Assembly: GCA_934130355.1 (NCBI GenBank)
Contig: CAKOXV010000006.1
Span: 8,541-72,540 of the forward strand
DNA from: an uncultured Clostridia bacterium
GTDB lineage: Bacteria; Bacillota; Clostridia; TANB77; CAG-508
Reading direction: 5' to 3'
Length of the DNA stretch: 64,000 bases
Shown: positions 1-64,000 of the stretch, in pieces
How positions within the stretch are numbered: position 1 is the stretch's first letter
Layout: every line of letters starts with the position of its first letter
The notes under the pieces: model-generated
Seen by the model: only the letters and a program-made list of their open reading frames with translations
Databases searched by the model: none
Told to the model about the DNA's origin: nothing
Made by a program: the position numbers and the translations under genes

Positions 1-1507
1 ATTTTCCACTACCAGTACTTCCTATAATAGCTGTAGTTTTACCTGGTTCTGCTGTAAAATTAATGTCTTCTAATATCTCTGTATCTGCATCTGGGTATCT
101 AAATGAAACATTTTTAAATTCTACTAATCCTTTTTTATTGGGGTCTAATTTTTTAGTTTCTTTTTTGTCTTGGATACTTGGTTCTGTTTCAATAACATCC
201 ATTATACGTTTAGCAGAAACTGATGCTCTTGGTAACATTATTGATATGATTGATATCATTAAGAAACTCATTATAATTTGCATAGCATATTGAATAAATG
301 CTAACATGTCTCCAACCTGCATTATTCCTTGGTCTACAAAGTTTCCTCCAAACCATACTATTAGTATTGATACACTATTCATTATAAGCATTAAAAGTGG
401 AAACATTATTGACATTGTTCTATTTACAAATATGTTTGCTTTTGTAAGTTCTATGTTTGCACCATCAAATCTATTTTCTTCTCTTTTCTCTGTGTTAAAT
501 GCTCTTATTACTGATTTCCCTGTTAAAATCTCTCTTGCTACTTCATTTAATTTATCTATTAAGTCTTGTAACTTCTTGAATTTTGGCATTGCTATTATAA
601 ATAATGTTGCTACTACTAATAATACAGTAATAACAGCTCCTCCTATAATCCACGCCATAGATGTATTACTTTGATTCATTACTTTTATAATTCCGCCAAT
701 TCCTATTATTGGTGCATATACTACTGTTCTAAATAACATAGCTAATAATTGTTGAATTTGTTGAATATCATTTGTACTACGTGTTATTAATGATGCTGTT
801 GAGAATTCTCTTAATTCTTTATTAGAAAATTGTAATACTTTGTTAAACACTTTTTCTCTTAATGTTTTTGACATCTTTGCTCCAACTCTTGAAGATAGCA
901 TCATTACTGTTATTCCACAAGCCATAGTCATTGCCGCTAATCCCAACATTTTTAACCCTGTTGTAAATATATATTTCATTTGAATTGAATCTGTATCTAC
1001 ACCTGCATTTTGATAAATTTTCTTTACATAAGTAACTGCCGTTTGTTCTTTTATACTTTGTTGCATATTTTTTATTTGCTCTGATGCTTGTTTTAAAAAT
1101 TGTTCTTTTTGTTCTTCTGTCATCTGTTCTAATTGTTCTGTTATTTGAATTGAATTTTCTTGATTTTTTATTGTTTGTGATATAATAATTGGTTCAATCA
1201 TAAGCTGTGAAAGTTCTTCTCTTTCAGTCTTACTAACTTTGTTTAGAGTATATATTCCATTTTCTTCTGAATAATTTGATAAAATTTTATCTCTATTTTC
1301 TGCAAAAATTAATAGTGAATTCATATCTTCACTATTTATTTGCTCAGGAACTGCATCTTCAATTCCTCCTGCCTGTATTCCTTCATTTACTATTTTCGAA
1401 GTATAATTGGGTAACTCTAAATCTACAGCAGCTTGTAAACATAGTAATGATACTATTACTAAAACTGCCAACCATGATTGTTTTAAATTTTTTAATATTT
1501 TTAACAT
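1..1507 (-). CDS. ABC transporter, fused permease/ATP-binding protein (N-terminal part; C-terminus runs off the window edge)
   Basis: Missing from the ORF track because it is open to the window edge. The reverse strand has ATG at 1507-1505 preceded by GGAGG (revcomp of 1513-1517). It translates as MLKILKNLKQSWLAVLVIVSLL..., followed by a TM-rich exporter domain. At the window edge it reads EPGKTTAIIGSTGSGK (Walker A). Confidence 0.8.
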   Translation of the reverse strand, partial: MLKILKNLKQSWLAVLVIVSLLCLQAAVDLELPNYTSKIVNEGIQAGGIEDAVPEQINSEDMNSLLIFAENRDKILSNYSEENGIYTLNKVSKTEREELSQLMIEPIIISQTIKNQENSIQITEQLEQMTEEQKEQFLKQASEQIKNMQQSIKEQTAVTYVKKIYQNAGVDTDSIQMKYIFTTGLKMLGLAAMTMACGITVMMLSSRVGAKMSKTLREKVFNKVLQFSNKELREFSTASLITRSTNDIQQIQQLLAMLFRTVVYAPIIGIGGIIKVMNQSNTSMAWIIGGAVITVLLVVATLFIIAMPKFKKLQDLIDKLNEVAREILTGKSVIRAFNTEKREENRFDGANIELTKANIFVNRTMSIMFPLLMLIMNSVSILIVWFGGNFVDQGIMQVGDMLAFIQYAMQIIMSFLMISIISIMLPRASVSAKRIMDVIETEPSIQDKKETKKLDPNKKGLVEFKNVSFRYPDADTEILEDINFTAEPGKTTAIIGSTGSGK

Positions 1508-1604
1508 TTTTACCTCCTGATTAAGATTGCGTTGATATTTTAATGTTGAAGTATGTCTTTTACTAAGACATTTTGTGAATTTTTTGTAAATTTTATATTG
1601 ATAG

Positions 1605-1631
1605 TAAAAAAAGGACTGTTTAAAACAGCCC
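1605..1631 (-). terminator. rho-independent terminator downstream of pfkA
   Basis: On the minus strand, GGGCTGTT-TTA-AACAGTCC hairpin (one mismatch) followed by a T-run. Confidence 0.5.
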
Positions 1632-1637
1632 AGTTTT

Positions 1638-2780
1638 TTAATCTCCTAGACAAATTCCTATGTTCCTAGCAGTTTTTACTAAATCATCATCCATTGTAAC
1701 TCTTCTTAAATTGCTTTCTGCGGTGTTTCCTGAAACTGCTCCGATTTTTGTGTTATTTCCAACTACGTCTTCTAAAGAAACATAATCTAATTTTCCATTT
1801 TTTATAACTGTTAATACACCAAATTTTCCTTCTAGTGCAAGTTCCATAGCTTTTGAACCATATTTTGTAGATAAAACTCTATCAAATGCTGTTGGAGTTC
1901 CTCCTCTTTGCATATATCCTAATGTAGTGTTTCTTGCTTCTAATCCTGTTAGCTCTTCAAGTTGTTTTGCAACTACTTGACCTACACCACCAAGTTTTGT
2001 ATTATCTACTCCTGCACCATTGTCTCTTTTGCCCATAACTGTAATTTCTCCACCTTTTGGTGCAGCTCCTTCTGCAACAACAACAACACTGAATTGTTTT
2101 CCTGCTGCTCTTCTTTTATTGATTTTTTCAACAGCTTTATTTATATCATAAGGTATTTCTGGAATTAATGCTACATCTGCTCCTCCTGCAATTGCAGATT
2201 CTAGAGCTATCCATCCTGCATATCTTCCCATTACTTCTAATACCATTATTCTGTGATGTGTTTCTCCAGTTGTGTGTAGTCTATCTAAAGCTTCTGCAGC
2301 AACTGATACTGCTGTATTATATCCAAATGTTATTTCTGTACATGCAACATCATTATCTATAGTTTTAGGAACACCTATTACATTTACGCCTTTTGTTGAA
2401 AAATCTCTTGCAGATTTTTGTGTTCCATCTCCTCCTAAAGTAAATATACAGTCAAATCCATCATTTTTAATATTTTCAACACATACATTAGATAAATCTT
2501 TATATACTATTTGGCCATTTTCTTCTACTTTATAATTAAATACATTTGCATTTGTTGATGATCCTATAATTGAACCACCTTTTGGTAAAATTCCTGAGGC
2601 TGTTTGATCATTAGCTGTACTTAATTTAACGTAATTATTTTTTAATAAACCATTGTATCCATCTATAAATCCATAGCACTCTATTCCATTATTTTCTGCA
2701 GTTTTTACTATCGCTCTTATTACTGCATTAAAACCTGATACGTCTCCACCATTGGCTAATATTGCTACTTTTTTTAACAT
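1638..2780 (-). CDS. pfkA: 6-phosphofructokinase (PfkA family, long form)
   Basis: 380-aa ORF with NGGDVSGFNAVIR, LGGDGTQ, PKTIDNDV and MGRYAGW motifs typical of the PFK family. Confidence 0.85.
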   Translation of the reverse strand: MLKKVAILANGGDVSGFNAVIRAIVKTAENNGIECYGFIDGYNGLLKNNYVKLSTANDQTASGILPKGGSIIGSSTNANVFNYKVEENGQIVYKDLSNVCVENIKNDGFDCIFTLGGDGTQKSARDFSTKGVNVIGVPKTIDNDVACTEITFGYNTAVSVAAEALDRLHTTGETHHRIMVLEVMGRYAGWIALESAIAGGADVALIPEIPYDINKAVEKINKRRAAGKQFSVVVVAEGAAPKGGEITVMGKRDNGAGVDNTKLGGVGQVVAKQLEELTGLEARNTTLGYMQRGGTPTAFDRVLSTKYGSKAMELALEGKFGVLTVIKNGKLDYVSLEDVVGNNTKIGAVSGNTAESNLRRVTMDDDLVKTARNIGICLGD

Positions 2781-2914
2781 ATAAAACTCCTCCTATTCGG
2801 TATTCCATTAAATTATTAAAATTTTACCATATCTGGTAAAATTTTCGTTTACTTTATAATTATACCAACTTTTCAATTTTTTACAAGTGATTTATAATAT
2901 TTTTTTATTTTTTC

Positions 2915-3880
2915 TTATTTACATATTAATTTATCATGTAACTCATCAATAAATTCATCTTTGACTATCTCTTTAAAAACAATAGATATTTTAGTTCTAC
3001 TAATGTCAATATTAAAAATTTCTAGACTATTTTTATTAGCAATTTCTAATATTTTATCAAGTATTTCATCTCTCGAACTAATTCCAAATCCCACGATAGA
3101 AATTCTAGAAACATCTTTTTTTATAATGCTTTTTACTCCTGAAGCTTCCATTTTATGTGATATTACTGTTCCTGGATTATCATTAAAAGTCGAACCAGTT
3201 ATTACTGACACATTATTCCTTTCAGCTATTTCCACACATCTATCATGTAAAACTTTTGCACCTTCACTTGATAATGAATGCATTTCTTCATAAGATATAT
3301 CTTTCAACTTTCTTGTTTTTGTTATTTTGTTAGGGTCTGCAGTGTAAATTCCGTCAACATCAGAATATATATAACATTGTTTTGCCTGTAAAGCTGCAGC
3401 TAAAGCCACTGCAGTTGTGTCTGAACCTCCTCTTCCTAATGTTGTAATATTATTATTTGAGTCTATTCCTTGGAATCCCGCAACGACTACGATTTTTCCA
3501 TCTTCTAATTCTTTTTCTATTCTGTTTGTATCTATATATTCAATTTTAGCATTTTGATTTTCATCATTTGTGTGTATTCCTACTTGCCATCCCATAAGTG
3601 ATATAGCCTCATATCCTAAATAATTTAATAATATAGCTAATTTGCTAGCACTAATTTGTTCACCAGCACTTAATAGCACATCCATTTCTCTTGCTTTTGG
3701 CTTTAGTGATAACTCTTCTGCTTCTTTTATAAACTTATCTGTTGTTTTACCTTGTGCAGATACCACAACTACTATATTGTTATTTTCTTCATATAACTTT
3801 ATTGTTTTGCTCGCTACAAACTGTAATTTTTCATTGTCTGCAACTGAGCTTCCTCCAAATTTGATTACAATTGTATCCAT
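2915..3880 (-). CDS. aspartate kinase (short form, apparently one ACT domain)
   Basis: 321 aa. N-terminus IVIKFGGSSV...VVVVSAQGKTTD, then GRGGSDTTAVALAAAL (amino-acid kinase fold), with an ACT-like C-terminus. Confidence 0.7.
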   Translation of the reverse strand: MDTIVIKFGGSSVADNEKLQFVASKTIKLYEENNNIVVVVSAQGKTTDKFIKEAEELSLKPKAREMDVLLSAGEQISASKLAILLNYLGYEAISLMGWQVGIHTNDENQNAKIEYIDTNRIEKELEDGKIVVVAGFQGIDSNNNITTLGRGGSDTTAVALAAALQAKQCYIYSDVDGIYTADPNKITKTRKLKDISYEEMHSLSSEGAKVLHDRCVEIAERNNVSVITGSTFNDNPGTVISHKMEASGVKSIIKKDVSRISIVGFGISSRDEILDKILEIANKNSLEIFNIDISRTKISIVFKEIVKDEFIDELHDKLICK

Positions 3881-3896
3881 ATTTTAACCTCTTTTG

Positions 3897-3946
3897 CATA
3901 AAAAAATAATAGTAATGATACTTAATTAAATACCATTACTATTATT
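3897..3946 (-). terminator. rho-independent terminator downstream of prfB
   Basis: 13-bp perfect stem AATAATAGTAATG/CATTACTATTATT (3906-3918 and 3934-3946), followed on the minus strand by a T-run. Confidence 0.6.
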
Positions 3947-3961
3947 ATATTTTTTCAAAAG

Positions 3962-5069
3962 TTATAACGTGCAAAATTTCAAATATGCTTCTATAAAACC
4001 ATCTATATTGCCATCCATTACGCTTTCTACATTTCCTACCTCATAATTTGTCCTATGATCTTTAACAAGTGTGTATGGACAAAATACATAAGAACGAATT
4101 TGACTTCCCCATGCGATTTCTTTCTGTTCACCTTTAAGTTCATCTATAGTGTCTTTTTGTTCTTGTTCTTTTAGGTTAAGTAATTTAGATTTAAGCATTT
4201 TCATTGCTGTTTCTCTATTTTGTATCTGGGAACGCTCTGATTGACAGCTAACTACAATATTTGTTGGAATGTGTGTTATTCTAACAGCTGATGATGTTTT
4301 GTTTATGTGTTGTCCTCCTGCACCAGATGCTCTATATGTATCTATTCTTAAATCATCTGGATTTATCTCTATTTGTACATCATCTGTTATTTCTGGTAAT
4401 ACTTCTAATGATGCAAAAGATGTATGTCTTCTTCCTCCAGCATCAAATGGAGATATTCTTACTAATCTATGTACCCCCATTTCACCTTTCATGTAACCAT
4501 AAGCATTTTCACCTATAATTTCAAATGTTACACTTTTTATTCCTGCTTCATCACCTTCTAAATAGTCTAATTCTTTTACTTCATAACCGTTTTTTACTGC
4601 CCATCTTGTATACATTCTGTATAACATTTCTGCCCAGTCTTGTGACTCAGTTCCTCCTGCTCCTGGATGTAATGTTAATATTGCATTATTTTTATCATAT
4701 TTTCCTGATAACAATGTTTCTAGTTGTAATTTTTCTATTTCATTTTCTAGAATTAATGTTGTCTTTATGATGTCTTTTGCAACATCCTCATCATTTTCCA
4801 AATTAGCAAGCTCAGTCAAATCTTCTAGATTTTGTATTTCTTGCATAATCTTTTGATATTTTTCTACTTTATTTTTTAATTGTTTTATTTGCGCTAAAAC
4901 TTTACTTGTTTCACTTGGACTTTTTTGCCAAAATTCTTCTTGTACAGTTTGTCCTTCTAAATCTTTTAATTGTTTTTCTAATATTTCAATGTCAAAGAGA
5001 CTCACCCAAATTTCTTGCTTTTGCTTTTAGTGCTTCTATTTTCTTAGAATTCTCTTCTAATTCTAGCAT
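3962..5069 (-). CDS. prfB: peptide chain release factor 2, requires programmed +1 frameshift
   Basis: ORF0 starts at ATG 5069-5067 ([25 protein letters not shown]) and hits an in-frame TGA (4994-4992) inside CTT TGA C. The +1 frame continues as the 347-aa track ORF, which carries SPF ([15 protein letters not shown]) and GGQ ([11 protein letters not shown]) motifs. Confidence 0.92.
4991..5012 (-). promoter_or_regulatory. prfB: prfB +1 ribosomal frameshift site (CUU UGA C with upstream G-rich SD-like GGGUGAG)
   Basis: Minus strand reads TTGGGTGAGTCTCTTTGAC. The CTT TGA C heptad is the classical RF2 autoregulatory site. Confidence 0.85.
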
Positions 5070-5079
5070 TATATCACTC

Positions 5080-6195
5080 CTATCTTTTATAATCTTCAAT
5101 ACTTAATTCTGGATATTTGAATAGTTGACCATCTTGTGTGAATTTTCCGGATTCCACGTGATTTTTCTCCATTGTTTTTGAGCCTTTTAAAAAATATTCA
5201 TATCTTGATTTATTTGTTAATATTGCTCCTATTCCTAAAACTGGATCATCCCATGTTACATCTATAGCGTACCATGCTTCATTTAATTTCACATAGTTCC
5301 AAGCATGATTTTCTGTTTGATTTTTGTTGTTTGTCCCTGTCCCTATAACAATTACATTTTCAACACCAATTTCATTCATTAAATATTGAAAAGCTTTAGC
5401 ATATCCTTCACATACACATCTTTTGTTTACTAGCGCCCCATATATGTCATATATATTATCTTCTGTCAAAGAATCTTCATATTCTATTGTATCTATCAAA
5501 TAATTATGTATTGTTCTGATTTTTTGATAATCTGTTTGTCCTTTTACTTTTTCCAATATTTCTTCTTTTGCTGATTGTATTTGTTTTTCATATTCTTCTA
5601 TGTCTTCTTTAGAACGAAAAAGATTTAATAAATATGAATCTTCTGACCCATTATTTATATATACATTATATTTTGTTCCTGTAATTTTCGTTATTTTTTC
5701 TATATTTATATACATTTTTGTAACATCTAAATAAAATACATCTGGATTTTCATATATAAATGCTTCTATTGCTGATTGATATTGCTTTTTTAATTCAACA
5801 TCTCCATTTTCTTGTGATAGCAATGACTGAAAAGCATCTGAAAATTCAATTCTATATGTTCCTGTTTTCAAGTTTTCTTTGTTTTTTTCTAATTTGTTAT
5901 ATATTGTTTTTGCAGTATTTGTTAGTTGATCATAAAAATATTTATTTCTTACAGTATTTGTTGTCTCTTGTGTTTTACCATTTACTCCATCAAACATTGA
6001 ATCATCAAAGTCAACATGCTCAGAATTCAAAGTTTCATATTTTATTATTGGAAAAATACTCTCACTTTCAAAACTAATTTCTATTCTACCATTTTGTGTA
6101 ATTTCTTTATATGTAAAATATCCTAAAACAGCAAGTACAGCTATAATTCCAATAATAAATACTGTTAATATAAATGTTATTATTTTATCTTTCAT
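5080..6195 (-). CDS. membrane-anchored transglutaminase-like domain protein
   Basis: 371 aa with an N-terminal TM helix. Cys-His-Asp core context: CVCEGYAKAFQYLMNEIG ... NHAWNYV ... IDVTWDD. Confidence 0.7.
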   Translation of the reverse strand: MKDKIITFILTVFIIGIIAVLAVLGYFTYKEITQNGRIEISFESESIFPIIKYETLNSEHVDFDDSMFDGVNGKTQETTNTVRNKYFYDQLTNTAKTIYNKLEKNKENLKTGTYRIEFSDAFQSLLSQENGDVELKKQYQSAIEAFIYENPDVFYLDVTKMYINIEKITKITGTKYNVYINNGSEDSYLLNLFRSKEDIEEYEKQIQSAKEEILEKVKGQTDYQKIRTIHNYLIDTIEYEDSLTEDNIYDIYGALVNKRCVCEGYAKAFQYLMNEIGVENVIVIGTGTNNKNQTENHAWNYVKLNEAWYAIDVTWDDPVLGIGAILTNKSRYEYFLKGSKTMEKNHVESGKFTQDGQLFKYPELSIEDYKR

Positions 6196-6311
6196 CTAAT
6201 CTCATCCCTTCTTCAAGGCACAAATGTATCACTTATTTATATTTTACTTTATATGGCAAAAAATATCAATACTTCATGAATAAGTTTTATTTTTTTGCAA
6301 ATATTACTAAT

Positions 6312-7922
6312 ATGAATTTTAAAGATTTTTTTAAGTGTTTAATTGAATATAAAAAGCCTTATAATTTTTCAATTATGAATAGCAAATTTAACAGTACTCC
6401 AGAGCCTTGTCAACAAATTCCTAATGTTTATCCTAATGTTAGTGAGAACCTGGAATTTCTTAAAAACAAATATAATGTGTTATTAAATAATGATATTATA
6501 ATACGTGAATTTAGTATGTTTGCATGTGACAAAGAATATCGTTCTTTTATTATTTGTATAGATGGGTTAGTTGATGCTATTTCTATTAATAATTTCATTT
6601 TAGAGCCTTTAATGTTAAAAAAACATAAAAACAGCAATAAATGTTCTCAAGAAAACTTATTAGAATATGTAGATTCTTGTTTGATACCTCAAAACAGTGT
6701 TAAAAAAATTACTGATTTCAAAGATGTTTTTGATGGAATTAATATGGGAGATTGTCTACTTTTCATTGATACTATAAATGTTGCGTTTGATATTGATGTA
6801 AAAAAATTCCCACAACGTGGAATTAGTAATCCTGAAAATGAAGCTGTTGTAAAAGGTCCTCAAGAAGGGTATGTAGAAAATTTAAGAACAAATACATCTC
6901 TTTTAAGACGTAAAATAAATAGTGAAAATCTTGTTATGGAAACTATTTCTGTTGGAAAAGTAAGTCAAACAAAATGTGGAGTATGTTATTTGCAAAACCT
7001 TGCAAATGGCGATTTAGTTGCAGAAGTAAAGTACAGACTCAGTAATTTAGATATAGATTCAATTATATCTACAGGTCAATTAGAACAGCTTATTGAAGAT
7101 GAAGAAGGATTTGGTGTTCCTCAAATGCTTGCAACCGAGAGACCTGACAAATGTGCTAAATATATGCTTCAGGGACGAGTTGTGGTTCTTGTTGATGGTA
7201 ATCCTTATGCATTGATTATGCCTGCAGTGATTGAAGATTTTCTTTTTTCACCAGAAGATACAAACTTAAGACCATTATTTGCTAATTTTTTACGTGGTAT
7301 ACGTCTTCTTGCATCTGTTATAACACTACTTCTCCCTGGCGTTTACATGGCAATTACAAGTTTTCATCAAGAATTATTACCTACAGAATTGTTATTTTCT
7401 ATTCTATCTGCAAGAGAAAACGTTCCTTTTCCAATTATTTTAGAGTTATTGTTGATGGAAATTTCATTTGAACTTATACGTGAGGCTAGTCTTAGAGTTC
7501 CATCTGTTATTGGAGATTCAATTGGAATCGTAGGTGCATTAATTTTAGGTGATGCTGCTGTAAATGCAGGAATTGTTAGTCCTACTCTTATAATTATTGT
7601 TGCTATTACTGGTATTGCATCATTTGCTATTCCTGACTTTTCATTTGTCTTCCACATTCGTATTTTTAGATTTTGGTTTATAGCTCTTGGCTTTACAGCT
7701 GGCTTTTTAGGAATAGGTATTGGACTTTTCATTTATCTTTCTATGTTATGTAGTGTTAAGTCTTTCGGAGTTCCTTATACTACTCCTATTACTCCTTCTC
7801 ATAATACTAGAGGAAATGGATTTTTTATTCCTCCTATTTGGAAACAAGAATATCGTGCTAGTTTTGTTTCTCCAAAGAAGGCTAAATCACAAGCAGATAT
7901 AAGTATGAAATGGAAAAATTAA
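6312..7922 (+). CDS. spore germination protein, GerA family A subunit (start uncertain; track ORF begins at 6174)
   Basis: Typical GerAA/GerKA core: SLLRRKI, ERPDK, GRVVVLVDGNPYALIMPA, and a C-terminal multi-TM region. The 6174 start would overlap the divergent upstream gene, so an internal ATG (6312) is preferred. Confidence 0.8.
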   Translation: MNFKDFFKCLIEYKKPYNFSIMNSKFNSTPEPCQQIPNVYPNVSENLEFLKNKYNVLLNNDIIIREFSMFACDKEYRSFIICIDGLVDAISINNFILEPLMLKKHKNSNKCSQENLLEYVDSCLIPQNSVKKITDFKDVFDGINMGDCLLFIDTINVAFDIDVKKFPQRGISNPENEAVVKGPQEGYVENLRTNTSLLRRKINSENLVMETISVGKVSQTKCGVCYLQNLANGDLVAEVKYRLSNLDIDSIISTGQLEQLIEDEEGFGVPQMLATERPDKCAKYMLQGRVVVLVDGNPYALIMPAVIEDFLFSPEDTNLRPLFANFLRGIRLLASVITLLLPGVYMAITSFHQELLPTELLFSILSARENVPFPIILELLLMEISFELIREASLRVPSVIGDSIGIVGALILGDAAVNAGIVSPTLIIIVAITGIASFAIPDFSFVFHIRIFRFWFIALGFTAGFLGIGIGLFIYLSMLCSVKSFGVPYTTPITPSHNTRGNGFFIPPIWKQEYRASFVSPKKAKSQADISMKWKN

Positions 7923-7946
7923 AAAGGGCTAACAGCCCTTTTTTTA
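7921..7946. terminator. bidirectional terminator between gerA-like gene and rubrerythrin
   Basis: AAAAAGGGCT-AAC-AGCCCTTTTTTT hairpin flanked by A- and T-runs. Confidence 0.65.
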
Positions 7947-8483
7947 ATAGTTTTCAGCTTTAATTTCAAAATATGCTTTTGGATGATTACATACTGGACA
8001 AATTTCTGGAGCTTTTGTTCCAACTACAATATGTCCACAATTTCTACATTTCCATATTTTAACTTCTCCTGCTTCGAAAACTTTTCCTTCTTTTACATTT
8101 TCTAATAATTTTAAATATCTTTGTTCATGTTCTTTTTCTATTTTTCCTACTTCTTCAAACAAATATGCTATTCTATCAAATCCTTCTTCTTTTGCTGTTT
8201 TAGCAAATTCTGCATACATATCCGTCCATTCATAATTTTCTCCATCTGCAGCAGCTTTTAAATTAGTTGCAGTATCTGATATTTCTCCACCATTTAATAA
8301 TTTGAACCACATTTTTGCATGTTCCTTTTCATTATCTGCCGTTTCTTGAAATATTGCAGCAATTTGCTCATACCCTTCTTTTTTTGCTTTACTTGCGAAA
8401 TATGTATATTTATTTCTTGCTTGTGATTCTCCTGCAAATGCAGTCATTAAATTTTGTTCTGTTTTTGTTCCTTTTAATTCCAT
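7944..8483 (-). CDS. rbr: rubrerythrin
   Basis: 179 aa. N-terminal ferritin-like diiron domain ([19 protein letters not shown] ... EKEH) and a C-terminal rubredoxin-like CRNCGH...CPVCNHPK. Confidence 0.9.
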
Positions 8484-8560
8484 AATTTTACCTCCTATTT
8501 TTTCAAAAGTAGAATATCACATTTATCTTAAAAATGCAATGCTATTTTTTCATTACTTGA

Positions 8561-8900
8561 TATTTTAGCCACTTATGGTTCAATACCACCATTACATTAT
8601 ATATATTAAAGTCATTCCAAATTTTGGACAAGCTAAACTTTCGTATAAAATCTAATAGTGCCAAAAGCGCCTCTTTCACTTAGTCCAAAAATTAATATAT
8701 TACTATGAAATAAGGCAAAGACCCCCGACGAAGACCCCAGCTATGTTTTTGCCATGGAATAGTAATATATTAATTTTTGACGTGAACATTCCTCTTTTGG
8801 CACTCTAAGATTTTCTATACTCAAGTTTAGATGCACAAAATTTTCCGTTTTTTAATATATATGATGTAATGGTGGTATTGAGCCATAAGTGGCTAAATTA
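8561..8900 (+). repeat. nested palindromic intergenic element, copy A (outer unique arms + L/R frame + inner hairpin module)
   Basis: Outer arms 8565-8597 and 8864-8896 (33 bp, 1 mismatch). L block 8617-8655, R block 8806-8846. Inner 20-bp perfect stem at 8687-8706 and 8759-8778. Homologous to the copies at 22468, 28547, 39695 and 62644. Confidence 0.9.
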
Positions 8901-8901
8901 T

Positions 8902-11900
8902 TTAGTAACAATTTTCTTTTCCAACGATATCTTCAAATACTTTTAAAATCTCATCAGTCAAATAAATTGCACCACAAGATTTTAATTCTTCATTGTTTTT
9001 TATTGCAACACTAATATTATTTTGTTCTCCATTAAAGAACTTGATTGCCCCTCTAAGTTTTGCTTTTTGTTCCTCTGTCAAATTTGTAATATTTAAAACT
9101 AGCATTTGAGGCTTTGTCTCACCAAAGTTCTTGATTTCTCTAGCAACAATTTTAGTTGCCTCATCTTCTTTAACACTAAGTCTTCCATCTATTAAAACAA
9201 TATTTTCTTCTACTAATATATCTTGTGCCTTCAAATAAGTTGGTTCAAACACTATAATTTCAATTGTTCCATATAAGTCTTCTATCGTTACAAAAGCCAT
9301 AATTTTATTATTTTTAGTATATTTCTTTTTTACTGATTGTATTATTCCAGCAATTCTTACTTCTTTACCATCAATTCCATTCTCTTTTTGTTCTTGCTCA
9401 TCAATTTCATGTATTTTAAGTGAAGACATATTTGTTGATGCAATTATTTGTTCTCTTATTTTTTCTAGCGGATGTCCTGAAATATAAATTCCGAGCATTT
9501 CTTTTTCTATAGAAAGTAGTTCTTTTTCATTCATTTCAGGCTTTTCATCAAAGTTATATTTTATATCATTTAAATTATCTTCTTCATTGTCTCCACCTAA
9601 ATCAAACATTGAAACTTGTCCATTCATTCCTTTTTTTGCATAAGATTGAATAGTGTCTATTATTGTTTCAAAAGATGCTAATAATGTTGCTCTAGTTTCT
9701 GGAAAATCAGAAAATGTTCCTGCTTTTATTAAACTTTCTACACATTTTTTATTTAATGCTTCTCCTGCCATTCTTTCACAAAAATCTGTAAAGCTTAAAA
9801 AATCTCCTGATTCTTCCCTATTTTTTATTATACTTTCAACTGGTTGCAAGCCTACATTTTTTATACTTCCAAGTCCAAAACGGATTTTTCCATCTTCTAC
9901 TGTAAATTTTGAATAACTTTTATTAATATCTGGTTTTAAAATTTCTATGCCAAGTCTTTTACATTCATCTATATATTCTGGAACCTTGTCCAAATTTCCT
10001 AAAAAGCTATTTAACATTGATGCCATGAATTCTGCTGGATAATATGCTTTTAAATACGCTGTTCTATATGCCACAACTGCATAACATGCAGCATGTGATT
10101 TATTAAAAGCATATTTAGCAAATTCGGACATTTCATCAAATATCTTATTTGCAGATTCTGCATCTATTCCATTTCTTACACATCCTGGAACAATTATGTT
10201 TCCGTTTTCATCAACTTGCCCATTTATAAATACTTCTCTTTCTTTTGCCATTACATCAAGTTTTTTCTTTCCCATTGCTCTACGAACTAAATCTGCACGT
10301 CCTAAAGAATAACCAGCCAAATCTCTTACTATTTGCATTACTTGTTCTTGATATACCATGCATCCATAAGTTACATTCAAAATTGGCTCTAGGCTTGGAT
10401 GTGTATATTCATTATGTCCTGGATTTTGTTTTCCTTTGATATATCTTGGTATTTGGTCCATTGGTCCTGGTCTATATAATGAAACACCAGCTATTAAATC
10501 TTCTAAACAGTCTGGCTTTAGTTCTTTCATGAAGTTTGTCATTCCTTGTGATTCAAATTGAAATATTCCAGATGTATTGCCTTCTTGCCATAGTTTATAG
10601 GCTTTAGGGTCTGACATATCTTCATCAAATTTTACATCTATTCCTTTATCTTTTTTGACTAGATTAATTGTATCTTTTATAACAGTTAAAGTTCTGAGTC
10701 CTAGAAAGTCCATCTTTAAAAGTCCAAGTTCTTCTAGTGTTGTCATTATGTATTGTGTTGAAATTTGACCATCTCTAACATATAATGGCACATAAGTATC
10801 AACAGGATCTTTTGTTATTACAACACCACAAGCATGTGTTGAAGCTTGTCTTGGCATTCCTTCTAATGCCATTGCTATATCTAATAACTTATGTACCTGT
10901 TCATCAGTTTCATATAAATCTTTTAGCTCTTTGTTTTGTTCTAATGCCTTTGGAATTGTTATATGTATTTCATTTGGAATCATTTTTGCAAGTCTATCTG
11001 CTTCTGAATATGGATAATCCAAAACTCTTGCAACATCTCTTATTACCATTTTTGCTGCCATAGTTCCAAATGTGATTATCTGTGAAACATGGTCATGCCC
11101 ATATTTTTCTGAAACATAATCTATTACTCTTTGTCTATCAACATCTGAAAAATCGACATCAAAGTCTGGCATGCTTATTCTTTCTGGATTTAAAAATCTT
11201 TCAAATAGTAATCCATATTTCATTGGGTCTATATCTGTTATTTCGATAGCATATGCTAAAATAGAACCTGCTCCTGACCCTCTTCCTGGTCCAACAGGAA
11301 TCCCATGACTTTTGGCATAATGTATAAAATCCCAAACAATTAAATAATAGTCAACATATCCCATCTTTTTAATAATGCCTATTTCATATTCTGCTCTTTT
11401 TAAAACTTCTTCTGATGGGTTTTCACCATATCTTTTCTTTATTCCATCATCACAAAGTTTTTTCAAAAAATCATAGTGTGTTGGATATTCTGGTGGTACA
11501 TCATAATTAGGTAATATTGTATGGCCAAATTCAAATTCCACATTACATTTATCTGCAATTTTAACCGTATTTTCTATTGCATCAGGAAATGCAGAAAAAT
11601 ACTCACTCATCTCTTCTGGTGACTTAACATATAATTCATCAGTATCAAATCTCATTCTGTCTTCATCACTCATACGTTTTCCTGTTTGAATACAAAGTAA
11701 TATTTCATGATTATAAGCATCTTCTCTTTTCAAATAATGTGCGTCATTTGTTGCAACTAGCGGAATATCTAATTTTCTTGCAAGTTGCACCAATTTCTGG
11801 TTTGCAAGTACTTGTTCTTTTATTCCATTGTTTTGAATTTCTATATAATAATCTTCTCCAAAAACCTTTTTATGCCATAATGCAATTTCTTCAGCTTTTT

Positions 11901-12357
11901 CAGTTTGTCCATTTAGTAGGGCTTGATTTACAGCTCCAGCTAGACATGCACTTAAACAAATAAGCCCTTCATGATATTTTTCTAATACTTCTAAATCTAT
12001 ACGTGGTTTATAATAATATCCTTCTGTAAAGCCTATTGAAACTAATTTACTTAAATTTTTATATCCTTGCTGATTTTTAGCTAATAAAATTAAATGATTA
12101 TATTTATTGTCTATATTAGGTTCTTTGTTATATCTTGAGCGTGGCGCAACATAAACCTCACATCCAATTATAGGCTTTATTCCTTCTTTTTTGCATGCTT
12201 TATAAAAGTCAATAGCACCATACATTACTCCATGGTCTGTTATAGCCATTGCTTTCATACCAAGTTCTTTTGCCCTTACTGGCAAATCTTTTATTCTATT
12301 TGCACCGTCTAGTAAGCTAAATTCGCTGTGTATATGTAAATGCACAAAATCTGCCAT
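8902..12357 (-). CDS. dnaE: DNA polymerase III alpha subunit
   Basis: 1151 aa. N-terminal PHP domain (FVHLHIHSEFSLLDGA), then polymerase core and OB-fold regions. Confidence 0.95.
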   Translation of the reverse strand: MADFVHLHIHSEFSLLDGANRIKDLPVRAKELGMKAMAITDHGVMYGAIDFYKACKKEGIKPIIGCEVYVAPRSRYNKEPNIDNKYNHLILLAKNQQGYKNLSKLVSIGFTEGYYYKPRIDLEVLEKYHEGLICLSACLAGAVNQALLNGQTEKAEEIALWHKKVFGEDYYIEIQNNGIKEQVLANQKLVQLARKLDIPLVATNDAHYLKREDAYNHEILLCIQTGKRMSDEDRMRFDTDELYVKSPEEMSEYFSAFPDAIENTVKIADKCNVEFEFGHTILPNYDVPPEYPTHYDFLKKLCDDGIKKRYGENPSEEVLKRAEYEIGIIKKMGYVDYYLIVWDFIHYAKSHGIPVGPGRGSGAGSILAYAIEITDIDPMKYGLLFERFLNPERISMPDFDVDFSDVDRQRVIDYVSEKYGHDHVSQIITFGTMAAKMVIRDVARVLDYPYSEADRLAKMIPNEIHITIPKALEQNKELKDLYETDEQVHKLLDIAMALEGMPRQASTHACGVVITKDPVDTYVPLYVRDGQISTQYIMTTLEELGLLKMDFLGLRTLTVIKDTINLVKKDKGIDVKFDEDMSDPKAYKLWQEGNTSGIFQFESQGMTNFMKELKPDCLEDLIAGVSLYRPGPMDQIPRYIKGKQNPGHNEYTHPSLEPILNVTYGCMVYQEQVMQIVRDLAGYSLGRADLVRRAMGKKKLDVMAKEREVFINGQVDENGNIIVPGCVRNGIDAESANKIFDEMSEFAKYAFNKSHAACYAVVAYRTAYLKAYYPAEFMASMLNSFLGNLDKVPEYIDECKRLGIEILKPDINKSYSKFTVEDGKIRFGLGSIKNVGLQPVESIIKNREESGDFLSFTDFCERMAGEALNKKCVESLIKAGTFSDFPETRATLLASFETIIDTIQSYAKKGMNGQVSMFDLGGDNEEDNLNDIKYNFDEKPEMNEKELLSIEKEMLGIYISGHPLEKIREQIIASTNMSSLKIHEIDEQEQKENGIDGKEVRIAGIIQSVKKKYTKNNKIMAFVTIEDLYGTIEIIVFEPTYLKAQDILVEENIVLIDGRLSVKEDEATKIVAREIKNFGETKPQMLVLNITNLTEEQKAKLRGAIKFFNGEQNNISVAIKNNEELKSCGAIYLTDEILKVFEDIVGKENCY

Positions 12358-12370
12358 ATTATTTCCTCCT

Positions 12371-13387
12371 TTAAGCCTTTTTATCTTTTAATGTGCTTAT
12401 TATAACAAGAATCGAACTAATAATTATAAGCAAATAAAAGTTTACTCCTCTGCTCAAAAGCATTGCACTACTTATAATTGTTTCTGGGAATGCATTTTTA
12501 AATATACCTAAAAATCCCCCTTCACTCACTCCTACAGAGCCTGGTGATGGTATTCCTGATACAGTTGCATATAATACTGCTTGCAATGATAATACTTGCA
12601 TTATATTGTAAGTACTTAGGCTAAATGCTTTATATACCCAATATGGAACACTATAATATGCTAACATTTGAATTAGAGTAGTTAAAATAGTTTTTAGCAT
12701 TAATTTTTTATGTTCTTTTATGTATAAAGCACTTTCTTGATATGAAGCTAATTCTTTTTCTATTTTTTCTTGCTTTTCATCTACATTTTTTATCTTTAAG
12801 AATTTTAATATTTTTACTGTTATATTTATTAGTCCTGTTGATAATTTTTTAGAAAATATTCCTATTATTAATAATGTTAATGCACTCGAATTTAGTACTA
12901 TTCCTATTATAAATAAATATATTAATCCTGATTTTAACACATCAAAATGAAAAAATGCACTTATTATTCCCATTGTAATTGTTATAATTTGAAAACTCCA
13001 AAGATGCATTAAAAGAGCTACTGTAGAATGTGCAACAGATACATTATCTTTGTGCATATAATATATCTCCATTGGTTGACCACCACTTGCAGCTGGTGTT
13101 ATTGAACTAAAAAAGAATCCTATTAAAGTATATTTTACATTGCTAATAAATTTAGTTTTTTCTCCTAATTCTTTTAGTATTCTTCCTATATTTATTGATT
13201 CAGCTATTATATATACTGACATTGCAAGTATTGCAACAAGTATATATTGACCTTTTACTTTTGTAGCTATATCTAATACTTGTGTTATATCTTGATCTTT
13301 AAATATTAATACGAATGTTAGCATTATAAGTAATATAAATATTATTAGATTTACAATTGTTTTTTTTATTTTTTTCATTCTTTCCAT
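12371..13387 (-). CDS. flippase-like / lysylphosphatidylglycerol-synthase TM-region family membrane protein (UPF0104)
   Basis: 338-aa polytopic membrane protein. The FFSSITPAASGGQPMEIYYM motif is characteristic of this family. Confidence 0.6.
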   Translation of the reverse strand: MERMKKIKKTIVNLIIFILLIMLTFVLIFKDQDITQVLDIATKVKGQYILVAILAMSVYIIAESINIGRILKELGEKTKFISNVKYTLIGFFFSSITPAASGGQPMEIYYMHKDNVSVAHSTVALLMHLWSFQIITITMGIISAFFHFDVLKSGLIYLFIIGIVLNSSALTLLIIGIFSKKLSTGLINITVKILKFLKIKNVDEKQEKIEKELASYQESALYIKEHKKLMLKTILTTLIQMLAYYSVPYWVYKAFSLSTYNIMQVLSLQAVLYATVSGIPSPGSVGVSEGGFLGIFKNAFPETIISSAMLLSRGVNFYLLIIISSILVIISTLKDKKA

Positions 13388-13435
13388 TATATTAAATATA
13401 CTCTCCTATATAATTTTTATCTAATAAAACAAAAA

Positions 13436-13635
13436 AAACAATCCCCGCCTTAGCCGTAAGTTGTCTGAATTTTTAAGGACCTGTCTTCGACAGGTGGGTG
13501 CCTACTCAGATACTCATGGGCTTCTTACTACTCGAGAGTGTAAGCTTGCACGCCATATCCAAAGATTTTGGCCCCTCTTTTAACTTGTAGGTTCTAAAAA
13601 TTCTATGCTACACGCACTATGCAGGGTATTGTTAT
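13436..13635 (-). ncRNA. ssrS: 6S RNA
   Basis: G+C-enriched non-coding island. The minus strand contains TTTTAGAACCTACAAGTTAAAAGAGG and GCACCCACCTGTCGAAGACAGG, which match my recollection of the B. subtilis 6S-1 segments UUUAGAACCUACUCAGUAAGAGG and ACACCCACCUGCACGGACGGCAGG. The terminal segments can pair (GAATTTTTA/TAAAAATTC, CCCTGC/GCGGGG). It ends in a T-run. Confidence 0.7.
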
Positions 13636-13773
13636 TTCAAATTTGTTATATTTATATTAGCATATTTTTAACAAAATGGCAAATATCAAATTTCCCAATT
13701 TTGTTAAAAATCATGCTCTAAATATATTATATCTCTTTTTTTTTAATTTATACTCTCTATCTTACTTTTTATT

Positions 13774-14379
13774 TTATATTTGTGCTAGTAGCTCTTTAAA
13801 TGCCTTGTCTCTATGATTATGTGCTTTTTCATATTCTTCCGCGCTTAGTTCTGACATCGGAACACTGTATCCGTTAGGAATAAATACTGGTGAATATGTT
13901 AATCCGCCTAATTTTTTTGCCTCTTTTGCTATTTTACCAATACATTCTCCTCTAGAAACTATTTTTCTTCCGTTTTTTAAAAAGCTTGTTAGTACACATA
14001 CAAATTTTGCTGTTTTTTCTTGATTTCCTGTTTTCTCAATATTACTTAATAATTTTCCTAAATTCTCTTCTTGTGTTGCATGTTCTCCTGCGTATCTTGC
14101 TGAATATACTCCAGGTTCACCATTTAAGCAGTCTACACACAAACCAGCATCATCTGTTGTAATAATATCATACTCTATATTATTCTCATCACAAAATTGT
14201 TTTACAGCTTTTGCTTTTATTTCTGAATTTTCTTCAAATGTTTGCCCATCTTCTACTATTTCTCCTGTAAATCCTATATCTTTTAAAGATATTACTTCTA
14301 TTTCTGCACCAGCTGCTTTTATTATTGCTTTTATGTCTTTTACCTTATTTACATTTGAAGATCCATATACCATTTTCAT
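13774..14379 (-). CDS. RdgB/HAM1 family non-canonical purine NTP pyrophosphatase
   Basis: 201 aa with TFEENSEIKAKA, TDDAGLCVDCLNGEPGVYSARYAG and a C-terminal HNHRDKA. Confidence 0.75.
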   Translation of the reverse strand: MKMVYGSSNVNKVKDIKAIIKAAGAEIEVISLKDIGFTGEIVEDGQTFEENSEIKAKAVKQFCDENNIEYDIITTDDAGLCVDCLNGEPGVYSARYAGEHATQEENLGKLLSNIEKTGNQEKTAKFVCVLTSFLKNGRKIVSRGECIGKIAKEAKKLGGLTYSPVFIPNGYSVPMSELSAEEYEKAHNHRDKAFKELLAQI

Positions 14380-14403
14380 TTTTATTTACGTTCCTTTCTA
14401 CTT

Positions 14404-14847
14404 CTATAATCCCATTATTTCTTTAGCTACTTCATTTATTGTTTTTCCATCAGCTGAAGCTCCCATTTTTGCTTTTGCTTCTTTCATTATTGCTCCCATG
14501 TCTTTCATTGATGTTGCTCCAATTTTATTTATTATTTTTTCTAGTTCTACTTTTATTTCTTCTCTACTTAATTGCTTTGGTAAATATTCTTGTAATATTT
14601 CTATTTCTTTATTAGTTTGATCTATTAAATCTTGTCTTTGAGCTCTTTCAAAGTCTTTTAATGCATCTCTTTTTGTTTTTACTTCTTTTGCTATTATTTC
14701 AAGTATTTTATCATCTTCAACTTGTATTCCTTTATCTTTTTCTATTTGTAGTATTGCTGCTCTTACCATTTGAACAGTATTTTTTCTTATTTCATCTTTG
14801 TTTTTCATTGCATTTTTTAATTCTTCCATTAATTTTTCTTTTAACAT
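14404..14847 (-). CDS. GatB/YqeY domain-containing protein
   Basis: 147 aa. LKNAMKNKDEIRKNTVQMVRAAI...EILQEYLPKQLS is typical of YqeY. Confidence 0.8.
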   Translation of the reverse strand: MLKEKLMEELKNAMKNKDEIRKNTVQMVRAAILQIEKDKGIQVEDDKILEIIAKEVKTKRDALKDFERAQRQDLIDQTNKEIEILQEYLPKQLSREEIKVELEKIINKIGATSMKDMGAIMKEAKAKMGASADGKTINEVAKEIMGL

Positions 14848-14902
14848 TTTCTATTCCCCCTTACTTCATGTATAATATCACAGTTAAAAATGTTTTTCAA
14901 TA

Positions 14903-15850
14903 TTAAATAGCATCTCCTGCATCTAATTTTTTTGCCTTTTTATAAATTTCCTTATCTTTTTTAGAATATATTTTTTCTTCAATTCCATTTTGAGTACATA
15001 GTTTTACTTTAACATAGCCTGTAGCAATTTGCGGATGTCTTAATAATATCGCATTCTCTTGTTGAACTAGTGTTTTAGAAACTGCTATATATGAAAACTT
15101 CTCATCTTCATATCCTAATTCACCTTTTTTAGCCTGTCTTTGGATTCCGCTTCTTGTAACTCTGACATAAAAACCGCACCAATCGTCTTTACTAATTTCA
15201 CATTTTTTATTATGAGTACATGGTGCAACTATGTTTGCTCCTTGCTCTAACAATATATTTCTTGCTTCGAGAATATGTTTAAAACCTTCTGGAGTACCAG
15301 GTTCTATTATCAATAACATTCCTGTTGTAGCATCCCACAATTTTGTTATTGCATCTTTTCTATCATCTTCAGTTAGTTCATTTATAATATATGAAGCAAT
15401 TACTAAGTCTGCCTTGTCTTGTATTTCATCTTTTGTTAAATCAAAAGATTTCCATTCAGCATTTAATATGTTATCTTTCATTAGTTGTATTCCTAATTTT
15501 CTCATCTCATTTTCACGTTCTAAACATGTTATTTTATCAACATCTATCAGATTATTTACTGCCCATGTTGCTGTTCCTGTTCCAGCGCCAACATCTAACA
15601 CAGATTTTATATTTTTATCATATCTTTTTAATGATTGTGAAAGTGCTAGATGTACTGCACAATATGTCGCTGGCATTCGTGAAATTGCATAAGCTAATGC
15701 CTCTGACGATTTTGTTACTAACTTTTTTCCTTCTCCTTGATTTTCTCTGTATTTTTTACTTATTAATTGAGCATCTTCTATTATTTTGCTTTGTTTTTGA
15801 CCTATAGTAATTTTTTCAATTTCTTCTTTTAATTCTTGTGGTATGTCCAT
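14903..15850 (-). CDS. Rsm22-like SAM-dependent methyltransferase
   Basis: 315 aa with SAM motif VLDVGAGTGTATWAV and a Cys-rich C-terminal part (APCTHNKKCEISKDDWCGF). Confidence 0.6.
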   Translation of the reverse strand: MDIPQELKEEIEKITIGQKQSKIIEDAQLISKKYRENQGEGKKLVTKSSEALAYAISRMPATYCAVHLALSQSLKRYDKNIKSVLDVGAGTGTATWAVNNLIDVDKITCLERENEMRKLGIQLMKDNILNAEWKSFDLTKDEIQDKADLVIASYIINELTEDDRKDAITKLWDATTGMLLIIEPGTPEGFKHILEARNILLEQGANIVAPCTHNKKCEISKDDWCGFYVRVTRSGIQRQAKKGELGYEDEKFSYIAVSKTLVQQENAILLRHPQIATGYVKVKLCTQNGIEEKIYSKKDKEIYKKAKKLDAGDAI

Positions 15851-15865
15851 TTTATTTCATTCCTT

Positions 15866-16594
15866 TTAAAACATTATAATTGTTCCATTAATTTTTAACC
15901 ATTTATCAATTTCTTTATAATTTGGTATATATCTTGCTACCAAATTATAGAATTCCTTATTATGATATTTATTCCTTATGTGGCATAATTCATGCACTAT
16001 TATTGCATCAACCTTGTCTTGAGGTAAAATTATTAATCTTGATGAAAAATATAAGTTTTTCTTGTTAGGCATGCAACTTCCATATCTTGTTATTGCATCT
16101 CTTACTTTCACTTCATTATACTCAATTTTCATAATTTGGCTCCAATATGGTAGTCTTTCTGCAATTAGTTTTTCTGTATTAATCTTTAATAACTTTTTTA
16201 TTAATTTATCTACATTAATTTTTATTTGGTCTTGTTCAATATTTTTAGGCAAAATTATTATTATTTGTTTTTGTTCTAGCACCAAATTTATTTTTATTTT
16301 GTTTGTGTCTTTATATTCTCTAATTATTTCAAATTCTTCTCCTTTATAATAGAATTCTTCTCCTGTTTCCCACTGTTTTATTGTAGAAACCTTTGACTCT
16401 AATATCTTTTTATATTTTTTATAAAGTCCATCTTCCTCTTCCTTTAAAAATTTCATTAATGATTTAGTTGATAACATTTTAGGTTTTGTTATTTCTAAAG
16501 TATTTCCTTTAAAATATATCTTTATTGATTTAGAATTTTTATAACTTTTTATCTGTATTGGTATTTGCAGTTCATTTATTTGTAAATAATTCAT
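15866..16594 (-). CDS. YgjP/DUF45-type zinc metallopeptidase
   Basis: 242 aa with a C-terminal HELCHIRNKYHNKEFY (HExxH-type) motif. Confidence 0.65.
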   Translation of the reverse strand: MNYLQINELQIPIQIKSYKNSKSIKIYFKGNTLEITKPKMLSTKSLMKFLKEEEDGLYKKYKKILESKVSTIKQWETGEEFYYKGEEFEIIREYKDTNKIKINLVLEQKQIIIILPKNIEQDQIKINVDKLIKKLLKINTEKLIAERLPYWSQIMKIEYNEVKVRDAITRYGSCMPNKKNLYFSSRLIILPQDKVDAIIVHELCHIRNKYHNKEFYNLVARYIPNYKEIDKWLKINGTIIMF

Positions 16595-16596
16595 TT

Positions 16597-17319
16597 TTAT
16601 ATTTCTATTATTCCTCCATAATCAATTACATCTATTCCTTCAAATTGGACTATATTTACATTTTTGTTTTCTATAAAATTTTTGATTTGATTATTTTTAT
16701 CTATTTTACTTAATTCACCAAAAACAATTACATTTTTTCCTATTCTTGAAATTGCCCCACCTATAAAACCTTTTCTATTACTATAACCTTTCACATTTAA
16801 TAATTTTATATCTGGTTCATAATTTAAATATAAAACATCTATATTGTGTTTTTTTAATATTTTGTATAACCCTTTGTCTGTAACAATTGCACTATTGTCA
16901 TTAATAACTGCAATTGAACAATTCGTATATCCTTGTGTTGTATTTATCATTTCATATTTTTGATTATTTAACTCTTCTTTTATTCTCGAATCTGTGTAAT
17001 CGAAATTGTGAAGAGCCTTTTTCCCTATTATACATACATTATATTTAATATCATAAGGATATTGGCTTTCTATTTCTTCATTTCCTTGTTGTATTATTAC
17101 ATTTTGAGCTTGAAATTTTATATTTCTATATTGACTTGGCTCTATGATTATTTTTTCTCCAATTTTACAAGCAAATATGTCTACATGTGATGATATTTCT
17201 GAATATACTTTTTTATTTTGTTTTATCTCTAATAATTTATAACCAAGTGATTTCAGTTTTTCTTTTTCAAGTTGTCTCATTCTTTCATCTATTATTAATT
17301 TTTTATCTTCCATTTTCAT
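16597..17319 (-). CDS. hypothetical protein (possibly guanidino-modifying-enzyme-fold, DUF6873-like)
   Basis: 240-aa ORF tightly packed in the operon (2-4 nt gaps on both sides). HVDIFAC and QGYTNCS motifs. The family assignment is from memory only. Confidence 0.5.
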   Translation of the reverse strand: MKMEDKKLIIDERMRQLEKEKLKSLGYKLLEIKQNKKVYSEISSHVDIFACKIGEKIIIEPSQYRNIKFQAQNVIIQQGNEEIESQYPYDIKYNVCIIGKKALHNFDYTDSRIKEELNNQKYEMINTTQGYTNCSIAVINDNSAIVTDKGLYKILKKHNIDVLYLNYEPDIKLLNVKGYSNRKGFIGGAISRIGKNVIVFGELSKIDKNNQIKNFIENKNVNIVQFEGIDVIDYGGIIEI

Positions 17320-17323
17320 TTCT

Positions 17324-18883
17324 TTAGCCTTCTAATATTTTAATTGCACATTTAATTCCATCAATTGCAGCAGTCATAATTCCACCTGCATATCCTGCAC
17401 CTTCTCCACAAGGATATAAACCCTGTACATTTACAGAATTTAAATTTTCTTTATTTCTTGTAATTTGAACAGGTGAAGAACTTCTTGTTTCAACTCCAGT
17501 TAATATTGCATCTTTATCTGCAAATCCATGTAACTTTTTGTCTAACTCTACAATACCTTCTTTTAAGGTCTCTGAAACAAACTCTGGCAAAATCTCATTT
17601 AAGTTAGCTCCTGTTATTCCTGGTTCATAAGTTGGATAAATTTTGCCAAATTCTGTTGTCACCTTTCCTTCCAGAAAATCTCCTACTTTTTGAACAGGTG
17701 CATTATAATTACTACCACCTAATATAAAAGCTTTTTTCTCCAAATCCTCTTGAAAATACATTCCATCTAATGGACTATTTTTATAAAAATCATCTATTGT
17801 AACATTTACTAATAAAGCACTATTTGCATTTCTACCGTTTCTCGCAAAATTACTCATTCCATTTGTTACTATTGAATTTTGTTCCGAACTTGAAGCCATA
17901 ACTTGTCCACCTGGACACATACAAAACGTATAACATGTTCTTCCATTTTTAGCATGATAAACCAATTTATAATCTGCTGATGGTAATTTTAGTTTTGGAT
18001 GTTCTCCAAATTGTGCTTTGTTTATATTTTCTTGTAAATGTTCTATTCTTACACCTATTGCAAAATTTTTAGGTTGTACTTCTACTCCTAATTCATATAT
18101 CTTTTTAAATGTATCTCTTGCACTATGCCCAATTGCAAGTATAACAGCATCTGTTTCAATTCTTTTTGAACATTTTACTGCTTTAATTTTTTTATCTTCA
18201 ATTTCAAAATCTGTTACTTGCTCATTAAAAAATACTTGTCCACCTTTAGAAATTATATATTCTCTTATGTTTTTAACAATTTTTCTTAAATTATCTGTTC
18301 CAATATGTGGTTTTGCATTATATAATATTTCTTCCGGTGCACCAAATCTCACAAATTCCTCTAAAACTTTTCTTGAAAATACATTCGAAGAATTACCAGT
18401 ATTTAGTTTTCCATCAGAAAATGTTCCTGCTCCACCTTCTCCAAATTGTATATTTGATGATATATTAAATTTCTTGTTTTTTATAAACTCTTCAACATCT
18501 TGGATTCTTTCATCTATTTTTTTGCCTCGCTCTAATATAATTGGTTTTATTCCATTATCAACTAATATTAGCCCTGCAAATAATCCTGCTGGCCCTGCAC
18601 CTATTATTACAGGTGAAAATTTACTTTTTCGTCCAATATTTATTTTAGGAAAATTATATTCTTCTATTTGCTCATATTTCTTTTCTTTGTTTTTGTCTTT
18701 TAGCTCTAAATCTAATGTATAATTATAGTAAATATCTTCTTTTTTTCTTGCATCAATTGACTTTTTATATATATACCAATTTTTTACTTCTTCTGGTTTT
18801 ATTTTGTTTTTAGATATTGCCTTTTGGAACACTTCTTTTTCTTCTAAATTTTCTCTTATTTTTATATCTTTTAATCTTATCAT
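17324..18883 (-). CDS. NAD(P)/FAD-dependent oxidoreductase (COG2509-like)
   Basis: 519 aa. Dinucleotide-binding motif VIIGAGPAGLFAGL and a C-terminal GLYPCGEGAGYAGGI. Confidence 0.75.
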   Translation of the reverse strand: MIRLKDIKIRENLEEKEVFQKAISKNKIKPEEVKNWYIYKKSIDARKKEDIYYNYTLDLELKDKNKEKKYEQIEEYNFPKINIGRKSKFSPVIIGAGPAGLFAGLILVDNGIKPIILERGKKIDERIQDVEEFIKNKKFNISSNIQFGEGGAGTFSDGKLNTGNSSNVFSRKVLEEFVRFGAPEEILYNAKPHIGTDNLRKIVKNIREYIISKGGQVFFNEQVTDFEIEDKKIKAVKCSKRIETDAVILAIGHSARDTFKKIYELGVEVQPKNFAIGVRIEHLQENINKAQFGEHPKLKLPSADYKLVYHAKNGRTCYTFCMCPGGQVMASSSEQNSIVTNGMSNFARNGRNANSALLVNVTIDDFYKNSPLDGMYFQEDLEKKAFILGGSNYNAPVQKVGDFLEGKVTTEFGKIYPTYEPGITGANLNEILPEFVSETLKEGIVELDKKLHGFADKDAILTGVETRSSSPVQITRNKENLNSVNVQGLYPCGEGAGYAGGIMTAAIDGIKCAIKILEG

Positions 18884-18967
18884 ATATTTTCTCTTTTCTT
18901 ACTTGTTCTCTTTTAATTAGAATTACTTTGTATATAAGAAATTAGATATTAACTATATAGCTAATAT

Positions 18968-19753
18968 CTAATTTTGTTCTTTTAATCTATACTCAATATA
19001 TTCAATATTACTATTTTTACTTCTTTCAACCATACAATTATAAACTCGATTTCTCAAATCTTGTTTTTGTTCTTGCATAGTCAACTCTTTATTAGCATAA
19101 AATGGTCCATCAATATAAGTAACTATTTTTATTTTATCATTATTTTTTCCATAACTTTGATATGTGTTTGTCATACAAAATGTTGGAACATTATATTGTA
19201 CTGGATATTTAAATGATACTGCTTTAAATGGTCTTATTTTAGTGTAATATGGCCATATATGGGCTTCTGGATATATTGTAATTGAATGTTTTTTATTTAT
19301 ATGTGTTTCTATTGCATTTACAAAGTTTTTCATTCCATTTTTATTGTTTGGAATTGGTATAGCACCAAGTAATTGAATACTGTTTCCTAAAAATTTCATA
19401 GACACATTTTCTGGGTTTACTATAAAATGGTTCCTTTTAGGGTATATTGGAAGGCTTGGTATAAATACATCAGCAAAAACTTGTGTATGATTTGCATATA
19501 CAAAATATCCATTATTTTTAAATGGTTTTAATTTTTCTTTTCCTATATATTTTATTCTGAATTTAATTTTTCCATATAAAATTTTTATAGGCATACTTAA
19601 AACATTCTGTAGTAAAAATGAAGCGAAATTCCAAAAAGGGTTTTTATGTATATATTTGTAATTTTCATCAATAGCTCTTGCTTGAATTTTCGCTCCTGAA
19701 AATTCATCATTTAATTCATCTTGATAGTAATAGCATTTTTTAGATTTCATCAT
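18968..19753 (-). CDS. lysophospholipid (PlsC-family) acyltransferase
   Basis: 261 aa. NHTQVFAD (HX4D) and YPEAHIW blocks. Confidence 0.65.
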   Translation of the reverse strand: MMKSKKCYYYQDELNDEFSGAKIQARAIDENYKYIHKNPFWNFASFLLQNVLSMPIKILYGKIKFRIKYIGKEKLKPFKNNGYFVYANHTQVFADVFIPSLPIYPKRNHFIVNPENVSMKFLGNSIQLLGAIPIPNNKNGMKNFVNAIETHINKKHSITIYPEAHIWPYYTKIRPFKAVSFKYPVQYNVPTFCMTNTYQSYGKNNDKIKIVTYIDGPFYANKELTMQEQKQDLRNRVYNCMVERSKNSNIEYIEYRLKEQN

Positions 19754-21542
19754 TTATTTCCTTTTTTATTGTAGTATATTCAAGTGGAATACCATAAAAA
19801 TCTTCATATATATTTTTCCAAACTTCAAAGTTTTGTTCTTTCATAAGTTCTACATTTTCTCTTTCTGCTATTTCTTCATCTGGGTAAATTGGTTTTGCTA
19901 TATGAACATAATATTCTTTTCTTGGAAATCCGTCTTCACCAATTATTTCGCTGTCTTCCATTGTAATGAATATAGGTACAACTGGTACATTATTTTTTGT
20001 TGCAAATTTGAAGGCTCCATTTTTTAGTGGCTTTGGTTTCTCATAATTCCACCACATACTTTGTTCTGGATATATTAATACAAAATCTCCTCTTTTTAGT
20101 ACTGTATCAACTGCTTTCATAAAATTTGCCATTGTTTTCCTATTTGAACTTAATGGTAATGTATCTGCATTTCTAAATAAAAATCCATAAAATCCTGGGA
20201 AATTTGTATAGTTTCCTTCTCTTATTACTTTATATAGTTTTTTATTTTTTCTTTGTCCTGACAATGAGAATATTTCTTCTATTGTAAAAGCATCAAATGG
20301 ATTAAAGTGATTACATGTTATTACTGCACCACTTGTAATTCCACTTAAATTTTCAAGTCCTTGAACATCTTTTATTATTAATTTGTTGCTTTTTATTATA
20401 CCATCTAAAAATAAAGCTCCTACTTTATTTGCAAATTTGTTTTTTATCTTATTTTTTCTTTTTGTTTTTAAATAATCTACATCTTCTGGCATTAGTTCTA
20501 TTGTTGGTGGATCATTTTCTGCATCAACATCAAATTTCCCTTCTTTTTCTAATTGTTCTATTCTATCTAAAATTTCTAATCTCTCTTTTGCTTTTTCTGA
20601 ATATTCAATGTTTCTTATTTTCCTGTCATCTCCAACACAGTCTGATTCCTTTTTTGCCATTGCTCTTAAATTCTTATCTGCTTCTATATCTTGAAATTTC
20701 ATTTCTTCTGTAAAATTATTTTTTATACTTAAAATATAATCATAAAATTCTGTTTTCTTTGCATTTTCCCAAAAATATTCTCCATATAATGTGTCATCAT
20801 AGTGCCATGGTTTATATTGATAATTATAGTGGATTAATTTTATGTCTTCTTCTTTTATTTCATTTGTTGCTGTAGGCATAACATTCCAGCCTAAATCTAA
20901 TAATTTTACTCTACCTTTACATATTCTATTTAGGTAATCTTGATCTTGAACTACAGAATATTTTACATTTGCTAATAAATATAAAAATTTATCTTGAAAT
21001 TTAAATTTTCTTAACTCATCTAAGTTCATTACTAACATCCCTGCATTAAAATATGTTTTGTAACTTGCCATTCCTACTACTTTTTCTACATACTCTTGGA
21101 ATACCTCATTCTTTTGGATTATATCATCTGGAACAGCTCCTACTAAACTTGTTCCTATATCAATATTGTATAATTCTGCAATATCTGTTAAAAGCACTAT
21201 ATCACAATCTAAATATATTGCTTTATTATATTGTGGATATAAGTTTGATATAAATAATCTAAAATATGTCGTCATTGAAAAATAGTCTCTTGTATATAAT
21301 TTATCTTTTATTTCTTCTATATAATAATTTAAATCCACAAATTCTATATTTATATTTTCTCTTGTATATTTATTGATTTGTTCTTTGCTTTCTTCACTTA
21401 TATTTGTACATAGTATTTTTATTACATAATAATAATCTTCTGTAGAATGATCCACTAAAGATTGTAATGTTACTGCTAAAAATGGTATATACTTATCATC
21501 AACAGCAAAAAATATTGGTATTATTTCTTTATACTTCTCCAT
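19740..21542 (-). CDS. bifunctional glycosyltransferase family 8 / PlsC-like acyltransferase fusion protein
   Basis: 600 aa. N-terminal GT8 signature (IPIFFAVDDKY..., YLDCDIVLL, NAGMLVMNL) and C-terminal acyltransferase blocks (CNHFNPFDAF, IYPEQSMW). Confidence 0.7.
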   Translation of the reverse strand: MEKYKEIIPIFFAVDDKYIPFLAVTLQSLVDHSTEDYYYVIKILCTNISEESKEQINKYTRENINIEFVDLNYYIEEIKDKLYTRDYFSMTTYFRLFISNLYPQYNKAIYLDCDIVLLTDIAELYNIDIGTSLVGAVPDDIIQKNEVFQEYVEKVVGMASYKTYFNAGMLVMNLDELRKFKFQDKFLYLLANVKYSVVQDQDYLNRICKGRVKLLDLGWNVMPTATNEIKEEDIKLIHYNYQYKPWHYDDTLYGEYFWENAKKTEFYDYILSIKNNFTEEMKFQDIEADKNLRAMAKKESDCVGDDRKIRNIEYSEKAKERLEILDRIEQLEKEGKFDVDAENDPPTIELMPEDVDYLKTKRKNKIKNKFANKVGALFLDGIIKSNKLIIKDVQGLENLSGITSGAVITCNHFNPFDAFTIEEIFSLSGQRKNKKLYKVIREGNYTNFPGFYGFLFRNADTLPLSSNRKTMANFMKAVDTVLKRGDFVLIYPEQSMWWNYEKPKPLKNGAFKFATKNNVPVVPIFITMEDSEIIGEDGFPRKEYYVHIAKPIYPDEEIAERENVELMKEQNFEVWKNIYEDFYGIPLEYTTIKKEINDEI

Positions 21543-22382
21543 TTATACTTCCTCTTTCATTTTTGTATTATACTCTTCTTTTAATTTTACGTATTCTTCT
21601 AAATCTTTATCAAAATAATAACATTTTAGAACTTTGTGTACTTGTTCTATATTCCATTGTTTATAATTTTCTGTATGTGGATAAGGCCAAAGAAGCAGTC
21701 TTTTGCAAAAATGGCAAATTACTGTGTCTTTTTTGTTAAATTTTGATTGTTCATTATATATTCTTGGCAATAATTTTTTCTTTGTTGTTGACCAGAATAT
21801 TGCATCTTGGTCTGCAAATAGCATTTTTTTTGTTTTAATCTTTTCTCTTGCTTTTTCTAATAATTTTGTTTCTTTTATTTTTTTCATATTTAACAAAAGC
21901 ATCCCAGCATTTATATAATCTGGTCTAATAAGTTTAGAACCATATTTTTCTCTTACTGCTGCATACTCATAATCTTCAATGTCTGTGTTGTACAATTCTG
22001 ATATGTCTCCACCTGCCATCATGTCTATATCTAAATATAATAATTTGTCAGGAATGTTTGGAACTAAATCTGCAAGTAATCTTAATAATGTATATGGTGT
22101 ACAATACGCATCTTCATTTACACAATTTTTAAATTCTTTTTCGTAGATTTCTGTAACATCTACTTTTATTACTCTATTTTCTGAATTTTTGCTTTTTACG
22201 ACTCTATCTAAAAATTCAATTTGTTCATCTTTTATTTCTGTATATTCTGGTTTTATTCTTGTTAAATTTGCCGTAAATATATAACAAGTTATTGGCTCTT
22301 TTGTTCTATTTGTTATTGATATTAATTCTGTTAGTGCTCCATCAAATACTTTTTCATTTCCACATAATAATAGCTCTATCAT
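21543..22382 (-). CDS. glycosyltransferase family 8 protein
   Basis: 279 aa with YLDIDMM (DxD), NAGMLLLN and FADQDA blocks. Confidence 0.7.
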   Translation of the reverse strand: MIELLLCGNEKVFDGALTELISITNRTKEPITCYIFTANLTRIKPEYTEIKDEQIEFLDRVVKSKNSENRVIKVDVTEIYEKEFKNCVNEDAYCTPYTLLRLLADLVPNIPDKLLYLDIDMMAGGDISELYNTDIEDYEYAAVREKYGSKLIRPDYINAGMLLLNMKKIKETKLLEKAREKIKTKKMLFADQDAIFWSTTKKKLLPRIYNEQSKFNKKDTVICHFCKRLLLWPYPHTENYKQWNIEQVHKVLKCYYFDKDLEEYVKLKEEYNTKMKEEV

Positions 22383-22467
22383 AGTTCTCCTCTTTTATTA
22401 TTTTTTCAATATTATTATTTTAACATTTTATTTAAATTTTATCAATATTTTGTTTTGATTTTTCTTC

Positions 22468-22900
22468 CAAGTTCAAAAAACATGATTTAACAGTTGGAAC
22501 TACACATATATATTGAAAACATTTCAAATTTTGGACAAGCTAAACTTTCGTATAAAATCTAAAAATACAACCCGAGCCTCTCTCACTCAGGCTCAACTTT
22601 ATCAATATGTATAATTTGAATAAATTACGAATGTGACTGGAATAGTGTTATAAATTCTTAAACAAAAGTCATAAAGGGTCCTGTCTTCGGGTATAGTTGT
22701 GACTTTTGTTTTAGAATTTGTTAACGTTATGCAAGGTAGCCGAGTAATTTATGAAAAGTATACATATTGATAAAGTTGCCCGTGAGCATTCCTCGGATAT
22801 GTACTTTAAGATTTTCTATACTCAAGTTTAGATGCACAAAATTTTCCATTATTCAATATATATGTGTAGTCTCAACTGTTAAGTTGTATCTTTTGAACCA
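22468..22900 (+). repeat. nested palindromic intergenic element, copy B (same L/R frame, different inner cargo)
   Basis: L block 22524-22562 and R block 22807-22847 are nearly identical to copy A. The inner 185-bp palindromic module 22594-22778 is unrelated to the A/D/E/F inner module. Outer arms (AACAGTTGGAACTACAC / GTGTAGTCTCAACTGTT) are unique to this locus. Confidence 0.9.
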
Positions 22901-22952
22901 GTAGTTTCAAATAAAAAAGCAGAGAAAAATTTTTTCTCCACTTATTTATTTT

Positions 22953-23498
22953 TTATAATATTTTGTTTACATTTCTCATAAAAATAATGCTTTCAATTAT
23001 ATCAAGTATTGAGTAAATTATCATTATAGTTCCTATTGTTACTACTATTGTACCTGGATTTACAACTGTATATAATCCACACGCAAACATTGTTAATGCT
23101 AGTATTAGGCTCCAAATCCATGTAGTTCCACCAATTTTCTTTATTTGAATTGATGTATTTATGCTTACAAAAGACGCATATATAATCCAAACACCTATTA
23201 TAATTCTAAATATAGAACCAATTAAGTTCATATATGCCATTGCTACAATTCCAATAACAATTGCTGTTAAACCATGTATTAATTCAAAATTATAAAAGTC
23301 TGTATTATCTTTTCTTACAAAATAATCTATTATTTTATAAAATCCTATGATAATAAATGTTGCTCCTAATACAGTTGCAATTGCTTTTACACTTCCTTCA
23401 GGCTTGCAAACTAATACTATTCCTAATATTGCAAATATTATTGATTCAACTATTGATGCAAATCCTGTCTTTTTTAATACTTCTTTTAAATACTCCAT
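22953..23498 (-). CDS. HdeD/DUF308 family membrane protein
   Basis: 181 aa with six predicted TM helices in a repeated pattern. Confidence 0.55.
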   Translation of the reverse strand: MEYLKEVLKKTGFASIVESIIFAILGIVLVCKPEGSVKAIATVLGATFIIIGFYKIIDYFVRKDNTDFYNFELIHGLTAIVIGIVAMAYMNLIGSIFRIIIGVWIIYASFVSINTSIQIKKIGGTTWIWSLILALTMFACGLYTVVNPGTIVVTIGTIMIIYSILDIIESIIFMRNVNKIL

Positions 23499-23558
23499 TT
23501 TGATTTTCCTCCCTTTTCGATATGTATTTTACCATCTAATTATGAAAATTGTGTGAAT

Positions 23559-24353
23559 TTATCTTAATAAATCATAAAAATTTTTAAACTCATACCCTTG
23601 TTCTCTAAGATATTTAATTGAAGATTTTAAAACCAATGAACTGTCATTAACAAATTTGGTATCATGCATTAATATAATAAGTGTATTTTTATTTTTTGAA
23701 GTTCTTCTTAAATTTGCTAATAATTGTTCATTACTGTACTTCTTTACAGAATCATTATTTAAGCAATTCCAATCAATATATGTATAGTTATTTTTTTCAA
23801 GAAGAGCCGCAGCTTCTCTTTTCTGCGCCTTATTAGTAGGTGACATATATCCATTTGGAAACCTAAAAACTTTAGAAGAATAATTTTCTATACCAATTGC
23901 ATTTCCTATTGCTAAATCTGTTTTTCTTACTTCTTCCATAAAATTCTCAGAGCTTTTATAAAGATTAGTATTATTATGGTCATATCCGTGATTTGCAATA
24001 TAATGTCCTTCTTCATAAGCTCTTTTTACAATCTCTGGATGTGAATCAACATTTTTTCCAACAACAAAAAAAGTAGCTTTTATATCTTCTTCTTCCAAAA
24101 TATCTAAAATTTTTGGAGTTACTGTTATAGTAGGTCCATCATCAAATGTCAAATATGCAAATTTTTCTTTGCTTTTGGCGAGTTCTTTGATATTATTTAA
24201 AAACTCATCTGAAACTTCACTATTTGAAGTTAATTCTGTCGCTATACATTCTTTTTCTTTATACAAATTCGACAATATGATCATTAGTATAATTGCTATA
24301 AGAACAATTATACTTATTATTATTTTTTTCTTTGACACAATTAATACTCTCAT
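23559..24353 (-). CDS. polysaccharide deacetylase family protein (NodB domain)
   Basis: 264 aa. N-terminal TM helix, then LTFDDGP, HGYDH and a later LMHD motif. Confidence 0.8.
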   Translation of the reverse strand: MRVLIVSKKKIIISIIVLIAIILMIILSNLYKEKECIATELTSNSEVSDEFLNNIKELAKSKEKFAYLTFDDGPTITVTPKILDILEEEDIKATFFVVGKNVDSHPEIVKRAYEEGHYIANHGYDHNNTNLYKSSENFMEEVRKTDLAIGNAIGIENYSSKVFRFPNGYMSPTNKAQKREAAALLEKNNYTYIDWNCLNNDSVKKYSNEQLLANLRRTSKNKNTLIILMHDTKFVNDSSLVLKSSIKYLREQGYEFKNFYDLLR

Positions 24354-24405
24354 TTAAACACCCTATTCAAATATATGCTAAAAATGAATTATCTTGCACT
24401 GAGTA

Positions 24406-25281
24406 TTAAAATATCTTGATTTTTTTAATAATTTCTATTCCTGCTACCATTCCTTCATATACAGCTTTTGAAATCTGTAATAATCCACCTGTACAATCCC
24501 CAGCTGCATATATATTAGGTACTGTAGTTTCCATTTTTTCATTTACTTTTATATAATTATTTTCTATCACTGCTCCTAATTTTTTAGCAAAATCAACACT
24601 TGTAGCAATACCTTGAGCTATAAATATTCCACTTATTTCTTTTGCTGTGTTATCTTCAAACTCTACTTCTTGTATCTTGTTATTGCCTCTAAACTCTTTT
24701 ATTTTTTTAGTATTAATACTTACATTATCCATATTTATGTGTTTATTGGGTGTCAATCCGTTTGTCAACATTGTCACTGATTTTACCACTGGCAATAGTT
24801 CTTTAATTTCTCCTATAGCATAATCTCCATTTCCAAGAACAGCAACATCTTTATCCTTGAAAAATGCTGCATCACATATTGCACAATAACTTATTCCTTT
24901 TCCTTCAAATTCTTTTATGCCTTTTATATTAGGCATGTTCCTATTTGTGCCTGTTGCTAATACTATTGTTTTTGCAATATATTTTTCTTCTATTTTTTGA
25001 TCTGCTACAACTACTTCATAACAATTCTCAAAATATTTTAAAGAAATAACTTCTTTTTCTAAAAATTCTACACCTATTCTTTTAGCTTGTCTTATTCCTG
25101 TTTCATTTAAGTCTTTACCCGAAATTGGTTCTTCAAACCCATAATAATTTTCTATTTTCTCTGCTTTGTTTAATGCACTTTGATTTTTGGAAATAATTAA
25201 AACTTTTAGTCCCGCTCTTATCATGTATAGACTTGCTGTTATTCCAGCAGGACCACTTCCTATAATTATACTATCATACAT
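24406..25281 (-). CDS. trxB: thioredoxin-disulfide reductase-like flavoprotein
   Basis: 291 aa with IIGSGPAGITA, redox CAICDA, and a C-terminal AAGDC. Immediately downstream of trxA. Confidence 0.75.
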   Translation of the reverse strand: MYDSIIIGSGPAGITASLYMIRAGLKVLIISKNQSALNKAEKIENYYGFEEPISGKDLNETGIRQAKRIGVEFLEKEVISLKYFENCYEVVVADQKIEEKYIAKTIVLATGTNRNMPNIKGIKEFEGKGISYCAICDAAFFKDKDVAVLGNGDYAIGEIKELLPVVKSVTMLTNGLTPNKHINMDNVSINTKKIKEFRGNNKIQEVEFEDNTAKEISGIFIAQGIATSVDFAKKLGAVIENNYIKVNEKMETTVPNIYAAGDCTGGLLQISKAVYEGMVAGIEIIKKIKIF

Positions 25282-25282
25282 A

Positions 25283-25591
25283 TCATTTCACCATTTTTTC
25301 TATTTGATTTTTGTCAACTACTCCAACGGTTCTGTTTGTTTCTTTTCCATTTTTGATTACTACAATTGTTGGTATTGACATTACTTGATATTCAATTGCT
25401 AAATCTTGTTCATTGTCAACATTTATTTTTACTACTTTTATTTCTTCATTTTCATTTGCAACTGCTTCAATGATTGGTGAAAGCATTTTACATGGTCCAC
25501 ACCAGTCTGCATAAAAATCAATTAATACTGTTTTTTCACTTTTTAAAACTTCTTCTTCAAAGTTTTTACTTGTAACTTTTAAAACTTCCAT
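25283..25591 (-). CDS. trxA: thioredoxin
   Basis: 102 aa with the WCGPCK active site. Confidence 0.92.
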   Translation of the reverse strand: MEVLKVTSKNFEEEVLKSEKTVLIDFYADWCGPCKMLSPIIEAVANENEEIKVVKINVDNEQDLAIEYQVMSIPTIVVIKNGKETNRTVGVVDKNQIEKMVK

Positions 25592-25687
25592 TATTTTTCC
25601 TCCTGTTTTTTTCTTCTAGTATTTGCAATTTTATTAGTAAATATTTATGAAGACATTACATTTATACTTTATACATATTCACTAAAA

Positions 25688-25792
25688 CAAAAAAATTAAT
25701 ATATTACTATGAAATACAGCAAAGCCCCCAGCAAAGACCTTAGCTATGTTTTTGCTATTGAATAATAATATATTAATTTTTTGTAAAGTTTA
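25688..25792 (+). repeat. solo copy of the inner hairpin module (copy C)
   Basis: AAAAAATTAATATATTACTAT...ATAATAATATATTAATTTTTT stem enclosing AGCAAAGCCCCCAGCAAAGACCTTAGCTATGTTTTTGCT. Homologous to the innermost layer of copies A, D, E and F, but without the L/R frame. Confidence 0.85.
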
Positions 25793-25801
25793 AAATATTC
25801 C

Positions 25802-28390
25802 TTATATTTTTAATTCTCCATTTTCACAATCAACCTTAACTGTTGTATTAGGTAAAATCTCTTGAGACAAAATCTTTTTAGCAATCAAGGTTTCAAGTTT
25901 CTTTTGAACAAATCTCTTCAAAGGTCTAGCTCCATAAGCCTCATCATATCCATTATCAATCAAATAATTTTTAGCTGATTCAGTAAGTTCCAATTTAATA
26001 TTTTTATCTTCAAGTCTTTTTTCCAAATCTTTAATTAATAATGAAAGAATTTGAGAAACTTCGCTTTTACGTAATGGTTTATAAAATACAATTTCATCCA
26101 GACGATTTAAAAACTCTGGTCTAAAGCTTCTCTTTAATAATTCTTCAACTTTCTTTTTAGCATCTTCGGAAATCTCACCATTGTCTTGAATTCCCTCTAA
26201 TATATAGTCAGAGCCTAAATTTGAAGTCAATATAATTATTGTATTTTTAAAATCTACAGTTCTTCCTTGTGAATCTGTAATACGTCCATCATCAAGCACT
26301 TGCAATAGTATATTAAATACATCTGGATGAGCTTTTTCTATTTCATCAAACAATACTACTGAATAAGGTTTTCTTCTTACTGCTTCTGTTAATTGTCCAC
26401 CTTCTTCATATCCAACATATCCTGGAGGTGCACCAATTAGTCTTGATACTGAATATTTTTCCATGTATTCAGACATATCAATTCTTACCATGTTATGTTC
26501 ATCATCAAATAATGCGTCTGCAAGTGATTTAGCAAGTTCAGTTTTTCCAACACCTGTTGGTCCAAGGAACATAAATGAGCCTATAGGTCTACGTGGATCA
26601 CCTATACCAGCTCTTGAACGCATTATAGCTTCAGATACTTTTTCAACTGCTTCATCTTGACCAATTACTCTTTTATGAAGTATTTTATCAAGATTTAGTA
26701 TTTTTTCTCTTTCACCTTCCATAAGTTTTGCTACTGGTATTCCTGTCCATCTTGAAATTATTTTTGTAATTTCTTCTTCTGTAACTTTATTTCTAAGTAG
26801 TCCTTCTTCTTTACTTTTTTCTGCTTCGTGTTCTTCTTGTTCTAATTCTTTTTGCAACTCAGGTAATTTTCCATATCTTAATTCTGCGACTTTATTTAAG
26901 TCATAACTTCTTTCTGCTTGTTCAATTTGTGCATTTGTTTGTTCTATTTCTTCACGTAGTTTTTGAACTTTTCCAATAGCTGCCTTCTCATTTTCCCATT
27001 TTGCTTTCATTGCATCAAATTTAGTTTTTAATTCTGATTTCTCTTTTTGAATATCTGCTAAACGCTTTTTAGAAATTTCATCTTTTTCTTTGCTTAACGC
27101 TGTTTCTTCTATTTCTAATTGCATTATTTTTCTTGAAACTTCGTCAAGTTCTGTTGGCATTGACTCCATTTCTGTTTTAATCATGGCACAAGCTTCATCT
27201 ATCAAATCTATTGCTTTATCAGGTAAAAATCTATCAGATATATATCTATGTGATAACGTTGCTGCTGCAATTAATGCATTGTCTGAAATCTTAACACCAT
27301 GATATACTTCATATCTTTCCTTTAATCCTCTTAATATTGAAATTGTATCTTCAACTGTTGGTTCATCTACCATTACAGGTTGAAAACGTCTTTCAAGTGC
27401 TTGGTCTTTCTCAATATATTGTCTATATTCATTTAATGTTGTTGCACCTATACAATGTAATTCACCACGTGCTAGCATTGGCTTTAACAAATTGCCTGCA
27501 TCCATTGCCCCCTCAGTTTTTCCTGCTCCTACTATTGTGTGAATTTCATCAATGAATAAGATTATTTTTCCTTCGCTTTTTTTGACTTCTTGTAATACTG
27601 CTTTTAGTCTTTCTTCAAATTCTCCTCTATATTTAGCCCCTGCAACTAATGAACCCATATCTAGTGAAAATATTGTACAGTCTTTTAATCCTTCTGGTAC
27701 ATCTCCTCTAACTATTCTTAGTGCAAGCCCTTCTGCAATTGCTGTTTTACCAACACCTGGTTCGCCAATTAAACATGGATTATTTTTGGTTTTCCTTGAT
27801 AGAATTCTTATAACATTCCTGATTTCGTCATCTCTTCCTATTACAGGGTCTAATTTTTGTTTTCTTGCCATCTCAACCAAATCTTGTCCATATTTTTTCA
27901 GTGCATCATAGGTTTCTTCTGGATTATCTGTTGTTACTCTAGTATTTCCTCTAACTTGTAATAAAGCTTTTAAAAAGTCATTTTTGTTTATATTATATGT
28001 TTTTAAGATATCTTTTACTTCTCTGTTTGCATTATCAAAAATTGAAAGCATAATATGTTCAACAGAAACATATTCATCATTCATTTTCTTTGCTATTGTT
28101 TCAGCATTTGCCAAGACTCTATCTACATCTTGTGCTACATATATTCCATCATTTGGTCGTGCTCCTCCTGTCATTTTCGGTTTATTATTTACGTTATTTC
28201 TTACTGTTTGTTCTAATGCCTCTTCATTAGCCATTTTCTTAATTAATTCTTTTATTAAGCTATTTTCTTGTTCTAATAATGCTAATAATAAATGCTCTTG
28301 CTCTACTTGCGTATTTTGATTTTCTGTTGCTATTGTTTGAGCATTTTGTATTGCTTCAATTGATTTTTGTGTAAATTTTTGAATATTCAT
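25802..28390 (-). CDS. clpB: ATP-dependent chaperone ClpB
   Basis: 862 aa. Two AAA+ modules ([22 protein letters not shown]) separated by a long coiled-coil middle domain. Confidence 0.95.
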
Positions 28391-28480
28391 AATATAACAC
28401 CTCCATATTCATAAAAAATCGGGGATTGTTCCCCAATTCGTGTCTTATTTTATTTACATATATGATTATACTACATTATT

Positions 28481-28507
28481 TTAGCACTGTCAATAGTAGA
28501 GTGCTAA
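28481..28507. promoter_or_regulatory. CIRCE operator (HrcA binding site) upstream of clpB
   Basis: TTAGCACTG-TCAATAGTA-GAGTGCTAA, one mismatch from the consensus TTAGCACTC-N9-GAGTGCTAA. Confidence 0.8.
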
Positions 28508-28546
28508 AATTTTAAAATTTTATTATTTATTTTTCTCATAAAAGCT

Positions 28547-28848
28547 ATAACACTTACGCAGATGCATATATATTAAAGACATTCCAAATTTTGGACAAGC
28601 TAAACTTTCGTATAAAATCTAAAAGTACAACCTGAGCCTCTCTCACTTAGTCCAAAAATTAATATATTACTATGAAATAAAGCAAAGACCCCCGACGAAT
28701 ACCCCAGCTATGTTTTTGCTATGGAATAGTAATATATTAATTTTTGACGTGAGCATTCCTCAGTTTGCACTTTAAGATTTTCTATACTCAAGTTTAGATG
28801 CACAAAATTTTCCATTATTTAATATATATGCATCTGCTCAAGTGTTAT
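28547..28848 (+). repeat. nested palindromic intergenic element, copy D
   Basis: L block 28584-28622 and R block 28773-28813. The inner module is nearly identical to copy A. Outer arms (ATAACACTTACGCAGATGC / GCATCTGCTCAAGTGTTAT) are unique to this locus. Confidence 0.9.
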
Positions 28849-28894
28849 ATTTTTTGTGTCAAGCAAACTACTAATTAATATAATAAAATTTTTC

Positions 28895-28934
28895 ATAAAA
28901 ACACTAAGACCGCACGAAAAATTCGCACGGTCTT
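28895..28934 (-). terminator. rho-independent terminator of the 113-aa orphan ORF
   Basis: Minus strand: AAGACCG...CGGTCTT stem followed by AGTGTTTTTAT. Confidence 0.6.
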
Positions 28935-28940
28935 GTGTAA

Positions 28941-29282
28941 TTAACCTTTAGAACTCCACAACTTGGAAATCTTCTCCCAAATAGAGTTTTTCTCCTTCTT
29001 CTGCACAATGTGCAAATCAGGCTTCTGTTCCTCAAAGGACAATCTGATAACTCTTCTATCTTGGGAAATTTCGTATCGAATGCTCCCTCTGTATGCATTG
29101 TCAGAGGATAGCTTTCCCTCTTGAACCTTGCCGAGTAAGTACAGAGCAAACAGCTCAATCGGTTCATTTCCTACCTCGCCTAGAGGTTCACGGTCGTTCC
29201 GGAAAAACAAAAACTGATTTTCATTTTCCGTCTCAATGAACGTATATTCTTCGTCGGTTAATTTTTGCAGTTCTTTGGCCAT
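28941..29282 (-). CDS. hypothetical protein, 113 aa, compositionally foreign (G+C-richer than flanks)
   Basis: ORF MAKELQKLTDEEYTFIETENENQ... with RBS GGAGGT upstream, its own promoter and its own terminator. I recognise no family motif. Confidence 0.55.
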   Translation of the reverse strand: MAKELQKLTDEEYTFIETENENQFLFFRNDREPLGEVGNEPIELFALYLLGKVQEGKLSSDNAYRGSIRYEISQDRRVIRLSFEEQKPDLHIVQKKEKNSIWEKISKLWSSKG

Positions 29283-29325
29283 TATTTAATACCTCCAAAT
29301 ATAATAAATAAGTACTGCTAGATAT

Positions 29326-29354
29326 ATTTTAACAAATTTTTTACCAATTGTCAA
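29326..29354 (-). promoter_or_regulatory. sigmaA-type promoter of the 113-aa ORF
   Basis: Minus strand TTGACA (29354-29349), 17 nt spacer, TAAAAT (29331-29326). Confidence 0.45.
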
Positions 29355-29378
29355 AAAAAGCCAATTTTGAAATTTGTA

Positions 29379-31097
29379 TTACCCTAAAATTTTCTTCATT
29401 TCTTCTTGTCTTTTAACCTTTTTTGTTGTTGTTTTAATAAGTTCCTCATCTGTAAAAATCATATTTTTAATATATTTATATGGTGGAAAAGTTTTATTAA
29501 TTTCCTTTATTTGTTCCCATACAATTTTTCTTAATTCTTCTTCATTACAATCAGGATATTCTTCTTTTGCTATATCTTTATTATATACAACTTTTACAGA
29601 AATTTTTATATCATTTTTGTCTTCTTCGTCAGGCATTCCAAAAACCATACATTCTTCAACTAGAGGAAGTCTATTTATTAAAACCTCTAGTTCCTCTGGA
29701 AATACTTTTTTACCATTTTTTAATACTATCATGTCTTTTTTTCTTCCTGTTAAAAATAAATATCCATCTTTGTCAAAATATCCTAAATCCCCTGTGTAAA
29801 ACCATCCATCTTTTAATACTGCATTTGTTGCTTCCTCATTTTCATAATATCCTAGCATTACATTTGGTCCTTTTACTCGTAGTTCTCCGATTCCGTTTTC
29901 ATCTTTATTTATTATTTCAACTTCTACATTGTCCATTGGAAATCCTACTGAACCGCTTCTCTTTTTGAATGCATTTTCTGCTGCTATTACTGGTGCAGTT
30001 TCTGTAAGTCCATATCCTTGAACTAATTCAATTCCTAATTCATTAAAACCTTTTGCAACTTTTTTGTCTAATGGTGCTCCTCCTGAAATTATAAATCTCA
30101 TTTGTCCACCTAATGCATCTAAAACTTGTTTAAATATTTTCTTTCTTAAGTCAATATGAATCTTTAATAATCCATTACTTATTTTTCTTGCTGTATTAAT
30201 TAATTTAGTTTTACCTTTTTTCTCTATCTCTTTTTCAATATTTTTATAAATTGCTTCTACAAGAAGTGGAACTCCTACAAATAATGATACTTTATATTCT
30301 CTCAAGTTTTGAGCAACATATCTTAATCCATCTGGGAAAGCTGTTGCAACACCAGATGCAAGCATTACTATCATTTCTGTTGAACCAAATATATGATGAA
30401 ATGGTAAAAATGCTAAATTTACATCTGTTGGTAAAAATCTTTCAACTAGTAACATTGCATATACATTTGATGCAATATTATGTTGTGAAAGCATTACTGC
30501 TTTTGATTTTGAAGTTGTTCCAGATGTAAATAATAATATTGCCATTTTATTTTCATCTACTTTTACTTTTGTATATTCTTTTTCACCTTGTTTTAATAGA
30601 CTTTCACCTTGTTTTTTCAAATTCCAGAAATTTTCGTATCCATCTTGTTCTGACATACATATATATTGTTGTAAAATTGTGTTTCCTCTTTTTTTAATTT
30701 CTTCAATATTTTCTATATATTTTTCATCAAATATAACTATATCTGCTTTGCTTCTTACTAAACAACTTTCTAGCTCATCTACTTGTAATTCTTTATCTAA
30801 TGGTATTGATACAATCTCTCCTAATAAATTTGCTAAATGTGATACAACCCATTCATATCTATTTCTACCTACAATTGCAATTCTTTTGTTTTTTAATCCC
30901 ATTTCATATAATTTTGTTCCAAATGCATTTACATCTTGTAACAATTTCTCATATGTAATATTTTCATATGTGACTTCTTTATCTTTTTTATGCTTTATTA
31001 TAAATGCTATGTTTTGGGCATATCTTTTAGCTGAATTGTATAAAATTCCTTTAACATCTTTAAATTCAACTGCTTTAAAATATCTTTCTCTTTCCAT
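29379..31097 (-). CDS. AMP-dependent acyl-CoA synthetase / long-chain-fatty-acid--CoA ligase
   Basis: AMP-binding motifs LFTSGTTSKSKAV, GYGLTE and YTGDLGYFDKDGYLFLTGRKKDMI. The track ORF starts at TTG 31115. The ATG at 31097 has a better RBS (GAAGGGA). Confidence 0.8.
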   Translation of the reverse strand: MERERYFKAVEFKDVKGILYNSAKRYAQNIAFIIKHKKDKEVTYENITYEKLLQDVNAFGTKLYEMGLKNKRIAIVGRNRYEWVVSHLANLLGEIVSIPLDKELQVDELESCLVRSKADIVIFDEKYIENIEEIKKRGNTILQQYICMSEQDGYENFWNLKKQGESLLKQGEKEYTKVKVDENKMAILLFTSGTTSKSKAVMLSQHNIASNVYAMLLVERFLPTDVNLAFLPFHHIFGSTEMIVMLASGVATAFPDGLRYVAQNLREYKVSLFVGVPLLVEAIYKNIEKEIEKKGKTKLINTARKISNGLLKIHIDLRKKIFKQVLDALGGQMRFIISGGAPLDKKVAKGFNELGIELVQGYGLTETAPVIAAENAFKKRSGSVGFPMDNVEVEIINKDENGIGELRVKGPNVMLGYYENEEATNAVLKDGWFYTGDLGYFDKDGYLFLTGRKKDMIVLKNGKKVFPEELEVLINRLPLVEECMVFGMPDEEDKNDIKISVKVVYNKDIAKEEYPDCNEEELRKIVWEQIKEINKTFPPYKYIKNMIFTDEELIKTTTKKVKRQEEMKKILG

Positions 31098-31204
31098 TTT
31101 TCTATTTCCCTTCAAATATATTTCTATTTCGAAAATATCTAGTTTTCGATACTAGATTATCACATAACAAATATCTTGTCAATAAACTGACCATACTTTC
31201 TAAT

Positions 31205-32416
31205 TTATTTCATATATTTTATTTCAAATGTTGTTCCTTCACCAATTTTAGAATCACATATTATATACCCATTGTCTTTCTCTATAATAGTTTTAGCAAG
31301 TGCTAACCCAATTCCAATACTGTTTTCTGATGCATTTTTTCCTTTATAAAAACGTTCAAAAATATGTTTTATATCTTGTTTATCTATTCCATCTCCTTCA
31401 TCTCTAATTACAATTTTAGTATAGAAATTATTCTCTTCACAACTTATATAAATATTTCTGTTTTCAGGAGTATGTTCAATACAATTCTTAACTATATTTG
31501 TTAATGCTTCTAATTGCCAATTATAATCTCCTATAAATTTCACATTGTTTTCATTATATATTATATGCTGTTCTTTAATTTCTAATGGTATTGTTAAATT
31601 TTTAATTACATCATTTATTAAATTATTTACATCAATATCTCTTTTTATGAATGTTGCTGTTCCTGAATCTAATTTTGCAAGTTTTAATAAAGAAATTACA
31701 AGCCATTTAATCCACTCTACTTGTCTACTAATTTCATATATAAATGTTTGTCTAGTTTTTTCATCCATGTTTGGATTTTCTCTAATGTTATCTAACATTA
31801 TATTTATAGAGGTAAGTGGCGTTTTTATCTGATGAGATATATCTTCAATAGAAGTTTGTAATGCTCTTTTTTCTTTATAAGATGCATCTGCTTGCTGTTT
31901 TAGCATAACTGTAATTTTATATAACTCATTGCTTAAACTACTTAATTCATCTTCTGTATTTTCTTGAATTTTTAAATCATAGTTTTTTTGACTAATTTCT
32001 TTTGTGTATTTAATTATTGCTTCAATTTTCCTATTCCTCTTCTTGAAATATAATACTAATATTATTATTATAGCTATTGCTAACAAAATTAAGGTTATAA
32101 CATTAATTTTTATTATAGATTCTTTATAATCAAGTTCATTAATAACCATAGTATTACTTTTTATTCCGTATTTTTCTAAAATATTATATCCAATTTTTAG
32201 AGAATCTTCTTTTACATTTAAAATTGATATTATATCTTCTTCTTTTACCTCAGGATATTTTGTTTTTATTTCTCCAACTATATTAGCTATTACTATGTTT
32301 ATTCTATTTTGTTCTATTTTAATTGCAGTTTTAACTGCAATTATATTAGTTATTATTGCTATCATTATTGAAATTAATATTATAATTATTAATTTTTTAT
32401 TTACATATCTTTTCAT
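31205..32416 (-). CDS. sensor histidine kinase
   Basis: 403 aa. Two TM helices, H-box ISHQIKTPLTSI, and N and G boxes (RDEGDGID, GIGLALAK). Confidence 0.85.
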   Translation of the reverse strand: MKRYVNKKLIIIILISIMIAIITNIIAVKTAIKIEQNRINIVIANIVGEIKTKYPEVKEEDIISILNVKEDSLKIGYNILEKYGIKSNTMVINELDYKESIIKINVITLILLAIAIIIILVLYFKKRNRKIEAIIKYTKEISQKNYDLKIQENTEDELSSLSNELYKITVMLKQQADASYKEKRALQTSIEDISHQIKTPLTSINIMLDNIRENPNMDEKTRQTFIYEISRQVEWIKWLVISLLKLAKLDSGTATFIKRDIDVNNLINDVIKNLTIPLEIKEQHIIYNENNVKFIGDYNWQLEALTNIVKNCIEHTPENRNIYISCEENNFYTKIVIRDEGDGIDKQDIKHIFERFYKGKNASENSIGIGLALAKTIIEKDNGYIICDSKIGEGTTFEIKYMK

Positions 32417-32436
32417 TGAATTATCCTTTTCACTTT

Positions 32437-33111
32437 TTAATCATTTACTATATATCCAATTCCTCTAACAGTTTGAATTATTTTTCCATCTTTATCATCT
32501 ATTTTTTCTCTTATTCTTTTTATATACACTGTTAGAGTATTGTCATTGACAAAATTACCTGCCACATCCCAAATTTTGTCTAATATCTGTTCTCTAGTTA
32601 CTAAAATATTTTTATTATTAAATAATAGTAATAATATTTTATACTCTAGACTTGTGAGAATCACTTCTTCATCATTTTTATATACTTTAGCTGTATTATT
32701 ATCTATCATTATATCTTTGCATTTAATTTGATTCTCGCTGTTTGTATTTTTTCCATACCTACGTAATACACTATTTATTCTTGAGATTAGTTCTCTAGTT
32801 CTAAATGGTTTTACAACATAATCATCTGCTCCCATATCCAGTCCTTGTACAATATCTTTTTCTTCATCTTTTGCTGTTAAAAATATCACTGGTTGTGATT
32901 CATTTTCTTTTATTATTTTACAAATCTCACTCCCTTCTCCATCAGGAAGAGTTATATCTAATAAATATAAATTATATTTTTCTTTTTTGATTTTTGTTTT
33001 AGCAGTTACTATATTTTTTGCTGTATCTACTTCAAATCCCTCTTGTTCTAAAGAATATTTTAATCCCATTATTATTGTGTCATTATCTTCTACTAATAAT
33101 ATTTTTTGCAT
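32437..33111 (-). CDS. OmpR-family response regulator
   Basis: 224 aa. Receiver domain (LLVEDND...LLDITLPDG) plus a winged-helix C-terminus (LTSLEYKILLLL...VRGIGY). Confidence 0.9.
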   Translation of the reverse strand: MQKILLVEDNDTIIMGLKYSLEQEGFEVDTAKNIVTAKTKIKKEKYNLYLLDITLPDGEGSEICKIIKENESQPVIFLTAKDEEKDIVQGLDMGADDYVVKPFRTRELISRINSVLRRYGKNTNSENQIKCKDIMIDNNTAKVYKNDEEVILTSLEYKILLLLFNNKNILVTREQILDKIWDVAGNFVNDNTLTVYIKRIREKIDDKDGKIIQTVRGIGYIVND

Positions 33112-33251
33112 TTTACCACATCCCCTTTAGTATTATATTACCATTTTACTATTTGAAAATGACTTTTTACTCACTTTATTATAACAGAAAAATTTAAAAC
33201 TTGCACTTTTATTTTTTTTAGTATATAATGCAAACATGGGGGTAACTAAAG

Positions 33252-33602
33252 ATGGAACATTGGAGTGTTGAAGACTATAAAAACTTTACTGATAAAAAAA
33301 TTAAAAGAACAAAATATAGAGCATATAAAACTTCTATTGATGGCCATACTTTTGACAGTAAAAAAGAAGCAGAATATTATTGTGAATTAAAAATGAGATT
33401 ACAAGCTAAAGAAATTAATGGTTTTTGTCTACAACCTACTTTTATGCTTGCACCTGGATTAAAATATAAAGCTGATTTTGTTATTTTTAATTCTGATAAT
33501 TCTTATGAAGTTATTGATGTAAAAGGTGTTAAAACAAAAGAATATATAGCAAAAAAGAAAGTTTTTGAAGATAAATATAATATGAAAATAAAAGAAATTT
33601 AG
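33252..33602 (+). CDS. DUF1064 domain protein (phage-associated family)
   Basis: 116 aa. KYRAYKTSIDGHTFDSKKEAEYYCEL...ADFVIF...EVIDVKG pattern, recalled from DUF1064 phage proteins. Confidence 0.6.
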   Translation: MEHWSVEDYKNFTDKKIKRTKYRAYKTSIDGHTFDSKKEAEYYCELKMRLQAKEINGFCLQPTFMLAPGLKYKADFVIFNSDNSYEVIDVKGVKTKEYIAKKKVFEDKYNMKIKEI

Positions 33603-33646
33603 ATTAAAAGAGTGCACAAATATATAATACTTGTCCACTCTTTTAT

Positions 33647-34354
33647 TTATTGTTCTGAATCTAAAATTTCATCCATTTTATCTTGAGAAATATATTCATA
33701 TCTTACCATTTTTTCAAGAACTTGTTTTTGACGTTGAGCTGCTAAATCAGGGTTTTTCGTTGGTGCATATACAGATGGTGCATTTGGAACACCTGCTAAC
33801 ATACTACTTTCATATTCATTCATGTCTATCGGTTCTTTACCATAATATCCATTTGCAGCTTTTTTTATTCCAGTATATCCATTTCCGAAATAACTTGTAT
33901 TTACATACATTTCTAGTATTGTATTTTTATCACAATTTCTTTCAATTTCAAATGCCATAAATACTTCTGCTATTTTTCTTAATGCTGTCTTCTCTTGTGT
34001 AAAATATACATTTTTAGCTACTTGTTGTGTTATACTGCTTCCACCTTCTTTTAGTTCAAAGGATTTTACATTTGTCCAAATAGCTCTAGCTATTCCTATG
34101 TAGTCTAATGCCCCATGGCCGTAAAATCTCCTATCTTCTACTGCAACAACTGCTTTAGTATAAAATTCTGGTAAGTCATCAATTTTAGTATAATTTTCTC
34201 CAGCTTGAAGTTCTGCAACTTTATCTTTTACACTGATTTTGTCTAATGCTTCTTTATAAATTGAATATCCTTTATATGTTAATATTGCTCCTATAAATAG
34301 CACTATTAATATTATAAATCCTATTATCTTTTTTACTACTTTCATAACTACCAC
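33647..34354 (-). CDS. monofunctional peptidoglycan glycosyltransferase (GT51)
   Basis: 235 aa. TM anchor, then AVVAVEDRRFYGHGALD, GGSSITQQVAKN and RKIAE motifs. Confidence 0.8.
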   Translation of the reverse strand: MVVMKVVKKIIGFIILIVLFIGAILTYKGYSIYKEALDKISVKDKVAELQAGENYTKIDDLPEFYTKAVVAVEDRRFYGHGALDYIGIARAIWTNVKSFELKEGGSSITQQVAKNVYFTQEKTALRKIAEVFMAFEIERNCDKNTILEMYVNTSYFGNGYTGIKKAANGYYGKEPIDMNEYESSMLAGVPNAPSVYAPTKNPDLAAQRQKQVLEKMVRYEYISQDKMDEILDSEQ

Positions 34355-34372
34355 CTAATTTTACTATACATT

Positions 34373-34756
34373 TTATATGTGACTATAAAGTGACTTTATA
34401 ATAGGGATAAAAATTATTATTCCTATTATTGCAGCTCCAATAGCTACCGCAAGAACTGCAGCTGCTGAAATATCTTTTGCAATTTTTGCTTTTTCGTTTT
34501 TTTCGGGGCTAATCATGTCTACAACCGTTTCTATTGCAGTATTGAACAATTCGGCACTTATTACTAATACAATTGCTACAACAATTAAACACCATTGTAT
34601 TGGATTTAATTTAAGCCATATTCCTAATACTATTACAATGAACATTGCTAATGTATGAATTTTCATGTTTTTTTCTGTTTTAAATGCAGAAAAAAAACCT
34701 TGTATAGCATATTTAAAACTATTTAATATTTTTTTATATTCTTGTTTTGGATTCAT
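34373..34756 (-). CDS. dgkA: diacylglycerol/undecaprenol kinase (DgkA family)
   Basis: 127 aa, three TM helices, ELFNTAIE motif. Confidence 0.75.
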   Translation of the reverse strand: MNPKQEYKKILNSFKYAIQGFFSAFKTEKNMKIHTLAMFIVIVLGIWLKLNPIQWCLIVVAIVLVISAELFNTAIETVVDMISPEKNEKAKIAKDISAAAVLAVAIGAAIIGIIIFIPIIKSLYSHI

Positions 34757-36068
34757 ATTCTTTCCTTTCTTGAAAATTCTTTATATGACTGTATTTTAAA
34801 TCTCTGCTTGAATATTTTTCAATCGTTAATCCTACTTTATCTTTCATATAATGTAAAAGTAATATTAAAATTACAGATGAAATTATTCCTATTATTATAA
34901 CAGAATTTCCTGCACTCGAAAAACTTAAGAGCCAAGCTCCAAGTAAGCTTATTAATATAGAAAAAATATTATATACTAAATTCCTTACTGTAGCTAATTT
35001 TATTCTTATTTTTCTATTTGTAAAATTATTTAAATATCTATATGTTAAAACATTGTGTGCTCCTTTAATTCCACCCATTAACACGAACAAGCTTATAATT
35101 AAAATTGTTTTAATTATTTCTATATTTCCATTTGCTAACATTCCTACTAAAATTAAAGGAATTGTAAGATTAATCCCTAACACTGATAATGTTCTATTTC
35201 TAAACCTTTTATGTATTTTGCTTTGCATACCTGCAAATGTTGCTGCTGCAATCTGAATTATTGCAAAAACTATTCCAAAGTATTGTTCAGGAAGTTGAAT
35301 TTGTTTTAAGATTCCACCTCTAAATGTTGTTAAATTGTAATTTAAGCCTGATATTAATCCAAAAAATATTAGCAAACATAACATTCTTTTTGATTTTATA
35401 GAAAAGCTTATTGCTTCTTTTAATTGTTTTAAATATTCTTTTGCATCACTATCACTTGTTTTTGATGAACTTTCTTTCGATGGCATTTGAGTATGTTTAA
35501 ATCTTGTTGATAATATTGTTGCAATTATATTTCCTATCAAACACAATATTAATGGTAAATATGGTTGAATTACAAAAGTAAATCCAGCAATAAGTGATGT
35601 TACAGCATCAATTACATAATATCTTGCAGAGCCAACTCCATCAATTGTAGAATATAAATGTCCTCTCTTTTTGCCTCTAGGTAATGAATCATATAAAATG
35701 TTTGTTTCGCAAATACCTTTTATTACATATCCAACTGCATCTATGAAAAGAGCAATTAATAATTGTACATAATTTTGAGTTAGCATTAAAATTGTAATAA
35801 ATATGCACATACATAAATTTGCAAAAACAAGACTGTTTTTCTTTCCAAGTTTATCTACTAATATCCCCATTGGAATTTGCAAAACTAAACACGATGTAGT
35901 AAAAAATGCTTCTGACAACAATATTTGAGATGCAGAGAAGTTTTTAACTTGATTTAAAAACAAATATATTATTGAATAATAAAATAACAAATCCCAAGAA
36001 AACATTTTATAAATTGGATATAATCTTGCATTTATTTTTTTGTTTTGGATTTCCTTTGTTTTGTTCAT
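34734..36068 (-). CDS. MFS transporter
   Basis: 444 aa, about 12 TM helices, GILVDKLGKK-type loop 2-3 motif. Confidence 0.7.
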   Translation of the reverse strand: MNKTKEIQNKKINARLYPIYKMFSWDLLFYYSIIYLFLNQVKNFSASQILLSEAFFTTSCLVLQIPMGILVDKLGKKNSLVFANLCMCIFITILMLTQNYVQLLIALFIDAVGYVIKGICETNILYDSLPRGKKRGHLYSTIDGVGSARYYVIDAVTSLIAGFTFVIQPYLPLILCLIGNIIATILSTRFKHTQMPSKESSSKTSDSDAKEYLKQLKEAISFSIKSKRMLCLLIFFGLISGLNYNLTTFRGGILKQIQLPEQYFGIVFAIIQIAAATFAGMQSKIHKRFRNRTLSVLGINLTIPLILVGMLANGNIEIIKTILIISLFVLMGGIKGAHNVLTYRYLNNFTNRKIRIKLATVRNLVYNIFSILISLLGAWLLSFSSAGNSVIIIGIISSVILILLLHYMKDKVGLTIEKYSSRDLKYSHIKNFQERKEYESKTRI

Positions 36069-36138
36069 ATTTCACCTCAATTAAAAAGGGATTGATTCTT
36101 TTTATGTAAAATGAGTCAAGTCCCTTTTTATATATTTT

Positions 36139-37326
36139 CTAGATTAATCTTGCTGTTTCTCTTGCAATCATAAGTTCCTCATTTGTTGGTATTACATAAG
36201 CTTTAATTTTAGAATCTGGTGTTGTAATTTCTTTTTCTTCTCCTCTTATATTGTTTGCTTCTACATCTATTTTAACTCCCATAAATTCAAGCTTTTCACA
36301 AATTCCTTTTCTAATATTTATTTGATTTTCTCCAACTCCTCCTGTAAATACAATGTAGTCAATTCCATTCATTGCAACAGCATATTTAGCTATAAATCCA
36401 GCTATTTCATATTTAAATTTTTCAATTGCAATTGCTGCATCTTCATTATCACCATAAGATGCTGCTTCTATCTCTCTAAAATCTGGAGCCATTCCAGATA
36501 TTGCTTGAAGTCCTGACTTTTTATTTAATATATTTTCAACTTGGTCTGCTGTTAAGTTTTCTTTTTTCATTATATATGTAACTACAGAAGGGTCTAAATC
36601 TCCTGAACGTGTAACCATTGGAATTCCTCCAAGTGGTGTTAATCCCATACTTGTATCAATTGATCTTCCACCTTCAACAGCAGTTATACTAGATCCTTGT
36701 CCTAAGTGGCATGTAACTATTTTTAGATTTTTTATATCTTTTCCAACAATTTCTGCTAATCTTCTAGATACATATAAATGTGATGTACCATGTGCTCCAT
36801 ATTTTCTTATTCCATATTTTTTATAATATTCATAAGGAATTGGATATATAAATTTTTCTTTTGGCATTGTTTGGTGGAATGTTGTATCAAATACTCCTAC
36901 CATTGGTTTCCCTGGCATAACTTTTTTACAAGCTTCTATTCCTATTATTCCAGCAGGATTATGTAATGGTGCTAAATCTATACACTCTCTTAAAACATCT
37001 ACCACATGTTCATCAATTAATGTAGATTCTTTTATTTTTTCTCCACCATTTAATAATCTATGTCCTATTGCAGAAATTTCGTCTAAGCTATCAATTACCT
37101 TATATTCTGGATTTATTAATTGTTTTAATGTAAAATCTACTGCTTCTTCATGTGTTTTTGCAGGATGTTTTATTTCTATTTTTCTTCCATTAACTTTATG
37201 TGTTATAAAAGCTTCAGCTTCTCCTATTCTTTCATATTTTCCAGAAGCTAATACTTCTTCATTCTCCATATTTATTAATTGATATTTTAGTGATGAACTA
37301 CCACAATTTAGTACTAATATTTTCAT
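36139..37326 (-). CDS. ackA: acetate kinase (paralog 2, distal)
   Basis: 395 aa with MKILVLNCGSSSLKYQ, HRLLNGG, FDTTFHQT and YGAHGTSH. Confidence 0.9.
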   Translation of the reverse strand: MKILVLNCGSSSLKYQLINMENEEVLASGKYERIGEAEAFITHKVNGRKIEIKHPAKTHEEAVDFTLKQLINPEYKVIDSLDEISAIGHRLLNGGEKIKESTLIDEHVVDVLRECIDLAPLHNPAGIIGIEACKKVMPGKPMVGVFDTTFHQTMPKEKFIYPIPYEYYKKYGIRKYGAHGTSHLYVSRRLAEIVGKDIKNLKIVTCHLGQGSSITAVEGGRSIDTSMGLTPLGGIPMVTRSGDLDPSVVTYIMKKENLTADQVENILNKKSGLQAISGMAPDFREIEAASYGDNEDAAIAIEKFKYEIAGFIAKYAVAMNGIDYIVFTGGVGENQINIRKGICEKLEFMGVKIDVEANNIRGEEKEITTPDSKIKAYVIPTNEELMIARETARLI

Positions 37327-37347
37327 TTCAAAAATCTTCCCTTCTTT

Positions 37348-38541
37348 TTATTTATTTACAATTTTCTCTGTTTCTTTCGCAATCATAAGTTCTTCATTTG
37401 TTGGTATTACATATACTTTTACTTTTGAATCTGGTGTAGAAATTTCTGTTTCTTCTCCTTTTACAAGATTTAGCTTACCTGAAATTTCAACTCCAAATAC
37501 TTCTAGTAGATTACAAATTTCTCCTCTTGAATATGGTGATTTTTCTCCTACTCCAGCAGTAAAAGTAAGTACATCTAATCCACCCATTGCAACAGCATAT
37601 TTAGCAATAAATCCTGCAATTGCATAATGGTATGCATCTAATGCTGTATTTGCTCTTTTTCCGCCTGCTAAAGCTTCTGCTTCAATATCTCTAAAATCTA
37701 TTGATACTGTTGACATTCCATAAGCACCAGATTCTTTATTTAAAATTCTTTCTATTTCATCTGCACTTAATCCTTCTTTTTTCATTATATATGTAACTAC
37801 TGATGGATCTAAGTCTCCTGAACGTGTTCCCATTGGTATTCCTCCAAGTGGTGTTAGCCCCATACTTGTTTCTACTGATTCACCATTTTTTATAGCACAT
37901 AAACTTGCCCCTTGGCCAAGATGACAGTTTACTATTTTTAAGTCTTTCACATCTTTTCCCATAATTTCTGCAACTCTATTTGCAACATATTGATGTGATG
38001 TACCATGAAATCCATATTTTCTTATTCCATATTTTTCGTAATATTCTTTTGGAATTGCATATAAATATTTATCTGCTGATATAGTTTGATGAAAAGCTGT
38101 ATCAAATACTGCTACCATTGGCTTATCTGGCACTACTTTTCGGCATGCCTCAATTCCTAATACTGCTGCCGGATTATGTAAAGGAGCTAATTCTGCTGTA
38201 TCTTTTATTCCTTGCACAACTTCATCTGTTATTAATACCGCATCTTTAAATTTTTCTCCACCATGTACTACTCTATGTCCAATAGCATCTAGTTCATCTA
38301 ATGATTTGAATATTCCATAACTATCGCTTACTAATCTTCCCATCACAAATTCAATTGCTTTTTCATGATTTACAGCTGGATGCTCAAATTTGTGTTTTTC
38401 TCCATGTACTTTGTGTGTTAGAAAAGCTTGCTCTTGTCCTATTCTTTCATAATTTCCTTTTACTAACATTTCTCCTGTTTCTGTATCTATTACTTGATAT
38501 TTAAGTGATGAACTACCTGAATTTAATACTAAAATTTTCAT
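37348..38541 (-). CDS. ackA: acetate kinase (paralog 1, adjacent to pta)
   Basis: 397 aa with MKILVLNSGSSSLKYQ, HRVVHGG, FDTAFHQT and YGFHGTSH. Confidence 0.9.
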   Translation of the reverse strand: MKILVLNSGSSSLKYQVIDTETGEMLVKGNYERIGQEQAFLTHKVHGEKHKFEHPAVNHEKAIEFVMGRLVSDSYGIFKSLDELDAIGHRVVHGGEKFKDAVLITDEVVQGIKDTAELAPLHNPAAVLGIEACRKVVPDKPMVAVFDTAFHQTISADKYLYAIPKEYYEKYGIRKYGFHGTSHQYVANRVAEIMGKDVKDLKIVNCHLGQGASLCAIKNGESVETSMGLTPLGGIPMGTRSGDLDPSVVTYIMKKEGLSADEIERILNKESGAYGMSTVSIDFRDIEAEALAGGKRANTALDAYHYAIAGFIAKYAVAMGGLDVLTFTAGVGEKSPYSRGEICNLLEVFGVEISGKLNLVKGEETEISTPDSKVKVYVIPTNEELMIAKETEKIVNK

Positions 38542-38559
38542 AAAATCCTCTCCTACTTT

Positions 38560-39558
38560 TTAATTTTGTTGTGCTTGAACTGCTGTTATAGCAACAACTC
38601 CAGCTATATCTTGACTACTGCATCCTCTAGATAAATCGTTTACAGGTCTTGCTATTCCTTGGCATAATGGTCCATAAGCTTCTGCATTAGCTAATCTTTG
38701 AACTAATTTATATCCTATATTTCCAGCACCTAAATCTGGAAATACTAATACATTTGCTTTTCCTTTTAAAGGACTTCCTTTTGCCTTGAATTCTGCTACC
38801 TGTGGAATTATAGCAGCATCTAGCTGAAGTTCTCCATCTATTAGTAAATCTGGTTCTTTTTCTCTTGTTATTCTGGTTGCTTCAATCATTTTTTCTGTTG
38901 ATGCTGAATGTGCACTTCCATAAGTAGAATAAGATAGCATTGCTACTTTAGGTTCATTTCCAACTAATTGCTTAAAGCTTTTGCTTGATGAAATTGCAAT
39001 TTCTGAAAGTGCTTCTGAATCTGGTTCTTCATTTAATCCACTATCTGCAAATATAAAAGTTCCATTTTCTCCATAATTGCAGTTTGGAACTACCATTATA
39101 AAAAATGCTGATACAAGTTTTGTTCCAGGAGCTGTTTTTAATATTTGTAAAGCTGGTCTTAATGTATCTGCTGTTGAATGTGCCGCACCAGATACTAATC
39201 CATCTGCTTCATTTAATTTTACCATCATCATTCCAAAATATATTGGTTCTAATACTAGTTTTTTTGCTTGTTCTTCTGTCATTCCTTTTGCTTTTCTTAA
39301 TTCATACAATGTATTAGCATATTCATCTATTTTCTCAGATTTGGCTGGATCTATTATTTGAGTATCTCCTAATTCTATCTCTTTTTCTTTAGCCATTTGT
39401 CGTACTTTTTCTTCTTCTCCAATTAGTACTACTTTTGCATATTTTTCATTTTTAATAATTTCTGCTGCTTGTAGAATTCTTATATCTGTTGCTTCTGGTA
39501 ATACTATTGTTTTAATTTCTCTTTTTGCTCTTTGTTTAATTTGTTCTATAAATGACAT
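38560..39558 (-). CDS. pta: phosphate acetyltransferase
   Basis: 332 aa. PTA_PTB family (IVLPEATD, GLVSGAAHSTADTLRPALQI, LVFPDLGAGNIGYK). Confidence 0.9.
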   Translation of the reverse strand: MSFIEQIKQRAKREIKTIVLPEATDIRILQAAEIIKNEKYAKVVLIGEEEKVRQMAKEKEIELGDTQIIDPAKSEKIDEYANTLYELRKAKGMTEEQAKKLVLEPIYFGMMMVKLNEADGLVSGAAHSTADTLRPALQILKTAPGTKLVSAFFIMVVPNCNYGENGTFIFADSGLNEEPDSEALSEIAISSSKSFKQLVGNEPKVAMLSYSTYGSAHSASTEKMIEATRITREKEPDLLIDGELQLDAAIIPQVAEFKAKGSPLKGKANVLVFPDLGAGNIGYKLVQRLANAEAYGPLCQGIARPVNDLSRGCSSQDIAGVVAITAVQAQQN

Positions 39559-39694
39559 TTTTCCCTCCTTAATATATTATAAGTTCTTAATTTATTTAAT
39601 GTTCGAGTTTAATATATCATATCAATTCAAAAAACACAATACAAAACAAGAAAAAACCCTATACTATGGTTACAGTATAATGGTTCTGAGGAAC

Positions 39695-40043
39695 AAGAGG
39701 GCAAGAGTAGTTGGCAGATAACATCACACAGCTTATCTAATAAAATGAATGAAAGATTTTGTGTATCTAAACTTAACATTAGAAAATCTTATATAATAAT
39801 ATGAGGGATGTTCACGGGGGAAAAGTTAATATATAACTATTCCATAGCAAAAACATAGCTGGGGTCTTCGTCGGGGGTCTTTGCTTTATTTCATAGTTAT
39901 ATATTAACTTTTTCAGCCTGAGTGAAAGAGGCTCATATTATTAAATTAGATTTTCTTTGGGAAGTTTAGCTTATTCAAAATCTGTAATGACATTTTATTA
40001 GATAAGCTGTGTGATGTTATCTGCCAACCACTGTTGCCCTCTT
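39695..40043 (-). repeat. nested palindromic intergenic element, copy E (inverted orientation, diverged frame, ~52-bp unique outer arms)
   Basis: Outer arms AAGAGGGCAAGAGTAGTTGGCAGATAACATCACACAGCTTATCTAATAAAATG and its near-perfect inverse. The inner module 39828-39915 is the reverse complement of the copy A module (GGGGTCTTCGTCGGGGGTC loop). Confidence 0.85.
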
Positions 40044-40057
40044 TTTGCACTCACTAT

Positions 40058-40417
40058 TTAGTAATTAGGTAACCCTGAATAATATCTATTATTCATATAC
40101 ATTTGGTTTCCCATCATTCCTAAAGGATTACTTGCAGCTATAGTTACAAATTTTATTGAATATATATCACAATAAACAAGATTATCGCTTTCAATAGAAC
40201 GCAACAAAATGTAACTTGCTCCAACGTCCTCTAAAATTCCTGTTCTATCAGTTAAATTATTAGTTCCTATCAAAAATTCAACTCTTACTAATTTTCCTAT
40301 TTGTTCTCTTAAAAATGCTGGTGTATAAATTGAATTTGTTAGGATTTCTGGTGAATTTTGATTAATAGTAACATTTCTATCTTCTCTTTTGTCTTGTTTT
40401 TCTTCCACATTAGGCAT
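40058..40417 (-). CDS. gerQ: spore coat protein GerQ-like
   Basis: 119 aa. C-terminal KLVRVEFLIGTNNLTDRTGILEDVGASYILL...VYCDIYSIKFV resembles GerQ/YwdL. Located immediately downstream of a CwlJ-like hydrolase. Confidence 0.6.
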   Translation of the reverse strand: MPNVEEKQDKREDRNVTINQNSPEILTNSIYTPAFLREQIGKLVRVEFLIGTNNLTDRTGILEDVGASYILLRSIESDNLVYCDIYSIKFVTIAASNPLGMMGNQMYMNNRYYSGLPNY

Positions 40418-40436
40418 TTATCTCACTTTCCTTTCA

Positions 40437-40892
40437 TTAGGTTTGTGCATATTTATCAGTAGGTCTGTAAAAGCAATGTCCTCCAAGTCTTGTATGAAAA
40501 GTTCCTGATCCATTTGATGGAAAAGTTGAACTACAATTAGGTCTAAATGGATTTAAATACCATAAGCATTCACCAATTTCATTTAATCTGTTTCCTGATA
40601 ATGCCCAGTCTGCAATTTCATAATGAATTTCAGTTGGATTCATATTATATATATTTTGTGAATTATATCTTCCTGCTATGTTTTCTCGTGCACAATCAAA
40701 CTGTCCTTGTTGAAATATGATATTTCTTATGTTTCCTCCTTGTGAAATCCTTGCGTACTCTCCTTCTGAAACATTAACTCTATTCATTACTACAGACGCA
40801 ACTGCTCTCATTCCATTGTCTCCCTCTCCACCAGCTTCACATTGGACTATTCTTGCTAATAATTCTCTTTCTGAATATGCCACATCATCCAC
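40437..40892 (-). CDS. cwlJ: spore cortex-lytic / cell wall hydrolase, CwlJ/SleB (Hydrolase_2) family
   Basis: 151 aa with LLARIVQCEAGGEG..GMRAVASVVMNRV and QQGQFDC motifs. Confidence 0.8.
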   Translation of the reverse strand: MDDVAYSERELLARIVQCEAGGEGDNGMRAVASVVMNRVNVSEGEYARISQGGNIRNIIFQQGQFDCARENIAGRYNSQNIYNMNPTEIHYEIADWALSGNRLNEIGECLWYLNPFRPNCSSTFPSNGSGTFHTRLGGHCFYRPTDKYAQT

Positions 40893-41023
40893 CCCTTCTT
40901 CTATTTTATGCAGTTAAGCAAAAAAATGTACTCTTACTTATGCTATTATATTTTTATTTTGTCAAAAGTTGTCTACTTTTGTTTTTTAGTGCGATGAAAA
41001 ATTCAATTTGTGTATTTTATTTA

Positions 41024-41052
41024 TTGAATAGCGCTTTCTAAGTTGGTATAAT
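41024..41052 (+). promoter_or_regulatory. sigmaA-type promoter (extended -10) of the 160-aa orphan ORF
   Basis: TTGAAT (41024-41029), 17 nt spacer, TATAAT (41047-41052). The -10 is preceded by TGG. Confidence 0.45.
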
Positions 41053-41130
41053 ATTTTTATTCTATATTTCAAACTCCTTTGCATCATGAGTTGACAATTA
41101 TAGAAAATAATTTTTTTGGAGTGATAAGAA

Positions 41131-41613
41131 ATGAGCAAACAAGTTCGGTTGGAGCTTCCATTGTATCATGAAGACAAACCCATTTCAAAAATGTGGCTAA
41201 GCATTAATGGCACCAATGTAACTGCTTATACCAATGAAAATCAAGAAATTAACATTCTTGACTCAGATCAAAAATCCTGTATCAAAGTATGTGTTCCTGA
41301 TGAAACGAAAAAAATCCGGGTTTTTCGCCCAGTTTCGTTCATGCCTGTAGATTACATATCTGCCACTTGGTTTTGGTTTGATTCACAATGTGAATTGAGA
41401 TTTCCAAAACTGAAAAAACTTTCTGTCGTCTTTGATGACACAGTCCATGATATTCCCGTCGATAACGGAACCCCTGATAGAACAGATTGGGTCTATTACA
41501 CTGAAGTCAGTTCTGAAGGTAATCGTTTACGTTCGAAGAAGTGGGCTTTAATCATTGCAACACTGGAAGATAAAACAGTTGGCATTTTGTATTTGTCTGA
41601 TTCAATCGAATAA
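41131..41613 (+). CDS. hypothetical protein, 160 aa, compositionally foreign (G+C-richer than flanks)
   Basis: ORF MSKQVRLELPLYHEDKPISKMW... with RBS GGAGTG upstream and a GC-rich terminator downstream. It lies on the strand opposite its neighbours. I recognise no family motif. Confidence 0.55.
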   Translation: MSKQVRLELPLYHEDKPISKMWLSINGTNVTAYTNENQEINILDSDQKSCIKVCVPDETKKIRVFRPVSFMPVDYISATWFWFDSQCELRFPKLKKLSVVFDDTVHDIPVDNGTPDRTDWVYYTEVSSEGNRLRSKKWALIIATLEDKTVGILYLSDSIE

Positions 41614-41623
41614 GTAAGCTAAA

Positions 41624-41662
41624 CAAGGCGGATATACATTTGTAAATCCGCCTTGCTATTTT
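41624..41662 (+). terminator. rho-independent terminator of the 160-aa ORF
   Basis: CAAGGCGGAT-N12-ATCCGCCTTG followed by CTATTTT. Confidence 0.65.
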
Positions 41663-41669
41663 CCTATTT

Positions 41670-42329
41670 CTATATTCTTGCTATTAATGCTTTAATTTTT
41701 ATTCCTTGCTCAGTAAACATTTTTTCATGTTCTGTTTCAATATTGTTTTCCCATATTGGTTCTGAATGTAAATCATAAGTTTTTTTAATAATCTCAAAGC
41801 CACATTCTTCGAAATATCCTAAACTACCTTCAAATAATTCATCATCATCTGTTTTAAAATAAATTTCCCCATGTTCTGCTAAAAAAGTTTTATACTTTTC
41901 TAATTGTCTTGTATGTGTCAATCTCTTTTTTCTGTGTTTTCCTTTTGGCCATGGATTGCAAAAATTTATATATATTCTTTGGATATTATCTTGCTCTCCT
42001 AAAATTAGCATAATTCTCTCTATATCAAATCTAGTTAAAATAATATTGTCTATTTCCTTGTTTTGCTCTTCATATGCTTGTTCAACATTTCTTTTGGCAA
42101 GTCCAAGCATTGCATCAACTAAATCAATTGCAATATAATTAATATTAGGATTTTGAACCGCCAATTTTGAAATGAACTGTCCTTTTCCACAACCTAATTC
42201 TAAGTGTATGGGATTTTCCTTATTTTTAAATTCTTGTATCCACTTGTTTTTTAATTCTTCTGGATTATCTCTATAAAACTTACTTGCTTCTAATTCCGGT
42301 CTTGCCCATGTTTTAAATCTAATTCTCAT
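41670..42329 (-). CDS. trmB: tRNA (guanine-N7)-methyltransferase
   Basis: 219 aa with [27 protein letters not shown] and RLTH motifs. Confidence 0.85.
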
Positions 42330-42873
42330 CTAAATTCTCCATTCTAATACAGTATTTTTCATATAATTTTTTTATATTTTGCTTTGTTAAAGTTTTATCT
42401 AAACCATTCTCACTAACTTCTGTGAATATTGCTATCATAAATTTATCCATTTGTGGATGAATTAAATTTTTTTTTTCTTTATTCATATAATAATCTAATT
42501 GTGTACGATTTGTCCACTTTTCTCCATTGTACACTATTCCTGCAGCAATTTCATCACATATCATTTCTGCTGCATACTTATATGGCATTATTACTGTTTT
42601 TTCAGGCAATGATAAATCTGTCCAATATTGATAATGATGTTTATTTCTTCCTTTATGGTGTAACCATGCTTCTGAATATCCTTTTTCTCTTTTACATACT
42701 GTTATCGGACTTATATGACCATCATAATATTTAACACTTTCCCAAAATTCAGTTGGTGAAAATTTGGACCAATCATGCATAAATCCTCTCCAAGGTATTC
42801 CTACTTTACAACATAATTTAAATACTACCCATTTATGTGTCATTACTAGTTTTATATGTTTTAATATTTTCAT
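42319..42873 (-). CDS. hypothetical protein (DUF5662-like)
   Basis: 184-aa ORF overlapping the trmB start by 11 nt (operon). HDWSKF...[15 protein letters not shown] His-rich motifs. The family name is recalled from memory only. Confidence 0.5.
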
Positions 42874-42886
42874 TTTTTCTCCTAAC

Positions 42887-42915
42887 TTGACTATTTTCTG
42901 ATAAAATTGTATAAT
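42887..42915 (+). promoter_or_regulatory. sigmaA-type promoter of the rluA-family gene
   Basis: TTGACT (42887-42892), 17 nt spacer, TATAAT (42910-42915). Confidence 0.5.
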
Positions 42916-42951
42916 TTTTTAGTAAAAATGTCAATCATTAGAGGTAGTTTT

Positions 42952-43843
42952 ATGTTTTTAAAATATATTGTAAAAAATAATAAATATCAAAATATAGACC
43001 AAGTTTTAAAACAGGAATTTAGAATTTCTGCCAGATTACTACACAAACTTATTGTTCAAAAACATGTTTTATTAAATAATTGTATTTCAGACACAAGACA
43101 TCTTATTATTGAACGGGGATGTTATTACTGTTAATTTAGATTTTGAAGAAGAAAGTGATAATATTGTTCCAACTAAAATGGATTTAAATATTATTTATGA
43201 AGATGAAGCATTATTAATTTTGAACAAACCGTCAGAAATAGCTGTTCATCCTTCTATTTCACATTATGAAGACAGTCTTTCAAATGGTGTAAAATTTTAT
43301 TTTGAACAGTGTAATCTAAAACGTAAAATTCGTCCTGTTAACAGACTTGATTTTAATACATCTGGTTTAATTATTTTTGCTAAAAGCGAATATGTCCAAG
43401 AATCTTTGATTAAACAAATGAATGAACACACTTTTCAAAAGGAATATATTGCAATTGTTTCTGGTTCTTTCAGTAAAACCTCTGGAACCATTGATTTACC
43501 TATTGCACGCAAAAATAATAGTATTATAGAAAGATGTGTTTCTCCTGATGGACAAAAAGCTATTACAGAGTATTGTGTTTTAAAAACTTCTAACAATTAT
43601 TCTGTTGTAAAGTGCTCTTTAAAAACAGGTCGTACCCATCAAATTCGTGTTCACATGTCTGCTATTGGGCATCCTTTACTTGGAGATACATTATATGGAG
43701 TTTCTTCTCCATTAATAAATAGACAAGCATTACATAGTTACAAAATTTGTTTTACTCATCCAATTTCAAATCAGGCCTTAGAATTTATTTGTGATTTACC
43801 ACAAGATATGAAAAAATTAGAACCAGATATATCTCTGCAATAA
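42952..43843 (+). pseudogene. RluA-family (RluD-like) pseudouridine synthase interrupted by a +1 frameshift between the S4-like and catalytic domains
   Basis: Frame 1 (ATG 42952 with RBS GAGGT) encodes an S4-like N-terminus ...ISARLLHKLIVQKHVLLNNCISDTRHLI and stops at 43134. The next frame, from about 43106, continues as LLNGDVITVNLDF... into the catalytic domain. Confidence 0.6.
43109..43843 (+). CDS. RluA-family pseudouridine synthase, catalytic domain ORF (TTG start as given in the track)
   Basis: 244 aa with HPSISHYEDSL, RPVNRLDFNTSGLIIFAK, GRTHQIRVHM and HS motifs. Confidence 0.75.
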   Translation: MNGDVITVNLDFEEESDNIVPTKMDLNIIYEDEALLILNKPSEIAVHPSISHYEDSLSNGVKFYFEQCNLKRKIRPVNRLDFNTSGLIIFAKSEYVQESLIKQMNEHTFQKEYIAIVSGSFSKTSGTIDLPIARKNNSIIERCVSPDGQKAITEYCVLKTSNNYSVVKCSLKTGRTHQIRVHMSAIGHPLLGDTLYGVSSPLINRQALHSYKICFTHPISNQALEFICDLPQDMKKLEPDISLQ

Positions 43844-43866
43844 AGCAACATATATCTAGTTCTATT

Positions 43867-45750
43867 TTAGTGTTTAGCGTCCGCCACCGCCGCCTCCGGC
43901 CACCGGCCACCGCCTCCTCCGCCAGAGAAGCCACCACCTGCTCCGCTTCCTGATGAAGCTACTGCAGAATATACTGAATTATTTATGCAATCCCCTATAT
44001 TTACTGAGTCCATTATATGTATATATGAAGATGCATACATTGGTGAATTAATATCTGTAATTTCTGGATAGATCACCTTTAGTTGTTTTAATACTTTTTC
44101 TGAAATTCCAAATGATGTTGCAAACACTAAGTATTTTTCCCATAAAGCTAATGCTGGTACTTCCTTGTCTTTTAGCAATGAAAAGTCTTCCATATATTTT
44201 TTAAATGCTTCCCATTGTGTTTTTTCATCTATACCTTTTTGTGAAAAAACATTAACTCTAGCTGCCATCATTCCTAATATTATTGCATTTATAATTAATG
44301 TAATCATCAATCCAATTGGTATTAGTACTAATGATGCATTCATCTCTACAAAAAATATCAAAAGTGGAAGTGAGAAAAATGTCAATGCAACATACAGTAT
44401 TGAAATACCTGAATATTTATTCATTTTATTAAAGTTTTCTTTATCATAATTTCCTTTTTGTATTTCTTCTTTTTCTATTATTTTTTCAAGTTTTTGGTTT
44501 AGTTTATCTATTTTAGATACATTTTTATTTAAATATTTTGTTATATCTTTTGTTGTTAATTCTTTTCCTTCTCCAGCTACATCTTGTAAAAATTCTAATG
44601 TAAGTTTTTCATCTTCTTTCAATCCTGAACTATCTTTATCAAGTATTGTAATTTTTACAAGATTTGATTTTAGTTTTTTTCCTTCTTCAACAGTTTCTAA
44701 AGACACATATTTATTCAAACATAAATCAAGAATATTGGCTGAAAAACTTGAAGAAAATGATTTATTTATTCCTCCTGACATTACAAATAAAGCTTCAGCT
44801 GGTGTAGCACCTTCATATGGTATTTCTCTAAAATATTCTAATTCTGTTGATGGCTTATATTTCTTTTCCATATTACGTAATTTTAATATATTTCTATATA
44901 TTTTATATACAAAAAATACTATTCCAAGTACTGTAATTCCAGCAATACAATATACCATATTTTTTTGTCTTTGTCTTCTTGCATTTGCTTCATTTGCCCA
45001 TTTTGTTTCTTCTTCTAAGACACTATTCAAAACATTATAATTATATTGTCTACCTGTTGAGTTTATCATATTACTTGGAAACAAACTTCTAACTTCTACA
45101 TAAGTTCCACTTGAGAATTTATTTACTTCAAATTCAATTTTGTCTAGATCAGTTACATAAATTTCTCCATTTAAATATTTAGTATGTCCCCATACCATAA
45201 TATCTTCTTCACTTTCTGCTTTATATGGTAATTTTATTGTTCCTTTTACTTTTTCAGCACTTACTTCAAAATCTTCTCCAATGAATTGCCAATAAAGTTC
45301 TGAATAATCATCATATTTAGCTATTGCATCAATTACCTTATATGATATTTGGTATTGTCTTATGCCTGAATCGTCGTCCATCCCAACTCCCCACGCAATT
45401 TCATACATTCCATTTGAATTGTCTAATGCATAATAACAATCTTTTGTTACATGATACATCTCTTGATATATTTGAGTAAAAGTTTTATTAGTTCCATCTG
45501 TTATCTCAGTAACTTCTACATCTGTTATTCCAGAATATTTCGTGTCATCTTTTGGAAATGTTTTAAATAATGTGTTTGTTTCTGAAATAGAAATATTCCA
45601 TGTTTCAGTAACATTCATACTTCCATCTTCATTTATTTGTGCATCAAAATCTAGTTGATTTAATTCTAATGTTGCCTCTGCTTTTATACTACTGAATAAT
45701 ATTAAAACAAAAGCAAAAATAAATGTTAAAAATATTTTTTTATTTTTCAT
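43867..45750 (-). CDS. DUF2207 domain-containing membrane protein with Gly-rich C-terminal tail
   Basis: 627 aa. Signal/TM helix, large extracellular domain, TM helices, and a C-terminal SGSGAGGGFSGGGGGG tail. Confidence 0.7.
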   Translation of the reverse strand: MKNKKIFLTFIFAFVLILFSSIKAEATLELNQLDFDAQINEDGSMNVTETWNISISETNTLFKTFPKDDTKYSGITDVEVTEITDGTNKTFTQIYQEMYHVTKDCYYALDNSNGMYEIAWGVGMDDDSGIRQYQISYKVIDAIAKYDDYSELYWQFIGEDFEVSAEKVKGTIKLPYKAESEEDIMVWGHTKYLNGEIYVTDLDKIEFEVNKFSSGTYVEVRSLFPSNMINSTGRQYNYNVLNSVLEEETKWANEANARRQRQKNMVYCIAGITVLGIVFFVYKIYRNILKLRNMEKKYKPSTELEYFREIPYEGATPAEALFVMSGGINKSFSSSFSANILDLCLNKYVSLETVEEGKKLKSNLVKITILDKDSSGLKEDEKLTLEFLQDVAGEGKELTTKDITKYLNKNVSKIDKLNQKLEKIIEKEEIQKGNYDKENFNKMNKYSGISILYVALTFFSLPLLIFFVEMNASLVLIPIGLMITLIINAIILGMMAARVNVFSQKGIDEKTQWEAFKKYMEDFSLLKDKEVPALALWEKYLVFATSFGISEKVLKQLKVIYPEITDINSPMYASSYIHIMDSVNIGDCINNSVYSAVASSGSGAGGGFSGGGGGGRWPEAAVADAKH

Positions 45751-45811
45751 TTTTACCCTCCTATTTCTGTAAAAATTCTATCATACTATTTATTTATTTT
45801 CAATAGAAAAA

Positions 45812-45848
45812 AGACTGAACTAAAGAATTCAGTCTATTTTTTTATTTT
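45812..45848 (-). terminator. terminator downstream of RNase P RNA (bidirectional hairpin)
   Basis: AGACTGAA-N8-TTCAGTCT, flanked by A-runs on one side and T-runs on the other. Confidence 0.55.
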
Positions 45849-45852
45849 GTTT

Positions 45853-46201
45853 TATAAGTGAACCTGTAAGCCGGGTTCTGTCATCAAAAATAGTCATTTA
45901 TCTAGGACATATATCACTATATGTCTCAAGCCACGCAATTCAGAAGCGCCGAGCAGACGTTATCCTTCTACTTAGGTGTTGCTCCAGATGGGGTTTACAC
46001 TGACCCAGTATGTCACCATACCAGCGGTGAGCTCTTACCTCGCCTTTTCATCCTTACCTCCATAAGAGGCGGTTATTTTCTGTTGCACTTTCCTTAAGGT
46101 TTCCCTCACTAGACGTTATCTAGCATCTTTGCTCTATGGAGCCCGGACTTTCCTCTCGTAATTCCTTTCGAAATTTACCAGCGACTATTTAATTCACTTG
46201 G
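45853..46201 (-). ncRNA. rnpB: RNase P RNA
   Basis: Minus strand contains GAGGAAAGTCCGGGCTCCATAGAGCA, GGAAAGTGCAACAGAAAA and ACAGAACCCGGCTTACAGG. 5' AAGTGAA pairs with 3' TTCACTT (P1). Confidence 0.9.
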
Positions 46202-46238
46202 CATTTATTATAACATTTTTTTGTCTAATTGTAAATAT

Positions 46239-46826
46239 TTATTTAGTCATAATGTGAATGTTTTCAATTTTTGCATCTAACTCTCTAGAAATAATGTTTT
46301 GAATTTGTGCTATTTCATCTGTTTTGAGTTCTTTTGCTTCAATTATAACACTGATGCTTTCTGAATTTACAAAAATAACACAATTAGTAAATCCTTTTGT
46401 TGAAAGCAAATTTTCACATATTAATATTGCATTTTTTTCTTTATTTAATTTTGATATTTCTTGTGTTACTATTGTCTTTTGTTCTTCTGATACATTTGAA
46501 TTATTTAAAATTCCTTGATATGTTTCTAATGTTTGTGAATACATTGTATCTCTAGAAAGCTTTGCTTCTTGAAAATAGTCATCCTTTTTTGTCTCTACTG
46601 TAGTTGTTACTTCATTATTATTCACAAGCCTAGCATCTCCGAGTGTTTCATCACTTCTATCTTGTTCATCAGTTTCATTTTGTTTTTCTGTATCATTCTG
46701 TCCCATGCTAACAGTTTCCAATGTTTTTGATTCATTTGATATGTAATTCCAATATCCTGCTGTTACTAGCATTAATGCTAAAACATAAACTATAACAGAA
46801 CCTTTTTTTATTTTCAATCTCTTCAC
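46239..46826 (-). CDS. spoIIIAH: stage III sporulation protein AH
   Basis: 195 aa with an N-terminal TM helix and a YscJ/FliF-like C-terminal domain. Last gene of the spoIIIA operon by position. Confidence 0.8.
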   Translation of the reverse strand: MKRLKIKKGSVIVYVLALMLVTAGYWNYISNESKTLETVSMGQNDTEKQNETDEQDRSDETLGDARLVNNNEVTTTVETKKDDYFQEAKLSRDTMYSQTLETYQGILNNSNVSEEQKTIVTQEISKLNKEKNAILICENLLSTKGFTNCVIFVNSESISVIIEAKELKTDEIAQIQNIISRELDAKIENIHIMTK

Positions 46827-46830
46827 CTCC

Positions 46831-47421
46831 TTATTTTGAGTTCATTTCAAAAACTTGAATTTTATGTACTGCTAATCCTGTAACAGCTTCTACTGCACTT
46901 ACAATAGATGCTTTAACATTAGCATTTCCGGCTCCTTTCGCTGTCACAATTGCACCTTCTATTACAGGCATAATTACTTTTTCTGTAATTGGCTTATTTT
47001 CTCCATTTTCATCAGTGTATGCAATTTCTTTTTTATTTTCTGTTTCCTTTACATCTTTGCTTACACCATCTTTGTCATTTTCTTTTGTTGTACTTTCTGA
47101 AACAGTTTCATTATACATTGCAACAACAGTACTACTTTCAGAATATTTAATTAAAACTTTTACTTTTCCAACCCCATTAATACTTGATAAAATATCTTCA
47201 AGTCTTTCTTCTAAATTATCTTGTTTGTCTGAAGAAGTTGTTTGTGCAAGCACTTTTGAAGAATCTAATGAATTGTTGTTTTTTTCCTTTTTATCACCTG
47301 TCCACATATTGTTTATTATCAATACTGTTACTATTAATATTATAATAAACACAACAATATTCTCAATTTGTTTCTTTTTATCTTTTCCTTCTTCACTCTT
47401 TTTAAAAATTTCCTTTAACAT
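46831..47421 (-). CDS. spoIIIAG: stage III sporulation protein AG
   Basis: 196 aa. TM helix, then GVGKVKVLIKY...VIEGAIVTAKGAGNANVK, typical of SpoIIIAG. Confidence 0.8.
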   Translation of the reverse strand: MLKEIFKKSEEGKDKKKQIENIVVFIIILIVTVLIINNMWTGDKKEKNNNSLDSSKVLAQTTSSDKQDNLEERLEDILSSINGVGKVKVLIKYSESSTVVAMYNETVSESTTKENDKDGVSKDVKETENKKEIAYTDENGENKPITEKVIMPVIEGAIVTAKGAGNANVKASIVSAVEAVTGLAVHKIQVFEMNSK

Positions 47422-47433
47422 ATTGCCTCCATA

Positions 47434-47925
47434 TTATTTTATTATTATTTTGCTTTCTTCAATTTCAAAATCTGCTGCAAGTTCTTTTCTTACTTGTATA
47501 AGTGAATTTTCATTATTAGCTGGTTTAATTTTAACTGTTATAGAATGAATTCCTGCATTTTTCTTAGTCGTATCTAGAACTGCATTAATATCACATTTCA
47601 CCACCTCAAAACCATTATCTTTGAATTTTGCTATTACCGTATTTTCTAATTCTTTTAAATATATTTTTTCTAGTCTTTGATCCATAGATGTTTGATCTAA
47701 TTCATAACTTGTTTTAGTTTCATAATTTTCTATATTATATTTTTCAATTGAAAAAAGTTCTTTGTTTTTTATGACTGGTGAAATTATGTTAAATAATATA
47801 TATATTCCAACCACCATAAGTATGTATTTTTTATTTTTATTTTGAGGTAATATTAATTCTATAATTGTTGCTATAATTACTGCTAGTACTATTTGTTCAG
47901 CCCATGAACTTATAAAATTTATCAT
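47434..47925 (-). CDS. spoIIIAF: stage III sporulation protein AF
   Basis: 163 aa, two N-terminal TM helices, operon position. Confidence 0.8.
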   Translation of the reverse strand: MINFISSWAEQIVLAVIIATIIELILPQNKNKKYILMVVGIYILFNIISPVIKNKELFSIEKYNIENYETKTSYELDQTSMDQRLEKIYLKELENTVIAKFKDNGFEVVKCDINAVLDTTKKNAGIHSITVKIKPANNENSLIQVRKELAADFEIEESKIIIK

Positions 47926-48018
47926 CTATACATCATCCCACTATTTGATATTTTTATCACCATTGTTACTCCTATAATAAGTAACACTGATAAACTACAC
48001 AAAATTGCAAAAAGCAAT

Positions 48019-49065
48019 TTAAATATTCCGTCCCATTTCTTCAAGAAGTTTAACTATTTTTTCATCTGCAACAGGCTGAATCACTGCAGAAGCCAAATTG
48101 TAGATTATACTTAATGTTCCAATTTTTATTATCGGCATAACACATATTCCTAGTACAACTATAACTCCTACTAGTCCTACTGCATTTTTTAAGATTACAC
48201 CACATCCAAGTACACTATCTACAACGTCTCCTAACACTTTTCCAACAACAGGAATAACACTTGAAACTGCTGCTTTGGCTGTTTTAGCAGTTATTCCATC
48301 AACACTACTACTTAGTGTTCCTTCTAGTGATACAACACCTACAAATATTGTTAACGAAACTCCTAAAAACCATACAACTCCTGACTTTAAAAATTGAGAT
48401 AATTTATTTAATTGTATTTTATTCGAAATTTTTGATATTATAGAAAATACTACTATTATCAATACTATTGGTATTAATATATTTACAATTGTGTTTCCTA
48501 TAAAATTACATATAAATAATATTATTGGCTGCAATAATGTACTTGTAGCTATATTACCTGTATATACCATAAGTGTTAAAAGTAAAGGTATTAGTACATT
48601 TATAAAACCTACTAAATCTTCTGCTGTTTTTCTTACAATTCCTATTACTTCTGTAAAATTTGACATTATTAATGTGACTATTAAAATATATTGAACAAAG
48701 TAAACTATTTGAGATATATTTGTATTTTCTAAATTGTCTGTTATTGACTTTAATATTCCGTGTATTACTATTATGACTAAAATACTTATTAATATTTTTA
48801 AATTTGCTGTTATTTCTTTTCCAAATAATCGTAAAATTTTTTGATATATTGTTTTATTGTTAACTTTTCCTTGAATAGCTTGATTTAAAACTTCACCTAA
48901 AGAAATTTCTCCAAAACTATCTCCTACATATCCTTCTGCTTCTTTTATAAATTCTTTTATATTAAACTTTTCTTGTGTTGATGTCATTATTTCTTCTGTT
49001 TCTGCATATACATGATAAGGCCATAATAATATTATTAAAATAAATACTAAAATTATTTTTTTCAT
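48019..49065 (-). CDS. spoIIIAE: stage III sporulation protein AE (reading frame breaks near the 3' end; likely true end at 47922 after a 1-nt frame correction)
   Basis: 348 aa, signal peptide plus a polytopic membrane protein. The next frame over 48026-47922 encodes a further TM helix ending in a TGA that overlaps the spoIIIAF ATG (ATGA). Confidence 0.85.
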   Translation of the reverse strand: MKKIILVFILIILLWPYHVYAETEEIMTSTQEKFNIKEFIKEAEGYVGDSFGEISLGEVLNQAIQGKVNNKTIYQKILRLFGKEITANLKILISILVIIVIHGILKSITDNLENTNISQIVYFVQYILIVTLIMSNFTEVIGIVRKTAEDLVGFINVLIPLLLTLMVYTGNIATSTLLQPIILFICNFIGNTIVNILIPIVLIIVVFSIISKISNKIQLNKLSQFLKSGVVWFLGVSLTIFVGVVSLEGTLSSSVDGITAKTAKAAVSSVIPVVGKVLGDVVDSVLGCGVILKNAVGLVGVIVVLGICVMPIIKIGTLSIIYNLASAVIQPVADEKIVKLLEEMGRNI

Positions 49066-49084
49066 ATTAAACCTTTCTCTGTGG

Positions 49085-49483
49085 TTATGGCAAAATTTCT
49101 ATAATAAGTTCTAATAAACTTGAAATTATAGGAATTGACATTGCTATAATAATAACTTTACTACCAATTTCTATTTTAGTTCCAATTGCTTTTTCTCCTG
49201 CATCTGTGCATATACTAACAGCAAATTCAGTTATAATTGCTATTCCAGTAATTTTCAATAAAATTCCTAAAAATTGACTATTAATGTATGTTTTATCAGA
49301 TATTGCTTTAAGCAAGTTTATTATTCCTGAAAATTTTTGTATTGTCAGGCCTAATATCAATGCTCCTGCAATAATTGAAACATATATTGCATATTCAGGC
49401 CTATATTGCTTTAAAATAATTGCAATAACTAATGCTATTATTCCTATTCCAACAATTTTGATAATTTCATCCATATAAATCAC
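49085..49483 (-). CDS. spoIIIAD: stage III sporulation protein AD
   Basis: About 130 aa, four TM helices, IVGIGIIALV...ITEFAVSICTDAGEKAIGTKIE. The start may be the internal ATG at 49474. Confidence 0.85.
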   Translation of the reverse strand: MIYMDEIIKIVGIGIIALVIAIILKQYRPEYAIYVSIIAGALILGLTIQKFSGIINLLKAISDKTYINSQFLGILLKITGIAIITEFAVSICTDAGEKAIGTKIEIGSKVIIIAMSIPIISSLLELIIEILP

Positions 49484-49498
49484 ATTCCTTCATTTATT

Positions 49499-49693
49499 TT
49501 ATAAATTGAATAATGTTCTAACCGTTTGGAATAATGAGCTTATTTCTTGTATAACCATTGATAATACTATAACTAGTCCTGCAAGAGTTGTCATCATTGC
49601 TTGGTCTTCTCTTCCTGCTCTTACTAAAACTTGATGTAGAACTGCCACTAATATTCCTATTGCTGCAATCTTAAATAATAAATTAATATCCAT
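49499..49693 (-). CDS. spoIIIAC: stage III sporulation protein AC
   Basis: 64 aa, two TM helices, LFKIAAIGILVAVLHQVL..AGREDQA. Confidence 0.85.
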   Translation of the reverse strand: MDINLLFKIAAIGILVAVLHQVLVRAGREDQAMMTTLAGLVIVLSMVIQEISSLFQTVRTLFNL

Positions 49694-49723
49694 ACACTTT
49701 TCCTTTCTTGTTTTATTATTATA

Positions 49724-50248
49724 CTAAAACAAAATGATAACAAAAATTAATCCAATAGTAATTCCTAGAGTTTTATACATTTTTTGTTCTTTCTTTTTGG
49801 CTTCTTCTGCCTTTTCTATCTGCATATTAAGAAAATTTTCTGTAACCTCAATTTCACTTATTTGTCCTTCAACATCAGTTTGTCCAAGTAATTTACCTAA
49901 TTTTTTTAAAATGTCTTTATCTTCTTGATTTATACTAATATCTGCATTTTGTATGCAGTTTTCCCAAACTTCTCTAGTTTGAAAATATGTTATTTGATTT
50001 GCCATCTGTCCAAAAATTTTTTCAACATTAGTTTCATTTTTATTAGCTATTTCTTTGAATATCTCTGCTAATGGCTGATATGTAAATTTAATTTTTGTCT
50101 TAATTATGTTCAAAATGTTTTTAAACTCTTTTAATTCGACTACTCGGTTTTCATATATTTTAGAAATAGTGAGTCCTATAGCTGTTGAAAGTCCAAAAAT
50201 CACAGCTAATAAAATATATTTAATTGTTTTCATTATAAAAATATGCAT
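49724..50248 (-). CDS. spoIIIAB: stage III sporulation protein AB
   Basis: About 170 aa, N- and C-terminal TM helices, operon position. Start uncertain. Confidence 0.8.
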   Translation of the reverse strand: MHIFIMKTIKYILLAVIFGLSTAIGLTISKIYENRVVELKEFKNILNIIKTKIKFTYQPLAEIFKEIANKNETNVEKIFGQMANQITYFQTREVWENCIQNADISINQEDKDILKKLGKLLGQTDVEGQISEIEVTENFLNMQIEKAEEAKKKEQKMYKTLGITIGLIFVIILF

Positions 50249-51177
50249 TGAGTTTCACCTCTTTTCTCAGTGTTCAACAAAATAAGTCTTTCAAATATGT
50301 GTTTATCTAATAAACTTGAAAGTTCTGTATTTCTGCATATTTCATCAATATCTTTTCCATGTGCAGTAAAAATCCCTTTTACTCCTGAACACATTGCATA
50401 ATCTATTGCTTTTACATCTTCTATATTTCCTATTTCATCACAAGCAATAACATCTGGGCACATAGAACGTACTAATATTCTCATTGCTTGTGGCTTGGGC
50501 ATATTATCTATTACATCTGTTCTAATCCCTATATCATTTTGAGGTATTCCTTTATACATAGCTGCAAGTTCTCCTCTTTCATCTGCAACTCCAACTGTCT
50601 TTCCTTTAAATCCTATTTCTCCTATTCCATTACTTATATTTCTTATAATATCTCTTAATAATGTTGTTTTCCCTGAACCAGGTGGTGAAACAATTAATGT
50701 ATTAAATACTTCTCCTTTTGGTAGGTCTATTATATCTCTCATAATTCTGTTGCTACATCCAATCTGTTGCCTTGCTATTCTAAAATTCAAACTTGATATG
50801 TAATTTATATTTATAACTTGTCCATTATTTATGACTGCACTTCCCACAATGCCAACTCTATTTCCGCCTCTTATAGTTATATATCCATCACATATTTGTC
50901 TTGTATATGAATATACAGAGTTTTCACATATTCTTTCAAAAGCCTGTAAAAGTTCCTGTTGTTTAACTATATAATCAATTTTTATAGTTTCTGTTCCTAC
51001 TTTTAGCATAAGAGGTTTAGAACTTCTTAATCTTATTTCTTCTATTTGCAGTCTTTGTGTATTAAGTAATTGTTCTATTTGATTTTTTATTGTTATTGGT
51101 AAATATTCTAAAACTACTTCTAATCCTGACATCTTATCTCCTTGTGAGTGTTTTTGTGTTTTGTCTTTAAACTTCAT
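50233..51177 (-). CDS. spoIIIAA: stage III sporulation protein AA (ATPase)
   Basis: Walker A SPPGSGKTTLLRD and Walker B-like VIACDEIG. The true start may be the internal MSGLEVV (about 51132). Confidence 0.85.
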   Translation of the reverse strand: MKFKDKTQKHSQGDKMSGLEVVLEYLPITIKNQIEQLLNTQRLQIEEIRLRSSKPLMLKVGTETIKIDYIVKQQELLQAFERICENSVYSYTRQICDGYITIRGGNRVGIVGSAVINNGQVININYISSLNFRIARQQIGCSNRIMRDIIDLPKGEVFNTLIVSPPGSGKTTLLRDIIRNISNGIGEIGFKGKTVGVADERGELAAMYKGIPQNDIGIRTDVIDNMPKPQAMRILVRSMCPDVIACDEIGNIEDVKAIDYAMCSGVKGIFTAHGKDIDEICRNTELSSLLDKHIFERLILLNTEKRGETQCIFL

Positions 51178-51188
51178 GTTTAGAGCTT

Positions 51189-51226
51189 AAAAAAGAGCAT
51201 ATATTATATATATATGCTCTTTTTAT
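51189..51226 (-). terminator. terminator downstream of yebC-like gene, upstream of spoIIIA operon
   Basis: AGAGCATATAT-N5-ATATATGCTCT stem with flanking A-runs on one side and T-runs on the other. Confidence 0.55.
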
Positions 51227-51249
51227 ATATTTTAGAACTATTTTTAATT

Positions 51250-51975
51250 TTATTCTTCCCAGTTATGATATACATCCATTACATCATCTAGTTCTTCAAG
51301 TCTTTCAATTAATCTTTCCATTTTTTCTTGTGCAGTTTCATCAAGTGCTACTGTTGTTGTTGGAACCATTTGAACATCTGCTTCTAAGAATGTTAATCCT
51401 GCTTCTTCTAATTTTTCTCTTACTGATGTAAATTCTGATGGCTCTGTTGTTATTTCATATATTTCATCTGTTGCCTCAAAGTCTTCTGCTCCTGCTTCTA
51501 ATGCTAACATCATTAATTCTTCTTCAGGCATTGTTGTTGCTTCTTTTTCAATTACTATAACACCTTTTTTATTGAACATATATGATACACATCCTGTTGT
51601 TCCTAGGTTTCCTCCAGCTTTATCAAATACATGTCTTACATCTGATGCTGTTCTGTTTCTATTGTCTGTGTTTGCATTTACTATTACAGCAACTCCGTTT
51701 GGTCCATATCCCTCATATACTACTTCTTCATATACTGAAGTACTTCCTTCTCCTGATGCTTTTTTTATTGCATTGTTTATTGTGTCATTTGGCATATTAG
51801 CTGCCTTACATTTTGCTATTACATCTTTTAATTTTGAGTTTCCTGATGGATCTGGTCCACCTTGTTTTACTGCTATTAATAATTCTCTTCCTAACTTTGT
51901 AAATACTTTTCCTCTTGCTGCATCTGCTTTACCTTTTTTTGCTTGTATGTTATGCCATTTGCTATGTCCTGACAT
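51250..51975 (-). CDS. YebC/PmpR family DNA-binding transcriptional regulator
   Basis: 241 aa starting [23 protein letters not shown]. Confidence 0.9.
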
Positions 51976-52017
51976 GTTTTCACTCTCCTTTATTTATTAA
52001 AAATTTTAACTACTTTT

Positions 52018-55000
52018 CTATTTTACCACATTTTTTCCATTTTGTGTAGTAGTTTTGGAGATATTTTTTCTCATAATTATTTTATCACAACTTGCTAATA
52101 TCATTGGCAATAAGAATAGTATTAATAATGCAGAACATAAAGTTCCTTGTGACAATGTTTTACAAATCATTGAAGTAACACCAGAAGTGCATTCTCCAAC
52201 TATTAAAGTTACTATAACTAATATTGATGCTGATGTTAGTATTGTGTTTATTGACTTATTATAAGAAGCTACAACCGCTTCTTTGGCATCCATAGTTTTT
52301 CTATGCTCTAGATAATATGATGTATATAAAATAGCATAATCTATTGTTGCACCCATTAATATACTTTGAACAATTAGTAATGCTATAAAGTAAACTCCTT
52401 CGCCTGAGAATGATAATATTCCCATTATAACATATACTGCGCATTGTATTAAAAGCACTAATATAAATGGTATTATTATTGATTTAAAGGTGATTGCTAC
52501 AACAACAAATATAAATACCATTGTTAATACTGTTATGAAATCTAACTCACTTTGGAATGTTTGACTCATTTCATAAGCCATTGGTGAATCTCCTATTAAG
52601 TATACTTCACTTAAATTACTATTGTTTAAATCATCTCTCACACTTTTTACTAAATTAAATGTTTCTTCAGATTCTAAAGGTAATTTTGTGTTAATAACAA
52701 CTCTTGAATATCCATCACCTATTAACAATTCTCTTGCATCATCTATTGTTTCTTTGCTATCTGTTATATCTTTTCTCATATCATCTTCTATAAATGTATC
52801 AAATCTAGTATCTGTTATTATATTTTCATTTAAATAATTAACAAATTTTTCTACTGTTAAAGTCCAATTTGAATCATAAGAATTACTGCTTCCAAAATAC
52901 ATGTATAATAAATCAATCATGTTTTTATCTACATCATTACTTAATTTTGTTAAAATAGCAAATATTTCTTCTTTATTATATTTTGTACCATTTAAACTAG
53001 CATTTATTATTCCTTTTACAGTATTTAATTTTGAACTTGAATCTTGTGTAAAGTTATCTAAATATTTTGAATTTTTCATTACATCATCTGTTAAAAATGT
53101 TATAAATTCATTCAAAGATATTGTTTGATTTGGATTTATATATTTTGAAATATATAACCCATAAAGTAATTTCATATCTTCCTCATCAATTCCAAGTAAT
53201 TTACTAAGTTCTGTACTACTATATTTCTTATTATTTAATACACCATCTGTTACACTCTTAATTAATTGTAATTTTGTTATTGTGTCATTATTTAAATTAC
53301 TTGCAAGTAATTCATCATTTTTATGTTCTAATATAAATGCTATAAAATCTTGTGCTGTCATTTTTATTTCTGTATTTTGAGAAATGTATAATCCGTAAAT
53401 ATTCTTAACTGTGCTAGGCTCAATACCAAGCATTACTCCTAAGTCATTATATGAATATGTTAAATTATTTAGTGAGCTATCCATTATACTAGATATTAAT
53501 TGTAATTTTCCTAGCATCTCTTGGTCTTTTATAGCTTTTTGTGCTAGTGTAACAAATTCATAAGGTGTCATCTGTAATTGGCTTAAATCTTCTGGCAATG
53601 TTTCTGGTTCAACCATACTATATTTTAACATTAATAATTGTTGAACTGTTGATTCTTCAACTCCAAACAAATTTGATAATTGAGCTGAATTCATGTTTTG
53701 CCCAATTATATTTTTATTACTAAATGTTGCTAACATTTTTATACTGTTTATTGTTTCTTCATTAAACATATTTTTATATTGGTCATTTGTTAATACATTT
53801 GACAACACATATTCAGAAAACTCATTTATACTCATTTGTTTTTCTATTTCATTTACAGTTATATAATATGTATATAATGAATTTATAGTTGCTTCTGGCA
53901 TTTCAAATAATTTTGCCATTTCTGCACTTGTTCTTTGCTCTGTAATTGCTTTTTTTGTTGTGAATTTTGACAATGTACTTAAATCGCCTTTATTGCTTTC
54001 ACTGATACTTTCTTCTTTATTCATAAAGTTTATGAATTCATTTATTCCAAGTTTTAAAGAATTATGTTTTGAATTATAGTAAATTAACAAATCTTTAATT
54101 TGTTCCTCATCTACTTCTTCCAATATATTAGCAATTTCTGATACAGTTCTCTTTTTATTAATTGAACTTGCATTTGTAAAGTTCTCTAATCTAGCAATAT
54201 CTTTTCTCATCTGAGAAGTTATTTCTTTGCTCATTTTTTCATTACTATATACTTGTTCATTTATAAATTTTACAAACTCATCAAAAGTCATTGTATTATC
54301 TTCGTTTTGATTATAATATTTGTAATATAAGATTTTTATTAGATATTCTTCGATTTCTACATCTGAGCCTAAATCACTTAATTGTTGATTTAGTTGTTCT
54401 GCAGTAACTTCCTCATTTATTGTATTTCCATATCCTAATACTTCATCTATTCCTTCAATATTTTCTAATTTTTTTAGATATTCTGATACTTTTTTCTCAT
54501 CTTCATTTTTATATATAATTGCAAGTTGGTTATTTTCTTTAAACACTTTAGATACTTCATCTGATTGTGAATCTGTATATAAAATACCTAAATTTCCTTT
54601 TAATAAATAGCTTCCTACAAATGCTACTATAAATAAAATAACTGATATATGTCTAGCTTTATAACTTATTCTTCCTAGTAAATTTAATTTAATATTTGGT
54701 GCTTTCTTTTTTGTTTTATCAATTAATTTATCACACATTAATATAAGTGCTGGTAATACAAAGAATATACAAATTAAACTAAATAATACACCTTTAGCTA
54801 GTACAAGACCTAAATCACGTCCTATTGTAAAACTCATAAATACTAATGCTAAAAGTCCTACTACTGTTGTTACTGAGCTACTTGATATAGCTGTAAATGC
54901 ATGATATAGTGCATTTTTCATAGCTTCTACAGAGTTTGATTCTTTTTCTTTTTCTTGTCTATACCTATCCATTAGCATTATTGAATAATCCATAGATAAT

Positions 55001-55683
55001 GCCATTTGTAATATTGCTGTGATTGAATCTGTAATGTTTGATACACTACTAAATATTATATTTGAACCTTTATTTAGTAATACTGCCATTAATATTGATA
55101 TCAAAAATAGAATTGGTTCTACATAAGATTCACACATTATTGTTAAAATTACAAGAGCACATCCAACTGCTAATACTACTATACTAATTGGTAATACTGA
55201 TTTATTTCTATCTGAGATGCTTCCACTTGTATAAATTTTATAGTCTTTGAACTGTTGATTAATCTCATTATAGACTTCACTTGCAGACTCTGAATCTTCT
55301 TTGTCTGCCACATTTATTACATACAAAGTATAATTATCTTTGTTATACTCTTCTGTATCATCATAATCTACACTATCTACCCCTTTTATTTGTGTAAGTT
55401 GTTCATATATTTCTGTTTTCTTTTCTTGTTGTAAATCTTCAAACATCAAATTTAAGGAACTTGATTTTATCTCTTTGAATTTTTCTTCCATGATGTCCAT
55501 TCCTTTTCTAGTTTCTGATGTACTTGGTAAGTATTTACTAATATCATAATTTATATTTACTTTTTGGGATGTAAATACCGCAAAAATAGAAATTATGATA
55601 AAGAAAACTAATACGAAATATCTTTTGTTGACAATAAAATTTGTAAGTTTTTTCATTTTCAAATCTTCCTTTCTTTTTGGCAT
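52018..55683 (-). CDS. MMPL/RND-superfamily transporter with a large internal tandem-repeat insert
   Basis: 1221 aa. Two 5-6-TM bundles (about aa 170-330 and 1010-1190) with MMPL-like sequences (LQMALSMDYSIMLMDRYRQE; MGATIDYAILYTSYYLEHR). They are separated by a soluble region of several hundred aa made of repeated ~70-aa units. Confidence 0.75.
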   Translation of the reverse strand: MPKRKEDLKMKKLTNFIVNKRYFVLVFFIIISIFAVFTSQKVNINYDISKYLPSTSETRKGMDIMEEKFKEIKSSSLNLMFEDLQQEKKTEIYEQLTQIKGVDSVDYDDTEEYNKDNYTLYVINVADKEDSESASEVYNEINQQFKDYKIYTSGSISDRNKSVLPISIVVLAVGCALVILTIMCESYVEPILFLISILMAVLLNKGSNIIFSSVSNITDSITAILQMALSMDYSIMLMDRYRQEKEKESNSVEAMKNALYHAFTAISSSSVTTVVGLLALVFMSFTIGRDLGLVLAKGVLFSLICIFFVLPALILMCDKLIDKTKKKAPNIKLNLLGRISYKARHISVILFIVAFVGSYLLKGNLGILYTDSQSDEVSKVFKENNQLAIIYKNEDEKKVSEYLKKLENIEGIDEVLGYGNTINEEVTAEQLNQQLSDLGSDVEIEEYLIKILYYKYYNQNEDNTMTFDEFVKFINEQVYSNEKMSKEITSQMRKDIARLENFTNASSINKKRTVSEIANILEEVDEEQIKDLLIYYNSKHNSLKLGINEFINFMNKEESISESNKGDLSTLSKFTTKKAITEQRTSAEMAKLFEMPEATINSLYTYYITVNEIEKQMSINEFSEYVLSNVLTNDQYKNMFNEETINSIKMLATFSNKNIIGQNMNSAQLSNLFGVEESTVQQLLMLKYSMVEPETLPEDLSQLQMTPYEFVTLAQKAIKDQEMLGKLQLISSIMDSSLNNLTYSYNDLGVMLGIEPSTVKNIYGLYISQNTEIKMTAQDFIAFILEHKNDELLASNLNNDTITKLQLIKSVTDGVLNNKKYSSTELSKLLGIDEEDMKLLYGLYISKYINPNQTISLNEFITFLTDDVMKNSKYLDNFTQDSSSKLNTVKGIINASLNGTKYNKEEIFAILTKLSNDVDKNMIDLLYMYFGSSNSYDSNWTLTVEKFVNYLNENIITDTRFDTFIEDDMRKDITDSKETIDDARELLIGDGYSRVVINTKLPLESEETFNLVKSVRDDLNNSNLSEVYLIGDSPMAYEMSQTFQSELDFITVLTMVFIFVVVAITFKSIIIPFILVLLIQCAVYVIMGILSFSGEGVYFIALLIVQSILMGATIDYAILYTSYYLEHRKTMDAKEAVVASYNKSINTILTSASILVIVTLIVGECTSGVTSMICKTLSQGTLCSALLILFLLPMILASCDKIIMRKNISKTTTQNGKNVVK

Positions 55684-55737
55684 AAAATGTATTTTAGTCT
55701 CTTTTTCAAATTTTTACAAGTATAATATTATAAAAAG

Positions 55738-55753
55738 TGTCTAAATTTAGACA
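55738..55753. promoter_or_regulatory. perfect 16-bp palindrome, candidate TetR operator in the divergent tetR/MMPL promoter region
   Basis: TGTCTAAATTTAGACA lies between the divergently transcribed transporter (start 55683) and the TetR gene (start 55823). Confidence 0.5.
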
Positions 55754-55822
55754 TTTTTTATAATATTGTCTTTTTTAAGATTTTATGATATAATATTCAA
55801 AAATATTAAAAGGAGATTAATT

Positions 55823-56377
55823 ATGAAAGTACAAGGATTGAATTCATCTTCTGCTAAAACAAGAAGCTTAATAAAGAAAACCTTTGCCGAACTTATAAAT
55901 GAAAGAAAAGAATTAAATAAAGTCACAGTAACAGAGCTTGTTAAAAGAGCTAATATAACAAGAAGCACATTTTATACTCATTATGATGATATTTATGATG
56001 TTGTTAATGATTATCAAATGGAAACAATAGAATTATTAATAAGAGATGATAAAATTTTAAATTCTATTCAAGATATTTATGATTATTTTGCTCAAATATT
56101 CGAATGTTTAAAGAAAAATGAGGAAATATATAAAATGCTTTTATCTTCAAATGCTTCTATAGTTTTTCTTGATGAATTAAAAGAACTTGCTAATGAAAAA
56201 ATTTACAGTGCTTTAAAAAATATAATAACAACAAATCCATATTTAAAATTAGATTTAGATTTTTATTTGGATGGAATGTTTAGTGAAATAATAAGATATT
56301 TTAGAGGGCAAAGTAATTATTCACCTTCTGAATTATATGAAAATAGTAAAAAATGGTTTGAGAAATTGTTTAAATAG
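55823..56377 (+). CDS. TetR/AcrR family transcriptional regulator
   Basis: ATG at 55823 follows AAAGGAG. N-terminal HTH region KKTFAELINERKELNKVTVTELVKRANITRSTFYTHY. Confidence 0.85.
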   Translation: MKVQGLNSSSAKTRSLIKKTFAELINERKELNKVTVTELVKRANITRSTFYTHYDDIYDVVNDYQMETIELLIRDDKILNSIQDIYDYFAQIFECLKKNEEIYKMLLSSNASIVFLDELKELANEKIYSALKNIITTNPYLKLDLDFYLDGMFSEIIRYFRGQSNYSPSELYENSKKWFEKLFK

Positions 56378-56398
56378 GTTTCTCAAACCATTTTATTT

Positions 56399-58411
56399 TT
56401 AAAATAATGTTTTTATTTTTTTAATTAAATAATGACTTCCACCAAGTTCTCTTCCGTTTTCAACCATGCTTATTACTAATAATTGATTTTTAGAGTCATC
56501 TGCTGTAAAGCAATCAAACCAACCTAAAATATCTGCACTACCATCTTTTGAGCCTTTTAATTCTGCAGTTCCAGTCTTACCAGCAATAGTTCTTCCTGAT
56601 ACTTTCATATCTGTAGCAGTTCCTTGTTCCACTACTTGAATTAAATCTTCTTTTATTATGTTTGCAGCTTCTTTTGAAAATGCTCCTTCTACCAAATATT
56701 CTTTCTCATTATTTTCTTTAACTTCTAAATAAGGTTTTAGCATATTTCCTTCATTTGCAAATGCTGAATATATTGAAGCCATTAATACTGGGTTAACTAA
56801 AATTTCGCCTTGCCCATATCCACTATCTGCAAGTAATTTTTCGTTAGAAATGTCTTCTTTGTTTGAATATTGTGATTTAGATAATGCTAATGGAAATTCT
56901 ACATTTTCCCCAAATTTTAACTTTTTAAGTCCATCTGTAAAATTTTGTTTTCCTATTTTTAGTGCTGCTTGAGCAAAATATATGTTATCTGAATATATTA
57001 AAGCATTTTTTAAGTTTTTAGGGCCATTATATGCTGTAAGTGTTGTTATATCATATTGTCCCCAATTATCTTTTTTCCAGCTTAATCCACTATATGAAAA
57101 TGTATCTTCTGTACTTAAAGATTCTGTGGTTAATCCAATTGCTCCTGTTATCGGCTTAAATGTAGAACCAGGAATATAACTTTGCAAGTATCTTGCAAGC
57201 ATTGGTTTTCTTGAATCATTTTTTATTGAATTCCATTTTTCTGAACTCATTCCTAGCACAAAATCATTTGGATTATAAGAAGGCGTACTTACAAGTGCTA
57301 ACATTGCACCAGTATTAGGTTCCATTACTACGAAAAAACCTTCATTTTCTTTTAATTGCTCATATAGTTTTTCTTGTATATTTGTGTCTATTGTTAATTT
57401 TATATTTTCTCCATTTTGAACATCTATTTTAGCAAGAGTTGATTTCTTCTTTCCTTCTGAATCCTCTATATAGATTTCTATTCCATCTTTTCCTTTAAGT
57501 CTTTCTTCATATACTTTTTCTAATCCCGCTTTTCCTATAACACTATTACTTGTATATCCTTTGTCTTTATTTGCTTCAAGTTCTTCTGCTGTTATGTTTT
57601 GAACATATCCTACTAAATGTGCAGCAGCTTCTCCTAATGGATATACTCTAGATTTTGTTGTTGTTATTTTAATTCCTTGAATTTGAATTAATTTTGCTTT
57701 TAATTCTGTTGCATCTTTTGATACTTTTTTTATAGGTACAAATGTATCATCTTTTACCCATGATGCTGATAAGTTCTTATTTATAACTTCTGTTGTAGTT
57801 TCAAGCAGTTCTGCTATTTGTCCAATTGCTTCATCTTTATTTTCTGGAAGTTTACCTGGGACAATTCCTACTGTTGAAACTTCTCCCTGACCTGCTAGCA
57901 TTTTTCCGTTTTGGTCTAATATTTCTCCTCTTTGAGATGATATTGTTTTAACTTTTACTTTGTCTGTACTGCTTAATTGCGGAAATATTAAACTTGAACT
58001 CCAATTAATTAAATATCCTTTTTCTTTGTCTTTTGTAAGTCTTACTTCACCATCAAACTTTATATCTCCAGCATCTGTATTCATTGCCAAATTAAAAGAT
58101 ATTTTATTTATTGAAGAACTTTCTTCTTCTACTGCTAATATCTCTGTTTTCATATCATTCATGCCAATTCCACCATAAATGTTTTTGTGTCTTTTAAAAA
58201 AATCTTCTTTTGCTATTTGCTCTTTAGATTCCTGTGTTAACATTTCATACATTTCTTCATATTTTTGTTCATTTATCAATGATACATATTTTTGCCAAAA
58301 TGTTTCTGGCTCTATTTTAGGTCTATTTAATATGTATATTGCCACACTTCCCCCTGCTATAACAATTAATACTACTGCAATAATAATTCCTATAAGTATT
58401 TTTTTATTCAT
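56399..58411 (-). CDS. class B penicillin-binding protein (transpeptidase) with NTF2-like/MecA_N N-terminal domain
   Basis: 670 aa. TM anchor, then STFKP (SxxK), SDN and KTGTAE motifs. Confidence 0.85.
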   Translation of the reverse strand: MNKKILIGIIIAVVLIVIAGGSVAIYILNRPKIEPETFWQKYVSLINEQKYEEMYEMLTQESKEQIAKEDFFKRHKNIYGGIGMNDMKTEILAVEEESSSINKISFNLAMNTDAGDIKFDGEVRLTKDKEKGYLINWSSSLIFPQLSSTDKVKVKTISSQRGEILDQNGKMLAGQGEVSTVGIVPGKLPENKDEAIGQIAELLETTTEVINKNLSASWVKDDTFVPIKKVSKDATELKAKLIQIQGIKITTTKSRVYPLGEAAAHLVGYVQNITAEELEANKDKGYTSNSVIGKAGLEKVYEERLKGKDGIEIYIEDSEGKKKSTLAKIDVQNGENIKLTIDTNIQEKLYEQLKENEGFFVVMEPNTGAMLALVSTPSYNPNDFVLGMSSEKWNSIKNDSRKPMLARYLQSYIPGSTFKPITGAIGLTTESLSTEDTFSYSGLSWKKDNWGQYDITTLTAYNGPKNLKNALIYSDNIYFAQAALKIGKQNFTDGLKKLKFGENVEFPLALSKSQYSNKEDISNEKLLADSGYGQGEILVNPVLMASIYSAFANEGNMLKPYLEVKENNEKEYLVEGAFSKEAANIIKEDLIQVVEQGTATDMKVSGRTIAGKTGTAELKGSKDGSADILGWFDCFTADDSKNQLLVISMVENGRELGGSHYLIKKIKTLF

Positions 58412-58437
58412 TTATTAAATCCCCTTTCTATTATAAT

Positions 58438-59649
58438 TTATATGTCTTTTAATTTAATTTTCTCCTCTGAATGTAATTTTCCTGCTCTTGTAATGCTATT
58501 ATAACCATATTTTTCTTTTAGGTTATCTATGACTTTATCTATTTTTTCTTGTTTTTGTTCATCTTCTTTTTCAAATAATGATAACTGTAATTCATTTTTT
58601 TCTACTAAGTTATCTACTCTCATTCCAATCAACCTTATTGGTGTTCCAACAACATACATTTCATGTAATAGTTCTTTTGCTTCTAAATATATATCTTTTG
58701 TACTTGAAGTTGCAACTTGTAGTTTTCTTTGATGAGTTTTATCTTCAAAATCTTTGTTTCTGAGTTGAACATTTACTACAGTAGCTAATAAATTATACTT
58801 TCTTAGTCTATATGTTACCTGTTCTGCTAGTGCTAGCAATGCTTCTTCTAATTCTTCAATATTACTTATATCTACTGGTAATGTTGTTGAATTTCCTATT
58901 CCTTTTGGTTTTTCATATTTATATTGTACTTCTGAATTGTCTATGCCATTTGCATATTCCCACATCATTACTCCATGTTTTCCAAATTTTTTCATAAGTA
59001 ATTGTTTACTTGTTTGTGCTAATTGACCTATTGTTTTTATTTTCATATTATATAATTTAGGTATTGTTTTTCTTCCTAGCATAAATAATTCTGAAACTGG
59101 TAATGGCCACATTTTTGATGGTATCTCTTCTTCAAACAGAGTATGTACTCTATCTGGTTTTGTAAAGTCTGATGCCATTTTTGCTAGTAATTTATTATGT
59201 GCTACTCCTACATTTACTGTAAATCCAAATTCGTTTTTAACTCTTCTATTTATTTCATAAGCTTTGTTTAGTAATGTATCTCCTAATAAGCAATCTGTCA
59301 TATCTAAGAAACATTCATCTATACTAAATCTTTCTATTTTATCTGTATATTGTAATAATAGTTGATATAATTTATTTGATTGTTCTTTATATAGTTTGTA
59401 ATTCATTGGATATACTTGCAATCCAGCACACTTCATTCTTGCTTGATACAAAGTTTCTCCTGTTGATATTCCAAATATTTTTGCTTTTGGACTTTTAGCT
59501 AATACTATTCCAGCTCTTCTACTTTCATCTCCTCCAATAACTGATGGAATTTCTCTTATGTCTAATTTGTTTCCTTTTTTTAACATATCAACTGCTGTCC
59601 AACTTAAAAATGCATTATTAACATCAACATGTAAAATTTGTTTTTCCAT
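58438..59649 (-). CDS. dinB: Y-family DNA polymerase (DinB/Pol IV-like)
   Basis: 403 aa with ILHVDVNNAFLS, FSIDECFLD and GVAHNKLLAKMAS motifs. Confidence 0.85.
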   Translation of the reverse strand: MEKQILHVDVNNAFLSWTAVDMLKKGNKLDIREIPSVIGGDESRRAGIVLAKSPKAKIFGISTGETLYQARMKCAGLQVYPMNYKLYKEQSNKLYQLLLQYTDKIERFSIDECFLDMTDCLLGDTLLNKAYEINRRVKNEFGFTVNVGVAHNKLLAKMASDFTKPDRVHTLFEEEIPSKMWPLPVSELFMLGRKTIPKLYNMKIKTIGQLAQTSKQLLMKKFGKHGVMMWEYANGIDNSEVQYKYEKPKGIGNSTTLPVDISNIEELEEALLALAEQVTYRLRKYNLLATVVNVQLRNKDFEDKTHQRKLQVATSSTKDIYLEAKELLHEMYVVGTPIRLIGMRVDNLVEKNELQLSLFEKEDEQKQEKIDKVIDNLKEKYGYNSITRAGKLHSEEKIKLKDI

Positions 59650-59669
59650 AATATCACCTAACTATTGCA

Positions 59670-59698
59670 ATAGTATCAAACAATTGTTCTTTTGTCAA
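59670..59698 (-). promoter_or_regulatory. SOS-type promoter of dinB with a LexA (Cheo) box in the spacer
   Basis: Minus strand: TTGACA (59698-59693), spacer AAAGAACAATTGTTTGA, then TACTAT (59675-59670). The spacer contains GAAC-AATT-GTTT, one mismatch from GAAC-N4-GTTC. Confidence 0.55.
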
Positions 59699-59705
59699 GC
59701 AAAAA

Positions 59706-59734
59706 TTGCATTTTTTGTAAATTTGTGTTATAAT
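59706..59734 (+). promoter_or_regulatory. sigmaA-type promoter (extended -10) of the Hfq-like gene
   Basis: TTGCAT (59706-59711), 17 nt spacer, TATAAT (59729-59734). The -10 is preceded by TGT. Confidence 0.45.
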
Positions 59735-59792
59735 ATATTTATGTTAAGCTTATATGGCTTACAAATTTATTAATAGAGAGGAAAATATCATC

Positions 59793-60014
59793 ATGTTGAA
59801 TCACAACTCTAACAGCATTTTACAGGATCTTCTACAAGGATCATTGGAGCGGAAAGTGAGAGTCATTTTCACAAATGGATTCCAGTTACGTGGGATCCTG
59901 AAGAAGTTTGACAGTACCCACCTGATGTTGGATTGCAGCAGGTATGCTGAATACAACACCGCTGTAATCGCTATTAACGCGATTGCAACTTTCGTCCCCG
60001 AAGAAACCAAATAA
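59793..60014 (+). CDS. divergent Hfq-like (Sm fold) protein, compositionally foreign
   Basis: MLNHNSNSILQDLLQGSLERKVRVIFTNGFQLRGILKKFDSTHLMLDC...AINAIATFVP aligns by eye with the Hfq Sm1 (LQD.FLN..R.E...V.I.L.NG.QL.G.I..FD) and Sm2 (..HAIST..P) regions. The ATG at 59793 has an upstream GAGAGG. The track ORF starts at 59754. Confidence 0.6.
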   Translation: MLNHNSNSILQDLLQGSLERKVRVIFTNGFQLRGILKKFDSTHLMLDCSRYAEYNTAVIAINAIATFVPEETK

Positions 60015-60023
60015 TCTCTATGT

Positions 60024-60058
60024 CCCCCCTCAGAAAATTCTGAGGGGGATTTCTTTTT
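60024..60058 (+). terminator. rho-independent terminator of the Hfq-like gene
   Basis: CCCCCTCAG-AAAATT-CTGAGGGGG followed by ATTTCTTTTT. Confidence 0.7.
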
Positions 60059-60225
60059 AGCAAGAAGAACAAAGCGACGTAGTCGCCCTTTGTTCTTGCC
60101 CGATTTGAGTTTTCGACTATAAGGAGAAAATCTCAAAGGGCTAGCGATTGTAGCTTTTATATACTAGGAAGTCCAGAGGACTTTCCTAGTATATAAAAAG
60201 AGACAAGCAAATGCTTGTCTCTTTA

Positions 60226-61773
60226 TTATTTTGCATAATCAACAACTCTTGTTTCTCTTATTATATTAACTTTAATTTGTCCTGGATAATCCATTTCATC
60301 TTCAATTCTCTTAGATACATCTCTTGCAAGTAATGTCATTTGATCATCTGTAATTTTTTCAGGTTTTACTATTATTCTAACTTCACGACCTGCTTGTATT
60401 GCAAATGATTTTTCTACTCCATCAAATGAGTCTGCAATTGCCTCTAAGTTTTCTAATCTTTTTATGTATGCTTCTAATGTTTCTCTTCTAGCACCTGGTC
60501 TTGATGCAGATATTGCATCTGCTGCTTGTACTAAAACAGCTTCTAATGTTTGTGGTTCTACATCACCATGATGTGCTTCAACCGCATTTATTACAAGTGG
60601 ATTTTCTTTAAACTTTTTAAGTATGTCTACTCCTATTTCAACATGCGTTCCTTCCATGTCATGGTCTAATGCTTTTCCAATATCATGTAATAATCCTGCT
60701 CTACGTGCTAATTTTTCATCTAATCCTAGCTCTTCTGCCATGATTCTTGCTAAATTTGAAACTTCTATAGAATGGTTTAATACATTTTGTCCATAACTTG
60801 TTCTGTATTTTAGTTTTCCTAATAATTTTATAAGTTCTGGATTTAGTCCAATTACTCCTGTTTCAAGTGCTGCTCTTTCTCCTTCAGATTTAATAGTTTC
60901 TAGTAATTCTTCTTTTGCTTTTTCTACCATTTCTTCTATTTTTGCTGGATGAATTCTTCCATCATCAATTAATTTTTCAAGTGCAATTCTTGCAACTTCT
61001 CTTCTTAATGGGTCAAATCCTGATAAGATTACAGCTTCTGGAGTATCATCTATTATTAAATCAATTCCAGTTAGTGTCTCTAATGCTTTTATGTTTCTTC
61101 CTTCTCTACCTATTATTCTTCCTTTAATATCATCTGATGGAAGTGGCACTATTGAAACTGTAGTTTCTGCTGAATGGTCTGCTGCACATTTTTGTATAGC
61201 ATAACTTATTGTTTCTCTTGCATTTTTTGCAGCTTCTTCTTTTGCTTTTTGGTCTAATTCTCTAATTAATGCTGCTTTTTCTGCTGATATGTCTTGCTCT
61301 ACTTTTTGTAACAATTGTACTTTTGCTTCTTCTTGACTTAGATTTGCAATTTTTTGAAGAACTGCCATTTGCTCCGCTTTTATTCCTTCTACTTCATCTT
61401 CTTTTTCTTGTAAAAGTTGTTCTTCATGTTCTAATTGTCTTTCCTTTTTTTCAAAATTATCTGCTCTTTTTTCTAAGTTTTCTTCTTTTTGGATAATTCT
61501 GCTTTCTTGTTTTTGAATTTCGCCTCTTCTTTCTTTAATCTCTTTGTCTAATTCATTTCTAGCACTCATAATTTCTTCTTTGGCTTTGAAAATTTCTTCC
61601 TTTTTTAAATTTTCTGCGTCTATTTTTGCTAGTTCTACTAATCTTTTAGCTTCTTGTTCTGCACCTTCAATTTTAGATTCAGCAATTTTTTTTCTAATTA
61701 TCATACCAAGTACGATTCCTATTGCTAATGAGATTAAGACAGCGGCGATTGTGATTATAGTTTCCATAATCAT
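60226..61773 (-). CDS. rny: ribonuclease Y
   Basis: 515 aa. N-terminal TM helix, coiled coil, KH domain ([12 protein letters not shown]), HD domain (LLHDIGKA). Confidence 0.93.
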
Positions 61774-61885
61774 GCACCTCTTTCTTATTTATTTTTCAAT
61801 GTTCGAATAAATATATCTTTTTTTATTTTTATTTTTATATATATTTTTTCAACCTATTATATTTTATAATTATTATTGTAAACTG

Positions 61886-62551
61886 TCAAGTAGTTTTGCT
61901 TATATTTTTACTCTTTAACATTTTATTATCAAATTCATTTAGCATTTTAGCACATCTAATTAACTCATTTGAAGCTTTTGAACTTATATCTTGTTCTGAC
62001 TTGTATTTTACTTTATGTTCAAAGCTAGCCCAAAAATCCATTGCAAGTGTTCTTATTTGTACTTCACACTTTACATAAACAATTTCTTGTGATAGTCTTA
62101 CTGGTACTTCAACTATTAAGTGATAACTAGAATATCCACTTTTTTTAGGTTTTGTAACATAATCTTTTTCATTTAATATATGAACATCAGGTATTTGTTT
62201 TATTAAATCTTTTATAAAAAATATGTCATCTTTTAATGTACATATTACTCTCATTCCTGCTATATCATTTATTTTTCTAATTAAATTTATATATGTTTTT
62301 TCATAATTTTTCTTTTCCATTTTCTTTATTATGCTTTTAGGTTCTTTAATCCTTGTATCTATATGATCAATTAAGTCATAATTATACATTATTTTGAATT
62401 CATCTTTTATAATATTCATTTGTGTATTTAATTGAATTAATGCTGATTTATAAAAAAACATGAGTTTATCAAATAATTCCTCTTTTACATCTAATGTTTG
62501 TTCTTTATTTGTCAAGAAATTTTCTACTATTGTTAAAGAATTTTCTTCCAT
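61886..62551 (-). CDS. small alarmone synthetase (RelQ/RelP-type GTP pyrophosphokinase)
   Basis: 221 aa with DIAGMRVIC, GYSSYHLIV and EVQIRTLAMDFWASFEHK. Confidence 0.85.
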   Translation of the reverse strand: MEENSLTIVENFLTNKEQTLDVKEELFDKLMFFYKSALIQLNTQMNIIKDEFKIMYNYDLIDHIDTRIKEPKSIIKKMEKKNYEKTYINLIRKINDIAGMRVICTLKDDIFFIKDLIKQIPDVHILNEKDYVTKPKKSGYSSYHLIVEVPVRLSQEIVYVKCEVQIRTLAMDFWASFEHKVKYKSEQDISSKASNELIRCAKMLNEFDNKMLKSKNISKTT

Positions 62552-62643
62552 ATCAAATTTCCTTTCTATTTTTTCTTCATTTTATATATACTTTGTTACC
62601 AAAATATTCTTTTTTTATGTTTTTTGTGTGAACATTACCAATT

Positions 62644-63017
62644 AATCCTGTAAATACAACACCGCACAAATGCTATGATAGACTCCTTGGGTCTGCATAT
62701 ATATATTAAAATAATGAAAAATTTTGTGCATCTAAACTTGAGTATAGAAAATCTTAAGTACCAAAAGAGGGATGTTCACGTCAAAAATGAATATATTACT
62801 ATTCCATGGCAAAAACATAGCTAGGGTCTTCGTCGGGGGTCTTTGCCTTATTCCATAGTAATATATTCATTTTGGGACTAAGTGAAAGAGGCTCGGGTTG
62901 TACTTTTAGATTTTATGCGAAAGTTTAGCTTGTCCAAAATTTGAAATGTTTTTAATATATATGTGCAGACCCAAGGAGGCTATTATAGCGTTTGTGCAGT
63001 GTTGTATTCACAGGATT
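62644..63017 (-). repeat. nested palindromic intergenic element, copy F (inverted orientation, ~54-bp unique outer arms)
   Basis: The reverse complements of the L and R blocks are present at 62909-62947 and 62718-62758. The inner module is rc-homologous to copy A. The outer arms AATCCTGTAAATACAACACCGCACAAATGCTATGATAGACTCCTTGGGTCTGCA and their inverse show 5 mismatches. Confidence 0.9.
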
Positions 63018-63116
63018 ATTAACAAGTAATAAATAAAGAAAATAAGTATAAAATAAATTGAATTTTGAATATTAATTTGATATAATCAAATTATATTTTA
63101 TTAAGGAGGTATTTTT

Positions 63117-63839
63117 ATGTCTACACCACATAATGAAGCAAATTTAGGAGAAATTGCAAAAACAGTCATTATGCCCGGAGATCCACTTCGTGCAAAATAT
63201 ATTGCTGAAAACTTTTTAGAAGATTATAAATTAGTTAATTCTGTCAGAGGAATGTATGCTTACACAGGTACTTACAAAGGAAAAACAATTACTATAATGG
63301 CATCTGGAATGGGAATGCCTAGTATGGGAATTTATTCTTATGAACTATACAAATTTTACAATGTTGAAAATATTATTCGTATTGGATCTTGTGGTTCTTA
63401 CAAGCCTGAACTAAAATTATTTGATATTGTGCTTTCTGAAAATGTCTTTTCTGAAAGTAATTTTGCCTTAACATTAAATAATGAAAATTGTCACACAGTA
63501 GAATCTAGTTCTTTATTAAATAATATAATTGTAAATACGGCAAAATCAACAAATACTAATATTTTTGTTGGAAACACAGTTTGTACTGATTGTTTTGATG
63601 TTTACATGAGTGATGTTGAACAATTTTTAAACAGAGTTCCTGAAGGATTTAATCCTGCAGCAGCTGAAATGGAAGCTTTTGCATTATTCTATGTTGCTAA
63701 ATTTCTAAACAAAAAAGCTGCATGTTTAATGAGCGTTGTAGATTCTAAATTCATTAAAGAAATTGCCACTCCTGAAGAACGTCAAACTGGTTTAAATAAT
63801 ATGATTAAATTAGCTCTTGATAGTAGCTTGAATATATAA
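63117..63839 (+). CDS. deoD: purine nucleoside phosphorylase, DeoD type
   Basis: 240 aa with MSTPHNEA..GEIAKTVIMPGDPLRAKYIAE, GMGMPSMGIYSYEL and AAEMEAFAL. Confidence 0.9.
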   Translation: MSTPHNEANLGEIAKTVIMPGDPLRAKYIAENFLEDYKLVNSVRGMYAYTGTYKGKTITIMASGMGMPSMGIYSYELYKFYNVENIIRIGSCGSYKPELKLFDIVLSENVFSESNFALTLNNENCHTVESSSLLNNIIVNTAKSTNTNIFVGNTVCTDCFDVYMSDVEQFLNRVPEGFNPAAAEMEAFALFYVAKFLNKKAACLMSVVDSKFIKEIATPEERQTGLNNMIKLALDSSLNI

Positions 63840-63876
63840 AAAAAGAAGGTGTACTTTTGAAGTACATCTTCTTCTT
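63838..63876. terminator. bidirectional terminator between deoD and argS
   Basis: GAAGGTGTACTT-TTG-AAGTACATCTTC hairpin (one G-T mismatch), flanked by A-runs on one side and T-runs on the other. Confidence 0.6.
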
Positions 63877-64000
63877 TTACATTTTGTCTGGCATATCTAT
63901 TCCAAGTAATTTTGCACCTATTTTTAAGACTTTGCCAGTAGCATAAGTTAAATAAATACGTGCATTTTGAATGTCTTTATCATCAACAATAATTTTATTT
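63876..64000 (-). CDS. argS: arginine--tRNA ligase, C-terminal end (partial; continues beyond the window)
   Basis: The minus strand reads ...KIIVDDKDIQNARIYLTYATGKVLKIGAKLLGIDMPDKM followed by stop. This is the characteristic ArgRS C-terminus ending in Met. Confidence 0.7.

Follow-up and report, generated by a model that had tools for sequence, protein, structure and literature searches.

Several classes of interspersed palindromes are known in bacterial genomes. REP/BIME sequences consist of a short unit with a conserved REP consensus and have an associated RAYT gene, and REPINs are mobilised by RAYT transposases. The definition of a MITE rests on conserved repeats at its termini, duplication of the target and a related transposase. 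The ERIC/IRU sequences of enterobacteria, with a size of ~127 bp for ERIC, are imperfect palindromes with a conserved central inverted repeat; to our knowledge, neither in-situ flips nor targeting by IS110 elements has been described for ERIC. REP sequences are themselves targets of insertion: IS621 and ISPpu10 target them, and a hairpin on the 5' side is required in the target of ISPpu10 (PMC11208160; 10.64898/2026.03.19.712850). The invertons, finally, are promoters of gut bacteria that can be inverted (PMC5903667, PMC11892184).

Here we describe a previously undescribed family of hairpin-forming intergenic repeats from an uncultured human-gut spore-forming bacterium. Like REP/BIME, the family comprises multicopy, intergenic, imperfect palindromes, but its unit, at 230-430 bp, is 5-10 times longer than the 20-40 bp of a REP, contains an apex that tolerates insertions as well as several asymmetric loops that are conserved, and resides in a low-GC Gram-positive anaerobe; similarity to REP at the sequence level would not be expected. 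With REPINs, it shares a hairpin-forming unit that is inherited vertically, with both arms needed, and that shows no target-site duplication and encodes no protein; in REPINs, however, conservation lies in the two terminal REPs and the middle varies, whereas in the present family it lies in the centre, with a variable periphery. The similarity to ERIC/IRU extends to the imperfect palindrome with its conserved central inverted repeat, to size variants resulting from insertions at fixed internal sites, and to an intergenic location in either orientation with higher conservation than the surrounding spacer, although ERIC belongs to a different phylum and is unrelated in sequence as well as shorter. 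Correia elements and bacterial MITEs are similar in being short, non-coding and hairpin-forming, with TA-rich junctions, and in adjoining gene ends; the repeats described here differ in having neither conserved termini nor target duplications, and the collections searched yielded no related transposase. We consider it probable, with moderate confidence, that these repeats are a REP/ERIC-like interspersed palindrome family which serves as a landing pad for IS110 elements and is remodelled as its own arms recombine with each other.

Copies, range and genomic neighbourhood

The window, that is, the entire 64-kb stretch of DNA analysed, contains five full copies (A, B, D, E and F) and one remnant (C), all in intergenic spacers; the sequence-only reading had listed six loci, and all of these exist where it placed them. 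On the plus strand are copies A (8553..8908, with the L to R polarity on this strand), B (22471..22898) and D (28537..28858), as well as the remnant C (25688..25792), an apical module lying between decayed traces of the central motifs, which carries a 12-nt deletion in another strain. Copies E (39692..40046), a member of a divergent subfamily, and F (62643..63018) are on the minus strand. Copies A and D share 93% identity over 265 nt, and copy F is 91% identical to each of them over ~206 nt. Pattern searches yielded five matches for L, five for R and four for the C-rich loop, against 0.00-0.01 expected from shuffled sequences. The 576-nt spacer at 59650-60225 was also considered as an element and rejected because it contains an Hfq-like gene, and no further copies occur in the next 10 kb of the contig past the window.

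The family occurs in a clade of uncultured Clostridia that form spores and live in the gut. Additional members were detected in further uncultured Clostridia contigs (L006, L053 and L042), each with its own outer arms, and other contigs contain at least 8 additional right-hand flanks. BLAST comparison of copy A with plasmids and phages produced no match, and a scan of viral contigs with the R pattern recovered two chance matches only, both within coding sequence.

Relative to the neighbouring genes, the copies are oriented either way. The genes adjoining them have housekeeping roles and are served by promoters of their own, external to the element; the neighbour of copy E, previously called gerQ-like, has no Pfam match. 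The clpB promoter (TTGACA-17-TATAAT) is located at 28493-28465, outside the element. The identification of the copies as integron attC sites, which are 57-141-bp hairpins with R''/R' core sites in cassette arrays beside intI, was rejected given that the copies lie scattered between housekeeping genes, that there is no integrase and that the size does not fit.

Long palindromes raise the concern of misassembly. Copy A is not an artefact: it occupies the same site, the 418-nt spacer between dnaE and the rubrerythrin gene, in five independent metagenome assemblies from different samples. Among conspecific assemblies, there was no presence/absence polymorphism (A in 5/5, B in 2/2, D in 3/3 and E in 4/4). 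A search for an empty site via dnaE relatives (88-90% identity) encountered a different downstream gene order with nothing alignable, and in L053, the region upstream of a GT8 gene has the promoter alone in common. The earlier observation that the window lacks a transposase holds, with none in the Pfam lists for its ~50 genes, and the same lists include no recombinase or invertase gene. Because neither a mobilising enzyme nor an empty site nor presence/absence polymorphism came to light for the family, its spread, by any mechanism, is something that we infer.

Centre and periphery of the hairpin

Copy A illustrates the layered organisation of the unit, all on the plus strand. Its L block (8613..8655), with asymmetric loops kept across genera, and R block (8806..8846), which matches the R pattern, enclose a variable helix with the left strand AGTGCCAAAAG at 8657..8667 and the partner strand at 8794-8804. 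Inside it are the central-left motif GCGCCTCTTTCAC (8667..8679), the central-right motif GTGAACATTCCTC (8782..8794) and the apical module (8687..8778), which has 20-bp perfect arms (8687-8706 / 8759-8778) around an invertible 52-nt C-rich loop; the perfect inner stem as a whole measures 21 bp (8686-8706 / 8759-8779). The outer arms, which the sequence-only reading had given as 33 bp, are 58 nt at 91% complementarity: the left arm, including the TATATATA junction, spans 8553..8610, and the right arm spans 8851..8908. The latter overlaps the dnaE stop codon (8902-8904) instead of lying 5 nt away from it, and the coding overlap is limited to the final dnaE codon plus the stop.

Outer arms had been thought to be confined to copy A and unrelated between loci; neither is the case. 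All the other full copies possess their own arms of 41-84 nt (B, 47 nt with 85% complementarity; D, 41 nt with 88%; E, 56 nt with 95%; F, 84 nt with 87%), and a degenerate consensus (..CTTGGGTCYRYACATATATATT) is common to the arms beside the junction. Given this shared consensus, each copy is one long hairpin, with a conserved centre and a periphery that evolves fast yet remains self-complementary, and the outer arms form the diverged periphery of each repeat unit; they are not older, independent palindromes.

The conserved asymmetric centre reads 5'-GAG CCTCT TTCAC (apical stem) GTGAA CATYC CTC-3'. The L/R polarity had been recognised correctly: the asymmetry is conserved, and the same asymmetry is read by the IS110 element described below. 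Within the L and R blocks, the helices covary (CTAAACTT/AAGTTTAG to CCAATCTT/AAGATTAG in one helix, AAAATCT/AGATTTT to AGAAGTT/AACTTCT in a second one), and the bulges and internal loops are fixed. The variable helix differs in sequence from copy to copy and retains self-complementarity in all but copy F, where it is unpaired and its two strands derive from different subfamilies.

The distribution of substitutions follows the same layout. In copy A, compared across the window and five strain contigs (6 sequences), 13 of the 16 variable columns fall in the outer arms, with most between-strain substitutions in the left one; only 3 columns vary among the ~245 of the core, and the 80-nt promoter flank is invariant, with a genome-wide divergence of 0.8-2.3% for the same strains. 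The peripheral stem evolves in a roughly neutral manner, with self-complementarity maintained.

These observations bear on how the palindromes arose. One proposal was outward growth by template switching or fold-back synthesis, in which one unique flank is copied to the other side. At first sight, the arms do appear locus-specific, and the end of dnaE lies inside the copy A arm as expected of a copied flank. However, complementarity peaks beside the core and falls outward, the opposite of what recent growth would leave, and arms of different loci have a consensus in common. Moreover, four copies in the MAG bin65 share the entire 85-nt arm, so that there the full hairpin, complete with its arms, is the copied unit. 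We found no support for this scenario and regard it as the least probable of all.

Another proposal was serial insertion of MITE-like elements into hairpin loops. The apex indeed tolerates inserted modules: in bin65, a ~175-nt module located exactly at the hairpin apex is present in some copies and absent from others whose outer arms are identical, and the apical module of copy B is a different one of ~196 nt (22587-22782) that is found also in bin65. To this extent, and with the IS110 element inserted beside the apex, insertion into hairpins is borne out; the part that fails is that the arms are not independent and that MITE termini and duplications are missing. In the explicit form of this scenario, an IS630/Tc1-like, TA-targeting DDE transposase would repeatedly have inserted short, non-autonomous elements into the AT-rich centres of intergenic palindromes that already existed, and subsequently into the apical loops of one another. 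The (TA)n junctions that border the L/R core in copies A, B, D and F would fit, as would the bin65 module, whose junction is compatible with a duplication of <=3 bp (ATA), and the unoccupied AT-rich intergenic palindromes, with arms of 18-38 nt, that are also present in the window. Yet the (TA)n junction is absent from E and L053, and, being palindromic, is uninformative on target duplication; in A, B, D, E, F and L053, the sequence beyond the arms contains no consistent direct repeat. There are no conserved termini: the palindromes end differently from copy to copy, and conservation drops from the centre to the periphery, contrary to the pattern of elements defined by terminal inverted repeats. 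The homology of the outer arms between copies is at odds with unrelated host palindromes, no autonomous partner with the same ends or partner transposase was found in the window, in plasmids and phages or among pattern matches in scanned genomes and metagenomes, and, as indicated above, conspecific strains show no insertion polymorphism. We regard nested MITEs as an unlikely explanation.

The third possibility raised from the sequence was a large structured RNA, either a non-coding RNA gene or a cis-element, with the function in the conserved internal loops and a closing stem free to vary. The compensatory changes in the helices, the conserved loop sequences, the predicted folds, which are very stable at z-scores of -16 to -18, the core conservation far above that of neutral sites and the pyrimidine-rich, anti-Shine-Dalgarno-like loops CCUCU / CAUYC on one strand all point in this direction. 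Against it, in the Rfam search of the window, only RNase P and 6S RNA passed the gathering threshold, and none of copies A, B and D reached the gathering or E-value thresholds. The best sub-threshold match is the lactis-plasmid RNA motif RF01742, to which the apical module aligns end to end (CCAAAAAU, UGAAA, UUUGC) with E = 0.001 on a short region; at 31-32 bits versus a gathering score of 70, the module is not a member of RF01742, and the similarity may be that of two AT-rich hairpins resembling each other, nothing more. Folding energy shows no consistent strand preference (of 8 copies, 6 lean to the minus strand and 2 to the plus strand). The core contains no conserved promoter or terminator above shuffle expectation, except one terminator-like hairpin in the invertible loop, which is strand-specific and G-U-only and runs into a U-rich tail. 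The copies occur in either orientation relative to their neighbours, and the core occurs in both orientations at one and the same locus. The unpaired variable helix of copy F, with strands from different subfamilies, also argues against an RNA, and gene conversion that keeps arm pairs complementary mimics covariation. An RNA function gained no positive support from these tests and seems quite doubtful.

The elements had been described as free of open reading frames. This was incorrect, in that a 28-aa ORF is present in A, D and F, though it is not conserved. As a candidate type I toxin, this hydrophobic minus-strand ORF was rejected: it is frameshifted in E, loop flips destroy it, most of the changes in it are non-synonymous, and its Shine-Dalgarno sequence is ~1 nt from the ATG.

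An IS110-family element at the conserved centre

In other strains, a 1.54-kb IS110-family element lies within these repeats. It was found in 11 contigs, always following ...GTGAACATTC-CT, but the IS-spanning contigs are short, of low coverage and, in some cases, chimeric in appearance (in L063 and L065, the left and right arms mismatch), so that the count of distinct occupied copies is uncertain. The junctions in the 11 contigs read ...GAACATTC-CT-C/GTATAATGG... and ...TAGTTAGT-CT-C/... (the slash marks the junction). In all 11, the orientation of the insertion relative to the L/R polarity is identical, the CT core is present at both junctions, and the insertion point is beside the hairpin apex. 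In copy A, the site is the central-right motif, with insertion after the CT at 8792-8793, and copy F is occupied by the element in strain L059. The conserved centre of the repeats is the specific attachment site of this IS110-family insertion sequence.

As with IS621 of E. coli and ISPpu10 of Pseudomonas putida on REP sequences, a multicopy intergenic palindrome is the site- and orientation-specific target of a bridge-RNA insertion sequence. The similarity includes the CT core at both junctions and a promoter assembled across the circle junction, here from TTGACA at the right end and TATAAT at the left end, with 17 nt between them. A hairpin directly 5' of the left target half is a further feature in common with ISPpu10 (PMC11208160; 10.64898/2026.03.19.712850).

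A candidate guide of the bridge RNA, AAACAUUCCU, is present in the non-coding end of the element, within a loop that CUGUGG/CCACAG closes. This putative guide matches the target AACATTCCT, being identical to the left target half plus the CT core; the right-hand target guide was identified only as a GAGG pairing with CCTC. In an 80%-identical IS110 relative with the same RNA scaffold, the corresponding guide is UUUUCUCCU and the target is TTTCTCCT, with insertion at TTTCTC-CT. The candidate assignment of the guide is thus one in which guide and target change together. The ends of the IS110 element have no homology to the L/R, apical or B-type modules, and nothing passes in an Rfam search of the IS110 locus.

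Inversion in situ and the nature of the family

Comparison with strain L044 revealed inversions at two layers, each seen in this one assembled strain. In copy D, the whole L..R core is inverted in situ, with 97.8% identity in reversed orientation and collinear flanks; in copy E, the inner loop alone is inverted, and the other layers are not. Both orientations of the inner loop are found among copies, arm variants are swapped between strains at A and F, and the crossover arms of both inversion layers contain TTAATATAT. Arm-to-arm recombination or gene conversion inverts the segment within the crossover, that is, the whole core of D and the inner loop of E, and the data support the same recombination as the source of the exchanged arm variants. 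The flips represent variation between strains only.

The occurrence of a segment bounded by inverted repeats in both orientations, as for the core of D and the inner loop of E, is reminiscent of invertons, but here there is no invertase nearby and no internal promoter, and the invertible part is a dispersed repeat with nested inversion layers. A programmed switch, in which a site-specific recombinase would act on the TTAATATAT repeats and nested inversions would switch a signal in the core, could account for in-situ inversion at two separate layers, for the presence of TTAATATAT in both sets of crossover arms and for the terminator-like hairpin within the invertible loop. Nevertheless, the window encodes no recombinase, the core lacks a promoter, the housekeeping neighbours, such as clpB, use external promoters, and most copies keep the same orientation in every strain examined; arms of 20-84 bp suffice for homology-driven events. 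We consider such a cassette very unlikely. By analogy only, the two inverted forms of an asymmetric palindrome interior relative to its outer stem resemble the flip/flop isomers of parvovirus and poxvirus terminal hairpins; those arise when hairpins are transferred at linear genome termini, whereas the palindromes described here are chromosome-internal.

Returning to the interpretation of the repeats as a REP/ERIC-like family, they would be largely selfish or neutral DNA that occupies gene-free spacers between a stop codon and the next promoter. The unit would be recognised and copied as a folded single-stranded hairpin via its conserved centre, so that the periphery would need only to pair, and the complementarity of the arms would be maintained by arm-to-arm conversion. 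The conservation of specific internal-loop sequences across genera is not explained by a selfish repeat and hints at a function involving a protein or RNA partner. The family might also not be inert, with its conserved, asymmetric centre being a functional single-stranded hairpin signal, either for a hairpin-specific replicative enzyme or kept by the host; we deem this rather unlikely.

Some implications are practical. Metagenome contigs are broken by these repeats (L035-L037 terminate inside copy A), which can also cause chimeric joins, and inverton-detection pipelines would score the repeats as invertons despite no evident switch function. For IS110 bridge-RNA recombinases, a multicopy natural target in a Gram-positive gut anaerobe is a new setting, and it comes with a built-in comparison of two 80%-identical recombinases whose guides and targets differ together, which informs the question of how programmable recombinases choose and change their sites. 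The architecture of the family, a conserved centre with a periphery free to vary as long as it pairs with itself, is unlike that of REP, REPIN or MITE sequences and calls for a different copying mechanism. Should the centre prove not to be inert, the family would have been co-opted as a genomic safe harbour co-evolving with bridge-RNA IS110 elements, its nested layers would constitute a recombinase-independent flip-flop system, and the repeats would represent a class of palindromic replicators in Gram-positive gut bacteria that is defined by its centre and not by its ends.

Copies of the repeat and their setting

The hairpin-repeat feature is real. A repeat search across the whole window recovered the family at all six loci named in the sequence-only reading, as five full copies, namely, A, B (22471-22898), D (28537-28858) and, in reverse orientation, E (39692-40046) and F (62643-63018), and one partial copy, C (25688-25792). 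Copy A, the type copy, has 58-nt outer arms (8553-8610 and 8851-8908, 91% complementary), a further imperfect pair (8644-8667 and 8794-8817) and a perfect 21-bp inner stem (8686-8706 and 8759-8779). Copies A and D are 93% identical across 265 nt, and F is 91% identical to each of them across ~206 nt. The window contains 5 matches to the pattern of the L block, 5 to that of its imperfect inverted counterpart, the R block, and 4 to the C-rich apical loop, against shuffle expectations of 0.00-0.01. Five assemblies, made from different samples, all have copy A filling the dnaE-rubrerythrin spacer of 418 nt; it is therefore no assembly artefact, a concern that had been raised from the sequence; several shorter contigs break off inside it, as expected of a repeat. 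Copy C still has its apical module, but the central motifs survive only as faint traces; with a 12-nt deletion in another strain as well, it is a decaying remnant.

In an exact-pattern scan of one genome per GTDB species, genuine copies were confined to two MAGs of uncultured Clostridia: ERS329791__bin65, with copies on four contigs, and BRZ_EF__bin101. A further 24 matched stretches lacked the R block and look like chance. A divergent copy was detected on one JGI metagenome contig, and another, with 79-nt arms of its own, in a relative with a 90% identical DnaE. In bin65, four copies share the whole 85-nt outer arm, starting at GTTACTATATAATGG, so that the multiplied unit there is the whole hairpin. 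The family is absent from the Rfam, PLSDB, INPHARED and IMG/VR catalogues, and no copies were found in the plasmid, phage and viral collections searched. A related species (contig L053) has a GC-richer palindrome with perfect 63-nt arms of GGACATTTGGnGTCnGTTCC units upstream of dnaE (9700-9894), and a 279-bp imperfect palindrome between response-regulator and histidine-kinase genes (19644-19922).

The window has a G+C content of 25-32%, with most genes, including those for class A RNase P RNA (45851-46200, minus strand, 283 bits) and 6S RNA (13438-13630, minus strand, 83 bits), on the minus strand; it also encodes the spoIIIA operon, and its exact-protein matches are to human-gut metagenome contigs, for example, Hadza NODE_462 (97,974 bp). 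The outer arm of copy A takes in the last codon and the stop codon of dnaE. In all relatives, DnaE (1147-1190 aa) terminates in ...GKENC plus 1-2 variable residues (8902-8910 in the window, 13360-13368 in L053, 13460-13474 in L054 and 13505-13516 in L055). The dnaE gene of L033 is split into two called ORFs (6077-9582), suggestive of either a frameshift or misassembly, and in two strains an extra ORF6N-domain gene lies between the rsm22-like and yqeY genes (L031, 2665-3600; L033, 2615-3550). Elsewhere in the window, two tandem acetate kinase paralogues of ~75% DNA identity (36139-37326 and 37348-38541, minus strand) lie downstream of pta, and a small Hfq-like gene (59754-60014, plus strand; 86 aa, Pfam Hfq 30.5 bits) is located, on the strand opposite to that of the adjoining genes, within a 576-nt spacer that also contains GC-rich hairpins resembling terminators. 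The divergent MMPL-transporter and TetR-family genes are separated by an uninterrupted 76-bp palindrome (55708-55783; 38-nt arms, 82%), a probable operator; further AT-rich palindromes, likewise unoccupied, are found at 3900-3951, 18939-18974 and 32593-32650.

Anatomy of the repeat and its possible products

We derived the plan of the repeat by stacking the left halves of 8-9 family members on the reverse complements of their right halves. Outermost is the outer stem, followed by an AT-rich junction that consists of (TA)n in four copies (A, B, D and F) but in neither E nor L053. Further inwards come, in order, the helix AATTTTG, a loop with different sequences on its two sides (GAYAAG on L, ATRCAC on R), the helix CTAAACTT, another asymmetric loop, which is bulged on R, and the helix AAAATCT. 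A helix of 10-14 bp, hypervariable yet self-complementary, then encloses the centre, 5'-GAG CCTCT TTCAC (apical stem-loop) GTGAA CATYC CTC-3'. The outer arms had been thought to be confined to copy A; in fact, every full copy has long locus-specific arms (B 47 nt, 85%; D 41 nt, 88%; E 56 nt, 95%; F 84 nt, 87%). The inner hairpin described previously, with its perfect stem in copy A, is the elongated apical stem of the conserved centre. Minimal copies in other genomes (L006, L017, L053, L042) have just a short apical hairpin at this point, and in copy B and two bin65 copies this apex is occupied by a different module, ~175-200 nt long. In one subfamily (L064, L067, L068 and L069, upstream of the insertion sequence described below), the inner loop is flipped, the middle is different (GGGGTCATCCCCATAGTGGG), and an extra 39-nt segment (GCGGATTGAGATTGTCCAGACGTCTAGATAATTTAAATA) lies between the apical stem and the central-right motif.

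An Rfam search of the repeats returned no family at threshold. The apical module (8685-8786; 28652-28764) aligns end-to-end with the RF01742 lactis-plasmid RNA motif at 31-32 bits (gathering score, 70), which could reflect a distant relationship or merely two AT-rich hairpins. Very stable hairpins are predicted on both strands, with no consistent strand preference. No promoter was found within the core, and those identified, for rubrerythrin (by eye) and clpB (TTGACA-17-TATAAT, 28493-28465, by scan), lie outside the element. The window encodes no transposase, as the sequence-only reading stated, and no recombinase. The claim of that reading that the repeat contains no ORF holds for conserved ORFs only: a 28-aa hydrophobic ORF (MFTSKINILLFHGKNIAGVFVGGLCLIS) spans the central motif and apical loop of A (8706-8789, minus strand), D (28673-28756, minus strand) and F (62772-62855, plus strand). 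A frameshift disrupts this ORF in E, and most of its changes are non-synonymous, which makes it unlikely to be a gene.

Conserved core, drifting arms and inversions in place

Across the window and five strain contigs, the 418-nt spacer of copy A has 16 variable columns, of which 13 fall in the outer arms (~84 columns), 3 in the core (~245 columns) and none in the 80-nt promoter-proximal flank. Compared with the genome-wide divergence of the same strains, 0.8-2.3%, these counts indicate that the periphery changes at about the neutral rate or faster, whereas the core is strongly conserved. Across genera, helices show paired substitutions (CTAAACTT/AAGTTTAG to CCAATCTT/AAGATTAG and AAAATCT/AGATTTT to AGAAGTT/AACTTCT), and the asymmetric loops are kept. 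The locus-specific arms are not unrelated: a degenerate consensus adjoining the junction (..CTTGGGTCYRYACATATATATT) is common to ~20 arms of different loci, and many contain a GCTATAAT-like motif further out. Within a copy, complementarity peaks beside the core and falls off outward; no direct repeat flanks the unit. The variable helix of F combines strands of different subfamilies, the left one being like that of B and D and the right one like that of A, which points to exchange between copies.

In a strain from another sample (L044), copy D aligns collinearly with the window through its flanks and arms, but its ~260-nt L-to-R core is reversed (97.8% match in reverse orientation over 313 nt). 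Copy E on the same contig keeps its L and R blocks around an inverted loop, the 52 nt enclosed by the 20-bp inner arms; both orientations of the apical loop are represented across the full set of copies seen. We regard these orientation calls as reliable because the bounding perfect repeats, 20-21 bp long, can be spanned by reads and k-mers. Mismatched positions are also traded between arms across strains, as with a swapped T/C pair at A and a whole arm variant at F. The simplest cause of the flips would be recombination or conversion between the two arms of a copy, which would also hold the drifting arms complementary; RecA-dependent exchange, template switching or an enzyme are candidate routes.

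An IS110 element targeting the centre of the repeat

Inspection of the gene next to copy F revealed a strain that encodes a 392-aa DEDD_Tnp_IS110 and Transposase_20 protein inside F, and homologue and contig look-ups added ten IS110-carrying contigs. All eleven contain a 1.54-kb element with identical junctions (slashes), ...GACGTGAACATTC-CT-C/GTATAATGG... on the left and ...TTGACAACATATAGTTAGT-CT-C/(variable helix)TTTAAGATTTTCTA... on the right, followed by the R block and outer arm, and in the same direction relative to the L-to-R polarity. At least eight different right-hand arms adjoin the element, a soft count of occupied loci given that contigs across a multicopy IS may be chimeric (left and right arms are unpaired in L063 and L065). 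The IS ends share no sequence with the repeat; the element is therefore a visitor rather than the parent of the family. When its two ends are joined, right to left, TTGACA and TATAAT come to lie 17 nt from each other and form the circle-junction promoter that is typical of the IS110 family (PMC11208160).

The 245-nt left non-coding end of the IS contains AAACAUUCCU in a loop closed by CUGUGG/CCACAG. This sequence is identical to the left target half, read on the top strand, together with the CT core, as a left target guide should be under the published assignment rule (PMC11208160), and is our candidate guide. A match to the right end of the IS is provided by UAGUUAG; of the right-hand guide, only GAGG, pairing with CCTC, was identified. 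A relative of the element (P0179; contigs L072-L079, from other samples), with an 80% identical recombinase and the same bridge-RNA scaffold, has the guide UUUUCUCCU and is inserted, in eight contigs, at ...TTTCTC-CT. Read as its reverse complement, this target is the ribosome-binding (Shine-Dalgarno) site that immediately precedes genes, MFS and rbfA among them. This natural control, in which a changed guide accompanies a changed target, supports the guide assignment, and the relative exemplifies the reprogramming of a guide in nature.

Among documented systems, the nearest parallel is the targeting of REPs by IS621 and ISPpu10 (PMC11208160; 10.64898/2026.03.19.712850). ISPpu10 needs a hairpin 5' of its target (PMC11208160; 10.64898/2026.03.19.712850) and, similarly, the left target half in our repeat lies directly 3' of the apical stem-loop. 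The repeat differs from REPs, REPINs and MITEs in its size, centre-out conservation gradient, nested flips and apex insertions. The fixed bulge and loop positions, paired helix changes and lack of conserved termini and target duplications suggest recognition in folded form, such that a copying agent would recognise the unit through its centre; no enzyme of this kind was found. Overall, the picture fits an interspersed family of long palindromes, REP/ERIC in kind, whose centre is conserved and whose periphery is free to vary but still pairs. Recombination between its own arms may reshape the family, and the IS110 element uses it as a specific, gene-sparing landing pad. The interest of the family lies in this IS110 target relationship and in its flip-flop behaviour.

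What the first reader, a model, noticed from the sequence alone, without database searches (positions are those of the whole stretch)
22468..22900. Copy B keeps the conserved L/R frame but carries a different palindromic cargo (modularity)
L (22524-22562) and R (22807-22847) are nearly identical to copies A and D. The interior 22594-22778 is a different 185-bp nested palindrome: CAACTTTATCAATATGTATA ... TATACATATTGATAAAGTTG, enclosing AATTCTTAAACAAAAGTCA ... TGACTTTTGTTTTAGAATT and a GGGTCCTGTCTTCGGGTAT centre. It replaces the AAAAATTAATATATTACTAT-type module of the other copies. The same frame with different centres argues for either cassette-like exchange at the centre of symmetry or repeated insertion into the apical loop.
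Basis: seen in the sequence. Interest (0 to 1): 0.6.

Follow-up and report, generated by a model that had tools for sequence, protein, structure and literature searches.

The report
Hairpin repeat with a swappable structured centre
Copy B is one member of a large family of non-coding, hairpin-shaped DNA repeats in uncultured gut Clostridia; its centre is a separate, strongly conserved folded module that can be swapped, and copy B keeps the older version of that centre, not a new one.

Summary
Window 22463-22907 is a ~445-bp nested palindrome. Its L/R frame matches about 34 other copies in this 1.35-Mb genome, and its 185-bp centre (22594-22778) is different.

The centre is a discrete module. 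Its 117-nt core, the "B tip" (22628-22744), occurs in 62 of 150 sampled genomes of the genus, inside many unrelated palindromic arms. It shows strong covariation (30 of 41 pairs change on both sides). G.T wobbles outnumber A.C 107 to 6, so it is constrained as a folded single strand of one polarity.

The frame exists empty, with the B tip, or with the "A tip". The cargo boundary is the same to the base (after CTCAGGCT, before CCCG).

In the closest relatives the frame carries B or nothing. At six orthologous sites this genome has an A-tip element instead.

Cargo and frame histories disagree: the cargo is 100% identical between two copies whose frames are ~93% identical.

Most likely these are resident elements whose centres turn over by gene conversion or template switching between copies. 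Site-specific insertion into the apex remains open.

No transposase, target duplication or Rfam family was found. Earlier scan reports already describe this repeat family on other DNA.

The parts
22463..22907 (.). Whole copy-B element (nested imperfect palindrome, ~445 bp), in the intergenic gap between a DUF308 gene (22953-23498, minus) and a GT8 glycosyltransferase gene (21543-22382, minus)
   Evidence: The self-alignment of the genome gives C6:31011-31438, which is window 22471-22898.
22471..22517 (.). Left outer arm, specific to this copy. It pairs with 22852-22898.
   Evidence: 85% complementary. Across 34 copies the arms are 87% complementary within a copy but only ~44-56% identical between copies. 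G.T (69) and A.C (57) mismatches are balanced.
22852..22898 (.). Right outer arm
   Evidence: In two other strain assemblies this arm carries variants of the opposite arm.
22520..22562 (+). L frame (conserved, asymmetric with respect to R)
22807..22850 (+). R frame
22563..22586 (+). Left shell: variable stem plus the conserved GAGCCTCTCTCAC
   Evidence: It belongs to shell subfamily (ii), which is shared with 19 A-type copies.
22782..22806 (+). Right shell: GTGAGCATTCCTC plus variable stem
   Evidence: The CTCAC/GTGAG versus TTCAC/GTGAA change is compensatory.
22587..22593 (+). Left linker TCAGGCT; the cargo begins immediately after it
   Evidence: The same linker is found in copy E, which carries the A tip, and in B-type copies of G105, G113 and G127.
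22779..22781 (+). Right linker CCC; the cargo ends immediately before it
22594..22778 (+). The 185-bp 'cargo': the B tip plus its own ~34-bp arms
   Evidence: Four copies in the genome, all inside frames. The copies on C6 and C3 are 100% identical.
22628..22744 (+). B-tip conserved core, from CGAATGTGAC to GGTAGCCGAG. It comprises helix GYGAC/GKTARC, helix ACAAATTCT/AGAATTTGT, a variable covarying stem, and the apex.
   Evidence: Alignment A2 and the covariation counts. The covariance model scores 167 bits on the plus strand and 40 bits on the minus strand.
22677..22695 (+). Apex GGGTCCTGTCTTCGGGTAT, with a CCUG/CGGG stem that includes a conserved U.G pair
22739..22752 (+). GCCGAGTAATTTAT, resembling the RSB box of ssoA origins (a weak lead only)
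39695..40043 (-). Copy E: diverged frame with an A tip inserted at the same linker position as the B cargo
   Evidence: C6_48287. Its frame is 69% identical to the other copies.
25688..25792 (+). Solo A tip, with no frame

Best explanation
Copy B is a resident, non-coding, hairpin-shaped repeat built in layers:
- copy-specific outer arms;
- a conserved asymmetric L/R frame;
- a shell with a short linker;
- at the centre of symmetry, an exchangeable 'tip' module.

Shown:
- The B tip is an old, genus-wide, 117-nt module. It is constrained as a folded single strand of one polarity (ssDNA or RNA).
- The arms behave as plain DNA palindromes.
- The same frame occurs empty, with the B tip, or with the unrelated A tip, and the breakpoints are identical.
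- Frame plus B tip is the arrangement found in related species. In this lineage the A tip has taken over most frames, and copy B is one of 3-4 copies that still carry B.

Inferred:
- Centres turn over in place. The conserved frame and shell act as homology arms for gene conversion, or for replication template switching, between dispersed copies.
- Template switching within one hairpin (quasipalindrome correction) keeps the arms complementary. It sometimes flips or symmetrises inner parts.
- The first arrival of a tip in a new kind of frame needs a transposition-like step into the hairpin apex. The enzyme for that step is unknown.
For: Module identity and structure
- The B tip is found in 62 of 150 genus genomes by BLAST. 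With the covariance model it is found in 14 of 24 genomes of the genus, 3 genomes of other genera in the family, and 2 of 31 in a second family.
- It is multi-copy in several genomes, at least 20 in G099 and G134.
- Covariation: 95.9% of cells are paired, 30 of 41 pairs change on both sides, and the score is 0.44 against 0.16 for shuffles (0 of 500 reach it) and at most 0.10 when partners are slid.
- Wobble asymmetry in the tip is 107 G.T to 6 A.C. In the arms it is 69 to 57.

Modularity
- Empty frames: G020 and G010, own C13:27834-28060, G105 and G113.
- Frame plus B tip occurs in many species.
- The A tip in G105 and G113 sits inside REP doublets, not in frames.
- The same MITE ends carry a B tip or an A-like tip in G044 and G049.
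- Breakpoints are identical.

In-place turnover
- At orthologous sites, B-type or empty frames of G105 and G113 correspond to A-tip elements in this genome at 6 sites, and to empty sites at 5.
- The frame of copy B is 97% identical to an A-type copy. B-B frame identity (93.6%) is about the same as B-A(ii) identity (92.9%). Yet the B cargo is 100% identical between C6 and C3.
- Mosaic shells combine subfamilies (i) and (ii).

Template switching within elements
- A tips are flipped in C25_8911 and C14_19994. The internal loop is symmetrised in C14_10548. The L frame is rewritten as the complement of R in C2_6437 and C5_14673.
- Internal deletions at short repeats occur in G105:C12, G014 and G049.
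Against: - No enzyme is identified. There is no Y1 transposase in this assembly. The RAYT-like genes of relatives are flanked by GGGGACGG REPs, not by tips. IS110 loci are not associated with tips.
- Orthology of the elements themselves is not proven. The arms do not align between species, so repeated use of favoured intergenic sites cannot be excluded.
- The C3 B-type copy sits at a site that is empty in G064, G065 and G105. Whole B-type elements therefore also moved, or were lost elsewhere. Its arms differ from those of copy B although the cargo is identical.
Ongoing exchange, flipping and transcription are therefore untested.
- Copy B itself is invariant in four other strain assemblies.
Confidence: 0.6

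Rival explanations
1. Tips are the true mobile units. An enzyme that acts on single-stranded DNA (HUH/Y1 or another type) inserts each tip site-specifically into the exposed apical loop of extruded hairpins. The frame has therefore been hit repeatedly and independently by A and B tips.
For: - The tip is constrained as one folded strand.
- The A tip sits at the exact centre of at least four unrelated kinds of palindrome: the L/R frame, REP doublets, and the C16, C15 and C3 arms.
- Both tips enter the frame at the same base.
- Y1 proteins are near-universal in the genus, in 125 of 150 genomes.
- Solo A tips with almost no arms exist.
Against: - There is no conserved target motif or duplication at A-tip junctions.
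- No Y1 gene is flanked by tips, and none is found in this genome.
- Tip orientation shows no significant bias relative to neighbouring genes, so no sign of lagging-strand targeting: B 8 sense to 16 antisense, A 21 to 25.
- The cargo-frame discordance is equally explained by conversion.
Confidence: 0.25
2. The B tip, or the whole hairpin, is a structured non-coding RNA gene family, and the long arms are RNA stems.
For: - The covariation and one-strand wobble tolerance are what a functional RNA shows.
- The internal loops are conserved in sequence.
Against: - There is no Rfam match even at E up to 10.
- No conserved promoter or terminator is present; promoter-like sites are at the chance level.
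- Orientation relative to flanking genes is unbiased.
- The arms show no strand asymmetry.
- Copies are flipped, symmetrised, deleted or absent at orthologous sites.
- Copy numbers of 20 or more per 1.5-2 Mb genome are typical of a selfish repeat.
Confidence: 0.1
3. The B tip is related to the ssoA-type single-strand origins of rolling-circle plasmids. It would recruit RNA polymerase to prime complementary-strand synthesis on a single-stranded intermediate.
For: - GCCGAG(A/T)AATTTAT preceded by TTATG resembles the RSB box TTATGCCGAGAAAATTT (PMC4598088).
- CGAATGT...ATAGTGT resembles pC194 ACGAATGTCGGCATAGCGT around CS-6.
- Both are ~120-160-nt imperfect hairpins that depend on strand and orientation (PMC5703833).
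Against: - The best local alignment is not clearly above shuffles: p = 0.03 for the consensus and 0.3 for the window copy.
- The order of the motifs is permuted.
- There is no TAGCGT in the apex.
- The covariance model does not hit the pC194 ssoA.
- There is no BLAST similarity to 72,556 plasmids or 50,697 phages.
Confidence: 0.05
4. The elements are bounded by mimics of the host Xer/dif site, and the host tyrosine recombinase moves, inverts or exchanges them, as proposed for pdif modules.
For: - In G049 and G044 the 15-nt MITE end GTTACAGTTCAGTAA is identical to the core of a 10-6-10 palindrome, ATTATGTTAC-AGTTCA-GTAACATAAT.
- That palindrome lies ~95 nt upstream of a conserved XerC/D-like gene, and its arms resemble the XerD-arm consensus TTATGTTA.
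- Inverted sites would explain flipping.
Against: - The site is not conserved upstream of the orthologous gene in G000, G113, G078, G136 or G064.
- It could be a collapsed MITE remnant.
- Nothing links it to the inner cargo junctions of copy B.
Confidence: 0.05
5. The B centre is drifted filler of the same module as in copies A and D.
For: MAFFT aligns a few short stretches of the A and B centres.
Against: - The B tip is more conserved across species than the frame itself.
- It has its own covarying helices.
- It occurs in dozens of genomes without the frame.
Confidence: 0.01

Closest known systems
REP / REPIN elements with RAYT (Y1 HUH) transposases (Bertels & Rainey 2011, PMC3116915; PMC5581495)
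   Same: - Dispersed, intergenic, hairpin-forming, non-coding and multi-copy.
- The inner conserved part acts as a folded single strand.
- The arms keep their complementarity.
- The genus does have a typical RAYT flanked by inverted REPs, and this genome has ~49 such REPs.
   Different: - Copy B contains no REP unit.
- It is 445 bp with four nested layers.
- The RAYT genes are flanked by GGGGACGG REPs, not by tips or frames.
- The conserved part is the apex, not the arms.
- The centre is exchangeable between unrelated arm families.
Bacterial MITEs (Correia/NEMIS, ERIC, RUP, Nezha)
   Same: - Non-autonomous, with defined ends and loosely conserved terminal inverted repeats: TTACTAGTTAAT here, GTTACAGTTCAGTA in G049.
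- Copies number in the tens.
- Deletion derivatives exist.
   Different: - No target-site duplication and no autonomous partner were found.
- The arms diverge to ~50% identity between copies while staying self-complementary.
- The centre is modular.
Quasipalindrome correction / template-switch mutagenesis in imperfect inverted repeats (Ripley; Lovett). Named from my own knowledge, not read here.
   Same: One arm is rewritten as the exact complement of the other, and inner segments are inverted in place.
   Different: Here the process acts on a whole repeat family and is proposed to extend to exchange between copies. That was not shown directly.
Integron attC sites
   Same: - Imperfect palindromes recognised as folded single strands.
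- A conserved framework with variable parts.
- A link to cassette exchange.
   Different: - attC sites are 57-141 bp and flank ORF cassettes next to an integron integrase.
- Here there is no ORF cargo, the apex rather than the base is conserved, and the copies are dispersed.
pdif (Xer) modules of Acinetobacter plasmids. Named from my own knowledge, not read here.
   Same: Discrete modules are swapped between identical boundary sites that lie in inverted orientation.
   Different: - A dif-like end was seen only in the G049/G044 MITE subfamily.
- There is no gene cargo.
- The copies are chromosomal and dispersed.
ssoA (palA) single-strand origins of rolling-circle plasmids (PMC5703833, PMC4598088)
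   Same: - A ~120-160-nt strand-specific imperfect hairpin.
- A short RSB-like box.
   Different: - The motif order is permuted.
- There is no CS-6 and no plasmid context.
- The similarity is not statistically secure.

Membership tests
REP/REPIN-RAYT | Element built from short REP hairpin units in inverted orientation | tested here: not met
   There is no GGGGAC(N)G(N)YC unit in 22463-22907. The 49 REPs of the genome lie elsewhere.
REP/REPIN-RAYT | The same repeat flanks a single-copy RAYT gene | tested here: not met
   The RAYT-like genes of G113 and G105 are flanked by GGGGACGG repeats only. The four RAYT loci give no tip or frame hit. No RAYT is found in this assembly.
REP/REPIN-RAYT | Acts as a folded single strand | tested here: met
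   In the tip, G.T outnumbers A.C 107 to 6, and the model scores 167 bits on the plus strand against 40 on the minus strand.
MITE | Terminal inverted repeats and defined ends | tested here: met
   The loose consensus TTACTAGTTAATA is present at both ends. In the G049 subfamily the ends are sharp.
MITE | Target-site duplication | tested here: inconclusive
   None is recognisable at the outer ends or the cargo junctions. AT-rich flanks limit the power of the test.
MITE | Autonomous element with matching ends | tested here: not met
   None was found among the IS110 and Y1 loci or near solo ends. The search was not exhaustive.
Integron attC | 57-141-bp site bounding an ORF cassette next to an integron integrase | tested here: not met
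   The element is 445 bp, the cargo has no ORF, and copies are dispersed between housekeeping genes.
ssoA single-strand origin | RSB box | tested here: inconclusive
   A 14/15 match with one gap; shuffle p = 0.03-0.3.
ssoA single-strand origin | CS-6 (TAGCGT) in the terminal loop | tested here: not met
   The apex reads GGGTCCTGTCTTCGGGTAT.
ssoA single-strand origin | Overall sequence and structure homology; rolling-circle replicon context | tested here: not met
   The covariance model finds nothing in the pC194 ssoA. There is no plasmid or phage similarity.
Any Rfam 15 RNA family | Covariance-model match | tested here: not met
   The gathering-threshold scan of the window finds only RNase P and 6S. 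The E<=10 scan of 22400-22960 gives only chance miRNA-like hits.
IS110/IS1111 target repeats | IS110-type element inserted in the repeat | tested here: not met
   30 IS110 loci from 30 genomes of the genus carry no tip or frame halves. The strain-level material used by the earlier report was not re-examined.
Xer/pdif-type modules | Inverted Xer-binding sites at both boundaries | tested here: inconclusive
   Seen only in the G049/G044 subfamily. The site is not conserved at the xer orthologue of five other genomes.

The most novel reading that the evidence does not exclude
The tips (B, its B2/B3 variants, and A) are a new kind of minimal mobile module. They are ~60-120-nt strand-specific folded elements that colonise the centre of symmetry of whatever hairpin repeat a genome holds (REP doublets, MITEs, the L/R frame). 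They would thus be parasites of other repeats, moved by an unrecognised enzyme that reads single strands or by the replication machinery itself.
Probability: 0.2. Interest if true: 0.8.

Novelty: new variant of a known kind. Interest (0 to 1): 0.55.

Why it matters
- These repeats make up about 1% of a small gut-Clostridia genome and break its assemblies.
- One family combines a conserved single-strand module, freely evolving but self-complementary arms, and centres that are exchanged at a fixed position. That gives a natural system for studying how long palindromes survive, how template switching and gene conversion shape repeats, and how non-autonomous elements acquire new parts.
- The B tip is a well-supported new structured motif. 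The alignment and covariance model are available and can be searched for in metagenomes and tested for a protein partner.

Tried and rejected
- **Rfam.** No family matches.
- **Plasmid and phage BLAST of the element.** Nothing found.
- **Exact-pattern scan of genome contigs with the L frame.** No hit; the own species is probably masked.
- **ssoA/RSB homology.** It was attractive on recall, and the RSB and pC194 sequences were verified. The alignment is not significant against shuffles and the covariance model gives no hit, so it is kept only as a weak lead.
- **IS110 as lander or mobiliser.** No association in 30 loci.
- **IS200/RAYT as mobiliser.** The gene is present in the genus but is flanked by a different repeat, and it is absent from this assembly.
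- **Promoter or terminator content.** At the chance level, apart from the DUF308 gene's own terminator and a local shell hairpin.
- **Orientation bias relative to genes.** None significant.
- **Synteny of the copy-B locus in five relatives.** Not conserved, so the age of this insertion is unknown.
- **Strain comparison of copy B.** Identical in four assemblies; short contigs end inside the element.
- **Xer/dif mimicry.** Supported in only one subfamily.

Full report
**1. Observation**

Window 22463-22907 lies between the stop of a DUF308 gene (22953-23498, minus strand), after that gene's own terminator, and the start of a GT8 glycosyltransferase gene (21543-22382, minus strand). It is a nested imperfect palindrome.
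- The L frame has 0-1 mismatch to three other copies in the window, with none expected by chance.
- The 20-mer that bounds the centre occurs exactly twice, inverted, at 22594 and 22759.
- The inner and outer arm pairs are 91% and 85% complementary.

In the whole 1.35-Mb, 28% G+C assembly (32 contigs) there are about 34 complete frame copies plus fragments. Many sit at contig ends. Three copies carry the 185-bp centre of copy B: C6 (the window), C3 (100% identical) and C24 (97%). A fourth, diverged copy is on C13.

**2. Anatomy**

Aligning all copies gives these layers:
- Loosely conserved ends (TTACTAGTTAATA...).
- ~50-nt arms. They are 87% complementary within a copy but only about 44-56% identical between copies.
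- An ATACATATATATTAAA box.
- The asymmetric L and R frames.
- A shell: a variable stem plus GAGCCTCTYTCAC ... GTGARCATTCCTC.
- A short linker.
- The cargo.

In copy B the cargo starts right after CTCAGGCT (22593) and ends right before CCCG (22779). Copy E of the window (39695-40043) has a frame only 69% identical to the others and carries the other module, the A tip. That module sits between the same CTCAGGCT and CCCCG. The breakpoint is therefore defined to the base. No target duplication is visible.

**3. What the B cargo is**

The 185 bp are not filler. BLAST finds the cargo in 62 of 150 sampled genomes of the genus, usually in several copies. A covariance model also finds it in two other genera of the family and in one genus of a second family of the order. 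At least 20 copies were scored in some genomes.

What is conserved is a 117-nt core (22628-22744):

CGAATGYGACYRGAATAGT-TTACAAATTCT-[variable stem]-AAAGGGTCCTGTYTYCGGGTATTGTT-[variable stem]-AGAATTTGTTAAC-GTTATGNAGGGTAGCCGAG.

On 47 distinct sequences:
- 95.9% of cells are paired.
- 30 of 41 pairs show changes on both sides.
- The covariation score is 0.44, against 0.16 for shuffles (0 of 500 reach it) and at most 0.10 when partners are slid.
- Two short helices inside the apparent internal loop also covary (C-G 19, U-A 11, U-G 13; and C-G 27, U-A 15).

In the tip, G.T pairs outnumber A.C pairs 107 to 6, spread over at least 15 pair positions. The model scores 167 bits on the plus strand and 40 bits on the minus strand. 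In the long arms G.T and A.C are balanced, 69 to 57.

So the tip is constrained as a folded single strand of one polarity, and the arms behave as double-stranded palindromes. Variants with the same outer shell but other apices (B2, B3) exist. One frameless B2-like copy lies in this genome at C10:33907-34059.

**4. Modularity is real, but the polarity is reversed**

The frame is found in three states.
- Empty, closing on a small hairpin: G020 and G010; own C13:27834-28060, which is orthologous to the G020 copy; G105 and G113.
- With the B tip, in many species: G105, G113, G127, G065, G041, G059, G129, G095 and G098, and G136 where the tip is inverted relative to the frame.
- With the A tip, in this genome only among those searched.

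In the closest relatives, G105 and G113, the A tip is abundant. There it sits in the middle of doublets of a different repeat, GGGGACGGTYC. That repeat is the REP family flanking a RAYT-like Y1 gene.

The B tip also occurs without the frame. One example is a sharply bounded ~233-bp MITE in G044, G049 and G066, with ends GTTACAGTTCAGTA. The same ends carry an A-like tip at G044:C8:51462-51623.

Tips and arm families therefore combine freely. Frame plus B is the older, widespread arrangement, and copy B is a survivor, not an innovation.

**5. How the centres change**

Three lines of evidence point to replacement in place.

(a) Orthologous sites. I mapped the flanks of B-type and empty frames of G113 and G105 onto this genome.

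| Element in the relative | State of the orthologous site in this genome (G000) |
|---|---|
| G105:C12, B-type | A-type, C1:34085-34378 |
| G113:C23, B-type | A-type, C1:9574-9937 |
| G113:C5:56506, B-type | decayed A-type, C11:~26800-27020 |
| G113:C10, B-type | flipped A tip plus R frame, C5:~6290-6480 |
| G105:C2:2990, empty frame | A-type, C1:39279-39623 |
| G113:C21, empty frame | solo A tip, C7:74759-74849 |
| five further sites | empty |

(b) Discordant genealogies. B-B frame identity is 93.6% and B-A(ii) identity is 92.9%. The nearest frame to copy B is an A-type copy at 97%. Yet the cargo of the C6 and C3 copies is 100% identical over 185 bp. Shells are mosaics of two subfamilies.

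(c) Footprints of template switching inside elements.
- A tips are inverted in place in C25_8911 and C14_19994.
- An internal loop is rewritten as the perfect complement of its partner in C14_10548.
- The L frame is rewritten as the complement of R in C2_6437 and C5_14673.
- Internal deletions occur between short repeats.
- In two strain assemblies, one arm of copy B carries the variants of the other arm.

These observations fit resident elements whose conserved frame and shell provide homology for conversion of the centre from other copies. Intra-hairpin template switching would keep the arms complementary while they drift.

Caveats:
- The elements at 'orthologous' sites cannot be shown to be the same insertion, because the arms do not align between species.
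- The C3 B-type copy occupies a site that is empty in G064, G065 and G105. Whole elements have therefore also moved or been lost.
- A tip cannot first enter an unrelated arm family by homology alone.

**6. What moves them**

This is unresolved.
- There is no Y1 transposase in this assembly. It is 93.8% complete.
- The RAYT-like genes of the genus are flanked by REPs, not tips.
- 30 IS110 loci show no association.
- Tip and frame orientation relative to neighbouring genes is not significantly biased: B 8 sense to 16 antisense (p = 0.15), frames 20 to 10 (p = 0.10), A 21 to 25. This gives no support to read-through transcription or to lagging-strand targeting.

Two leads were followed and remain weak.
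- An RSB-like box (GCCGAGWAATTTAT after TTATG) recalls ssoA origins (PMC4598088, PMC5703833). The alignment is not clearly above shuffles (p = 0.03-0.3), the motif order is permuted, CS-6 is absent, and the model does not hit the pC194 ssoA.
- In G049 and G044 the MITE end is identical over 15 nt to the core of a 10-6-10 palindrome ~95 nt upstream of a conserved XerC/D-like gene. That site is not conserved at the orthologue in five other genomes.

**7. Comparison and novelty**

- The family works most like REPINs and MITEs combined with quasipalindrome dynamics.
- It fails the membership tests for REPIN (no REP units, not at the RAYT), attC, ssoA and every Rfam family.
- It meets only part of the MITE definition: ends are present, but no duplication and no autonomous partner were found.
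- Two full-text searches found no description of it.
- Earlier reports of this scan had already flagged the family on other windows as undescribed hairpin repeats with a conserved tip, flipping parts and DNA-level arms. This report agrees on those points. It did not reproduce the IS110 link.
- New here: the identification and structure of the B tip, its genus-wide distribution, the exact common breakpoint, the ancestral status of frame plus B, and the orthologous-site evidence for turnover of the centre.

**8. Limits**

- Counts of cells are not counts of independent events.
- Relatives are a sample, mostly metagenome-assembled genomes, in which repeats are often unassembled.

Noticed in passing
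G000 genome-wide, e.g. C5:31088-31218; the exact motif was not found in the window's contig: About 49 copies of a classical REP unit, AATTTGGGGACGGTCCTTTTTTTCGCGAA, often in tandem or in inverted doublets. In G113 and G105 the same repeat flanks, in inverted orientation, a ~260-aa Y1 (RAYT-like) gene. No such gene is found in this assembly by tblastn or by Pfam search.
   Followed up: partly
L241 (G049:C1:99640-99680) and L246 (G044:C7:~70039): A perfect 10-6-10 palindrome, ATTATGTTAC-AGTTCA-GTAACATAAT, lies ~95 nt upstream of a conserved XerC/D-like recombinase gene. It has XerD-arm-like TTATGTTA arms. Its core is identical to the ends of the local B-tip MITE (GTTACAGTTCAGTAA). It may be a dif-like site that the MITE ends mimic, or a collapsed MITE.
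   Followed up: partly
G000 C13:27834-28060 and G020:C2:91822-91998: An 'empty' frame copy with the same short flanking arms (TTGTGATATAC...) sits at what looks like the same locus in two species. This is an old, conserved, cargo-less member of the family.
   Followed up: partly
G000 C2:6437-6677 and C5:14673-14911: In two copies the asymmetric part of the L frame has been rewritten as the exact complement of R (CTAAACTTGAGTATAGAAAATCT). The frame's conserved asymmetry is lost in place.
   Followed up: yes
G000 C10:33880-34085: A frameless B2-type tip (63.7 bits with the B-tip model) with 27-bp arms of its own, next to a gene end. It is the only member of the B-tip superfamily outside frames in this genome.
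   Followed up: partly
G105:C12:53358-53653; G049:C10:16634-16774; G014:C94: Derivatives in which the centre of the B tip (helices 2-3 and the apex) is deleted between short direct repeats. The two halves of the internal loop are left joined.
   Followed up: partly
G000 C11:26800-27020 and C22:12960-13160: The two flanks of one G113 locus (C5:56506) map to two different contigs of this genome, each next to an A-tip element half. This suggests a rearrangement or a large insertion through that element.
   Followed up: no
window 22569-22593 (minus strand): In B-type copies the linker CTCAGGCT pairs locally with GAGCCT of the shell and is followed by a T-rich run on the minus strand. The scan scored it as terminator-like. 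A-type copies lack this pairing.
   Followed up: no
G105:C3:98430-98460 (L251:1392-1420): AAAAATG-TATATA-TTATGTAAATA, resembling the Firmicutes dif consensus (as I recall it for Bacillus subtilis), lies ~110 nt upstream of the XerC/D-like gene of G105.
   Followed up: no
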